This document shows, piece after piece, positions 1-64,000 of a stretch of 64,000 bases of DNA (the stretch's first letter is position 1; each line of letters starts with the position of its first letter). The notes under the pieces are model-generated. The model was not told the DNA's origin. It did no database searches and was given only the letters and a program-made list of their open reading frames with translations. Made by a program: the position numbers and the translations under genes. Source of the stretch: Vicugna vicugna (lineage: Eukaryota); assembly GCA_013265495.1 (NCBI GenBank), contig MU057809.1, positions 981,062 to 1,045,061 on the forward strand, read 5' to 3'.

Positions 1-239
1 GAGAAGGGAGACCGGCCAGTTCTCACCAGGACACACGGGCCCCGACGCCGTGCCCAGATGTGCTCAAGACGTCCCCTCGTGTGTCGTCCAGCACACCTGT
101 ACAAGGACATGTACCTTAGCCTTGTCTGTGGTGGTGAAAACTGGCCGCCACCCAGATGGAGTCCCCATCGCAGCCCACACTCCGCCTGCAGCGCCTGACA
201 CCTGCTGACCGCCTCTGTTTGTCTGCACTCACTGAAGCG

Positions 240-1325
240 CCCACTGCAGGACTTGTTCTGGGGGTTTTGCCGAGGGCACCGAGGCACAGACCCACCGCAC
301 CTGCCGGGTACCCTTTACCTGGGCAGTTCCACACGCACCTGCTCTGTCGTCAGCCACGCCCCCTGCTCCCACCCCAGAGATCGCGAACCCGGTTTCCACC
401 CCCACGGTCTGCCCTCTCCCACTTGTCAGATGAGTGAGTCATCACACAGGTAGCCTTTGTGTCTGGCTGCTTTCACTCAGGAAAACGCATTCCCGGTTCA
501 TCTACGTTGCTCTTGATTCAAGAGCTTGGTCCGTTTTATCACCGACCAGCATTCCAGGGTGAGGACGGGCCGGCTGGTTCATCCGTTCCTCTGCAGAGGG
601 GCGTCCTGACTGCCCCTGGTCTTGATGATGGCAAACAAAACTGCTACAGACATTCGCGTCCAGGCCCCTGGGTGGACGAAAGCCTTCAATTCACGTGGGT
701 CAAGACCTAGGAGGGCAGCTGCTGGGGCCCGTGTGTGCCAGAATTGAGAGGAGCCTCGCGGCCTCCCCAGGTTGCTTTCCACGGCGGCTGCTCCCCGCTG
801 CACCCCGCCAGCAAGAGGGAGAGCGCCTGCTGCTCCAGGCCTCACCGGCCAGGTTCCCTTTACCTGGGTGCTGTGGCGAGTGTCTTAGATTTTGGCCATT
901 CTGAGGGGGTGCGGTGGTGCCTCGCTGCCATTTCAATATGCGACTCCCTGATGACACGTGACGTGGGGGGTCCTGTCTTACGCTTGTTTGCCTTCTGTGT
1001 ATGTCCTTTAGTGAAGTGTCTGTTCAGACCTCTCACTCATTTTCAAATTAGACTGCTTCGTATTGTTGAGTTTTAAGAGTTCTTCCTGTATTTTTCGTAC
1101 ACTTTGATTATCAAATACGTGATTTGCAAACGTTTTCTTCCGGTTTCTTGTGTTTTCCTTCACTTCAGAGTATCTTTGACAGAGCAAGAGTTCTCAACTT
1201 TAATGAAAGCAAATCGATCAATTTTTTACTTTCATGGATTGTGCTTTTGGTGTTACACCTAAAAAAACTATTGTCAAACCTAAGCTCACACAGATTTTCT
1301 CCGATATTTTCTCCTAGAAGATCAC
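240..1325 (-). mobile_element. Old LINE-1 (L1MB/L1MC-like) 3' ORF2 end and 3'UTR, antisense
   Basis: Segments tttgtgtctggctgctttcactcag, ttttggccattctga, gtgaagtgtctgttcaga and ggattgtgcttttggtgt follow the antisense L1M 3' consensus collinearly (from memory). Confidence 0.85.
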
Positions 1326-1399
1326 AGGGCCTTTTCAAGTGCTGAGCCAGAGAACGTGCACATAGCAGCGCTCGGCCCAAGCTAAACGTTCAGACCTGT

Positions 1400-1780
1400 T
1401 CGCTTATAAAACGTGCGTACTTTCTGAACAATTCCGCTTCTAAGAACTTCTCCTACAGGAGTAGTAAGTGATGCAAGCAAAGCTCTGGGGACACGTGTGT
1501 TGACCAAAGCGTCATTTACAACAGTGAACCAAAAACTGAAGACAAACATCTAACAGGAACAATTTGGTTAAATAAAGGATTCGTAACGACAGGAATTCAC
1601 TATCGAATTCATCAGGTTGTACCTCTGAAATACGTGTAGTTTGCTGCACAGGAACCACACCCCAGCAAAGGTGTTTAAAAAACAGAGAGTAATTCATTGC
1701 CAAAAAGTTACATTTTAAAAGCGTGGTTAATGTGGAAAACGTTCACAAAAGATTAGACAAAATAAGAAGACCCAAGCCAA
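1400..1780 (+). mobile_element. L1ME-like 3' fragment
   Basis: aattccgcttctaagaacttctcctacagga, ttggttaaataaa and tggaaaacgttcac resemble the L1M 3' consensus. Confidence 0.55.
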
Positions 1781-2999
1781 GCACGCTCGGAGTGTTGCAC
1801 TTTCCCCAAAACGACATCAGCCAAGTGCACGCCTCGCACGTGCGCGTGCCGGGGAGCACCTGAGCCAGCGGGCCACCGCGGCGCCCGCCGGGCGGAGGGT
1901 TACGGGAAGCCTTCACCCTCACCTGTCCTGCTTTCTTCTCCTGCGCTGTCAAGTGCTCCCGATGGAAACGCTCCCCTTGTGTAAGCAGAATTTTACAAAG
2001 TTACAAATAACAGCTGCCATCTTCTTCACCTCCCTCCTGCCCTCCCTCCTTCCTTCCAGCGTGGAAGCGAGGCGTCCAGCACGAGGAGCAGCAGGCGCAG
2101 CAGCCCCGCGGGGAGAACCACTCCCATCAGTCAGAGCCCCCGCCTCCCTCCCGCACAGGACGGCGCTGGCCCTGCACACACAGGCTGGGGCCAGGGCCCT
2201 CCCCGGGGACCCACAGGAAGCGACTGGCCCTGCTCAGAGGAACTCGGGGTGCTGGCCAGTCACAGTCAGGGGCTGGGGGCACCCCCAAGCAGACTTCAAT
2301 TGGCAGGAAAGGCCCAGGATGAACACATCATGTTACCAGCTGGACAGTCCAGCTGGACTTCTCCCAAAGACCCGGAAACAATTCGGAGGGAGAAATGGGA
2401 CAAATGGACCCGCCACAGATGGCAAGTGTCACCCTGGAAAAGAAGACAATCCCTAAGGCCAGGAGGGCAGTGCTGGGCCAGAGGCCGCAGACCCGCCGGT
2501 CCACAGCACCGTCCCCAGGGCCCCGCGGGACCCACCCAGAAGCAGAACGCAGCTCTCACTGTGTAACTGGGCCCCGCCCTCAGCAGGGAACACTGACCAC
2601 CAATGAGTGTTGACACTGGTCAGAGCACCCGCCCCAAGCCCCGTCCACTCAAGCAAGAGGAGAGAGACAAGAAAAGGGACGCAGCAGACTCAACAACACG
2701 CTGACCAGGGCTGAGTGGCACGGAGAGCAGCCTGGCAGAGGACAGGGCGGAGCTACTCTGGGAGATGGGGTGGCCGGGAAGGGAACATTTGTGAGGAGCC
2801 AAGAGAAACGCCAAGGAGCATGCTGCTGCCTTACCTGGCCAGAGAATGTTCCAGAAAGGGAGGCAGACAGTGCAAAGGCCCTGGGGTGGGAGCAGGACCT
2901 GCAAGCGCAGGTGCAGCAGGGCAGCAGGAGCACGACGAAGCCAGAGAAGTATTATTCCTGAACCCCACCCTTCTCCCCACGCCACCAATTCCAGGTGGA

Positions 3000-4010
3000 C
3001 AGTGGCTGTGAATGTAAAATGTAAGAAACAAAGCTCTTTGAAAAAACACAGCAGAGCATTTTTCTGATCTATGTAACCAAAGATTTTTTTAAGACACAAA
3101 AAGAGGTAACAGCATGAGACAAATTTGATAAATAAGATCCAAAATTGAGAACTTCTATTACTCAAAAGACAGTGATGAGAACACTGGAAGTAAGCCACAT
3201 ACGGAGAGAAGGTGTTTGCTATGTACACACGTACACACAGAGACCATATAAAAAACTCCCGCAGACCAGCAGGTGTGTGACGCAACCACCCAAGAGGGAA
3301 ACGGGCAGAGGGCTTGACGACGCACATGCCAGACAGATGACGTCCCAACGGCCAGTAAATGTCCAGACAGGCGCTGAGCCGCACTGTCACCGGGGGAACA
3401 GGGGAGGGGGACACACGAAGGAAGCGCTAGCCCTGCCCCCAGGACGCGTCACGTACCTGAAAGCACCAAGCGCGAGTGAGCCCGGGGGCGGCCAGATGTC
3501 GGGTCAGCGCCACCGGGGGCCTGGGGACACGCCCCGCACACGCACACACACGGGGTCTGACGGCCCAGCGGCCCCGCTCCTCAGTCTGACACGAGCACCA
3601 GAGACAGGCGGGGACGGCCAGGGCGGCGCGGCCCACGAGCACCCCGACCGGAGACCCCCACCCCGAATGCCCACCAGCCGCAGGGGGAGTTCAGAGAACG
3701 ATGGTACAGCCACCAACCGCAACACCGCACAGCAGTGACAGCGAGCCAGTGACGACCACATGCGCGTGAGCAGAGGACAGCGTGTCTCTTCTGGACCGTT
3801 CGGCACACACGAGCTCACGGCCCAGTCATGTCGGATCAAAACAGGCAAGAGTGGTCTGGGGCTGGCGGCCAGGCCGGTGACTCCCAGGACCGGGGGAGGG
3901 AACTGGAGGGCGGCGGGGGGGCTTCAGGGGCTGGTGATCTTCTGCTTCGTGATTTGGGAGCCGGTTTCACTGCTCACGGATAGTTTGTGTTTTTCTTATA
4001 CGTGCTTCAC
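3000..4010 (+). mobile_element. Old LINE-1 ORF2 end and 3'UTR fragment
   Basis: The A-rich block caaaattgagaacttctattactcaaaagacagtgatgaga and the downstream gggggcttcaggggctggtgatcttctg...tgatttgggagccggtttcac are typical of L1ME 3' ends. Confidence 0.7.
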
Positions 4011-7000
4011 GTCAACAAAAAGTGACGTAAATGAAGATAATGTTTCAAATTTAAAAGTCATTAAGTAGCAAAAGTTATTGTAAAATATCTTTTGAAAGCT
4101 TTTGCTTGAAGGAGAAGCACACACTCCTCCATCCAGCCTTCCTTTAATTTCAAAGCAGAAAGGCAGCAGGCCCTGCAGGGAGGGTGCCCAGCGCTCCCAG
4201 ACACACGCAGGGCTTCATCTTCTGGGGACCCGGGAGCAGCACCGGCTGTCGCTAAAAAAGAAGACAATGAACAGGAGGGAGACTGAGGGAGAGCAGCAAG
4301 CCTGGTGGGGCGGGGAGGCAGGTCCCCAGACAGCCGCCTCCACGACCCGCCCGCTGCCGGCACCCAGCACCGGGCACGCACGCTGAGCACAGGCTGGGTG
4401 GGCGCTGCCAGGACTCTGCAAAGGACTCCAGAGCAGGGGCCAGGAGGAAGAGCCAGGCTGGAGCCACAGACAGGCGGCAGCAGGGGGACAGTGGTGCCCA
4501 CAGCACGTTCAGTGGCAGCAGAAGGCAGGGACCGGGTGGCTGGAGAAAGAGGGGGGCGGGGTCCTCCCCAGGGGAGACCGTGGTTCTGTACGGAGCGGGG
4601 AGCGCACGGCGGTGGGAAGGGTCTGAGAGATGTGTCAGAGCCGGGCGGAGAAGACAGGGTCCAATTCCTTCGGACCTGCAGGCATCCGATGTGTCACGCT
4701 GTCTCGGAGGTCACAAAAAAGTAAGCAAGCACCACAGCCAGGCTGGCATGCGGACAAAGCGGGCAGGCTGCAGACCCTGCGCAAAGGAAAGGTGTCGTCC
4801 AGACCCGGACGGGAGGCCCCCAGGGACCCCTCCAAGAGAACTCCAATCAGAAGGCCGTCCCAGTTGGCCAAAACAAGGACTCCCAGAAAGAAAGGGGCGT
4901 GACCCCCCGTGCGATCAGGTACAAAGCAGTCCCTCTTGAGCACACGGGCTGTGAGCGTTCCCTCCCAGTGCCATCACCTCCAGACAACACGTCAAACCTG
5001 GCTCCAAGACTCACACAGCCCCACGTCTGCAGTGATCTTGCATTCTGGCTCTCGTGATCTGCAGGGCCCATGTCCCTCCCATGGGGCCTCCCCACTGGGT
5101 TCCGCATTTTGCACTTTCCTGCTGCCCTCCTAGGATGTCACTGGCACACCCACCTCCCACTCCACTTGCTGTGTGCAGGGGCACCGGGGACACAGATCCG
5201 AAGAGGGCGCCCTGGTTGTAGATGTCCCCGAAGACAGCTTCACGCGCTGCAGGACGGCAGGGAAGCCCTAGCAGACAGCAGAGACCAGGACCAGGGTCAC
5301 GCATGCCCAGACTCAGCTGGAGAAGGGCAGGTGCCCTAAGAACTTCTTGGAGACGTTCCAGGCAGACCAGTCAGCTCAGCCCCCTCCAGGGGGCACAGGG
5401 ATGGGCACAAGGGGCGGGCTTGCTCAGCTGCGGCCCGAACGGGGGCTGAGTGGGCAGAGCTGCGCAAAGCGCACTGGTCAGAATGCTGGCTCCAAGCCCG
5501 TCCCCAGCCCTGATGGGCCTGTGGCTCCGGGCGAGGGGCCGTACAGGAGCTTCGACCCAGACGACTTCAGAGGGGCGTGGCCGGGTCTGGGTGGCAAGAA
5601 GCCCCGGGCCTGGGGCATCGGTCAGGCTCTGCACACGGGAGTCCCGCTGGTCCACCCACCAAGGAGGCTCAGCCCAGCGAAGAACAGGAGAGCTCAGGCC
5701 CCCTAAACTGTGTGCAAACGAGGCTGGGGACAGGGAAGAGGCCATGCCAGGGCCACAGAGAAAGGAGACCCAGACCCTGGGGCTGCCCAGCAGGAGGGGC
5801 CGCACCCGGCAGCATGTGGCCCCACACGGAGCGTGGAGGCCGAGTCCCGCGGCAGCTCTCCACCATGTGTCACGGTCACGTGTGTGCACATGCACGTGCA
5901 CACACGCGTTTGTCCTGGCCGGCTGACGGCTCAGGAGAGTGAGCTACACTGAAGAGGCCCACCCGCGAAAGAACCCCAAACTGTGCATCGCGGCGGAGCT
6001 CCGGACGCCGGGAATACAGGAGGAGGAGCCCAGCTACCGGGGGCGCTCCCTGCGACCAAACCGATGGCGCAGAAAGCCACGCTTCTCACCAACGCCACGC
6101 GGGCAGTGAGGACGGGACAGGGGCCAGGCCGGCCGCCAGGTGAAGGGAGAGGAGACCTGAGACCAAACACGTCAGGGGTGTTGCCCTCAAGGGGGTCCCG
6201 GCAGGAAGGTTCCGCAGGCACGAAGCCAGTGCCAGGGTGACTCTCCCACCCTGGACCGAGGCGCCCACCTGCCCCTGCGCTGGGAACGCTGGCCGAGCTC
6301 TCGCCCACTCGGCTCCGAACCTGGTGAGCCCCGGGGCGGCTGCTCTGCCTCGTCAGCATTCGGCAGCACGCCGCTCCTCTCTCTCTCGTTTGCCTTCCTT
6401 TGTGCTACAGAGATAAGTAACGTTTCTAATCTGCTATCGCCCAGCTGCAAACGCTTGAGCATTTTTTTTATTTAAAAAGTAAAATCTCATTTTAGATTTG
6501 CAAGAGAGACAGCTACCCACACACGTACTAACAACCTGCCACCCAGAGGCCAGGCGGGCCCTGCGGACAGAAGGGCACACGTCACGGGGGAGCCACCAAA
6601 GCCCCAGACACCTGGATGAGGAGACCCACGTCTCCAAAATTCCTCTAGACACACGCAGAGGCCTCCCACCCACTGTCACCTCCTGCTGACAGTCTGGAGG
6701 CATGAGCTACCAGTTCTGCGGGGAACCACCTCTGGGAGGCCACGCAGGACCCCCCAAAAACTGGCTGCTCCCTGCAAGGACCCCCCCATGGGCCGACCAG
6801 CCATGAGAAGGAAGAGCACGGGGCCCTGGGGTGCAGCAGAGTCAGCGAGGGGCCAGGGCTGAGCGCACACACCCTACTGCCTGAGGGCCACAGCCTCTCT
6901 GCAGGCAGGGGCTCTCACACTTCACACGACGCCTAGGCCTGTCTGGGGACAGCATTCGGCCATCACCCCCCAACAGGTGGGGATGAGAGTAATCAAGCAG

Positions 7001-7339
7001 AGCAAGGGGTGCCCAGAGCACCTTCCAACGACAGCAGCCGGCAGGGGACAGGGCAGAGTGACAACGCCCACTGCACCCTGGACTGGCACCTGCGCGCTTG
7101 TCTGGTCCTGCAGCCCCAGGAGAGGAAGCAGCAGCCTCTGGGCCCAGCGTCAGGGCAGGGGTCAGAGCTAAAAGGCGGTCCCGCCAGGAGCTTCTGAAGA
7201 TGAAAACCCTGCCTCCTGGTGGGTGGTGACAGCGGCACCTGGACTTCACAAGGCCCGAGGGTCCTGCCGGGACAACCCAGCCAAGGGCGCGGCCCTGCAG
7301 TGCCCGGCCCCTCCCCACCCACTGGCACGGCGGGAGCCG

Positions 7340-7360
7340 GGCGCTGTCCGTGGTGCTGGG
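7340..7360 (-). promoter_or_regulatory. REST/NRSF binding site (RE1/NRSE)
   Basis: The minus strand reads CCCAGCACCACGGACAGCGCC against the consensus TTCAGCACCACGGACAGCGCC. That is 19/21, with both half-sites and the canonical 2-nt spacer intact. Confidence 0.8.
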
Positions 7361-7477
7361 CCTGGCTCACAGCAGGGAGTCCTTCCACACTGCGGCCCTG
7401 ACAGCACACAGGAAGCAGGGCGAGCCTGAGACACTCAGACAAGTCTGCCTGAGCCTCGGTCGGCCTGCATATCTTAC

Positions 7478-7532
7478 CTCATCTTGGCAACTTGTTCTGG
7501 TTTTGTCAACATCTTAGAAAGTTATTTTGACC
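7478..7532 (-). other. Candidate cryptic or alternative MAD1L1 exon (55 nt)
   Basis: The minus strand reads cctttcatgtcctgtcctccaagcccctccag|GGTCAAAATAACTTTCTAAGATGTTGACAAAACCAGAACAAGTTGCCAAGATGAG|gtaaga. It has a pyrimidine tract, an AG acceptor and a strong donor. The ATG at 7512 runs MLTKPEQVAKM-S and ends in phase 2. No transcript evidence is available. Confidence 0.4.
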
Positions 7533-10500
7533 CTGGAGGGGCTTGGAGGACAGGACATGAAAGGTCTCCGCTCACAGCAAACGCAGCCCTAGCACTCACC
7601 CTCACGCTCACCTTCATTTCCCAGACACACCTGAGAGCTGGCGCCCAGGTTAAAATTTTATCATTTCTGTACCAGCTCAGTTATCAGCAGACTCTCATTT
7701 GCACGTGTCAGAGGAAGAGAGAGTCACCTAATTAACCACTTTCCCATCAACCAAAGGAAGGGGCTGTATGCCCATTTCTCCTCCACTCCAGCTTCCCACC
7801 CGCTGAAACCCCCTCCCCTTTAATCAGAGCAGACTCCTCCTCCTCTGTCATCGGGGGCTGGAAAAACTCACGCCAATTACAGGGATTTTAAACAGGCCAA
7901 CGTACACACCGTCCTTCTCGCTGTAAGACCTGCCACTGAGGGGAGACCCCGACCACGGAGCGGGCTCTGCTCCACCCTGAAGTCCCCACCCAGGAGGCTG
8001 TTCAGACTGGAAGGAACAGATCCTCTCTGCCGCCAACACAGCAACGTGAACAGATGTCACCGCGCTCACCGGCTGGGCCGCGCTCTCTGCGGCCCCGAGC
8101 CAGCACAGGGCCCGACACACACTCCGAACCACATGGAAGATGGAAGGGGCGCGAGCTCCGGGCAGACGGCAGGGCTGGAGCCAGGAGGCCTCGCTCGCCC
8201 AGAGCCTGACCTTGCCGGTGAGCCTCTGACCCCGCGTGCACCATGGAAATGAGTCTACCCACCAGCAGAGGCCGCGGAGACGGCACAGGAGGGAGCCAAG
8301 TCCTGGCATGGTCACCACACGGTGGGTTCTCAGCGGACACCAAGCCTTGCAGCCGCAGTCACCACCAGCACGGCACACACTTCAGCCCAGACGTGACCCC
8401 AGGTCTACCACCCAAAGATGTGCCACCCCGCTCCTCCAGAGGTGGGAGGTCAGTGTCTGGAACAGGCTCTGCAGATGGGCACTGCCCCCTCTCCAGCTCC
8501 AGCCCCACAACCCGAAGGAGAGACACCAGCCCCCTGGAGTCAGCTCTGCAGAGCCCTGTCACACAGGCTCGCCCCAGCTCCTTGTCCCCTCTGCCTGGAT
8601 GTCTCCACAAGTGGCCACTCCTACTTGTGCTCAGGTCTCGACCTCAGGGTCCCCCGATTCCTCGGGGGGGGCAGTCGCTGACCACCACCCCCACCCGACC
8701 AGGGCCCTTACAGCCACGCAGTCCTCACCTCTGCCGCCTCCGTGTGTGGTCCTGCAGGAGACACACGCTCGGCGAGGCCACGGGCCACGTCATGTCTGTC
8801 CCTGAGCAGGCAGCATCCAGTGCATGCAGCTCAGTGAACACGCTCCCATTTGAGCGAAAAAAATGGAGAAGGAAACGGGCGGAGTAGGGGGTAAGTAAAG
8901 CATCCCTGAGAGGCCGCCGGCACTGGACACGCTGTGCGGAGTGGGGCCCCGGGAATCAGATGACGCTGCTGGACCGGCGCACGGTGGGCCCGGACGGCCC
9001 AGACAGAGCACAGAGGCTCCAGCTCTCTCTCAAGGGCAGAACACCCAGACGAGGCCCCAGAGGGGGCTGCGCTGGGAAGAAAAGGGAGTGGGGGGCCCAC
9101 TCCCCACCAGGGCACCCCCATAGCGCACGGCTGAGCCGCAGAGCCAGCATCCCTCCACATCCCCAGGGAGGCTGACAGTCACAGGCAGCGCCCTGGGCCC
9201 TGGAAACACGGTGGGGAGCGCACAGCCACGGGAGGAGGTGGCCCCGGAGCCCAGCAGAGAATTAAGTCTGCAGCTGGTGTCTGGACACCACTGACGAAGG
9301 GAAGTGTGTTCCTGAGCTGCCTGGAGCTAAGCGTCCCCAGTCACAGGGATGATGGGCGCTCTCCAGCCCAGCCGCCCAGCACGGCGGAAGCCACGCAGGC
9401 CGGCTCCCCGGGGGGAATGCCCTGAGCCCGCCTGGTCCCTCTGACACAGAGCCAGCACCGACAACTCCAGGACACACCAGAGCCACGGGGTGGCGCACGC
9501 ACCACCACACTCTCCCGGGAGAGGAAGACTGGAGTGTCAGTAGCAACGTGCATTTATGGACAAAGCTCCCCACACAGCAGCTCTCTGGGCTACATGAGTC
9601 CCCTCCTCACTGAATTCTTAACCTGAAAACCAACCACCTTACACTGAGGCGCCTCATTCTGACGGCAATGCCTGTTCTGTGGAAGCCGGCGCCACAACGT
9701 CCCACTGCGATTTCCCCAGCCCAGGGAGCTCAGCGTGCGCCAGGCGCGTAGGCCATCCCAGTCCCCACTCTGGGGCCTCGAGCCACTGTCCCCCCTTCCC
9801 CTGTGGTGCGAACAGCAAGACTGTGACCCTCAAGCCCAGCAGCCGAGGAGTCATAGAGCCCAACAGGGTACTCTGCCTGGGGTGCAGGGCAAGGCAGCTC
9901 TCCCTTCTGAACACTGCAACACGAGGATCACACAGGTCTGTCACAGGCCACCCAAGGACGGAGTCCTGCCTCTCTCCATGAGCCGGACGCCTGGTTTTCC
10001 AAAAGCCGTCCAGTGGTGAGAGGCTGGCTCTGCCACACCTGACTCTCACCACGACACAGGCATGGCCCACCTGCGGCACGTCGTGAGCAAATGGAGAAAG
10101 ACGGTACCTGCTGCCCAGGAGCTGACCCTCCACGGAGGTCAGTTACAACCAGGTGGACAGGGGCCACATGCCATAAAGGGGCTGAGGCCGAGGGCTGGCC
10201 GCATGGCGTGGTTACAGAGGGCCTCGACCAGGCTCGGAGAACGGAGAGGGTCGTGGTGGGCTCCGGGAGCGGCCTGAGAGAGGCTCCAGAACCACAGGCC
10301 GGCAGGGGCCCACAGGTCCAAGGGGCACTCAGATTCTAGAGAACACAGGCCCTGTGCCACGGCAGCGATGGCAGGGGAGCGACCGAGTCTGTAGGCTGCC
10401 CTCCAGAGAAGGGCCGGGGGACAGGAGCAGCAGCGACCCAGCGCAGGTTTAGATGCATCTGGGGGCGGACAGGGTGGAGGCAGAATAGCGCCGTGCAGAG

Positions 10501-11409
10501 CGAGCCTACACCGTCCTGCAGCCAGCAGGTCCACACCCTGGGAAGGTCCTTCTGCAAAACAGGCAGGGACAACAGAGCTCCTGCAGGTGCAGCTGCCCCG
10601 ACAAGGGGGACTCGGGGACAGTTAAAGCCCCCTGCCCTCTCTCCCCAGAATCCCCAGCTCACCCCTCTCACCAAGGCTGAGCAGTCCCGTCCCTCCCAGT
10701 CACAGTCCTAGAAGCGTGCATCCTCCACAGCAGTGTCCTCTCGGTAGCCAGGGTATCCAGCCAGCATCACCACACAAGCCCCCAGCTCGGGCCCCCCGAG
10801 CAGGGCCGGCCACCCTTCTCTCTCCTCCCTCTCCCTGCCTGCCTGCTTCTCCAGGCCCCTCCAAATTCTCAGGAGGCAGAGAGAAGAGACAGCACAGGAA
10901 ACCACCATGAGCGTCCCCACCTCCCGGAGCTGGCACTGGCCCCTGACGGGTGCGCACACTGGCCCCTGGGAAGCCTGCACTGACCTGGTCCCCACATAGC
11001 TCTGCCAACAGGTGCACCGCAGACCCTGCCCCGGACGAGTGGCAGTTCAGTCCCTGCTGGATCAGTACCGCGAGGTGGGACGGAAGACAAGCCCAGGCCC
11101 CAGTGAGGCCTACAGCTCGCTCCCAGAAAACACACGTCACTTTGCCCCCACCTTCCTTCCCCTCTTGGAGCCCCAGTTCCCTCAGCCGCCCCCAGTGGAC
11201 CCGCACTCACTCTCTCTCCCTCCCTCCCTCCCCGCTGCACACACCTGTCTTTAACCCCCATGAACACAGGCCCCTGGGATCACCTGCCAAGCCTTCTGTG
11301 TTTCTCTCGAGGCCCCGCTTCCACTAGTTTAAGCACTGAGGATGGAACACTGTTCCTCTCTGTTGGGGAAGGGGTGGCAGACACACAGCACATGAGCCTC
11401 CCTCCTGGG

Positions 11410-11511
11410 AGCCCCTTTCCTCCCCCTCTCCTCCCTCTGCCTCCTTCCTCTTGCCCTTCCCCACCTCCTCCCTTCCCCCGCTTCCCCTCCCCACTCCTCC
11501 CTCCTCCTCCT
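11410..11511 (+). repeat. Low-complexity polypyrimidine (C/T) tract
   Basis: About 100 bp, almost all C/T on the plus strand (cccctttcctccccctctcctccctctgcctccttcc...), so G-rich on the MAD1L1 sense strand. Confidence 0.85.
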
Positions 11512-13254
11512 CGGGCCCAGGCCCTCACACACTGGTGTTCAGGCACACTCTCGGCAAGGCCCAGCAGGCGGTCCGCCACCTTGTTTGGAAAGTGGAAACA
11601 CTTGCCTGCAGCCCGTAGGGCCCCCATCAAAACTAAAAGAGAAGGAGCCCCACTTTAATTTCTGGAGTTAATGCAGTGCCGAGGTGACCGTCCCACACTG
11701 ACAGGACAGACTGGGACTACGAGGTGTCCAGGCCAAGGCCTGGCTCTGATTCAGCAGGGGATGGAGTCATCCTCCCGCTTATGAGAGGGTCCCACTGTGG
11801 CTCTCCCGCTCCCATCACCAACAGACAAACGGGGTTCTTGATGGCCACCCTCTCGGGCCTGACCCAGCACCAGCTGTGCGTCAGACCTTGGGGACCCTGG
11901 GGATGGTGAGATCAATGTGCCCCGTCCCCCCTTGAGGAGCTGGTGGAGGGAAGGGCCGGTGAGGGCTGGTGTGAGTTCTCATGGAGGACCCACCGGGAGC
12001 ACCGAGTGGGCCGGCTGGCCAGCCAGGCTCCCACACCAGGACAAACATGGGACAGCACAGCGCCAGCCTCTCGTTGACCGCTGCAGCCGGCTCCAACAGA
12101 CAGAAAGGCCATCAGTCAGTGAGACCTCACTGCGGCTGAGTCGGGGAGGGAAGTCCCGAGCAGAGGCAGCTGGGAGTCCACGAGAGACGGGGGGCACATG
12201 GGGCCACAGCAGGGTCTTCCCTGCTTCATCGCCTCCTACCTGAGCCCCTCCCCGCCACAGCCCCTCACCTGCAACTGCGCTCACTCGAGCAGCAAGCATC
12301 CTATACCCACCCAAAGGCTGCGCCTGTGAGCTGTCTTCTCACCACGCAGCTTAACCGCGGTGCTCTGGTGCCTTCCCTCTTTAAACAGCCACCGCTGCCG
12401 CCGACAGCCCCACCTCCACTCTGGTCAACAGCGAGCGGCCTCAGCGGCGTCCCCTGGGGCGCTGACACCCCCACCTCTCCCTAGGCCTCCGACCTGTGCC
12501 CCCTTGGCGCCAGCTGGCCTCTCACCCACTGGCCCTGCTCGCGGGTGCGTCCTCTCACCTTTCAGGGCCTTCATCCCAGCGCTCAACGGCCTGCCCCGGC
12601 CCACCGTGGTCCCTCTGTGGTCCCGCCCGCAGGTAGGGCACTGTCCCTTCACTGACTCCCTCAGCAGGCCCGGCCACCCAGTAAACGTGCTTACGGTGAC
12701 TGAAACCCCAACAGCTCTCATCCTCAGGATGAATCTAAACAGGGTTCACTTCACAAGGCCCCGGATTTCAACCGCAGCAGGTGCACCAACATCCTGGGTC
12801 TCGTTTGACTCCCACTCAGAACCAGCAGAGAAGGCGCCGCCATCCCTGCTGGGCAGGCGAGGAAAGTGAGGCACCCAGAACTTGCCAGAACCGGCCAGTG
12901 TTCTGCCCCCAAGGATCTCAACCCTGGACAGACGTCCAGGTTGCCTGCTGGGAAGGGCTGCTGGGTGGATGGAAATGGCAGTGGTCAGGGCCCCTGACTC
13001 CTCAGCTGCCGCCCCAGATCTGGGGCCAGCGTCCTGGGGACGCCGTCTTCGGGCTGCATCCACCTGGCAACGCCCAGGGCCCCGTGGCACAGAGCACCCA
13101 GGCCCTGGACGACAGGAGACACCCACAACCTCCAGGATGCCCCGTCTGACTCACCTGGCGTGGAGAGGACGAGGTGCCCAACCAGGTGCTCAGAAAAAAA
13201 CTGTTTTAAAGCTTGCTGACCAAAAAACCCCAAAATGGATCATTTTAAAATAAA

Positions 13255-13720
13255 AGCAAATGCTGGAGACTTTCATTATGTACAACATTTCTATTAAAGC
13301 AGAACAAACTCCGGGCTATATCGAACCAGTTCCGCTGGGATCTGTGTCCGCCGGGACCCACTATTCAGGCTCCGTCTCATTCACATAGAGGCTTAATTGG
13401 CATTTCATGCCTGCATTGTGTCCCGGGGATGAGCGAGGTGTAATTATGGTAAAGAGAGCGCTCCACCGGCTCTGGCTCCATTCATGTCATTCATCGCGTC
13501 AGAATGAGCACAGATGTTCCGCTGAAGGACAGAGAGGAAGATGAGCGCTTTCAAATGACACTACTTTAGTTTAAAACTTCATTTAAAATAAAAAGTTATT
13601 TAAGCGAAATTTACAACAGTGTTCTCCTCCCTTTGTTTTACTTGCAATAGGGCATCAACGTCAAAGGCTGGTTCCGCTTAATTTGATTTCTCATTTTCAG
13701 ATGAACATCTGTGTTTAGGT
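13255..13720. promoter_or_regulatory. AT-rich non-repetitive island, candidate enhancer or conserved non-coding element
   Basis: GC drops sharply and no repeat is recognisable. It contains TAATTG (13394), TAATTA (13441), CAGATG (13511) and an inverted E-box pair CAGATG-AA-CATCTG (13698-13711). Confidence 0.45.
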
Positions 13721-14676
13721 CTAAAAAGCTTTGTGGAAACATACGGGACCCGAAAGGGCCTGAACAAGGCCTGCCTCTGCAAACACTTGACCGCCAGGAA
13801 GGCCCGCCTTCACAGGGGCCCAGGGTTGCGGGCGGGGGTGCTGCTCTGGCTCCCTCCCCACCTCAAGTTGCCAAGGAACTTCCTGCTTTTCAGAGTGGAG
13901 ACCTCGGAAGCAGCGCCCCCGGGCAATCACTCAGGCTCAGGGCTTCCTCCAGCCAGCAGTGGTGCTCGTGGTGGCCTCCAGGGAGATGGCCCATCAGGTT
14001 CTGCTCCTCCTCCCACGGTGTGTGGACACCAGCTGCTTGGGGACCTGGCCCCCAGGGCTGGACAGCCAGGGACCCCACATCCACCCCCGGCTCAGAGCCC
14101 CAGGCACAGAGGAACCACTCTGGGTCCCACAAGAGACAGGCCTACCTCCAGGGCCCCCAGTGCCAGGCATGCCACCTTGAGGGGACACGTGAAGGCTGGG
14201 CCCCAGCTATGCTCCTGAACTGGCCCCCGGATGTCAAGAAGATGGCGACCTCCTCACGTCTCGGTTTCCTCTCTGCCCACGTGGACAACACCCGAGCCCA
14301 GCTGCCCACAAGCCACTGAGGGCAGACCCAGAAGCTGGCACAGAAAGCAGTCCTGGGTGCATGCGACAGGAATAAAGCCCCACCTTCAGCCCCACGTCAG
14401 TCAGGCCCAGCGAGGACACTCAGAAATGGGGTTCCCGGGGCTGCGGGAGTCAGAATTCCTGAGCCAGGAGGCGCGGGGACGATGGGCCACGGGGACAGCC
14501 CCGCGGCCCAGCTGCTTTCTGTGCTGTCCCCACATGGGAACAGGTCAATCTTCTCGGCAGCCGCCTCCTGGGTACCAGGGCGAGGCCAGCACAGAGCCCA
14601 CCGCCGCAGCGTGCGTCTAATAGCCTGGAACACGGCTCCGTTTCTACAGCACTGTATTTAAAAATCTCTAAATAAA

Positions 14677-14812
14677 NNNNNNNNNNNNNNNNNNNNNNNN
14701 NNNNNNNNNNNNNNNNNNNNNNNNNNNNNNNNNNNNNNNNNNNNNNNNNNNNNNNNNNNNNNNNNNNNNNNNNNNNNNNNNNNNNNNNNNNNNNNNNNNN
14801 NNNNNNNNNNNN
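14677..14812. other. Assembly gap (136 N)
   Basis: Run of N. Confidence 1.
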
Positions 14813-16559
14813 TACTCCTTTGAATCCATTTGGTTACTTTCTGAACACACACAAGTCCTGCAGTTTGCAAGGACCATCGCCCCCCGCATCGTGGTGCGGG
14901 TCAGGGAGCTCGGCACGGCCGCGACGTCCCCGGGGCCCAGGGAGGAAGGGCAGGCCACGCCTTCCCAGGCTGGGAGTCTGTTCTGGCCTTTTAAAGGTGA
15001 CAGGAATTTCTGTGTGTCAAACCAAGGCCTTCCATCAAGCGCTCCCACTCGGTGACTGTGCAGTTTATCCAAGCCCACCCTCCCAACCCCTCAGATATTC
15101 TCACAGCCCCTCCAGTGGCCAGGCTGCAACTTAGCAACCACGCTGCACCCCGAGCCCCGGCACACAGCGCACACACCCACGACGGCCAAGGCTGTCCCCA
15201 AACCCCTCGTCCGGAGCCAGGCCCCAGCAGGAGGTGGACACCGGGGGCTTTGTGGGTCGCGGAGCAGCAGCCCCGTACCTCCTCTGTGTGCTGCTCTACT
15301 TCTACTGACATGACCCAAGGAAGAGCTCACTTCTGACCTCACGACACAGCAGGGATCAGTCTGAGAGACACTAACCCCACTGCCAGCGCAGGCAGCGGTT
15401 CTTGGCCTCCAATGTCTCTCTTCCGTCCTGGGTAAAATTTGCCTTGCTGAAGGAGCCTTTGTTTCAGGCTGTGAAGACGCCGTGGGTTCCTCCATGGGTT
15501 TAACCAACCAATACACATGGTTGCTGGGTCCAGACCCACCACTTGCCCCGCCACCAGCCCCAGCAGAGGGGCCAGGACACACATCGTGAGGAAGATGCTC
15601 ACACCACTCACAACAGTTCCCAGCAGAACAAAGCAACACTTCTTATCCAAACAAAGTGCATCAACCGGGTCCTCGAGTCACTTTTCTCTCTCCCCACTGC
15701 CTTGTGTCCTGCGTACAACTGAAGGGAGGAAAAACTGACCAGGAAACAGTGCCGGGTAGGAAGGCGGGAAGAATCTGAATGCAAACGCCCTGGATGTGAC
15801 GAGGCTGCGTGCCCAAGGAGTGCCCCAGCAGGGGTCAAGGCGAAGCGAGGGCGAAGACAGAGCTGCCACCAGCAGGGCCCCCGGAGGCGAGGCGGGGCTG
15901 AAGGATGGAGGGGGCTGGGCAGACCCAGCTTCTGCCCACAGTCAGCCACCAGTCAGAGGCAGAGCCAGGTCAAGACTGGCAAACACCAGGCTCCACTCCC
16001 CGCCCTCCACACGCCGCCCACTCCCTGCAGCAGGAAGAGCTTCAAGGTGGTGACCCCGAGTGCCTGGCATGGGCCCCAGCCAAGGAGCTACGTACTAGAT
16101 GAACACGTGCAGCATCTCCCTTCAGTCCCAAGAGAATTGGAATAAAGGAAAAGGCAGGCTGAGGGAGGAAAGACAGACAAGTGACCTTGGGGCTTTCTCA
16201 GGCTACTGAAGGACACCAAATCAAGCCGTCGGAAATCTGACCCTGACTCGGGAAATCAGAGGGAGGAAATGGGGTCTACTTGCCAGGCTTCTCACGTGAG
16301 AAACCCAGCAGCGCAGACAGGGAGCATGTTCGGCAGGCCTGGGAGGGGAGGTGGGCCTCCACGTGCACCATCCACACCCCCATCAGAACGGCCGCCAAGG
16401 CCACAAGCAGCCCCTGGCCGCATGGGCGCCTGCAGCTGCAGAAGGGCCCGTCCACTGGGAAAACGGCAGGTGGGTTCTCGTGGAGCTGACCGCTGCTGTG
16501 ACCCAGCCACACCACTACTGACCTTTGCACACTTACCAGCTCTGTCCACCGAGGGGCTG

Positions 16560-17430
16560 AAGGCGTGAACACACCTCCCACCCAGGTACTGGCTCTCCAT
16601 CAACAGGAACCCGAGCGTCCTGGAAAAAGGGTCGATGCCGTGAAAGGCGCAGAGAAAATCCAAGTTCAGAGCATTGTGCGACGCTGGGAAGGTAGGAAAC
16701 ACTCCAAACAAGACAGTGGGAGTCAGAAGAGCACAAGAGCCAACTGCAAAGAGCTCCCACAGGTCAGAGGTCAAAGGCCAGAGGTCAGACCATCTGAGTA
16801 GCTCGGGGCTGCAGAGCGCTGAGCTCAATGAGACGCTGTCCGCAGTTCACGCCGGCATTAAACGACCAACGGAGGAAACACGCGGGGAGAAGGGACGAGT
16901 CTCCCCCTGAGAAGCCCAGCCCCGAACGCACCAGACACAAGGGAAACGGACGACCCCTGTGCCCTATGGAGGCGGCGGCCGCAGGCGAGGCCCCCCAACG
17001 AGCCCGAGAGCGAGCGCCCTGCAGGCCGGGAGGGAACGGGCTGTCGGCAAGGTCCTGGCACGTCCCCAGGGACACTTCCTGACCAGAGGGGAGCGCCCGG
17101 CCTCGCAGCAGAGAAACAAGCAATCGAGGCCGGCAGCACGGGAAACAGACGGTGCCAACGCCACGCACCCCGCACGACGCGCAGAGGAGGCACAGCGTCG
17201 CTTCTGCGGTCTCACACCTCAGCCTGACCAGACAGAAAGTCACCCCCCAACACCGCGGCGTTCTGCAGCCCTGCCACCCACCCCTTAGCCCAGCGCTCCT
17301 GCGCGTCTCGGCAGAGGAGAGCGGCGGGCGCAGGATGAGCTCAGAGACGGTCCGCGGATGCTGTGCGCTGGCTGCGGCGGCCGGCACCCTGCCCAGCCGG
17401 CCTGAGCCCTGGCCGGCCTCCGCCCATGGC
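16560..17430 (+). mobile_element. L1MC-like 3'UTR remnant, strongly GC-shifted
   Basis: aacaggaacccgagcgtcctggaaaaa, gagccaactgcaaagagctcccac, ggggagaagggacgagtctcc and cagcgtcgcttctgcggt match successive L1MC 3'UTR motifs (from memory). Confidence 0.6.
16761..16787 (+). promoter_or_regulatory. Four nuclear-receptor half-sites in DR1 spacing
   Basis: AGGTCA-G-AGGTCA-A-AGGCCA-G-AGGTCA. Confidence 0.6.
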
Positions 17431-18161
17431 TCCTTCCTGGCGCCACACCCCAGAGCTGGGTGAGGGGTGCAGCCTGAACGAAATCAGTGAGTAGGTGGCT
17501 CCGTTTGAAACGAACGCTGAAGGCTGAACAGGACCCAGCGTGATTCATCCACATGCTCCCTGAAGCACCTAAGACGCGCCCCTCAAGGGCAGGTGTGCAA
17601 CGAACGGTTCCTAAACCAGCGAGGAGGAGCCCCGCCCTCCTTCCTCCTGGCAGGCAGGATGACTCAGCAGAGCGGGCGTGGGCGAGCTCGGGGACACGGT
17701 CAGGGGCACCCCAGTGGAGGTGACAGGAGGGGTGCGGAGGAGGTGCAGGGAGGACGGGGCATGGATGAGCCAACTCGGGGGCCTGCGGACACACGGGCAC
17801 AGGGAAAGCAGGCCAGGCCACGTGACGCACTGGTGAGGGTGGCTGCGCCAGCTGGATGTCAGAGGAGACCCAGGCAAAGGTGGGACAGGTCAGCAGATTT
17901 CAGGATTTCACGGTGGGGGGGACGGGGGAAGGAGTCCAGATATTTCAGAATGAGGGAAGGGCCCTAATCAAGGAGATACCGTCACTGCCATGCATGGAGG
18001 TGGCCGGCCGGGGCTCCATCTGGAGCCTGGGCTCCTGACTACAGGCGTGCCTCTGGGAGAGAGGAAGCTGCGGGCCGCGAACAAGTGCTCGGACTAAGAA
18101 GGCTTCCGCCAGGAAGCAGCAGCTAAGGCGCACGAGGAGCACCCCTGGGGGGAGCATCCGG

Positions 18162-18175
18162 GCGCCACCTGGAGG
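18162..18175 (-). promoter_or_regulatory. CTCF core-like motif
   Basis: The minus strand reads CCTCCAGGTGGCGC against the consensus CCRSYAGRKGGCRS (one mismatch). Confidence 0.35.
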
Positions 18176-21049
18176 GAGGAGGGGACGAGCACATGGCTCT
18201 GACCCTGGCCACACAGCGTTCCTGGGGCCGGGCCAGGGGGCCCCCGAGTCTGCCCCCAGTCCTGCTTAGTCACCAGAGCTGCTCCTTCCAGACAAGCTGG
18301 GCACGACCGGCCCAGGGGGCAGAGGGTCTGCACAGGGGGACTCTTGCCTCAACACAGCTTCCCACACAGCACAGGGAACACTCGCCCTCCAGAGCCGCAA
18401 CACAGCAGGCAGGCCGCTGCCCCTGCCAGGCGACGGTGCGGGGACAGCACGTGCGAGGGCTCTTAGCACGATGTGCTTGTTTACCAACAGGGCGCCCTGA
18501 CCCTTGGGACTAAGTCATTCATTTCCCTGCACAAGAACAGCAGGACAGCCAGCATCCGGGGCCCCTGGGCCCCCCGAGTCCCCTCCAAACACACTTAGTA
18601 ACCACTGCCCCCAGAGGGGCAGCTCCAAGGAGCCAGAAGACCACACCCCCTGACCCCAGGGGCACCGAGAGGCTCTCGGACCTCTGTCCACCTGGGCTCC
18701 CGACACCCGCATCAAAAAGCCTGCCATTCCTGAACACCTGGCCTCAGGCCCGCCGCCCCGCCTGGGGGACAGAGCCACTCGACTCTCCAGGGCCCTTCCC
18801 ACAAGCTGGCCTGCACGCAGCAGCTCAAGGCGCTGGTCTGACCTGCCGCAGCGAAGGCCATCCTCCCGTCTCCCTCCTGACAAGCACAGCCTCTTCCTGG
18901 GACTGTGAGGCTGTCAGCCTCAAACAAGCACGTACAGGACACACGGGCCAGGGCGTGCAGGTGCGTGCACATGCGAGCGCACAGGGGTGTACGCTGAGCG
19001 ACCCGAGCACGGAGGAATGACCTGGGGCCGGGGACCGGAGGCGCAGCTGAGCGGCCCGAGCACGGTGGGAGGCGCACATCTCAGCCTTTTCTGCTCTTTT
19101 CTCCCAGACCAGCCGTGCAGAAGCCGGCTGACGACAGGCCCTCAAGGTCTAGGCTTCCCAGAACACGGGACTCGGAGCAGACACAGGAGGAGCTCCCCCT
19201 CAGCCCTGCTCGACGATGGTTCTGGAGGTGCATCCGTCCCCTGCTCTGCCCCGCCTGTCTCTCGTGTCCCCAGAGGAGCCCTGGGAGGCAGGCTCTACCG
19301 ACGACCTTCCCCTGGAGGCAGTGCAGTCACAGGCTGTGTTTCCTTCCAAAGCAATGTCGGACGGAGGGTAAAGGACGGCCCAGATGGCGCGTCTGGCGGT
19401 CCCCCCGCCGTGTGGGTCGCTGCTTATTTACAGCAGAGGAAGCGGCTCTTTCACACACTGGTCCCCTTCCCTCTGCCTTCTGTGCAGACCGGGCTCAAAG
19501 CCGTTTGTCAGGACACCAGACTCCTTGTGCGCTCGCTTCAGCAACCAGCCCCTGGGAGACGCCGTCAGCCCTGCCCACCCGGGTCGGCAAGGAAGAGCCA
19601 CAATCTCGAGCTGTGCACCGAGCCCCGCCCGGCAGCGACTGCAGGCAAGGTCCGCCCAGCAGTGCAAGGCCTGCGCTGGCATGTCTGTCTGCCGACACAC
19701 TCCTGTCCCCTCCACTCTCTCCCGATTTGAAGAATCAAAACAAGGGACCCAAACAAGGGCCCTCCCTCCCCAGTTCTCTGAAGTGAGAAGGTTCCGGGCC
19801 AGAGGCTGCCCCTTGGACCGTCGGGGCCCACCTCCCACTCTTCCAGACAGAAGCCCACCTGGGCACTTGGGGCAAGGTCGCCACAGCACATGCTTATTTT
19901 AATGGGACAAAGCTGGAAGATGCTACTCCGGTGGCTCTGAGACACAACTCCGGTGATTCAGGGCTGCCCCGGCCTGCAGGGAGTTCAGGCCCTCTGACCT
20001 GGTGGGAGGGCAGCAAGCAAAGCCGGGGCCCGTACCTGGAGTCCGCTGCCGGGGTGGCCAGTGGAAGGACAAGGAGGGCAGGTGTGGGAGGTGGTCGGAG
20101 CTTAGCACGGGCGCTATGCGGGGAGGAGAGCTCCAAGCCAGCTGCTCTGGCTCTCCGTGTCAGCGCCCACAGCTCTACGCTCCCCCTCCGCCCGACCACG
20201 GCCGCGGCTCCCTCTGGAATGGCGCGCCCCCAGGTGCTGCCCTCAGTGCCCCTCAGAGGTCACCATCAACATCGCAGGCCAAGGAGTCACAGCTCACTCC
20301 TCATCTCAACGTCTGATGCCAGCCTGGGCCTCCCCACTCCTGCTGGGCCTCCCTCCCGGAAGGCCACAGAGGCACCTCCAATTCCCAAACAGCCACTTTA
20401 CGCCTGGGGCCTGTGGGCAATCCCGTCCCTCCTCCCAAGTTCTCTGGATTAAAAGCTCAAGAGTTAGACACCCGACAGCCTCCCCTGCTCTCCGCCCTCT
20501 GCGTCCGGGGGCTGCCACAGCCTGGCCCCACCACCGGACATCCCGCACGACTTCCTGGAAGCCAGCACCCCTCTCCCACTGGTTTCCCACTGGCCCACTC
20601 CCACCCAACAGCTCGTCCTGTGTGTTAAGCCAAGTAACACCTGCATGAAGTAGAGCTCTGGTCACATTACCCCCCCACGACTTCCCCCAGGCTGAAATAA
20701 GGCCACACCCCCGGGGTCAGCCCTCCCCAGCCACTACTGTGAGGCCCGGGACACCCAGAGGGGAGGAGGTGCCTGCAGTGCGGGCACGGCTCCCAGACGC
20801 TGAGCCAAAGGCCCCCCACGCGAGCAGGAGCACATCCCCAGCCCTGGCCGGGCCTTCAGGGCCGTTTATGAGAGCCGTTCCCAGAAGCCGCCAGACACCA
20901 GGAGCTGTGTCTTCCATCGCTTTGTTTCCCCAACAACACAAAACCAAGGCTTTTTTAAAACATAAAACATTGTAATTATTCTGGCGCATCATTCCAAGAG
21001 AGATTTGTACACAGGAGCACATGCCAGGAAAGGCGAGCTGGGGCGACCA

Positions 21050-21900
21050 AGACGAGAACACGGCCCAAAGCCCCGTGGCACAGAGCTTCACACGGGAGAG
21101 GAGCGCGGGCCTCAGAGACGCGGCCCTCCCCCTGCCCGGGGCCGAGCGCGGACACGGAGCGCCCTCCGGCGTGCCCGGCGCCAGACCGTGCTGAGACGGC
21201 AGCCCGGCCAGGGCAGGGCGGCCTCCGCCGTGGGGCGACGTCTGGGGGCACCGCAGGGTGGATCCCTGCCAGGACGCGCTCACAGAGACGCCGCTGCACA
21301 ACCGGGCACCGAGGCGGGTGCGAACACCTGCCGCTGGGGCGTCACAGGGGGACCGGACACGCGGACGCAGGGACCACGGGGCTCCTGCGGGGAGCGTCCA
21401 AACCAGGCCAAGTGGACACTGCGGATGGCAGACTCCCTGCGGGCAGCGACCACAGGGCAGAACCAGACCACACAGCTCTAGGCCTTTCCAGCTCTGAGGT
21501 GGCACGGCGAGTTTGTGCCCCACAAACGGACAGCACCTCCGTTCTCACGGGAAGCGTAGGCACTGAGGACAGCTGTGAGGACGCGCCCCCGTGAGCACCA
21601 GAACTGCAGAGTTAGGTGCACGCGCTCCTCCCCGGAGGAGCGCGGCGGGGACGCCGGGAGACCGAGCGGAGCACACACCGCTCAGCCTGACAGAGCCGCG
21701 GCGGTCCTGACGCAGAGGCCGCAGGCACCCCCGCCGAGCAGGCCGCACACTAGCAGACCTTCAGGGCGAGCGTCTCCCCGTGCAACGTGGATGGTGCGGC
21801 CGGTCGGGGCAGCCCCCGAAGCACGGCCCGCGGCAGGCACCAGAGCCCCGAGGGTCTGCGTGATGCTCCGCAGGTCGGGGGCCTGATCACTATTTCTGTC
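21050..21900. other. CpG-dense intronic segment (CpG-island-like), partly resembling a GC-shifted L1 3' remnant
   Basis: CG density is very high by inspection. The order of motifs at 21270-21480 resembles the L1 3' consensus. Confidence 0.5.
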
Positions 21901-22163
21901 CTGCCTCCCTTGCTGGCCTGTGAGCTCCGTGAAGCCAGGGATCCTCCTGTGCTATCCGCAGCGTCAAGGCAACTGCCAGGCACTGGCCAGTGCCACAGGG
22001 ACCCACAGAGCCATGCAGACAGACGGACGGACGGAGTAGAGGCGGCAGAGACAGGGCAGGGAGAGTCACCTACAGATGAAAACTGAGGGAAAAGTCCGGA
22101 AAACAAAACCCCCAGCCGTCAAAAGTGATGGCCCTGGTGGGAGAGAGGCTGCCGCCAGCTCAC

Positions 22164-22175
22164 GGTGACGTCACC
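22164..22175. promoter_or_regulatory. Perfect CRE palindrome GGTGACGTCACC
   Basis: A full TGACGTCA extended to a 12-bp palindrome, next to a TAAT-rich cluster at 22207-22230. Confidence 0.5.
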
Positions 22176-25100
22176 CAAGGCGGTGCGATGAGCCATCGCC
22201 ACCGTTCTAATTTTTAATTTAAGTAATTAAATGAGAAGTAGAGAGAAAATGCAAGAACATCTACGGCCACCCAACAGCCTTGGTTCAGGCAGAACGAGGC
22301 GGGAGCCTCAGAGGGGCTGGTCCCCCGTGACTGCAGGGGGTGTCGTGTCGCTCCCGCTCCCAGCCGGCAGGATGAGGCCCAAGTTCAGGCCCACACTCGG
22401 TGCTGGTCTCAGGCTGCCCCACCCACGGGAGAGGAGCCCCCAGGAGCAGACGCCCGGGGCACGAGGGGACCTCCAGGGGCTGAGACTATTCTAAATCCTG
22501 ACAGGGCGCAGGGCGCACAGGTGCACACCTAGGTGAAAAATCGGAGCACCCGTGTACAACCTCCCTGTCTCTTCTACTTAAAAAAGTTCAAGGAATATTT
22601 CCAGCTATTTGAAAACTGCCACTTACAGTCTAAGCAGTGTCCGACTCACGCCGCTCCCATGAGCTGAGAGCTAACAGGTGGCTGTGGCTGGCCACCGACC
22701 CGTGATGGCGAGGCTGGAGGCTGACCCTCAGCCCTCTCTCGGATGGCGGCTAACCGTGCTGTCGTCTCCAGCAAGGCTGCCAGACACGACTCGAGGCCTC
22801 ACGTGTGCTCTGTGGGGGACTCCTGATGGAACAGTTCCCCTCGCAGAGGCCATCTGAGCTGTGCCCGACTGTCGTTTTCTCGAAGAGTCTTAATGGGTTT
22901 TGGTTTCCGAGAGCCCCTTCCTGGTGAGCAGACTGCTCTGTGAGAGCTGACCTGGCAAGGTCCCGGGGCGCGCACGGCCCCTAACCTCCCACCACCGACA
23001 CCCCCGGCCCTGGGAGGGTCCAGGGTCGCGCCCCACACAGTAGCTGGCACCTGGGACAGCTGAGTTTTTTGGCAGAGCCGTCTGGTGAGATGAGCAGCGC
23101 TCCTGGCACCAGGAGGTGGTGGAGCCAGCTGGTGACAAAGGCCGCTCAGTTACAGAAGTGTGAGATAGTCTGGGAGCAGAGGACTGGAAAGAAGATATGC
23201 AGAGTGGAATAATCACTTGGCTTCACAAAAACCAAATTGATTTGGAAACAATTTGGGAAATGCTTCAGCCGCCACTGAAGCGCCCGGCAGGAGAGGAGCT
23301 AGGCCAGTTCTTTGGCCCAAACCAGAGAATTTACTGAGAATTGAAGTCACCCCAGTACCTTCTCCTATCTGATGAATATGATTAAAAATGCATTTCATCT
23401 GGCAAGTGTGTGTCAGGAGCCTGACAGGCCTTGGTTATAATTACCCAGCAGGGCTGGGAAGCATCCTGGTCCCCAGGTGCCAGTCAGAGAGTTGAAGGCT
23501 GCTGGCCACCGCTCGGACGGTTCAGGGCAGCCCCCAGCGCTCTCACTCTGCCCTGCTGTCTTGATCGATGCTCCTGGGCCAGCCGTGTCCTCCAGGGCAG
23601 CGGGGCGTGTGGGGACCCTGTCCCCTCCAGACTTTGCTGTCCCCACGGGGCCTTTTCCTCGCCAGCGCCACAGGCCTCCATCACCGAGAGCCACGGTGAC
23701 TGGCCTGTTGTCCAGGCAGCTGCCCAGAGGGGGTGGGCCTGTCAGGGTGCCGTGGTGGGCACAAGTGTTTTCTCTCGTGGGCTGCGGACCCTTGTGGGTG
23801 AGGTCGCAGGGCTCCTCTCCCCAGCTGCACCCCGTCCTCCCACGGTCTGGCCCCCTCAGCTGCCCCCCCTCCCCCATCGCGGTGGTGCTGCTCCTGAACA
23901 CCTCTGTCCACAGCCCGCTGCCCCCGCTCTGTGCTCCCACCCCAGCCCCACCGCCCTTCTCTCTCCTCCTGGAGCTGCCTGCGCCCATGTCCACTGCAGC
24001 GGGAAGAGTCTGTCACAGGCAGCTGGTGCCACCCCGTCTTCTGGGCTTGCTCGCAGGATGAAGCCCACAGGACTCCAGGCCTCCAGGCCGGCTCCCTGTC
24101 GGTCCTGCCAGCTGTCCTTTCCTGGCCCCCAGCCTCTCTGTGTGAATTTCTGTGTCCCCGGTAACTGAACGAGGCGCCCCCGGCCATGCTCCCAGAGCCC
24201 CTTCTGTGTGTTCTGCAGCCCCTTCCAAAACCCCCCATCGCCCGTGTCAGTCTCCCACCACGTCGTACACACGGACAGGGCAGGGGTGCGTTCTCCTCGG
24301 GGTTCCGACCGGGGACCTGGGCCCCACTCGCAGCAGCACAGGGCGAGCTCCTGCCACAGCGGCTGTCAGCCCGTGTCCTGCCCGAATGGACGGCTCCTGG
24401 TGGCACGAGCTATGGCCGCCCCAAGGGAGGGAGCGTCAGTGGGTGGGGTGGGGCCCCGAAGCAGGGGTCTGGACTTCCTGATCCTGGCCCCGTGCCCTTT
24501 CCTGAAACGCGGTCCCGGGCCTGCCTTTGTGGAGCCTGCGTCGTTACTCAAGTGAACTGCTTTCTTACAGAGCCTCCTTCTTCGTTCACCGTTCGTTTGA
24601 CACACGGCAATAGCTCATCAGCTGATCTGCCCGGTGGCGTGAGGTTGGGGTGATTTATTTCGAGGTCCGTGGTTTCTAATGAAGCCCCAACCGGAGGCGG
24701 CCCAAATAGCTGCTGCCCCGCCCGGCCCCACACACCACCCGCACGGGGCGGTGATGCAGCCAGTGCTGCCACGAGACGGCGTCACCACCTCCGTGCAGCA
24801 GTGAGTGACTTGCTAAACCTGTGTGTTTGAAACCGTGAGTGGCAGTAGCAGGCGGTCCTTGGGCGCCGTCCCGGGCCTCCTCACACCTGGGTGCTCAGAG
24901 CAGAGCTGTGCCTGGCATCCGTTCACTGCCACCCCTCGTCCCGCCCCTCACCCCTCCTGACAGCCCTGTGTGGGACCGGGCGCGCCTGCGTGAGCGCTCA
25001 GCGGGGTGAGGGTCCACCCTGCCCTGTGTCTCTGCTGCTTCTCCCATGTGCCCGTGTCTGACTGCCTGGGCCTTCATTTATTTCAAATTCAAAAAACTTG

Positions 25101-25855
25101 AAGCTGCTCACTTCATAGTCCTCATTTTAATTTGCATCTGGGCTCAGTGAACTGGGAGCCTGTGTGAGTTGCTTTTTTGTAGGAGTTCTGGGTCAGTGGA
25201 TCACCCTTCAAGTCCTTTCTTACGTGCGCCTTACTCTCATTAATGCACTCCATCTTCGCGGCTCCAGGATTCCATCAGAGGGCGCGTCCCCCACTTCCCA
25301 GATGAGGAGCCCGAGGGGGTGACTTCGCGACCGTCCAGCTGGAAGGCAGGGCTCCCCCTGCCTGGCCGGGCCGCGCTGTGCGAACACAGGAAGGGAACAC
25401 AGCAGCTCCGTTCTTTCTTCCAGGGACTGGCTGACGGCTGCTGGCTTTCCTCGTCTGCAGAACCACGACTGTCAGAGGGCAGAGGGACAGTAGGCTGGGT
25501 GCTAATTGGCCACTTCCAAGAAGCTGAGTGCTGGCTTGCCTTTAAATAGACGCTTTCAGCTGACTTCTCAGGTAATCTGTTTTACTGAGATTTTAAGTCT
25601 GGACAAGTGTCAAGACTCTCTCGATATTATCTCCTTAGTGTATTTTAAGAGCTGCCAGTAAGAGGCCCCGGGAAACCACTGGATAGGAACCAAGGCAGGC
25701 ACTCAACCCGGTGTTAGGACAGTGTCTGGAGGACTCGCGTGGCCCAGCGTCGGGGCTTCTGAGGAAGCCTCTCGTCTGAGCAAGAGGGCCAGCAGTTAAT
25801 CAGCTACACGCTCAGAAACCTCAAGCTGTCTCTTCGCCAATTAGGAACCGCTTAC

Positions 25856-25972
25856 CTTGGAGGGGATTTGTCACCAGGCTGAGTTAGCCAGGCCTGTCCC
25901 TCAGTGCACTTGGACAGGCGAGAACTCATGAATATGCAGAAGTTACTTAAAACTTTGTGTCAGAACTTTGCC
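25856..25972 (-). other. Candidate cryptic MAD1L1 exon (117 nt)
   Basis: Acceptor gatgccctgtgttctcag|G and donor CCAAG|gtaagc. The ATG at 25929 is open to the donor (MSSRLSKCTEGQAWLTQPGDKSPP-S, phase 2). No transcript evidence is available. Confidence 0.3.
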
Positions 25973-27199
25973 CTGAGAACACAGGGCATCCAGTGAACTG
26001 ACTTGGGGAGGGCGCCATCACCCGCTGGCTCCGCGCACGGCCCAGCCAGGAGGTGGTCGGCTGTCATCCCCTCCCCTGCCTGTCCCGCCTCTATAGTTGT
26101 GAGGAGTGCCGAGCCCACGTCTGCCTGTCTGTGTGCCTCCTGGTGGCTCACAGCTCTGCACACCTGGGCACTGAGTCAGCTGTGGGCGGTCACCTGGGTC
26201 ATGGCCCCGGTCTCTTTCCGAGGTTGACTGGTGCCCGCTCCTCTCACCTGCCATCCTTCCCCCGTCTCCTCGCTGGGCCCCACCTGGGTTCAGGCCTCTT
26301 GCGGCACCTGTAGCTGGGGCAGTGGGCACCTTCATTTTGGCTCCCGGTGGTGAGAGCCTCTGCTTCCAGCCCAGAGGTGGCGGCCAGGCCCGGCTGCCGG
26401 CTGCATCCCCAGGTCTCCCGGCTCTCAGAGCCAGGGTTGGGCTGCTTCTCCCCCCAAGCCACGAGCGCAGCCAGGGGCTCTCCGCGTCCATCTGTGCCTT
26501 AATGGAGGGCCGTGCAGGGGCACTGGCTTTCTTGAAGTCACTTAAAAGCTTTTGCCAGAGAATCAGAGGGTGCTGACTACTGGAGGCTTATTTATTCATT
26601 TCTGGGCGTGGATGGTAAACAGCCTGCTCCTTGGCTCAGCAGGAGCAGATGGGGAGCGTTCGCCTGATTGATTCCTTACCTGCAGGGACACACGCCTGGA
26701 GGGAACCTATCAATTTGGCACGTCCTGCCAAAACCACTCTGAAATAAGCTTAATTGCCTCCAGACCAGCTTTCCAGCACCAAGTGTTCCCGTAAATCTCC
26801 TCCTGGACTTGTCGCTCAGCTCAGCCCTCCTCTCCGAGGGCTGGAGTCTCTCTCCAGGGTGTGTCCTCGGAGGAGCTGGGCTTTGCCTCTGGCCCAGCTC
26901 ACTCCCAGGACGCCAGGTGGGCAAGGTAGCCGCCCTGCTCGCAGAGAGGAAGCCCAGGTGAGCAGAGGGTGTGGCGCCTCTTCCAGCGGCTGGAAATTGG
27001 TGTCAGCCCCGGTCACAGACAGACCAGGGGCCAAACCAGCCGGTCCCCAACTCTCCGCTCTGCTCTGCCGCCTGACTGCAAGTGCAGTCTGGTCGGTTGG
27101 CTGCTGGTGTCCCGGAGCCTCTGTGCTGGATTTGTTGCTGAATTTTTCACCCCCAAGCTGGCACAGCCTCACGCTTCCCTGGGGTGGTGCTGGCAGACG

Positions 27200-28685
27200 G
27201 GGCTGGGGTGGCAGGGCCGCCTGCCTCGTGTTACATGCTGGTGGCGGACATTCCAGGAGTGCTCATCCACAGGAGTCTTCCTGGAGGCTGACTTCTTGAT
27301 CGGATCATCAGCACCAAGACCCAGCCCCAGCCACCAGCCTGTGGGGAAGCTGCAGGCCAAACAGCACACGGTGGGAGCACAGCCCCGCCCACCAGCAGGC
27401 CTCCGAGCCACAGAGGCCTCTCGGCACGGCGGGCTCTGCCAGCCAGCGGTCCAGGACCAAGCTCCTCCTGGCAGTGGGCAGGCTCCGGCTCCTCCCGCCA
27501 GGAAGCCTGCATGAGCCTCTAGCCCAGCCTCACCCACCAGGGGCAGATGCCAGAAACAAGAAAACAATGGGGGGGTGGGGGCAGGTAGAGCTCAGTGGCA
27601 GAGCCCACGCCTGTAGGCGTGACATTCCGGGTTCAGTCCCCAGTGCCTCCATTTAAAAAAAGGAAATACATTTTAAAAACCTAATTACCTCCCCACCCAA
27701 AATAAAACGAACAAGTGAAAAATCATTTAAAAAAAAGAAAACAACAATCCCAAAGCCCGTGAAAGGAGCCCACAAGCACGCAGAAGGACGGAGACGCGAG
27801 GCGGCCGAGGACTATCGCCAGGGCAAGGCGCAAGAGAACACCCCAGAAGAAGAGACAGGTGACGAGAGGACAGGCAGCTTCTGAGCAAGAGTTTCCAGTA
27901 ACGACGGCGAAGACTCAGGACGTCCGGAGAACTCAGGACGAGCACAGGCGCCGGAGCGAAGATTTTAGCAACAGCCGGCAAACATAAAGAACACCCAGAG
28001 CGGAAGGACACGATCGCTGGAGTGAACGACACACTAGAAGGAACCGAGAATGGGCCAAACGAGGCGGAAGAACGGATCAGTGAGCTAGAAGACAGATCAG
28101 CGGAAATCACTACTGCAGAAAGAAAAAAGAAGAGAGAATGAAAAGAGATGAGCATAGTTCTAGAGGACTCTGGGACAACACGAAGCGCACTAAGATTCGC
28201 ATTACAGGGTCCCAGGAAGAGGAGAGAGAGGGAGGACCTGAGAAAACTTTTGGAGAGATGATCACTGAGAAATTCCCCAACCTGGGAAAGGGAACAGTCA
28301 CCCAAGTCCTGGAAGCACAGAGAGGACCACACAGGATCAGCCCACAGGGGGACACGCTGAGGCACACAGTCGTCAAATTGACAACAATTAAGGACAAGGG
28401 GAAAATATTAAAATTAGCAAGACAAAAGCAACACATAACATACAAAGGAGCTCCCATGAGGTCATCAGCTGATTTTTCAGCAGAAACTCTGCAGGCCAGA
28501 AGGGAGCGGCTGGACATATTTAAAGTGATGACAGGGGGAAACTTACAACCAAGAACGCTGTCCAGCAAGGCTCTCTCTTGTTCAGAGCTGATGGAGAAAT
28601 CAAAAGCTTCGCAGACAAGCAAAAGCTAAAAGAATTCAGCACCACCAAACCAGCCTTACAACAAATGTTAAAGGGCCTTCTCTAG
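27200..28685 (+). mobile_element. LINE-1 (laurasiatherian/cetartiodactyl type) 5'UTR plus decayed ORF1, interrupted by a SINE
   Basis: 5'UTR motifs (gcaccaagacc, ccaggaagcctgca, gcctcacccaccaggggcagatgccagaaacaag) are followed by ORF1p sequence: LWDNTKRTKIRITG...EKFPNLGK...LKLARQKQHITYKG...ADFSAETLQARRE. After a frameshift it continues GEIKSFADKQKLKEFSTTKPALQQMLKGLL with a stop at 28683-28685. Confidence 0.93.
27569..27734 (+). mobile_element. Camelid tRNA-derived SINE (Vic-1-like) with target-site duplication
   Basis: G-rich head, A-box-like GAGCTCAGTGG, B-box GGGTTCAGTCCC, the CCTAATTACCTCCCC tail motif and an A-rich end. The TSD AAGAAAACAA is at 27558-27567 and 27735-27744. Confidence 0.9.
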
Positions 28686-28737
28686 TCAAAAACTGCAAGA
28701 AAAGAGAACGAAAAGAAGAAAGGAAAAAAAAACAAAA

Positions 28738-29280
28738 GACTGCTTTGGCTGTTCAGGGTCTTCTGTGGCTCCTTATAAATTCCGGGTTGTTTGTTCTAGT
28801 TCTGTGAGGAGTGTCGCAAGTACTTTGACGGGGGTTGCGTTGCATCTGTGGGTTGCTTTGGGCAGCGTGGCCATTGTGATAGTGTTGATTCTTCCAATCC
28901 AAGAGCACAAGAAATCTTTCCATTTCTTTGTGTCATTTTGGTTTTTGGAGTATAGGTAACCTCCTTGGTTAAGTTTATTGGTAGGTATTTTGATGTTCTG
29001 ATGTAATGGAAATGTTTATGCTGGTTATAAAATTCTGGTTTTTGAAGTGAAAAAAAAGTGAAAGAAGGGCCACAAATGGCAAAATATCCTCCTTTCTTAT
29101 GGGTGAGTTGTATTCCATTGTGCACGCGCGTGCGCGCGTGTGTATACACATATACACATATACGCTGCATCTTCATTAACAGCTCCACAATTAATGTGCA
29201 CCCAGGACGCTTCCATATCTTAGCAGTTACAAACAATGTTGCCATTAATAGCAGGGTGTATGCATCTTTTTGAATTATTT
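28738..29280 (-). mobile_element. Two antisense LINE-1 ORF2 fragments in non-collinear order
   Basis: The minus-strand translation contains ATLFVTAKIWKRPGC (ORF2 C-terminus, AALFTIAKTWKQPKC-like), then KYLPINLTKEV (end of the RT domain, KYLGINLTKEV-like). Confidence 0.85.
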
Positions 29281-29419
29281 CTTATTTTGTGGCTGGCTTT
29301 ATTCCTTTGATAACTATGCAATTTTAAAAAGCTAAAGCCCTAAACGCTCTTAGAAACAAAGAATAGTATGTACATGTAAATTTAAATATACACGTGCAGT
29401 AAAAAAAAAAAGAAAGAAA

Positions 29420-29920
29420 TCAGCTATCAAGCCATGAGAGACCAGGAAGAAACTCAGAAGGCATATTACTAAGTGAAAGAAGCCCGTCTGAAAAGGCTAC
29501 AAGCTGCACGATTCCAACCAAGCGACATTCTGGGAAAGGCACAGCTACAGAGACAGCAAAAAGATCGTGGTTCCCAGGCGCTTGGGGAGAGGGAGGGATG
29601 AGCAGATGGGGCACAGGGGAGTTTCGGGGCAGTGGAACTACTCTGTATGACACTACAGCGGTGGCCACACGTCATTATGCACTTGTCAAAGCCTGCACAA
29701 TGCACAAGATCCGGAGCGAGCCCTCGTGTGAACTGTGGACTCTGGTCGATGATAATGTGCCCATGTGGGCTCATCGACTGTACCAGACAGGCCACACTGA
29801 CGAGGGAGGCTGAGGGGAGGGGAGTGTGCATGTGTGGGTGGGGAGGGCTCTGTGCGAACTCTGTATTTCCTTCTCAATTCTGCTGTGAATCTCAAACTGC
29901 TCTAAAAAAATTAAGCCAAT
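29420..29920 (+). mobile_element. L1MB-like 3'UTR with A-rich end
   Basis: gcatattactaagtgaaagaagcc, gacattctgggaaaggca, ctctgtatgacactaca and aactctgtatttccttctcaattctgctgtgaatctcaaactgctctaaaaaaa. Confidence 0.9.
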
Positions 29921-32900
29921 TAATAAAAGAAATCTCCAAAATCTGTCTGATTAACCAGAATCAAACAGACCACATTCTGTGACCACAGTAATTAAAACTG
30001 AAATCAACAATACAAAGAAATTTTTTTAAAACTCAGGAAAAAAAGGGAGTCCTCCACAAAGCACACGTGAGGCCTCTCAGGTCATGTCTGACGGCCTCAC
30101 TGGAGACCACAGAACAGTCAACCTCCATCCGAGAGAGGGCTGAGGGTCAGCCTCCAGCTTTGGCCACCACGGGTCGCTGGCCAGCAGGAGCCCCAGTGCA
30201 GTCACTCTAGTCCACACTCTGGGCCACCAGCCGGGCTGCCTGCAGGCGTCAAAGCCCCTGTGTCCCCTGAACTCCAGAAGCAGCGAGGCGGCTGCTGGGA
30301 TCAGTCCCCAGCCAGCTCCTCCTGGGCCCCGGGAGCAGGAGGACTGCCCAGAACCGCCCAGAAGGAGGTGACTGCTTCGCCCTTGCTCTGTTGAAACCCT
30401 CTCCCTCCCAACCTGATCTCCATCAGACCTCCGTCCACGGCCGGTGGGGTACGTTTTCTGAGGGTAGCAAGGAGGGGAACCAGAAAATGCCAGCGGGCAG
30501 GGTGGCACAGGCACCCTCTCATGGCCTCACCTCTGAAAAGGGTGATGTTCAGAGGGCCCAGGATCACGGGGGAGGGACCAGCCGGCCGGCACAGAGGCGA
30601 CACGGCCACCCCACCCTCCAGCGTCGGGGAGGCAGAGAGGCGGCCCTGCAGGGGTGGAGTTGGTGTGTGGCGAGCAGCACTTTGATGGTCTTCCTAGGCC
30701 TCGAGCTGGGGGACTCAGCCCGACAGCTGGAAAGAGTAGGGGCAGAGAAGGGCGGGACACGCACGGCCTGAGAGGAGCAGTGGGCCTGCCACAGAGCAGG
30801 GCCGTCTGACCGTGGGATCCCGGAACGTGCTTCCACAGGTGTGCAAAGGTCGGGCTTGTGCCTGCAGGACGCATATGCCCTGCTTCCAAAGGGCTCCGTG
30901 AGGCGCCCCTGGACGCCCACTCCTGTCTGGCAACACCCTTCCCCAGCCACTAGCCTCCGCTGCCCTCCGATGACAAGGCTGCTGAGGAGAACCTGTTTCT
31001 CAAGGACAGGTTAACAAAACCCCAGGACATGAAACCCGAGGTGCCTCCTCTCTCTCACCCAAGGAACCCTGAGGGGCTTCCTCAACCCGACACCCCCGGA
31101 GCCCCCCGGTCTGCGCGTGGACGGCCAGGCAGACACACTCAGCCCTGGTAAGAGGAAGCAGACAGCAGACACGCACTGGGGCCAGTGGCCACGGTCGGAA
31201 AAGCAAACAGTTTCGCACACATAGACCCAGCAGCCCCCAGAGAGCCTGCAGGGGCGGCAGGCGCTCACACTGCAGCCCCAGCCCAGCGACAGCCCCCGCC
31301 GGGGTCCTGTCCACAGCCACCACTGTCGGAGGGACAGAGAGGCTGGCCGCGGGGCCAGCAGGGGCTCACAGTGTATCTGCATCTCCAGCCCAACCTCCCA
31401 GAGATGAATGAAGAGAACCTGTCACAGGGAACCCTGAGCCCGGGCTGTCTGGCAGTGGCCCCTCCGTCCCAGAGCAGCTTCCCCTGTCAGCACACGAGCC
31501 TCCTGGGGGCACGCCAGGCTCGCTGCCAGGGCCGGGCTTGGCCAGTCCTGGCCAGGCTCACCTCCCATGCAGCTCAGCCCCACTGGGCACGCCCCGATAG
31601 CATGCCCCCGGCCAGCGATCGGACACACCTGCCCTCTCCCGACCCCGACTCCTGCGGGGGCTCTGAGCCTCCTCTGGGAGCAGGGGTCTGAGTACTGGAC
31701 TAGAGCACAGCAACATGGGGCAGACGGGGCCGGCCCAGCTCTGCGTGCGTCGGGACCCCAGTCCCAGCTGGGACCCCAAGATGCAGCCTCCAACTCTGCC
31801 TGCAAAGCCTAGGTCTTCCCAGACAGGGCGTGGACACGGCGAGGTGCGAGAGCAGCCAGGACGGGGAAAACCAAACACCTGCGACAGCGACAGGCCGGGG
31901 CAAGCCTGCCGCGGCCTCCGGCCACTGCGAGGGGCGCACGCGCAGTAAGTGCAGCGCAGCACCGTGGGGCCGCGCCCACCTGCAAACTCGTTTCTGACGG
32001 TATTTCATACTCGATGATAAATCACACGGAGTCAATGACTAAAACAGCCACGGGCACTTAGCCAGGCCAGGAGACCGCCCCAGCGCCTATCTGGGGCAGC
32101 TCTCCCAGATGCTACCCCAGGCCCCGGGCCGGCCACTGCGTGCTGCCCTCGCAGCCCACCGAGAAGCGGGCCCAGGACCTGCCGCTGCGCCGTGCAGACC
32201 GCACCCAGGGGCTTCCCTCCCGGGCGCCACCGTGTCCTGGGCTGGGGGCGTGCGCCTTGCCAAGATACATCAAGAAGCGGGCATCTCCCAGCCGCAGCTC
32301 CAGCCTCCCGTCCGGCCTCACACAGGAGTGGACCCCGCCAAGGCCGTCCACCGTCAGGCAGGCAACTGAGTGTGCAGAGCTGAGACACTGGAGCCCAAGC
32401 AAGGGGTCCGAGTCTCTGCACGTGAACGGAACGTGCCAGGGAGGAGCCTGGGCATCCCATGGCCACGGTGCACAGGCGGGACCCGGAGTGGGCCGCGTCT
32501 CACCTCTCCGCCGTGGCCCCTGCAGCCAGCCAGCGCTCACGGCAACAGCTCCTCCGGGGCCTGCGAGCCCTGGTCGGGCATTTCAGGAAGGCACCGAGAC
32601 AGCCTCGACTCAAACGCTTAAAAGCAGAAGGACAAGTGTTCTGCGGGCTGGCAAGGCATAATCCCCGCATTTCTCTGGCTTTTATGAGAGGCTAAGTTAA
32701 AAATGGCTTATACGTAATAAAATCTGTTACATTTATGGCAAGAAAATATGGAAAGACAATAAAATTAGCAGAGCACAGGAATGAGAGAATACTAAACACC
32801 CTTGGCTCTCCGACAGGAGCAGAGAAGGAGCAGTCAGGATTGTCAAATTGGAAGGAATTTAAAAGGATTTAAAATTCAAAGTTCCACTTCTCCTCCCCTG

Positions 32901-33529
32901 CCGAGTGCTGTCCCAGGGGACGCTACACAGCAGGAGGCGGCTCCGCTGGTGTCTCTGGGCTCAGGCTCCCAGACAGCGGCCTGGAACACGCCCTCATGCA
33001 CCGGCCAGACCCTGGGTGTGGTCACCGCCGGGGGCTCAGGTGTGCCCCTGCCCCACACCGCACACCCTGGGGGCTTCCTCTAGTGCAGGACGCCAACTCC
33101 TCCCCTTCCCACCTCAGCACCCACCCCCCCAACCCCGGACCCCAGCGCTGATGTCACACGGGCCACGAGGTGCAAGAGAACTTGACAGCTGTCCTCACCT
33201 CAGGCCTCTCTGGTCAAGCGCATCCTCTCTGCTAAGACAGTAACACGACGCAGTCCCTGAAGTCTTGCGGCCCCCACCACACAGGCCCGAGGGGCCTGAC
33301 CACGCACACCTGCAGCCTCAGCTGGAATGGGCGCCCAGCGTGAGCTGGGTGCTGGCAAGGGGGGCGCCCCCGAGAACACAGAGCCGGAGCCCACACGCCC
33401 GACGCAGCGTGGCCGCCCTCGAGCTCTGGCTCGCCCGGAAAACCAGACAGGCCTGGGGCAAGGGACAAATCCACACGTGTTGTCCCAAGACCCTGACTGC
33501 TGGGAGGCCCGTCTCACTTGCTCTGTTTG

Positions 33530-34400
33530 TTTTGTTTTACATTAACAGACATCACTGTCAGAGCAGTTTCAGGTTCACAGGAAGCTGAGTGCCCGTACGA
33601 CTCCCACCCAGGCCCCCCCTCAGCCCCCGGACGTCTGTTACGACGTGGGAACTGACAGAGACGTGGCAGCACGAGCTCAGCGCACAGCTTTCACCTCGCG
33701 TGGCATCAGGGAGACGCAGTTACGGCAGCAGCGAGATACACCCCCTCCGTCAGAACGGGCGGAACAGCGACACTGGCAGCAGCCGACAGCGGCAAGAACA
33801 CGGGCAACAGCAACCTCGCTCCCGGCGCCACGGCACGCCTGCAGGCCCGGGGGCGGCAGCCCCACGCCTGCGCTCCTTCAGCGCTGCGCGGCTCCTCTGA
33901 GCCTCTTGCTCTCAAACAAACTGGAGAGTCAACTCGCCGCTATCCACAAGATGAAACACCGTGCCAGGATTCTGACCGAGACCGCACTGCACCCACAGAC
34001 CACGTCCGGACGAGCTGGCGTGGCGACAGCACCGCGTCTTCCTATCCATGAACACGGAACACCTCTGCACTCACCCAGATCTCTGACGGCTTGCATCACA
34101 GCTCCACAGCTGTCACGCAGATCTCGTACGCAACTTTCCAGATTTACACTTAAGCATCTCCATTTGTTTGCTTCGGTACTAATGTAGGTGGTGTGCTTTA
34201 ACTTCCGACTGCGAGTGTTCGCTGCTGGTGACGCAGCACACCTGACGTGCGCCCTACAATATTGCTGCGTACCGGCTCTGCGAGTTTCCTGGCTGATTCT
34301 CTGGGATCTTCTGCACGGACGGTCACGTCATCCTCCTTCCCGCAGTATGAGGTTAAGCTGGACACCCTTGCCTTGATCCTAAACTTCACAGGAAAGAATC
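33530..34400 (-). mobile_element. Old LINE-1 fragments (3' end and ORF2), antisense, GC-shifted
   Basis: agagcagtttcaggttcacagg is an L1M 3' end. cttcctatccatgaacacgg and gattctctgggatcttctgcacggacggtcacgtcatc match antisense ORF2. Confidence 0.7.
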
Positions 34401-35129
34401 CAGCTTCTTACTGGGATGAGGGATGGAAATACCGGGCACAAGTCAGCCTCTCCATCCACCACAGTTCCAAGAAGACTCTGCCCACTTAGGCAGCGACAAG
34501 CACCACGGAGCCCAAGTGAGCTCTCTGCGGAGGGCACATCCCCTCCCATTAAGGACTATTCTTGGACCCCAGAGGTCTCACACTCTCAGGGCACACGGTG
34601 ACCCCGCTGCACTCCAGGGAGCATAGCAAGGCTGCCCGAGTTTCTAATGTCACCAGAAATCGGGTGGGAAGCGACCTGGCGCCAGGCAGCCTCCCATGCT
34701 GATCATCTGAAACAGGAGCACCGGGCGGGAAGACCAGCCCCGCTGCTGCGGACCAGAGGTGCCCCCTCCAACCAGCCCCACACGGGGCAAAACTGGCCTT
34801 TTCTGTAAGACACGAACACCACCTTCCCAGAAACACCAAAACTGGGGACATCTTCCCAGACATTTAACGACTGGTATCCTTGAATTCCAGGTGAAGCAAC
34901 GTTATAAAATGCCCTCTAAACTCCAACCAGGATTTCAAAGAGACAACACCACATGGAAAGGTGAGACCAGCCACAGATGGTGTCAGAGGACAGGGAGCAC
35001 CCATCCTCTGGCCCTCCCTCCACCCAAGGAGGGACGGACCCCCCCCCCCCGTGCTGCGGGCCCCTGCGGGCCTGCTCTCACCCACAGATCTGTGCGGGGC
35101 CCGCCCTCCTCACGGACGCCAGCCACAAC

Positions 35130-35430
35130 AGACCGGGTGCAGAGCAGATGTGAGACTCCAGCTGCCTTCTATTTAACCGACAGTAAAGAGACCTGCAAAA
35201 ACGCCGAACAATGACACTCCTCCAAGTCCTTTCTTTAAAAATATTTTTATAAGTACATTTTCTATTAGGAGCTAACGAGTTGTTTTTAATGAAATTATAA
35301 ACACAATTATAAATAATTTTTTTACTTTTTCTTTCAATTTCCAAAAATAGTGAATATTAATAAATACGACTCCTACAGACACAAGCGTGTGCTCCCTGCA
35401 GTTGTGTGGTGTAAGGAGGCCCCGAGACTG
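35130..35430 (+). mobile_element. hAT-Charlie (Charlie1-like) DNA transposon 3' end; may extend upstream to about 34800
   Basis: gcagatgtgagactccagctgccttctattta...aaagagacctgcaaaaacg...aacaatgacactc, then an AT-rich block and gtaaggaggccccgagac, match the Charlie1 3' consensus from memory. Confidence 0.7.
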
Positions 35431-38400
35431 CAGGTGCGGGGAGTGCGGGGCAGGGAGGGCGGGCGCCGGCGTGCCAGGGGCCAGGCGTCCAACCTCTGGG
35501 GGCCCACGTGCTCAACCCTCAACCATCCACTCACAGCACGTGTGAGCAGTGAAAAGCGTGCTTGGAAGGATGAATGTATTTAGCAGAGTCCTAAATCCAC
35601 ATGTTGGGGTGAGTTCCAAGCACCTGCGTCTTTAGGGTGTTTTCCCCCACGTAATTCTTACGCAGCTGATGGCAACCCAGGAGACTCTGGCGCTGGGAAG
35701 CACACAAGCTCAGCACTGCACAACCCCCCCTCCTTGTTCTCTAACTGGTCCCCAGGCAGGAGGAAGGCCCCCAGGCGCGGCCGCACTCCTTACTTCGTGC
35801 AGACGCCCACAGCAGCAGACAGGGAGCTGGAAACAGGTGTCCAGTGCCCGGTGTGTGGCACAGGAAGGAAGGGGCCGGGCACAGCAATGAACGGATGCGG
35901 AGGGGACAAGCCATGGGGAAAACTGGGGAGAACCAACTGGACGCCAGATGGCTTCTCCTAGACCTCGAGCCTCGCTGTAACACACAAGCTGCTAAATGAC
36001 ACGCCCGCAGGCGCCAAGGCTGACCGTACAATGCCAGAAGATGGGCGGTGGCCCAATTCCTGGAAATCCTCCTCGATTCCCCAAAATAGTTAGAATATTC
36101 CTCCCGCTCATTAGCCATGAAAGGAGCCAGCCCATAAACGAACCTGAGGACCGCGTGTCTCTTAATAACCTTGCTTTCACTTTACTGCAGCTCACTCTTG
36201 AGTTCCTGCCTGTAGGGGTCAAGGGCCCTCACTGGGCGTCCGTCCCAGGGGCTCGCTCGCATCTGGGATGTGGTATTTCCTTTGCCTGCCACAAGTGGAT
36301 GGACCACATGGCCCAGTCACAGCTAAACCCATCTTCCCAGAGGGTGCAGAATGCATTTCTTTGCCTTGGGGCCGGGAAGGCCAGGAAGAGGGTCTCGTGA
36401 CCCTCGGGGCCACCGGGCTGACGAGCATGGAACCGCACAGGAGGGCACAGGCCTGGGGACAGGCACCCCGCAGCTCACTGGACTCCAGCGCGCACTAGTC
36501 ACGAAGCCGAGGGGAAGCGGTGCAGAGTGGGGCTCCGTGACATGGCGTGGGGTCAGCACGGGGACCCAGCAAGACGCCGGTGTTGTCTCCAGTACTCAGT
36601 AAAGAAATGCCTGAACTCTGTCCCTACCTGTGTCATGCAGCTTCGTAACAGGACCCAAACCTGCACGCCCAAGCGCCCCCTGGAGCCCCTGCTCCATGGT
36701 AAGCTGACCTGGTAACCAGGCGGGCCCCCCCCACAGCCCTGCCTCAGCTCCTCTCTGAAGCACCCTGATACCAGCATCTGACGCACCTCCCAGCTTGTTG
36801 TACAGATGCTAACCACCCCCCCGCCAAACGGAATTAACTGCACGTAGCCCCCAGGCCTCCTGGGGCCTCAGGAGAGACTGGTAGTGTTAACCCTGCGACA
36901 CCGCCCTGCGACCTCACAGTCAGCCAGTCAGAGAACCCTGCCCGAGCTGATCACAGGTGCTGCCGCCCCTCCCTCACCTGACCTTCAAAAGGCTTCCAAA
37001 GCCCATCGGGGAGTTGGGGTGCTCTGAGCACCAGCTGCCTGGACTCCTTGCTGGGCGCCTGCAGTAAATGCTGCACGTCCCTTCACAGCCCGCTGTCAAC
37101 AGACTGGCTTCACTGCGCAGGTGAGGGGACCGAGTCTGGTTCAGAAACAACCTGAGCACGCGGTCTGTGCTCTCAGACACCGAGCAAGGCCTTAGGCCCG
37201 GGCATCAGAGGGACGGCGCCTCCCCGTTCTGCCACCTCCCTACACCCACTCTGGGCTGGGTTACGGGGGGCCGGGGCCACTGAGGGAGTAGGGACCCGCC
37301 TGCTAACGTCTGCCAACAAGGCAGGAAAGTGTGCTGAGGCTGCCTAGGACCTTGGACAACCGCCGCCCCCCGCCTGCGGACGAGATCCCCATGTGTGTCC
37401 CCGGGCTTGTCCTCAGGGATGAGCTGGCAGCAGCTGGGCCTCGTGGCTGCGCGGGAAGCTCTCTGGCTCAGGCTGTCAAGTCCACACCAGGAAAGCTGAG
37501 AGAAGCATCACCAGAGACCGAGAAGAGACGGAGCCCAGAGCAGGAGGCGGGCACAGGACACCCGCGCCCTTGGGTACGGGGACCCCACCCTCAGCCTCAC
37601 AGGACGGAGGATCCAGGGGCCCTGCCCGTCCGCCCTGGCTCTGGCTACAAGGACGGCGCTGCTTCCTCCCGCCAGGACTCCTTGAGTGCCTTCCAATCAG
37701 CCAAGGAAGCAGAAGCCTCAAGGCCCTGAAAGGGCCAGGGCTCCTTCACCAAAGGGTCCTTCACCCTGCCTTCACCCAAAGACAGACAGACACCGCTCAG
37801 GAACGGCCCCCTTCTGCTCCTGTGCAGCGTTTGCGCAAACCTAGATTCCAATGCCACCTTTCGGGGCGGCCAGTGAAGACGCTTTTGTCTGCTTGCTGAC
37901 GTTCCTGTCTGCGGCCCCGGGTGGAGGCACCGCACTAGGTCTCGGCCCTCACCGGCACCCACGTGGTGCAGGGACCCACCGCCCCCAGTTCTCCAGCCGC
38001 CCTGCAGAGCAGGCAGCATTCGCCTGGTCTTCCAGACAGGAAAGCGGCAGAGGTGCCGAGAACCTGAGGACGTGGAAGCGCCTGTCACCCTGGGGCCAGC
38101 GGCCAGCAGAGGCCGTAGGGCCCAGTCCTGGATGAGCAGACCGGCTCTCCTCCCACTGGCAGACGGCCCTGAAGCATCCGGCCACTTCCGGGAGCTACGC
38201 CTGGCTTAGACCAGACCCACCCAAGAGCCCACAGCTCGTAGGCGACCTGCAGACGTCCTCCCAGGGCCTCTGCTCCTCGTCGGTCCTCAGTGTCTCCACT
38301 CAGCTCCCCACCACCCAACGTCCTGGAGACAGAGGCTCGGCCAGACTCCCCAGTGCCCAGACGTGAAGAAACAGCAATACCCCAGCTCTCAGACCAGCCC

Positions 38401-41400
38401 AGGCCAGCACCCCACACGTCCCCTGAGTGACCCTGGTGAGAATCCTGCAAGGAGAGGGCAGGTGCCTCCCCCTCCCCGACAGACCACGTGGGGGACCAGG
38501 GCTTGGACAGGGCTGACCAGCCCTGTCCCAGCCCCGCACTGACGCAGAAGAGCCAGGAACACAGCCACCGTCCCACTGGGGGCTGGACTCTTCCCTGCGC
38601 CAAGCTGCCTCAAATGCAGGACTGAAGCTGGTGCCAGTGACAGGGCACTTCTGTGCCAGACACGAGGAGGAGGAGGGAGGAGAGGCCAGGGCACTCGGCC
38701 ACCAGAGGCCGCCTGGTGCATCTCAGAGGAAGGTGCACTCCACGTCCAGACCAAGCACCTGTCCCTTTACATCCTGCTCCAGAGGGAAAGAGGTGGCGTC
38801 CTCCCAGCTCCGTGGAAGGCACAGGCCAGACCAGGAGAAACCCACAGCGTGACAGGGCCGGGGACAGGCCAGCCGGGGCCTGCACGCTGCAGGACGGCAG
38901 GTGAGCCTGAGGATGCACTGCCTCCCACAGAAGTTTTCCTACAGCAAACGCCACTCAACCAACCTCTCAGAAGCTGATGTCATCTTGGGGATGAACATTT
39001 TTTTCCTGTGCTTGAATAAAAGGGACAGTTTCACATTTTATCTACTTCCACATTCCTTAACAATAAAAACTTATTTAAAAGGCCTATGAATATGTAAATG
39101 ACGTTTTAAATATGGAAATGCAAAACATGCAAGAAAACAGTCTGGGTGTGAAATATTAATGGCACCTCATCTCGCTGAGGAGAGACAACACCAGCTGGCT
39201 GAAGGCAGCGGAGGAGCCCAGCCCCTGCTCAGCTGAGAGCGGTGCCCGGCCGGGCGCTCCCCGGAGGAGGAGCTGCCTTCGCCCAGAGGCCGCCCGGGCG
39301 AGCCGCTGAGGACCGACTCCTTGCCCTGCCGCCGCCGGCCACCTCTGCTCCGTCACTCGCCCCTCGGGAGCCACCGTGCCAAGTCCAGGGTCTCTGCCAG
39401 GCAGCCTCGGACCGCACAAGCTCGACCAGCATGGCGTCTGCACTGCCCGCTGCTGGCAGAGTGAGAGCAGGGTCAGGAGGGCTCCGTGAGGAAGGATCGC
39501 CCCGGGGCAGGAGCACAGGGTCACCTCCAGGGTCAGCGGCAGGGCTGTGGCTAAAGGCCAGGCCGGGCAGACTCACCCACAGGGCCTGTGTAGGCCACAA
39601 GCACGACCTTCTGGGCGGCCGCACACCAGGTGTGTCCATGGAAGTCAGGGCCCCGAAAGCACGAGGCCGACGGCCCCATCAGAGTAACGGCATCCTTCTT
39701 ACAGAAAATCCCGCCACCCTCCCTCCAGGGAGCCCTGGGGCTTTAGCGACCCTCTTCCAAGGGGACTCTCTCCGTGTGACAGGACAGGAGGCCAAGGAGG
39801 ACAGAGCTCTTGCTGCTCACAGTGTGGTCCCTGGGCCAACAGTACCAGCAGCCCCGGAGCCTGCGGGACGGGGTACGGCACGTGGTCCCCACTCCATACC
39901 TGCTGGACCAGGGCCTGCGCTGAAAGGCCCACGGGCAACCCTCGTGCTCGCTGAGCTGAGAGTCTGCTGCGAGGCCGCCCCGCAGAAATCACAGCAGGGC
40001 GGCTAACAAGCCCCCCAGCACCGCGGACGCCTGGGGAGCTAGGTCACCGCAGGAGCCCTGCAGCCATGGGCTTCCCCACACAGCCCTGATTCTCCCCCAT
40101 GCCGCCCTCCGCTCTCCTCCTTCCCCTCCCCCCCCCACCCTAACCAGCCACAAGATCGAGAGGCTTGGTAATGGTACTGTCTTTGGGGAGGCCACTGAGG
40201 AGGCTCTGAGGACAGAGTGGAGGAAGCGGCTCCACGGCTGCAGGCACCACCTCACGTCCAAGCACAGGCACTGCAGGCAGGTGCAGCCCGCACCCTGCGC
40301 CCCCCGGAGGAGGCGGGGGGGCCAACCCCGCTCTGGAGACGATGGAAATGAAGGCCTCGCAGGGAGCCCGGACCCCCAGAGGCCAGCGCTGGGGCAGAGC
40401 TGCACATCCTGCCTCCTTGGTCATCAATCTGCCTCGGGCAGCAAGGCGCCCCTGTGTGCAGCAGACATGCCCCCGTCACAGTCCAGGCAGGAGCCTCAGA
40501 ACACGACCCCCACGAGCTATCCGCTAACCCCTGCACCAACCGTGTGCAGGGTCCGTGTCTACTACACCAGGTTCTCCGGACGAGAGGAGAGCCCCAAGAT
40601 CTGCTCACCACCGCCCCAGCAGAGCCCAATCGCCCAAGAGGGAAGCCGCCAACCACAGCGGCCGTTCAACTGCAAATTCAATTCACAGACACACCTCTTC
40701 TCTCACACCAGCCCCGTTCCAGTGGTCACTGCACCCAACAGCACACGGGTACAGCCCACAGGGGTCCCTCTGGATGGCGTGGCCCAGCCCCGGCAGACGG
40801 CCATCCACAGCCGAGGCCTGTGCTCTGTCTCCTCACCGAAGCAACCAGCCGAGGAAGGCAGCCCCCGCGCACCCTCACAGAGACTCCACAGGGGCCCCGG
40901 GAGACGGTCAGCATGGGAAGAAACATCACCCTGACCGATTCACAGCTGAGAGGATGGGGCTCCAGAGAGCGGGGCCTTCCCCAAGATCTGAGCCAGTGAG
41001 CGGAAGAAAGACGCAGGGACGAAGCTACAAATCGGAGCCCCTGACAGGCCCAGCCGGGCGTCTGCGGGGGCTGGGGGGGGCCATGCCGTCTCAGCGCTCC
41101 CCCGGGCCGGGGCAGGGTCTCCCACCAGGGCCACGTGAGCTGAGCGACCAGCACCCGCTGAGCGAGCTCAGCCCCGTGGGAAGGAGAGGCTCCAGGTTGA
41201 GAGCCAGCCAGCTCAGCGCCTACACGCCACACTGGGTCCCTGGAACCTGCCACGAGGAGGGCGCAGAGAAGGCCCAATAGACACGGGCTGGCAACACACC
41301 GCCCACCAAAGCCCATAACATCGTGTGGCATCAAGAGCTGGACGGACAGGCCAGGTCTCAGTCTCCAGCACTGAAAACCCTGGGGGCTGCCGCTCACTCA

Positions 41401-42039
41401 GACCCTCCGCCCAGCACAGAACAGGCAACTCCCCACACGGCTTCCATGCACACCTTCCAAGGACGACAAAGGGTCAAGTGCGCCCGGGAGTGTCCCCAGG
41501 GGGTGCACCTGGGTCATCCTGCAGGAAGCTGAGGCAGACTGGCGGTGGCCCAAGGCCAACACTACAGTGCAGGCTTCCCTAGGGTCCTCCCGGGCAGGGC
41601 CACCGGTGATCACTGAGCCCGTGGATGCCCACAAGGCGGGGTGCCACGCAAAGTGGGGCAGCCACCCCGGAGGCCTCATCCACCTTGTTGAATGAGTGTA
41701 TGATGATGAGGGAATGGACGGGCTGGGCCCCACTCTGGGTCCAGGGAGCTTCTGTGGCCATGGAGGACACAGCCCAGTGAAGGCGGCTATACACAGCGCC
41801 ACTTCAGACAGAGTGACCTGGAAATGCCTGAGCCCCAGGCCCAGCAGGGAGGGCCCAGCTGCACCGGGCTACCTGAGAGAGGAGTGTTCCAGGCGAGGGT
41901 GTCACTGGGCCCGGGCCAATTCTCATCTCCACTGCCCCCGAATCACTCGCGTCCAGGTCATGAGGACTCCAGCCGTGTCCGCTGCACCCCCGTCTGCCCA
42001 ACAGCCGCAGGCCGTGGGCAGGGCTGTGTCCTCACCCAC

Positions 42040-42420
42040 CTACAGGGAGGCGTCCTACACACCTCCAATCCAGATCTCCGAGCCGATGCAGACTCCCCAG
42101 CCTCTACCTGGCTGTCGGACAGGCTCCTTGATACCATCTCGTCCAAAGCTGGACTCCCAGTGCCCTCTGCCTCCACCTGCTCTGCTGTGTTCTCTGTGGA
42201 CGGACGAGGCAGACCCACATCTCACGTGCTCTCCCCAGAACCCCACCCTGATCTCTGTGTCCTGCCTGTCACATCTGATCCACAGCAAAGCCTGCAGCCC
42301 TGGCTCCCAGGTGTGCCAGCACGTTGAACCCTCCTGACTTCTGTGCCCACCCCCGAGACACACTGTCCCCTCCTGAGCCCGCTGGACACTCCCCATGGCC
42401 CGCCCTGAGTCACCCCAGAA
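42040..42420 (+). mobile_element. LINE-2 ORF2 remnant
   Basis: Translates to HTSNPDL...STWLSDRLLDTISSKAGL, resembling L2 YISSPDL...STWMS.RHLKLNMSKTEL. It is followed by atctgatccacagcaaagcctg. Confidence 0.65.
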
Positions 42421-43684
42421 GGCACACGCCCCAGGAACCAGTGAGGATGACGGTCAGGACAACTCGCTACCAGTCTGCTCGCTGCGCCAGCGAGTCCAAC
42501 GCTTTCCAACAACAACCCTACCTGTCATCACCACCGCCACCGCCACCGCCACCACAGGACACACAGAGAAGGGCTTGTAAAAGTGGGGACACAAGGACAC
42601 ACAGCTCTTCAGTGGCGGGGCCAAGACTCAAGCACAAGCAGCCTGTGCTCAGACCAGTGAAAGCTCCCAAGCCCTCACCCGCCCACGTCAGGCAAGGCAT
42701 GAAACCCACGCAGATGCACAGGGACAGGTCCCCGGTCATCATCAACCTTCCGTGCCCGCCTCTGGCTTTGCTGGCCTCAGGACAGCTAAGTCCACTGTAA
42801 CTCAGGCAGACACAAGGGACAAAGGTGACAAGGACTGAATGTATTCCAAAAGGTTTGAAAGCAGAGTCAAAGAGGTTTGCACAAACAGTGGGAAGAGAGC
42901 TGCATTAAGAATCGTGACCCCCCCACTGATCGTAACCGAACCCTGCGAGGTGAAGACGCACCCATCAACCTGGCAGGTGCCAGGAGAACACAGCAGCCCT
43001 GGGACCACCTGCCCTGAGGCTGGCGACCACTCTCTCACCCGCTCCTCCTTGAGCCCCCTTCACTCATCTCCTCCCAGCACCACCCGGAGCCCTGGCAGCA
43101 CCACAGGGGCGGCCCAGCACAGCCCCGCCGTCAGTGGGCCCAGCACGGCACTGGGGGGCCTGCGGCGGGGTCCAGGACCACCAGCCAGGGTTGTAAGGCA
43201 GGACCGCAACTCCAGGTGCTTCAGGCCCCTCACGCTCTGACAGTCGGAGGCCAAGGCTCTTCTGAGGCACTGAGAGCCCAGGGGAGGGAAGATGTGGTCT
43301 TCAAAACGAGACACTGTCACCAGAGCAGCCCAGAGCTAGAGCACGCCTCTGGGCGGGAACAGGGAGCGGCGAAGGCTGACAGTCCAGCCGCTCATCAGCC
43401 TGGAGAGCCGGCCCGGCAACCGCGCAGTGCCCAGCAGACGGGGACGCGGAGGCCGCTCTTCTTCCACGCCCGTCAGGGGCTTCCCTCCACCGACTTCCGC
43501 AGGCAGCTACCTGAAATCCGCGTCAAGGAAGGTGGCCTGAGGCGTCACACCAGCAGGCAGCCCTGAGCCGGACCGCGGGCCCACGATGCCCGTCTCTCCG
43601 GAGATGCGTGCTGGGGGCTCTCCACAGCCACACCGAGCCTGTCTCAGGGACCTGGGCTCTGGCTTCAAGCAAACCTGTGGAGCT

Positions 43685-43790
43685 CTGGAGACAGCAGACC
43701 AGGATTTAGACCCTATCTCTACAGCTTCCTGGCTGCTAACGGGGGCTCAGCTGTCTGTGCTGTGAAACAGGGCAGTGGCACCTCCTGTAG
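43685..43790 (+). mobile_element. MIR remnant
   Basis: cagaccaggatttagaccct...cttcctggctg...ctcagctgtctgtgctgtgaaacaggg follows the MIR core. Confidence 0.5.
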
Positions 43791-45302
43791 CCTTGGCACA
43801 GAGCCCGGCAAGGCACTCACCCTGTCAACCTTCACCGCTCTCCCACCACCATGCCACCTGTGCAGGTGAGAAACCGGGACCCAAGAAGCCCCCGCTCCAC
43901 TCCACCACCGCTCTCCAAAGTGGGGCCTTCATTCCCAGCAAAGCAAAGAAACCCAGAGCTCGCAACCCCGTGAGTCCCTGCGCGAGCTTCCCACCCCTGC
44001 TCCCCGAGGTTACCCGTGACGTCCAACACACGACACCACAGCCGCAGTCCCAACCAGGAAGAGGCGCGGCCTCTGGTCCGCCCCGGCACGCAGCATCCCC
44101 GGCTCCACTCGCGGCAGGGCAGGAGCTGCGCACTGGCTGGGTACTAGGTCGCTGGGTCCCGAAGCTGTCAGGATGCTCCCAGGCCCCGCAGGCAGGTGGC
44201 TGCATGGCAGCGTCACGGGAGAACGGTGACAGAGGACATAGCTAAACCTGAGTACTCGCGTGTCCTCAGCACGTCTCCAGAGGAACAACTCAGCCTCCAC
44301 GAACTGAAACTGAAGCCAGGACAGCCGTGCAAGAATGGCAAGGTTCCGGGGCTGTGACGAATCTCCTGTCCACTGACAGACATGTTCGCACGAGTGACCC
44401 ACAGGCCCTGCGGCTGCCTGAGATGCCCACGAGGGAAAAACACAGAGACGCCTGACGGTTCACGACAGCCCTCCAACAGAGAGGCACACCAACGCTCACC
44501 CCCAAAGGACACCTCAGGGTGCTGACCAAAGCTCTGCCCGGACTCCGGCCCTGCAAGCCCAGGGGCCTTGCTGTCTCACAGCTGCACGTCACCTGTGGCT
44601 CCCAGGTGCCTCACCGCCACCCTGCCCCCTCAGAGCAGCCCTGTAAGACACCAGCCCCACTTTGACATGGGAAGCACAGATACGCATAAAGCCAGCAACT
44701 ACCGGAGGCAGAAGGCACCCTCCTTCTCTGCAACCTGGAGGCTCGGGGAGGTCCGTGCCTCTCAACGCCCCGGGCCCAACACTGGGATGAGGCGCAGGCT
44801 TCCCGTCTGCAGGCGGAGGGCACAGACGTCCAAGAGGGGAAGATCCCAGCCAAACTTACGGCAGGTGCAGAACCAGGGCTCCTCGGTGATGTGGGGTCAA
44901 AGCCTCAACCCCCGTACAGGAGCACTCTTCCCTGCCCCAGGCTGGTGGCGGCCCTGCGTGCAGCGCCCAGGTGGCCGGCACCGTACCTTCCCAGAATGAG
45001 CAGGCGCTGCTTCTCCGCTCAGCTGCTGTGCAGTGCACGGTGCTCTGCTTCTCCCTTCACTCACTTCACAGAAGGCTGGGATGGGATGCCCCTTGGCTGC
45101 TGTGGCTGACCCGGGACTCGGCAGCGTGCGTGGGATGGGGTCCTCCCCAGGTAAGTCAGCCGGGCGCTATGGTGGCAACCTTGGACAGAGGCTGGTGCAG
45201 ACCTCAGCAAGGGCCCTGAGAACCCAGCGAAGGAGACAGAGTACGGGGCCCGCGCTCCCGCCGGGACCCCACAGGGCACTGGGTCAGCGCCTGCTGACTT
45301 AC

Positions 45303-45714
45303 CCTTTCCAGGTGGGGAACGTACATCGAACCCTGGGGCCTGAGCCCCGCCTGCCTGGGAACTGGCCAGACCCCGAGCTTTCACCCTCCTGCCAAGGGGC
45401 TTCTTCCCTGCTAACCTGAGTTTCTGCCCAACTGCCACTGAAGACGTGCAGAAATGACATCAGTGGGCCTGACCTCACGAGGTCCCCTGGCCCTCCACGT
45501 CGAAACGTCCACATCGCTCTGCCGTCTGTTGGAACAGCAGCCACCCAGACCCCTGCCGGCATGAACGGCACTGTGCACCGCCTCCTCGCCGTCCTGGTCA
45601 GCGAGGGCCTCGAGGGCACGGGACCCCAGCTCCCGCGGCTCCTGAAGAAATGAGTGCTCCCTATCGTCTGAGACCTCAAGAACGCTCCCAGGCTTCTCTG
45701 ACCCATTCCATCAC
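45303..45714 (-). other. Candidate cryptic poison exon (412 nt) with a MIR-derived acceptor
   Basis: Acceptor gcatcttcctccttcag|GTGATGG and consensus donor AGG|GTAAGT. Joined to the phase-2 exon it gives AGG TGA, an immediate stop. Confidence 0.3.
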
Positions 45715-45810
45715 CTGAAGGAGGAAGATGCAGTGATGGCACCCTCCCCCAGGACCTCCATGAGATGAAATGAGGTTATGCACAGATCAGCTGGACACAG
45801 GAGATGGTCC
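45690..45810 (+). mobile_element. MIR remnant (antisense to MAD1L1)
   Basis: cttctctgacccattccatcacctgaagg...atgagatgaaatgaggttatgcac resembles the MIR core and 3' part. Confidence 0.5.
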
Positions 45811-46809
45811 TGAGGCGGTCACACAGTCAGGACGGTCAGGATCAAGAGCCAACCACCCCACCCCAGGCAAGCAGTTGTCTGCAGGCCCTGTGCCACGTGC
45901 TATCACACCACACCTCCCGACACCCAGACCTGACAGACAGGTGCCCATCCTGCAGACAAGGTGGCGCACAGGGCTCGTCTGGGGGTCTGAGATCACTCGT
46001 GCTCCCAGGGCAGCTGCAACAGCTCCGAGGGAACCCGAGGGTCCCGAGAGGTGGACAAGCACCAGGGAGTCACGCAGACCACCTGTGCGCCGGGGAGGGC
46101 TGCTCCCTGAGGCAGAGTCCCACCGACGTCCCTCCCAAGTCCCTCCCAGGGAAGAGCCGAGATGGCTGGATCTACAGCTGTGACCGCAGCCGAGGGCGCT
46201 GCTGGTCCCGCAGGCGCTCATGGTCTCTAGGGGGCTGACCTTCCTGCTGCTGCTGCTCAGAAAACCTCAGCAAATACTTCACAGTTTGGGGGGAGAAAAA
46301 CGCAGACACGCTTCCTTTCCCCTAATAGTTCATTCTGTTTCAAAATCAAAGTAAAATAAAGAGGATCGCCTGGAAAAACGTTAAGGCGTTAATTTCAAGT
46401 CGCTTTTAACATCCGTTTCATCCGACAGCAGCTTTGAGAGCAAAAGGCAACCTCTGTCACTTGAGGGTTTTCGACTAAATTGATGTGATTATGTCGAACA
46501 TGACCAGATGCTTCTAAAAGCCAATTTTCAAGGTGACACCAGCCCCCAAAATAAGAAAACCTTCCTTCAACTAATAAATTATTAAAACCCTACTGCACCG
46601 CGGGGTGAGGCTGTGGAGGAGAATCAGTGGCGAAAGACTGTCCTCACAGACCCACCCAGCCGGCCAGTCTGGCCATGCGGGGCCCCGAGGGCCCCTCTGT
46701 GGCCACTGTCCTCCCAGCCCGTCCCCGAGCCCTTCACTCACTGGAGGGGTCAGCCTCACTCAGCTGTCCACCCTCAAGTGATTCAGGGGGGATCAGACTA
46801 GTTTAAGCT

Positions 46810-47000
46810 TGCCACGGTGACCCCATCCTCTGTGGGTACCTGGTCCGGGACAGACAAAACCCCGCCTGGACCAGTGAGGCTGGAGGCAAATCTGCTGGCC
46901 GGGAGCGTGGTGGGGGCTCCTAGGAAAGGTTTCCTTGTTCCAAAAAGGAGATCCAAGAAAGAGGTCTCTCCTTTCTCCTTCTGATGCGACCCCTGGAACA
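46810..47000 (+). mobile_element. MLT1 (ERVL-MaLR) LTR fragment
   Basis: ccagtgaggctggaggcaaatctgctgg...ggctcctaggaaaggtttccttgttcc resembles MLT1H-K. Confidence 0.4.
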
Positions 47001-47039
47001 AGCCCCTTCAAGACGACCCCTAGACGGCATGGGGCGGGG

Positions 47040-47600
47040 GGCAGGGGCCTGAACACCAGGGGGACCAGCCACAGGAAGAGAGGCTGGAACCTTCAGCTCC
47101 ACCCCCATCTCCAGGGAGGGGAGAGGGGCTAGAGACCGAGCTAATCACCAACAGGCAAGACCTAACCAAGCAGGAACCTGCAGACAAACTGCCAAACCGG
47201 GGGGTTCAGAGAGCTGCCGGGCCAGTGGGCACCTGGAGGAACCGGGAGGGCACCGCGCCCGGGGACGGCATGAGGCGCTGCCCCCACCCCCACCCGCCAT
47301 GCACCCTTCCCATCAGCTGTCGGCTCTCCCAGCCGCGCCCTCCGTAACACACCAGTAACCCGAAGTAAAGGGCTTTCCTGAGTTCTGCCAATCCCTCCAG
47401 CAAATCACCAAGGGCAGAGGGGGTGCCTGAACCCGCAGTCAGACAGAAGCACAAGCAGCCTGGGAACCCGGAGGCGGGGGCCCTTGGGACGGGGCCCCCC
47501 ACCTGTGGGGTCAGGGTCTGGCTGAGCTGAGTTGAACCCTGGGGACACTGGCAGGTGTCAGAGTGGGAGGATGGGTGTGGGCATGCCGCACACTCAGGGT
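47040..47600 (+). mobile_element. MER21-family LTR
   Basis: ggaaccttcagctccacccccatctccagggaggggagagggg, gggttcagagagctgccgg, agtaaagggctttcctgagttctg and cagaagcacaagcagcctggga are collinear with MER21 as recalled. Confidence 0.8.
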
Positions 47601-48028
47601 CTGGAGGAAGTCACAGCCGCCTGCCCTGGGCTCCGGAGGGCAGACACAAACATCCTGCTGCCACAGTCTCGGGTGGCCCAGGACCCTCCCTGAGTGCACA
47701 AGTCTGCACACTCACACGCACTCAGATGCTTCAGCCCAGGCTCCAGGCTCCCACACCTTCAAGGGGCCACACAGAGCCCCCGCCTCTGCAAAGCGCGGCG
47801 GGTGGGGAACACCCGCCTCAGACCCACCCAGGAAGCCGCCCCAGGGCCTGGCTGCTCTGACCGCCAGGCTCACTGCCGTGGGGCAGACATGGGCGCCCTG
47901 CACCCTGCAGCCCAGCTCCCACTGGCTCAGGCCAAGGCAGGGAGTGAGCAGGGAAGCGAGCTGGTCCTGAGCTGGCCCCCACTTTCCAAAGCAGACACGT
48001 CCCCGCAGACGCGGGCCCCCAGACCTAC

Positions 48029-48115
48029 CTGCTGGTGATGGAGCTGTTCCTGTCTTTCAGGGCAAGCTCGCGCTGCTGCAGCTCCACGATGAACCTGGAA
48101 AGGTCCTCCGGGGTC
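48029..48115 (-). CDS. MAD1L1: MAD1L1 internal coding exon (87 nt, phase 2/2; coiled-coil region, about residues 329-358 in human numbering)
   Basis: The minus strand reads cccttggtcccgcag|G ACC CCG GAG GAC CTT TCC AGG TTC ATC GTG GAG CTG CAG CAG CGC GAG CTT GCC CTG AAA GAC AGG AAC AGC TCC ATC ACC AGC AG|gtaggt, giving [28 protein letters not shown]. This matches human MAD1 [28 protein letters not shown] as recalled. Splice sites are canonical AG/GT and there is a CTGAC branch-like motif upstream. Confidence 0.97.
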
Positions 48116-48559
48116 CTGCGGGACCAAGGGCACACGTCAGCACGGCTGTCCCGGGGGCACCTGGGTCTGCACGCTGCGGGGACCCCACAAGCCACGCCCA
48201 CCACTGCCGGTCCAGACCCGGATGAGTGAGGTCCTACATGGGGTGGTGAGTGTGCTCCCCCATCCCCGGGCTCAAACTCAGCCTGCAGCTAGGCCATGTG
48301 ACACTGGACACGTCATTTTTTCAAGCTTTGATTTTTTTTCACCTATAAGAAGCAAGCCGACACACAACAGCGTCACTATGCAGAAGATCAGAAGTGAGGT
48401 TTACCAGCAACTGCCAAGCAGGTGCACGTGCCCAGGGCACTTGGGTCTCCTTTCCTCCCTTCTCCTTCCAAACCCACGTACGATTCAGCAGCAGCACCAG
48501 ACTGGCACAGCAGACGCCACGCGCACAAGGCCTGGAATCCGCAAACCCATTCCAGGTTA

Positions 48560-48650
48560 CTTGTGTCCGTCAATGCTCAGAGCAGCCCTGTTGCTCATGG
48601 TTTTCATTTCACAGGTGAGGAAGCTGAGACTCAGACAGTGATCGCCGGAG
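48560..48650 (-). mobile_element. MIR remnant
   Basis: catttcacaggtgaggaagctgagactcagacag. Confidence 0.7.
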
Positions 48651-49149
48651 CCCCCCAGCCCAGCACCAGGCTCAGGAGAAGGTGCGCCGGGACCATCGTG
48701 AGAGATGAAGGGAGATCCAGCAGAGCGTGCACTGGCCCCACACCAGCCCGGGGCCCACTGGCTACACGGCCCCCTGACGCAGAAGGGCCGAGAGGGCGTG
48801 AGCGCGAGGCCAGGGGCCAAGGCCAGGGCTACACGGGGGCGAGGCTGTGGGGAGCGCTGAGGCCACCCCCACACCCCCTCCACAAATGGGTCCCCAGCAC
48901 TGAGCGAACGGTGGTGGCTGGCGGGGCCAAGGGGGCCAGGACCCAAGCTACACAGACAACACACATCCTTCAGAAGGAGAGGCCAACGCCAAGCTACAGA
49001 GGGGCCACTGGCCAGCTCACTACCGAAGGCTCTCTTTCTGGCCCCAGAACACACTCCAGCCTCCCCTCACCTACCAGTGAACCCCTCTTGCTCAAGTTGG
49101 CACCTGCAGTCGCGTGGAACCCAAGGACCCCTCACAGAAACCTGCTGAA

Positions 49150-49430
49150 ACCGAGCCTCACGTCCGTGCCCCACAAACCCTACACCCTTGGGCCCCCTGG
49201 GCCTGCGAGTCTCGCGGAAGATGTCTCTTCCTCCAGGAAGCCCCCGAGCCTCTCCCCACCCCAGCACGACGCAGCCCAGTACCACCACCATCAAACCCGT
49301 CATCCGTGTGGGGTCATCTCAAGTCTGCCGTCGCTAGAACGTGAGCCCCGACGTCTCCACTTGTCAGCACAGCACCCAAAAGCCCAGCGCAGCCCCTGCC
49401 CCACCCCACACGCTGGGGCCTCAGCCGTCG
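49150..49430 (+). mobile_element. LINE-2 3' end
   Basis: gatgtctcttcctccaggaagccc and ctagaacgtgagccc...cccagcgcagcccctg. Confidence 0.6.
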
Positions 49431-51744
49431 GCACTCCGCCCACAAGCGACTCCACGCCCCTCCCCTCAGGTCACCTCAGGGAGGCCCTTCCCGACCAGCA
49501 AGGGAAAGCCCCCTCCTGGACATTCTGCGAGGCACAGCGCAGAGGCCTCCACCCTGACTCTGCCCTGGACACAAAGCAGCCCTGCAGACTAGAAAACAGT
49601 CACAGTGAGGAGACATGCCCCAGGGAAAGACCTTTGAGAAACCGGGGCCTAGGAGGGGAAGGGCTGAACCGGCCTTGAATGCCACTCTTTTCAAAGCTTC
49701 CTAACATTTTCCAACTCAGGGAGCTAAAAACACTAATAGGAAAATAAGCAAAACAAGTAAAGACTTTTAAGCTCAAGTTTTTTTCTGAAACATATTAAAT
49801 AGACTTAAGTTGTTTTCTATTTTCCCGTGTTAAGCAGTCGAAGGAGCACACACACTGTCGCTTCATCAGTGCAAAGTGCATTTAAAACAAACGCGTATGT
49901 CCACATTTGCAAGGCCCCCGCCCCAGGGGCCCAGGACCAGGCAGCGCCACCTGGGAGAAGCAGACAGAGGCCCGAGGGTGGCTGGGGAAGCCTGACCATC
50001 ACCACCCTCCTCCTCACGCCCCTTCCAGGCAGGGCCACGGCGGCTCAGACCTGGAACAGCGGGAAGGGCCTGTGGAGAGGCCTCTGCCAGACAGGTGACC
50101 ACACACTGTCCAGGAGCTCTCGCTAACTGACACGGCGGCTTTCTCTGGTTGAGGGCAAGCTGCCTGCAACACCCCCCAAACAGAAGCCTTCCTGGAAACT
50201 GGAGAGCCGTCTGCAGAGCTGGGAGCACGTGACAGCAATTTAGAAACAAGATTCTTGCCCTGGGGTACAAATTACCCCACAAAGCGGGGAGCTAGAGTAA
50301 CAGAGGAGAGCCAGACTCTGCAAACCAAGGCTCTCCAATTTCCTTTGAAGTAAAGATAATTTGAAATGTAACAATTTAATAATGACAGGAAGTTGGAAAT
50401 GGTCAAATGAAGAGAAAAATGGGCCTAATATGCTCTCCTTGGAAATGCTCCACTCCCACTGACGGCGTGGGGTGTCTGCACGTCTGCAGGCCAAGGCTGC
50501 CACACCCCGGGCGGCCTGAGCCTCAGACCCTCCAGCTAAACCTCACGGAGGCTGTCTGACACCCCAAGACTTTGGAACTTTTGAGCAGCCATTTCAACAG
50601 AGTGTCAGGAGGCCTGGCTCCACATTCAAAGAAACTAAGCAGGAAGCTGGCTTTCCCACAATCCCGCCCCTCTCGCACGAAGACCACCAGGCAAAGGCGC
50701 CGTGCGCCTGAGGAGCCCCTCCGGCCTGTCCTCTGTGTTGTGCCCCGACCCCCCTGGGAGAGCGCAGAGAGAGCGGCCACCACCGGGACCCACAGGGTGG
50801 GGTGCCGGGCAGACAGCCACAGGGGTCTGGCTTTCCAGCAGCGGCCTCCTGGCGACACCCCAGCCCCAAGGCCCAGGCGCAACCCTTCCCGCTGAGGGGT
50901 CTTCGAGTCACAGGGCCTGGCTGTCCCGCATGCCCAATTCCAGAAGACCAAACGGCACAGGAAGGACCCCACCTCCTGCTCCCGGCCCAGCCCTGCCCCG
51001 CTGCGGCTGGCAAACACACGGCCACCGGTCCTCCTCGAGGGGCCCTGGGCTGGAAAACCTGCAGCTCTGGCTCTGTGACCTGAGACTCAGGAGTCCAGGC
51101 AGGCCTGTCATTCCTGCTGGTCACTAGGTTTCAACTTCTCCTAAAAGCACAGAGCTCAACACTCCAGAAGCCAGTTGCAACACTCCAGAATCACGCCACC
51201 CTCGGAGACAGAGAAGGCGGGAGTCTTTAAAGGGAAGACACGACGGGCTGCGGCAATCCGGGACTCAGCCACAGCTCACACAACTCCCGGCCGAGCCCAG
51301 CTCAAAAGGGCTCCTCGAGGCTTGTTTCCAGAACCGCAAGACCCGGGCACGTGGTGGTGCGACCACCTGGCAGCCCCACACACCCATTAATCTCACCAGA
51401 GCAGAAGAAGACAGGAGACTTTAAAAGCGTTTGTAGGGCTTCCCACTCAATCCCATTTCGACACTGAGTTTGGGAAACGAGGATGTCACAGTGAAAGCAG
51501 CTGACGACAGCTCGTTATGTAAATAAGGAGTGCACGTTTTAATTTGAGGTAATTATTAATCAGTAAATGGAACAGTGTGGAATTCCACACACTCTTAAGT
51601 TCTACAGTGTTGATCAAAAAGAAAGCACGCTCTGTTGAGGAGTGAGCTGCGTGAGCTTTAGTTAAAACAGCACTTTTAAGGCACTGGTTTGAGAATGGGC
51701 CCCGAGAGAAAGCAGACAGTAGCGCGCGGGTGCAGCGGCTCCGC

Positions 51745-51975
51745 GGCCCAGCACGACACGTCACCACCGACGGACACCTGGGTGGGTTCTACCCTTCAGC
51801 TACGGTGAAGAGCGATGCTGTCAACACTGGTTTTCAAGTGTGTGTTCAAGTCTCTGCTTTCACACTTCTGGATGTACACCCAGAGGCAGCCCTGGGGATT
51901 CTTCCATTTTCAGTTTTCTGAGGAGTCGCCATACTGTGTTCCACAGCAGCTGCACCATTTCATGCTCCCTGTTTC
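51745..51975 (-). mobile_element. Old LINE-1 3' fragment, antisense
   Basis: gacggacacctgggtgggttctacc, ttcaagtctctgctttcacacttctggatgtacacccaga and ccatactgtgttccacagcagctgcaccattt. Confidence 0.85.
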
Positions 51976-52234
51976 ACTGTTTTTAACATTAAAAAAAAAA
52001 GTTCAGTGAAAGAAAATAAGCGAGTGAGACTTGCAGCCGCACCACAGGACGCAGTACACATCACATCTGATGGGGGCAAAAATGCGCTGGCCAGGCGGTC
52101 GCTACAGGTCACGAGAGGCGGGGAGAGCGTGGGCAGGTGTGCGCCGGCGTGCCCACTTCTGGTCCAGGAAGGGGACTCCTGCAGCTCCCTGGGCCGTGGC
52201 ATCGTGGGGGCGGGAGGGTGTCCAAAATAGTCCC

Positions 52235-52360
52235 CCTCTGCATCAGAATCACCTGGAATCACTCCAGCCCACCCACCTCCACCTCTGGACCCTCCGAAGC
52301 AAAACCTCTGGGGGCGGGGCCTGGGATCTGCCAACAGGTGGCTCTCGTGCACAACTTGGA
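52235..52360. mobile_element. MER5A-like (hAT-Charlie) MITE
   Basis: tgcatcagaatcacctgg...aacctctgggggcggggcctgggatctg. Confidence 0.7.
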
Positions 52361-52479
52361 CCCATTGATCATCTGCAGAAACAGGGAAATCTAAGCAGTA
52401 AAACAATCATGTAACACTGCACGGCAAGACACCAAAAATTCTCTGTGCCACCCAGGAAACCATCTGCTGTACGTCTGAC

Positions 52480-52760
52480 AAAGACAACATTCGTGGAGGC
52501 TCTCTGTCAATTTGATGGACAACATTAGGTTTCAGAATTTGGTCCAAAACTAAAAGAAGAATCCCAGAAGACAAGGCAGAGCGATTTACCCACAAATGTC
52601 ACTGCAAGAATTCTGGAAACTACCACTCGCAATGGAGAGACTGCTGTGACTACTACGTAAGGAAATGTTACCAAGCTTTCTGCCAACTTGATACATCATC
52701 GAACATCCTCAAAACAACTATAATAAATAACAACACAAAATACAATTAAAAAAACACCCA
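52480..52760 (+). mobile_element. Possible hAT (Tip100/Zaphod-like) transposase remnant
   Basis: AT-rich block with weak resemblance to the hAT C-terminal region (caagctttctgccaacttgat...). Tentative. Confidence 0.3.
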
Positions 52761-52899
52761 AACAACTAATGAAAACACGACGGCAGGGCTGCCATAAATA
52801 GGGCTGCTCGCCGCACAGCTGCAGGGGGTGCGAGCCCCCTTGCCGATAGAAGCGTCACTTCTGCGACGCAGCCACAGTACGGGGGACCTGCCCCCTCTG

Positions 52900-53050
52900 A
52901 GACAGACGCTCTAAGCACCTTCCGGATACTGAGTTGTTTCATCCTTTCAACAGCCTTCACTACCCCCACTACACAGGTGGGGAAGCGGAGGCACAGAGGA
53001 GTCAGGAGCAACCGGAAAAGCTGAGACCCACGCAGGGTGGCCTGGCCAAG
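52900..53050 (-). mobile_element. MIR remnant
   Basis: ctctaagcacctt...tttcatcctttcaacagcc...acacaggtggggaagcggaggcacagagg. Confidence 0.7.
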
Positions 53051-54199
53051 GCCATGCTCCTGACTCCCATGCTGGTGGGCCCAGCAACCTCAAACCGGTT
53101 TGTAAAACACGCCACACACACAACGCCGCTGAAACGGTAAGCGCACGCGACGTGAGAAAGTAGTTTAAGCGCCAGTGTATTTGCCTCTTTTTAACAACAA
53201 CAAGCATATATATTCACTGAAAAGGCAAAACCAAACACAAGGTTAAGTGCACCCTGATTAATACCATCTGTGCAGAGGCAAGGCCTGGAAGGAAATGCTT
53301 ACAAAAAGGCAAGAGCCACGTTACTGATGCAGAATCCCTGGCACCTTTTCCATTTTTCAAAAAGATTCTACAATTCTGTTGTGAGAATTATTTCCAGCAA
53401 CAGCTTTTTTCTTTTCAACTGTATTTTCTAGCTGTGGAAACCAGTGGCCACAGAAGTGGTGACCAGCTGGGACAGGGTGAGACCACACCACACCCTCACA
53501 GCGTCTGTGGGGGCTGTTCCGAGAGACCCACCCGGCACAGCCCACGGCCCGGGAGACCCCGCAAGGACATCTGGGCCGGGGCACCTCTCTGCTCTGTCAC
53601 TGTTCACGCGGGCCAGGCGTGGAGCGCGGGCTGCCACCGTGCAGGGACTGGGGGCTGTGCGCCCCTCGCCCCAGAGGCCCAGCCCTCTCTCCCGGCGCCC
53701 TGCCCGGGGGGGGGCAGGGATGCAGGTGTGTGCACGCCTGTGCGTGGTATCCCGTAAACACATGCACCCTCCACTCTCCTGCTGAAGGTCCTGGGGGCTG
53801 AGAGCTGAGCCCAGGGAGGAGGAGAACAGTGTCCCCTGAAAGGACCCCACAGCAGGCAGAAGGGAGCCCGGCCCACAGGAGGGGACGGCGCAGGAGTGAC
53901 AGTGCTGATTCCTGGGCCACCAGGAGGCTCGTTGGTTTGTTCCCACCCTAGTGACCGCCTGGCCTGTGAGCAGGGCTCCGGCCAGCAGTGCACGCAGCAT
54001 GCGCACCCAGACCCTCTTCTCCAGAAGCAGCGCCTCCTCTTCCTGGAGGAGCCGCGAGTCGGGCAGTCCTGCAGGGGCTCAGGGAAAGAGCTCAAGGTTC
54101 AAAGTGTCTGATTCCATTCACGTTCCAAGGAACATTACAGCCCCAAACCGCAAAGGCGCCCCCAAACTGCACCTCCAACTTCTTTTGTCTAGAGAGAAC

Positions 54200-54400
54200 C
54201 ACATGGTCTGTGCGCACATTTACAGAGCATAACCTGGAAGATTCAGCCCAAATGGACACCGGTGGGTAACTCAAGGTCATGGCTGAGGTTGGTGGTGGCA
54301 AAGGGATCTTCAACTCCATGTACGCTGTTTAAGCTTCCTTTGATGAGAAAGCGTGTGCTACACGTCTAAGCACAAAGGAAAAGTAAGAGAAAAACCGCAC
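54200..54400 (+). mobile_element. L1ME-like 3' end
   Basis: gcataacctggaagattcagcccaaatggacaccggtgggtaactc...tacgctgtttaagcttcc. Confidence 0.5.
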
Positions 54401-56869
54401 ACCCAGAGTGCTCCCTGCGTGGAAACGTCACCCACAAGTCCGGCGGGAGAAGCAGGGGGCTGACGGAGGACAGGGCCTCCAGGGACTGCTCCACACAGCG
54501 TGAGCCCAGCGGCCGGGCCGCAGCGCGGGGGGCGTCTGGGGGAGAAGGAGCAGATGCACCCGAGAGGCCCGGGAGCTCAGGAACCCGGACGCGGCCCCGC
54601 AGGAACAGACAGCCGCAGCTGCGCCCCCACCGCCAGGAGCTCCAAGGGCGGACACGGGCAAGTTCCTGAAGGGCTGTTGAATCGTGAAGGATTATTAAAC
54701 ACCACACAGCAAATCAAAGACCAGAGGCCAAAGTGCCTCCCACTGGCAGGAGAGTGTTTATTTCCCTGCACTCCTGACCTGCCGTGCGGTTAGAGCTCTT
54801 CGGAGATGCTCCCCGAGGGCGCCGGGGGTTTAGCTCTGCGCTGGCAGCCAGCAGGGGCCAGGCCAAGGACCATTACAGCCTAGGACTGCGCGGGCGCCAC
54901 CCCCCACCCCCGCCCCGGGCAGGAAGAGCCACGCACTCCAAAACTTCTGCTTCACAAACTGAGAAGCGGACGGTCTGCCGAGGGCCTCAGGGTTCTCCGC
55001 CTCAGAGATGACAGGAGAGTGGCAGTTCCAGCTACAGCCCAAGCTGTGACATCTGCTGTTTAAAACTCTGGCTTCAGCTCTGAAGCCTTTTAACTCTAAC
55101 TGGTGGGCTTTAAAGGAGGAAAAGTCTTTGTTCAGCCTGCAGCTGAATCCTGGCTCACTCTGGCTGCGGGCACAGCAGGAGGCCTGGGGGTTGGGCCCGC
55201 TGGCTGGTCCCCAAGGCAGCGGCTCTCCAGGCTCTCCAGCCCAGCAGCGGCTGTTCTGAGGCTCCTGGCAGCAGATGCCAGGACACTCGCTGACACTCAC
55301 AGTGCCGTCTCAGCAGGTCTGAAGACACGAGGTCCAGAGGACCCTGACTTGGCACCGGTCACAAAACTCATCCACGAAGAAGCAGCCTCAAGCCTTTCCT
55401 GAGGCACTGTTTACAGAAGAGCGGAAGCTAAAGGGCGCAGGGCAGTCCGGGGGGCTCCAGTCAGAGGGCCTTACAGGCGCGGGGCACGCCCCGGTGAGGC
55501 GGACCCCCTCGCAGGCTTGTTTCTGCAGAAAATACGTGGAACCAGGAACAGGAAAATTAGACAGCAAGACTTGGTGCTAAACCCCAAAAGGAGGGTGAGC
55601 GCTCACGACAGCCAAGTCACAGCGCCTGCCGTGCTGCTCTCAACGCGGGGCGCGGCCAGGGTGGAGGCGCAGCTGCCTCGGGAGGGCTGCGCGTCACCAA
55701 GGCCAGGCCTGGGTAAAGCCTGCTGTGCGTCTAGGCTGGGGAGGAGCAGCCCCTGTCGCCTGAAGGACAGCAACAAGCTCTGTGTGGCCAGCTCTGACGG
55801 GCCGCCTTCCCCGCCCGGTAGCCAACCCTGCTGCTCCAGCCCCAGGCCACGCGCTGGCGTCAGACACTCCAGAGAAAGGAAGGCCATGACCACCGACTGG
55901 TCCTGAGGCCACAGGCACCCCACCTTCAGGGGACCTAGGAAGGTCATCGGTCCCTCTCAGCCAGGGGCCGGTCCAGGACAGCTTGGCCACATGGTGGACA
56001 GCAGCCATTCGGACATCCTCTAAAGCTGCTCATTTCCCAGGGGGACAGAGAACAAGTCACTCTGTCCCCATGGAAAGGTGGCTAGTATCCGACAGTCCCA
56101 GGCACACCCCTCCCCAGCCCACTCACACGTCCAAAGGCACACACGCCCAGAGATGCCCAGAGGAGCCCGGGGCCACAGAGCACACAGGGGCCCTTCCTCG
56201 AGCTGCAGCGCTCCTGTGATTGGTAGCGGTTTTCATGTGAGAAAAGATCTCTCTCACACTGACTGACCCCAAAAGGGTGTGAGTCTCCAGGTCCCTGCAC
56301 AGCCACAGACCCTCCTCATTCTGAAGAGCACCCCGCTCACCCCCGTGCCCCTGTCCGCGGGCAGACGGCTCAGAGGGGTGGCGGCGCTGCTGCGAATGCA
56401 CATGCCCGGCTCTGCATCCCGAGCTACAGCCCCGTCCTCACACGGCCCCGCCAGCGGCACTCCGGAAACAGGCATCCCTGCTCACGGTCAGGCCTCGGCC
56501 TGAAGCTCCTCCCGAAACCACGCAGGGAGGCCGCCCTCCCGCCAAGTGCAGCCCTCAGTACCGGCCTCTCCGCAGTGCCCACGGCGAGAGCCCCTCTTCC
56601 TCCACGCACTCTCCGCCCTCCCCTGAGGCCCCTGCTCATCCTTCTCCCTGCCGGGGTCCCGGTCCCCACACATGGCCCCAGGCTGGACTGCACGCACAAC
56701 TGTAAGAGCCCACGGCTCTGACCGCAGCGCCGCGCATCCACCACCGCAGACTCTCCACTCCAGACCCGCCGCCCTCTGCGGTCTGAGGGGCCTCTGGGCT
56801 CAGCCCGCATCACCCACATCCCTGACCTGGTGCCCCTCCACCCAGGGGACCTAGTCTCCATGCTGCCTA

Positions 56870-57605
56870 TCATCAAGGCAGACCTGAGGCCTGCGGCTTC
56901 CTCTGCACCCCCCGCCCACGCAGAGCCATCCTCAGAACAGCCCGAGTCCCCCTCCCGCATAGCTCCACCGCCACTGGCTCGCTGCCATCAGTCTCACACT
57001 CACCTTCAAGCAACCGCCTGCAACACGACAGTACTTCCTTCAAAACGTGGGTTAGATCACGTGCTCTCTTGTCAGAACTCTCCGATGCACCGCACCACAA
57101 CGCCAAGTAAAAGCCCAAGTCCCCACCGGAGCCTGCGAGGCCTGAGGGGGCCTGACCACAGCTGCCTCTCAGACCCAAATGCGGGGCTTGAGCCACACTC
57201 CCACCTCAGGGCCTTTGCACGTCCCACTTCCAGAAGACTCCTCCCCCAGGGATCTATGTGGCATGCCCCCCATCAATTCTTTTCAGGCCTTTACCTAAAT
57301 ATTACCAGGCTCTCACCTGTGTCTGCCCCCACCATCCCATTTAAACCAGTAAACTGTCAACTCCCTCCCTCCCTCCCCCAAACCTTCCCTCTCTCTTCCA
57401 GCACTAACTGCCTTCACAGAAAAGATCAGCACCCGGGGTGCCAGGTATTTATTGTCTTCTCGTCTGTCGTCTCTCTGCTTCAACTAGAACACAAGCTCCA
57501 TCAGGCCAAAGTGCCGTTTTCATGCTGCTCTGTGGCCTCACTGGCTGTGAACCCGGAGCACCACCCGGGACCACAACAGGCCTTCCATAAACGAGATGAT
57601 GAACG
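56870..57605 (+). mobile_element. LINE-2 (L2a-like) 3' region
   Basis: cctcagggcctttgcac, ctagaacacaagctccatcagg and the terminal ccataaacgagatgatgaacg. Confidence 0.8.
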
Positions 57606-57789
57606 AGAAGTCATGGTGTCTTTCCAGAACAGTAACTATCCAGCTAAATTCTACCCAGGCTTGAACTCAGACCGTGGAATCAGGAGTTTAGTATCACTGG
57701 TTAAATACAGTCCATCCACACAATGCAATGTGTATAAAATGAAAGGAAGAGAAGACTCTCCCCGCGGCCCCACGGGGAAGGCCCCACGG

Positions 57790-58050
57790 GGAGGCACGCG
57801 CTGCTAGGTGAGAGCGCAGGAGGCAAGCAGAAGTCTACCAGGCGGCCTCTCGTGTGGAAGCAGAAGGTGAATGCGGGTGCTTATACTGGCTTACACCTGC
57901 CTAAGAAACGTCTGGAAGATAAACAAGACGGAGCAGCTGCTTCCCGTGGAGAGAATGAAAACGGGACAGGAGACTTATCACAGATACCTTCTTCCAAAAT
58001 TTTAACCTTTATACCAAGGAAATATAATACCTATTCAGAAAGGAGTTTTT
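57790..58050 (+). mobile_element. L1ME-like 3' end
   Basis: ctggaagataaacaaga...gggacaggagactt...ttttaacctttataccaaggaaatataatacctattca. Confidence 0.7.
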
Positions 58051-58257
58051 TAAAACTTGGCATTATAAACTTATACTACAGGATCAGACGCTACATAAAA
58101 CTTTTTTAAAAAAGAAAGCAATTATTCCATGATGAATTAATGCATAAAAATCTAATTATACCCACTTATAATGAAACAATCTTATATTATTCCTAAATGA
58201 TGTTTTTAGCTAAGTGTAGTGAGAATAATTTGCATCATAAATGGGGCAAACATATAT

Positions 58258-58700
58258 CACTAACAGGATTCCTATCTGAAATAATCAAGACTGGTCATCG
58301 ATCCCGAAAGTTGGTTCAAGTAGGGAATCGAATATTAGATACATATGTATCTCTCAAATCTCTTAACTTAAAATATTATAAATACACACTCATTCCCCAA
58401 GCTGCTTCTTCAAATATGGGCCCACTAACCCGAGTTTCATCTTATATCTTTTGCATAAACTCACAAAACACAATCTATGACTTTGGCTTTGTTTCTTTAA
58501 AACGGACACCTGCGCTCTTCCTAAATTTTACAACTTCTTCTGCTGATCTTTTACAGTCAATTTGCTGTTATGCAATAGCTTTTTTAAAGGCAATTTTCCT
58601 TTGAGACTTTCCAAACCATTCAACTTTGTTTTCACAGAAACATTGCTTTTTTCACACATTTATTTTTCTCCAGACTCTACCATATTCAATTAAATTATGT
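58258..58700 (-). mobile_element. TcMar-Tigger DNA transposon remnant (Tigger15a-like as recalled)
   Basis: The minus-strand translation ENKVEWFGKSQ...FMQKI*DETRVSGPIFEEAA resembles the Tigger/CENP-B HTH domain (WFMQ...PISGPILKEKA). It contains several stops. Confidence 0.7.
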
Positions 58701-58742
58701 AATGACAGTAACACGTACAACAGGCAGAAACAGGCACATCTC

Positions 58743-58912
58743 GGACGGACCAGCACCACCCCCTGGGTCAGAGGGACCAGCGCCACCCCCTGGGTCGGGT
58801 TGGACGGACCAGCACCACCCCCTGGGTCAGAGGGACCAGCGCCACCCCCTGGGTCGGGTTGGACGGACCAGCACCACCCCCTGGGTCAGAGGGACCAGCG
58901 CCACCCCCTGGG
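58743..58912. repeat. 59-bp minisatellite, about 2.9 identical copies, each a 27+32 bp heterodimer
   Basis: The unit GGACGGACCAGCACCACCCCCTGGGTCAGAGGGACCAGCGCCACCCCCTGGGTCGGGTT starts at 58743, 58802 and 58861 (last copy truncated). Confidence 0.97.
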
Positions 58913-59329
58913 AGTGCCGAGCCAGCCAGTGCTACAGCTGACGGCACATCCCACAACAAGCAGGGTCTGGTCTTGGAGGTGGGAGAAGGACTGGGAGGGA
59001 GGTCAACAGGTGACCAAAGAAACTGCTCTTAACCTCAGAGTGGGTTCAGAGAGGGCTGTATCCAGTCTTCTCTTCTATGGATAACGCATTTCAAAGTGTT
59101 AAAAAAAAGAATTAGGAATAGCCTACGCCCCAAGCATCTGCTGTGCTGCAGAAATCCAACAGAATATCAAGAGAAAGAATGAAGGGTACTGGCCAATCGC
59201 GAGAGGCAATTAAGAGAGCAGCCACCCCACTTTCCATAAGAAGCAGAGACGAAGTGCAGGTGGGTGACGGGCCCCCAGGGCAGATCCCACCAACCACAGA
59301 GGCAGCACAAGCAGGGAACAGCGCAGATT

Positions 59330-59460
59330 CTAGCTCCACTCACTACTAGGTAAGCGACCCCGGATAATCATTAACCTCCCCCAACTTCAGTTCCCTCCTC
59401 AGGAAAATGAACGTAACAGCAGCGCCCCCCGCGCGGGGCTGTCCCGAGAATACTGCAGAC
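59330..59460 (+). mobile_element. MIR remnant
   Basis: gctccactcactactagg...cattaacctcccccaacttcagttccctcctcaggaaaatg. Confidence 0.75.
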
Positions 59461-61669
59461 GAAGGACTCGTTTTGGAAGAGGATTATACTATGACTGTGA
59501 CTCACAGGCGATATTACAGAACATATAAACAAAATGATGTCTGTGTCCAATTAGAAAGCAAAGTGGCAGCAACTAGTCACCAGCATGAATTCGCTAAGAA
59601 TGAGATTTACATAAATTAACATTTCCACCTCTGAGCCATAGATTGCTGTATAAGTACATGGTGTATTATGAGAACACTCATCCACCCCCAGCCTCGTTCC
59701 AGAGGAGGCCCAAGGTGAATCTCAGCACCTCCAGGCCCGGTTCCCGACATGCTGATGAACACAAGGAGGTCCAAGGACAAAGAGAACAGCTCAGTGAAGA
59801 CTGCCCGGTGTCACCGGGTCACATCCAAGCCCCGCCCCGCCCCGCCCCTGGACAGCAGAGCGGCCGGCAGGGCTCCAGCAATCACCCGAAGACCCGCTGG
59901 CCCGTCTCAGCTGGGGTGGAGCCACCCGGCACATGGCCCGGCACCCTGGGCCCGTCCAGCGCCTCAGCGATCACAGAGGTGCCTGCCAGTCACTGGGCAG
60001 CACAAAATGAGGCAGCACATCTCCTCAAGGGCAGAATCAAGGTCCGTAAACCACTCTGCGGGGGAGGAAAGGAGGGGAGGGAAACGACGGGCTAAGGGCC
60101 AGGCCGCGGAAACAGGGCCGCGGCACGTGCGGCCAATCGGCACGAGCCTGCGACCAGCTCCGTCTGCAGTCAGCGAGGCCTCCAGTCAGTGGCCGGAGAG
60201 CTGCGCACGTCTCCGTGGAAGAGGAGGCCCCAGAGTCAGCGGGGACGGTCAGGGTTCACTCCTTCGATGACTTTGGTACAACCACAAGCCCCCTCGTGTG
60301 CGGAATCTCCACGCCAGCAAGCAAAGTCCCGGCCGAGTCAGCAGTGCCGGCCGCGCAGCCACTTCCGTCCAGGCACGCACGCTGCTGCAGCCCTGACCTG
60401 GGCGCAGTGACCGCCAGAGAAGCAGGCACCAGCCTCCCGCTCCAGCACCATCGAATCCGGACCTCACCCTGCTGCCCACCAGCAGCAACTCAGCCAAACC
60501 ACTTCATGGAAATGAATTACATGGGTCCCCAGACACGTGTAAATAAAATGAAGAAATTTCAAATTTACAGTTGCTGCCTTCGAATGCTTCCTCCCAGCTC
60601 AGGCAGGATTAAAAGGACTTCAAAGCAGCCTGGGCTCCAATTAAGCCAGTGTGACCACCCCAGGGAGGCTGGAATAGTCCTCTGATTAACAAGAGGCGCT
60701 CTTTGAACTGTTTGAGCTAAAAAAAGCTCTGAGAACCTTTCAAACAAATGCCATCATTTTCTCTCCCTGTTCCCTCACCCTTTGGAAAAGTTGATCTTTT
60801 GAATGCTTCAAACATTGAAAAAGAAGGCTGGGTAACGGCCCCAAACAGGCCTTCAGCCAGGAGCTCAGAACAGTGGTGGTGAGCAGGTGGCTTAGGACGT
60901 AACTGGACACAAGCAGGCCACCTCCAGGAGGTGAGCGCGCTGCCAGCCTGGGCCCACCCGGCGCAGGTCCCCCCACAAGTGGAGCAAAGCCGCGAGCCAG
61001 GGGAGAGATCTGAGCAGAGCCAGGTCTGGCCGGAGCTGGGGCCTTCCTCCAGAGATGAGCCCCAGTGACGAGGGCCTCCAGCAGAAAGAGGCAGAGCCGC
61101 CGCCCACGAGAACAGCCGTTGGGGTGGACACCCAAGCTGGAATCCGCAGAGCACACAGAGGAAGCAATGGCAGCTCACACAGCCAAGGTGACACAGGAAA
61201 GGCCCACACGAGCTCGGGACGTCAAACCACTCGCAGCACCACAGGCAGAAGGTAAACATGGAGACGACTGCAGGTGTGTCACACCCTGGGCAGCAGGTGT
61301 GTGGGAGCGGGCACCTGAACCAGTGCCTGTCCCCACAGCCTATGAGGCGCCTTCAGGGCCCCGCTCCCGCCCTGGCTCAGCCCTCGCGGATGTGACAGGC
61401 AGTGCGGACGTGACCGGCAGCGCAGACCCCGCCAGCCCACCCACGAGGCCCCTTGCAGCAGAGGCAGCAGACTGCACAGCTGCACAGCAAGAAGGGGGCT
61501 GAGGGCCGAGTCAGCTTCTAGGGACGCAGTCCAAAGCGACGCGGGAACAAAGGGCTGCGGCGAGACCCCAGAGGAGGCGTCCTCACCAGTGAGGCGCTCC
61601 AAACCTGCCGGAGAGAGGTCTCAGACCCTTGGCAAAGCAGCAGGTCCCCGAGGGGGCCCCCGGCTGGCT

Positions 61670-61730
61670 GAGCAGCCCTGGGCAAGTTATCGCACCTTCC
61701 CAGCTTCAGTCTATCCACACTGAAGGCCTG
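61670..61730 (+). mobile_element. MIR core fragment
   Basis: ccctgggcaagttatcgcaccttcccagcttcagtct. Confidence 0.55.
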
Positions 61731-61959
61731 GGACACGGCGAACAGGACCTTTCATCCCGACAGAAGATTCTGTTTCCAAAAATGAAGTGTCCTAGGAACC
61801 TGTCCGCGGCGACAAGAACGAGGTAGGAGAGCCGCCCAGCGAGGCAGAGCTTCCATGCAGAGCGTCCCTGAGGCCCAAACGTACGAGGGGAGCTCTCGAG
61901 AAGTCAAGGCAAGCCAGAGTTGGGGGCCGAGAGCAGAGGCCAGCACGCGCAGCCCCTAC

Positions 61960-62420
61960 GGTGTGGGAAAGACCCAGGGTTTCCCCCCAAGTGTGCTGGC
62001 ACGCAACTGGGGGGCTTAAGTGCAGAAAGGCACGGTCCTATTTGCTTTAAAAAGAGACGTGTCCCAAACGTTCATGCTGTTAATAACCGGAAGAACTAGA
62101 GACAGCCTGAATATCTCAACGGCAGGGCAATGGCGGGACATCCACAGGATGGCCCCTGGGGCCTTTACAGAGGAGGCCACACGTGTTTTTAGAAACGGGT
62201 ACTAAGGTCATGACACCGAAGGTAAGGCTACACAGCCATGGGCTTGGAGCCATTTCTGAAAGTCCACGTGCGGAGGGTGAAGGCCGGCACAGGTCAGCAG
62301 GAGGCTCGGAAGAGCGCGGACCTCTCGGGGCTGGGACTGCGAGCGACTGGTTCTCTTTTCTATCTGTCTTTTACTACTTTGTAAAGAACATCCTTTGTGA
62401 AATAAAATTAAAAACAGTTC
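61960..62420 (+). mobile_element. L1ME-like 3' fragments
   Basis: aaacgttcatgctgtt...actagagacagcctgaatatctcaacggcagggcaatgg, ending in an A-rich tgtgaaataaaattaaaaa. Confidence 0.55.
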
Positions 62421-63829
62421 TGCAGCTATGTTGCTCCACTGTGTTGTCAAGAAAAACATTTATCAACATGAACTGTTACTGACGTGATCTGCTAAGACCC
62501 AGAGCATGAGGCTACAGGGCATCGCCAGCCCCCGGCCGCCACCCTCACGGCAGGACGGGCGCCGCGATCCCCGCAGGCCCGGAGATGGGGCCCGCCCACG
62601 CAGGTCACAAGAACACAGACCATCAGCACTGGTCCCCGGGCCATGACGGGGGTCGGGGCTCAGGTGGCACCCACAGATGTACCCGTGTTCACAGCCAGTG
62701 TAAGAGTGGATGAAAGCAGAGGTGATTTTTTCCAAGATGACATGGAAGGCACCTTCCCTCTACTTCTCCCGCTGCACATACTCGAGGTATTAGGTTCAAG
62801 AAACCTTTAGGGTCCAAAGTCAAACTACTACATCCCAAATTACATCATTAGAACTTAGGTCTCAAGGGAACAAGGCAGCAAGAATCGCAAGCAAAGACGG
62901 GTGATGTTACAGCCAATTCACAGATGCGAAAATGCGTCTCTGGCAGCCATGTCCCCAGCAGCTGCTAAGGGGGTCCTACCTCCTCCTGTGAGGGCCGCTC
63001 TCACCGCACCTCCCCTGGCCCAGTGTCCTCTGGGCAGAGAACAGACCACGCCCAGGAGGGCACGGCTGCCCAAGTTCTTCCTCCAAGACAGCCCACGCCG
63101 CCAGACGCCTCTGCCGGCCCCTGGGATGTGGGGAGAGACGAAGAGACTGAGGAAGACGCATCCTGGGCCTGGAGGTGCCGGTGGCAACTGTGTGTTCTCC
63201 TCCTTGTGAGACAGACAGGCTGTACGTCACAGGAACGCAGGGCTCCGGGGCGGGGGCGGGGCTCCGGGGCAGAAAGGACGTACTACCCCATGTGCCCCAG
63301 GTTGTCTGGAGCAGTAAGGATAGGGCCAAGTCCCCACACCCTGAACGCAAGGACACCAGCCAGGGGTGTCCAAACAGCACCAGCCAGGCCTGGCTGCGTG
63401 CTCATCTCCCTAAGCCCGAGCCTCCACCACAAACACATCAGGCCTTCAGAAGGCCCGGGGCAGATCTCAATGGGCCCACTGTTGTGGCACCCTCTGCTCT
63501 ACAAAGCGTCGCCAAACTCAGGGCAGCCCGGTCCCCGGGATCTGCCCGTCTCCTCAGGACACACGCGGCCTTCTTGTTTCGCTGACCAAGCAGCACCGGT
63601 CCCAGGTCTTGGCCCCCTGTAAGCATGACCTTCCTCAAGTCACGCAGCCTGGGACAGATACTGAATGTTACCAAGAACATGGCGAATGCACTGCGAGCTA
63701 CAAATCACAGCTACTTCTGAGTGTGGGCAGACGCTGCACCACGCGGGCCCGCCGTAGCCACCGGCCAGCCAGGAGCCCTCACGGCAGCTGGTAATCGCTC
63801 CCCTCACCTCTTCCTGTGCCTTTTGCCTC

Positions 63830-64000
63830 ATCGCCAATTTCACCCTGAGCTCCAGACCCAGATCTCTCAAGTCACCAGACGATCAGGCCACCGGTCAAGC
63901 TGTCTTCAAGAGGAAGTCTTCCCCGGACCCCTCCTTCCTGCTCATGGACTGAAGACCCTCCTCCCTGCTGCACAGCTGTCACTCCCTCCTGTCACTGACA
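63830..64000 (+). mobile_element. LINE-2 fragment
   Basis: ccctgagctccagacccagatctctcaag matches L2 ctcctgagctccagaccca. Confidence 0.5.

Follow-up and report, generated by a model that had tools for sequence, protein, structure and literature searches.

The window, the whole 64,000-nucleotide stretch of vicuña DNA analyzed here, carries a coding exon of MAD1L1 on its minus strand and, tens of kilobases farther along the intron that follows this exon, a close match to the RE1/NRSE motif of the repressor REST. MAD1L1 is a housekeeping gene of the mitotic checkpoint that governs cell division.

A MAD1L1 exon and the intron that follows it

The host gene was located through short peptide motifs of MAD1, and the exon found in this way was then checked against Pfam.

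48029..48115, minus strand: genuine MAD1L1 coding exon of 87 nt, recognized by the Pfam family MAD (PF05557), which fixes the host gene and its strand

This exon, read from 48115 to 48029, is bounded by a cag/G acceptor and a CAG/gtaggt donor, and its translation of 28 residues matches PF05557 with an E value of 1.1e-5 over profile positions 277-304. No later MAD1 exon was found with short peptide motifs between 48029 and the window start, and a composition search for the exons of the MAD1 coiled coil was abandoned, as it yielded L1 remnants only. Throughout the window the plus strand holds more A than T and more C than G, a skew that fits transcription with the minus strand as the sense strand. 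Loci associated with psychiatric traits include MAD1L1 (tables of PMC10556398).

The window is GC rich (about 60% GC, with a CpG observed/expected [o/e] ratio of 0.52), and positions 14677-14812 are a run of 136 N, either an assembly gap or a masked stretch. An AT-rich block on the plus strand at about 27900-30000 (GC fraction, 0.44) contains peptide remnants resembling L1 ORF1 and ORF2, such as KDTIAGVNDTLEGTENGPNEAEERISELED, and probably derives from an L1 element that inserted into the MAD1L1 intron long ago. The segments 22713-22795 and 30076-30158 form an inverted pair of 83 nt, 84% complementary and 7.3 kb apart, and are probably two oppositely oriented copies of a short interspersed repeat. 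Four intronic stretches resemble CpG islands (20751-22000, 3251-4000, 16751-17750, and 33501-34250), with GC fractions of up to 0.71 and CpG o/e ratios of 0.75 to 0.93; no exon was found in association with them, and either orphan promoters or GC-biased evolution of a GC-rich region could account for them. Two long open frames run antisense to MAD1L1, at 48422-49678(+) (418 amino acids) and 56830-57807(+) (325 amino acids), and are rich in proline, serine, arginine, and histidine. Both were rejected as genes, since a plus strand poor in T leaves few stop codons.

A canonical RE1 on the sense strand

The RE1, its parts, and the features nearest to it are the following.

7340..7360, minus strand: canonical 21-bp RE1/NRSE, CCCAGCACCACGGACAGCGCC, identical to the consensus at 19 of 21 positions and with a perfect degenerate core
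7352..7359, minus strand: left half-site, motif positions 2-9, CCAGCACC against the consensus TCAGCACC, 7 of 8 matching, with position 2 differing
7350..7351, minus strand: spacer AC of 2 bp, the canonical spacing
7340..7349, minus strand: right half-site, motif positions 12-21, GGACAGCGCC, 10 of 10 matching the consensus
7071..7089, plus strand: weak RE1-like sequence that departs from the core twice, at motif positions 4 and 16 (consensus core A)
7225..7400, unstranded: local GC peak (0.72-0.78) with a CpG o/e ratio of about 0.5, the flanks having 0.26-0.44

Positions 7340-7360 of the plus strand are GGCGCTGTCCGTGGTGCTGGG, which gives CCCAGCACCACGGACAGCGCC when the minus strand is read from 7360 to 7340. 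Compared with the canonical RE1, TTCAGCACCACGGACAGCGCC, both mismatches fall at motif positions 1-2, leaving an uninterrupted run of 19 consensus matches over positions 3-21, and the degenerate core CAGCACCNNGGACAGNNNC is matched at 7340..7360(-) with 0 mismatches. The two half-sites share one orientation and lie exactly 2 bp apart, the layout being taken as Mouri et al. 2022 defined it (PMC9903721). When up to three mismatches to the full consensus were allowed, this was the single match in 64 kb, against a shuffle mean of 0.01, and under a first-order Markov model the exact 19-mer is expected 2.7e-6 times per window and 0.09 times in 2.1 Gb of the same composition. The degenerate core with up to two mismatches gave 2 matches against 2.3 expected, and the RE1-like sequence at 7071..7089(+) is consistent with chance.

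An earlier note on this DNA, made from the letters alone, had described a minus-strand RE1 matching at 19 of 21 positions, 19 of them consecutive, and had held so long a match to be improbable by chance. Direct reading of 7340-7360 confirmed the description, and the Markov expectation bore out the improbability. The same note had placed the site deep inside a MAD1L1 intron, and the PF05557 exon at 48115..48029(-) confirms this: the RE1 has the sense (minus) orientation and is 40.7 kb deep in the intron following that exon, a depth that follows from there being no downstream MAD1 exon motif between 48029 and the window start.

Judged by its sequence, the site at 7340..7360(-) is a canonical, textbook-quality RE1. 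We estimate its PSSM score at about 0.95, a value gauged against four scored mouse sites (0.911-0.956) rather than computed; the scored sites in the available part of Dataset S1 of PMC2573930 depart further from the consensus, for example TCCAGCACCCTGGACAGCATC (0.925) and CTCAGCACCTAGGGCAGAGGC (0.911). The validated thresholds for such scores are a PSSM score of ≥0.91, established by electrophoretic mobility shift assay (EMSA) and ChIP (PMC1557810), and a FIMO score for MA0138.2 of at least about 20.9.

The 175-bp GC peak has the RE1 at its edge and also holds a GC/CACCC box, CCCCTCCCCACCC, at about 7308-7320. Retention of CpG was considered as a footprint of long-term occupancy and set aside, the local bump being no higher than the window median o/e; at best it would be a weak circumstantial sign of protection from methylation. 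Neither a CpG island nor any other promoter signature was found at 7.4-8.0 kb. An nhmmer self-search with 7200-7900 returned only the query itself and a repeat search found nothing nearby, although the self-search and the tests of reading frames have little power for ancient repeats. Hidden coding sequence over the RE1 was rejected, as the frames of 149 and 158 amino acids that overlap it have no match to a Pfam family; they gave no LINE protein signal either. Rfam recognized no RNA family in the window. A piece of the MIR 3' end showed no similarity around the RE1 and the exon-like region described below; elsewhere it picked out MIR-like SINE remnants at 42578-42673(+) and 43660-43747(-) (nhmmer E values of 3e-4 and 0.02).

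The exon-like segment upstream of the RE1

A segment with the outline of an exon shares the strand of the RE1 and lies 118 bp upstream.

7478..7532, minus strand: 55-nt exon-like segment with an AG acceptor at 7534-7533 and a GT donor at 7477-7476

The earlier note gave this 118-bp distance correctly. It had further argued that the RE1 needs a target other than the MAD1L1 promoter and that the cryptic exon is the obvious candidate, and here the evidence did not support it. Splice sites were scored with a rough scoring matrix, by which the donor of the segment is strong (10.5 bits, against 10.1 bits for that of the real exon at 48115..48029) and the acceptor mediocre (4.1 bits, with 623 as good on the minus strand). 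Taken together, 36 AG..GT pairs on the minus strand of the window are equally good or better, so that one would fall within a couple of hundred base pairs of any given point with a chance of about 0.2, and the nearness of this pair to the RE1 is unremarkable. Stop codons interrupt all three frames of the segment; joined to the end of the real exon, it would be translated as R-V-K-I-T-F-stop. An ATG at nucleotide 21 opens a frame that ends in the phase of the real upstream exon (2 nt, AG), an agreement that arises by chance one time in three. An origin of the segment from a MIR element was rejected, direct alignment scoring 18 against a shuffle mean of 18.9.

Expression was followed in four RNA runs, all of them non-neural (reproductive-tract and similar metatranscriptomes), whose contigs share about 95% identity with the window and hence come from a related camelid. 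They extend over 4500-10400 with hardly a break, at flat depth and with zero splice joints, a pattern that resembles pre-mRNA or contaminating DNA. In none of the four runs do the contigs have a joint at 7533/7532 or 7478/7477; they cross both borders of the segment unspliced. This coverage argues against constitutive use of the segment, whereas a neuron-only event could escape non-neural runs.

Beside the segment, 7600-7900 is rich in AT and carries TAATTA/AATTA motifs of homeodomain type as well as a CACGTG E-box. Conservation of an AT-rich block at 7450-7900 was considered and rejected: over 7630-7801 the related camelid differs at 9 of 172 positions, against about 4.1-4.5% in the flanks, and divergence that is no lower than in the flanks leaves no constraint visible. 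The region itself is present in this camelid, which is diverged by about 4-5%, and 0.78-0.91 of the sampled words recur in DNA runs from organism A and from organism B, the latter probably closely related. Among metagenome contigs, a search with the exact 19-mer gave 120 loci, none orthologous, the only match being of 34 nt, at the level of the motif and without synteny.

The proposal that the site needs another target also lacks support on general grounds, since RE1s are most often intronic (PMC1557810) and those in introns may regulate distant genes or no gene at all (PMC9903721). With 36 equal pairs in the window, stops in three frames, and no joints in four non-neural RNA runs, we conclude that the RE1 probably does not control the 55-nt exon-like segment.

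Possible REST occupancy and targets of the site

RE1 sites recruit REST with CoREST/Sin3 and silence neuronal transcription units outside neurons. Introns are their most frequent location, and in the human genome 1301 RE1s exceed a PSSM score of 0.91 where 57 are expected by chance (PMC1557810). Canonical RE1s account for 86% of the peaks common to all 16 human cell types studied (PMC4055426), and about 60% of predicted RE1s are occupied in both mouse embryonic stem cells (ESC) and neural stem cells (NSC), those shared having the stronger motifs (PMC2573930). In a reporter assay, strong motifs, with FIMO scores above about 20.9, silence transcription, and activity rises sharply above that value; strong repression was recorded for 31% of ChIP-positive canonical sites, and knockout of intronic RE1s altered distal genes in two of three validated cases (PMC9903721). 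We found no main-text link between MAD1L1 and REST, RE1, or NRSF binding in the searchable literature. MAD1L1 is absent from the available supplements of two papers on the human REST cistrome and of one on REST in glioma (PMC4499139, PMC4055426, and PMC11071216), in those of the RE1 reporter-assay study it appears in expression tables only (PMC9903721), and PMC3320604 has only a polymorphic human RE1 beside ELFN1, at +9.9 kb.

The camelid site shares its architecture, a 21-bp motif of half-site, 2-bp spacer, and half-site, with the canonical RE1/NRSE silencers (JASPAR MA0138; SCN2A, CHRM4, and STMN2). Its setting is different: classical RE1s lie in the promoters, 5' untranslated regions, and first introns of neuronal genes, whereas the camelid site is found in an internal intron of a housekeeping gene, about 40 kb from the intron's start. 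Closer parallels are the distal RE1s in an intron of DLGAP4, which acts on MYL9 and RAB5IF, and in an intron of SLC5A5, which acts on CCDC124 (PMC9903721); these likewise have a strong canonical motif in a host that is not the obvious target, but they are backed by ChIP, reporter assay, and CRISPR, whereas the camelid RE1 is a prediction from sequence.

In mouse, the available parts of Datasets S1 and S4 of PMC2573930 list a predicted RE1 within the introns of Mad1l1 (mus11436, TCCAGCACCCTGGACAGCATC; PSSM score, 0.925), with weak ChIP-chip enrichment in ESC (ratio, 1.19; p = 0.0012). They also place a REST ChIP-PET cluster of size 5 in a Mad1l1 intron at chr5:140276325-140276480, about 194 kb from that motif; clusters of PET5-7 were validated at 75% (PMC2573930). 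The listed mouse site and the camelid RE1 are both intronic in the same gene and have 16 of 21 bases in common, including a nonconsensus C at position 2, but their orthology is unproven. Three of the five differences between them, as listed, fall at the two CpG dinucleotides of the camelid site.

The neuronal gene Elfn1 enters this comparison under what we take to be its old symbol, A930017N06Rik. A strong and clearly REST-enriched mouse RE1 that is 3' proximal to A930017N06Rik, at chr5:140.23 Mb in the Mad1l1 region (TTCAGCACCACGGACAGTGTC; PSSM score, 0.956), has a ChIP-chip ratio of 2.57 in the available part of Dataset S1 (PMC2573930). Together with the human RE1 at +9.9 kb of ELFN1, it indicates that REST has at least one well-supported site in this region beyond the window.

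The reading that we favor, and consider reasonably probable, is that the site is an ordinary, binding-competent RE1 of a MAD1L1 intron, of high affinity to judge by its sequence and probably occupied by REST, with a target that may be only weakly affected. We infer from established REST biology that the REST zinc fingers would bind both half-sites in non-neuronal and progenitor cells, the N terminus bringing SIN3-HDAC and the C terminus CoREST-HDAC/LSD1/G9a. The outcome would be a small patch of deacetylated, repressed chromatin within a transcribed housekeeping gene. A modest output would be most likely, whether slight damping of MAD1L1, silencing of an element close by or far away, or nothing measurable.

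The main rival to an ordinary, occupied RE1, which we regard as rather unlikely, is that the site is able to bind REST yet is functionally neutral and restricted to the lineage, having originated through mutation of GC-rich DNA under biased gene conversion or been brought in by an old repeat such as a LINE2, so that REST would bind it with no selected target. Turnover of RE1s is high: of 14 strong sites belonging to the genes for human calcium-channel subunits, mouse retains only 7, and a LINE2 overlaps or adjoins about 1 in 7 human RE1s (PMC1557810). The low share, 31%, of ChIP-positive canonical sites that are strongly repressive in the reporter assay (PMC9903721) agrees with neutrality, as does the composition of the window (60% GC; CpG o/e, 0.52), which favors a GC- and CpG-rich motif. 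However, only about 0.09 exact copies of the 19-mer are expected in a genome of this composition, and so perfect a core suggests that the site was selected or was copied from a functional one; the absence of a paralogue of 7200-7900 in the window and of a LINE protein signal also tells against a repeat, with the low power that these searches have for ancient repeats. It is improbable, in our judgment, that the RE1 is not bound at all, being a look-alike in closed or nonpermissive intronic chromatin or a decoy like the RE1-like motifs of human ERV class I elements, which fail to bind REST (PMC1557810). Roughly one-third of PSSM-predicted RE1s are unoccupied in mouse stem cells (PMC2573930), but 99.5% of the ERV decoys score below the PSSM cutoff (PMC1557810), whereas the camelid RE1 is perfect at positions 3-21. 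Nor did the searches show a repeat signature near the site, and stronger motifs are those bound across all cell types.

We think it very improbable that REST gates an intragenic neuronal promoter or the 55-nt exon, such that loss of REST would yield an N-terminally truncated MAD1 or a poison-exon isoform. The arrangement invites this reading, in that the segment lies 118 bp upstream on the same strand, its donor is comparable with that of the real exon (10.5 against 10.1 bits), and the frame from the ATG at nucleotide 21 ends in the phase of the exon at 48115..48029, as one in three would by chance; moreover, the RNA runs are reproductive-tract-like, from samples in which REST would be expected to silence such a unit. 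Against it stand the four RNA runs themselves, in which no joints occur and contigs pass both borders unspliced, an acceptor of 4.1 bits with 623 as good, and 36 equal AG..GT pairs that make the proximity a matter of chance at about 0.2. The stops in three frames, the lack of a promoter signature at 7.4-8.0 kb, and an AT-rich block (7630-7801) as divergent as its flanks count in the same direction. Most doubtful of all is a conserved RE1 switch for a neuron-specific internal unit of MAD1L1, in which the spliced 55-nt exon would truncate the protein through a premature stop or the in-phase ATG would start an N-terminally truncated MAD1. If true, such a unit would tie REST to MAD1L1, a locus associated with psychiatric traits.

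An intronic RE1 such as the MAD1L1 site is common in mammals and unsurprising in itself. If REST binds there, as the favored reading of an ordinary, occupied RE1 would have it, the site is one more of the thousand-plus strong mammalian RE1s, placed in a housekeeping rather than a neuronal gene, and would be useful for the annotation of camelid REST targets and for the study of how RE1s are gained and lost. Wider importance would come only with deep conservation, for instance through orthology with the mouse Mad1l1 RE1, or with proof that neurons make a MAD1L1 isoform of their own or that the site has a distal neuronal target.
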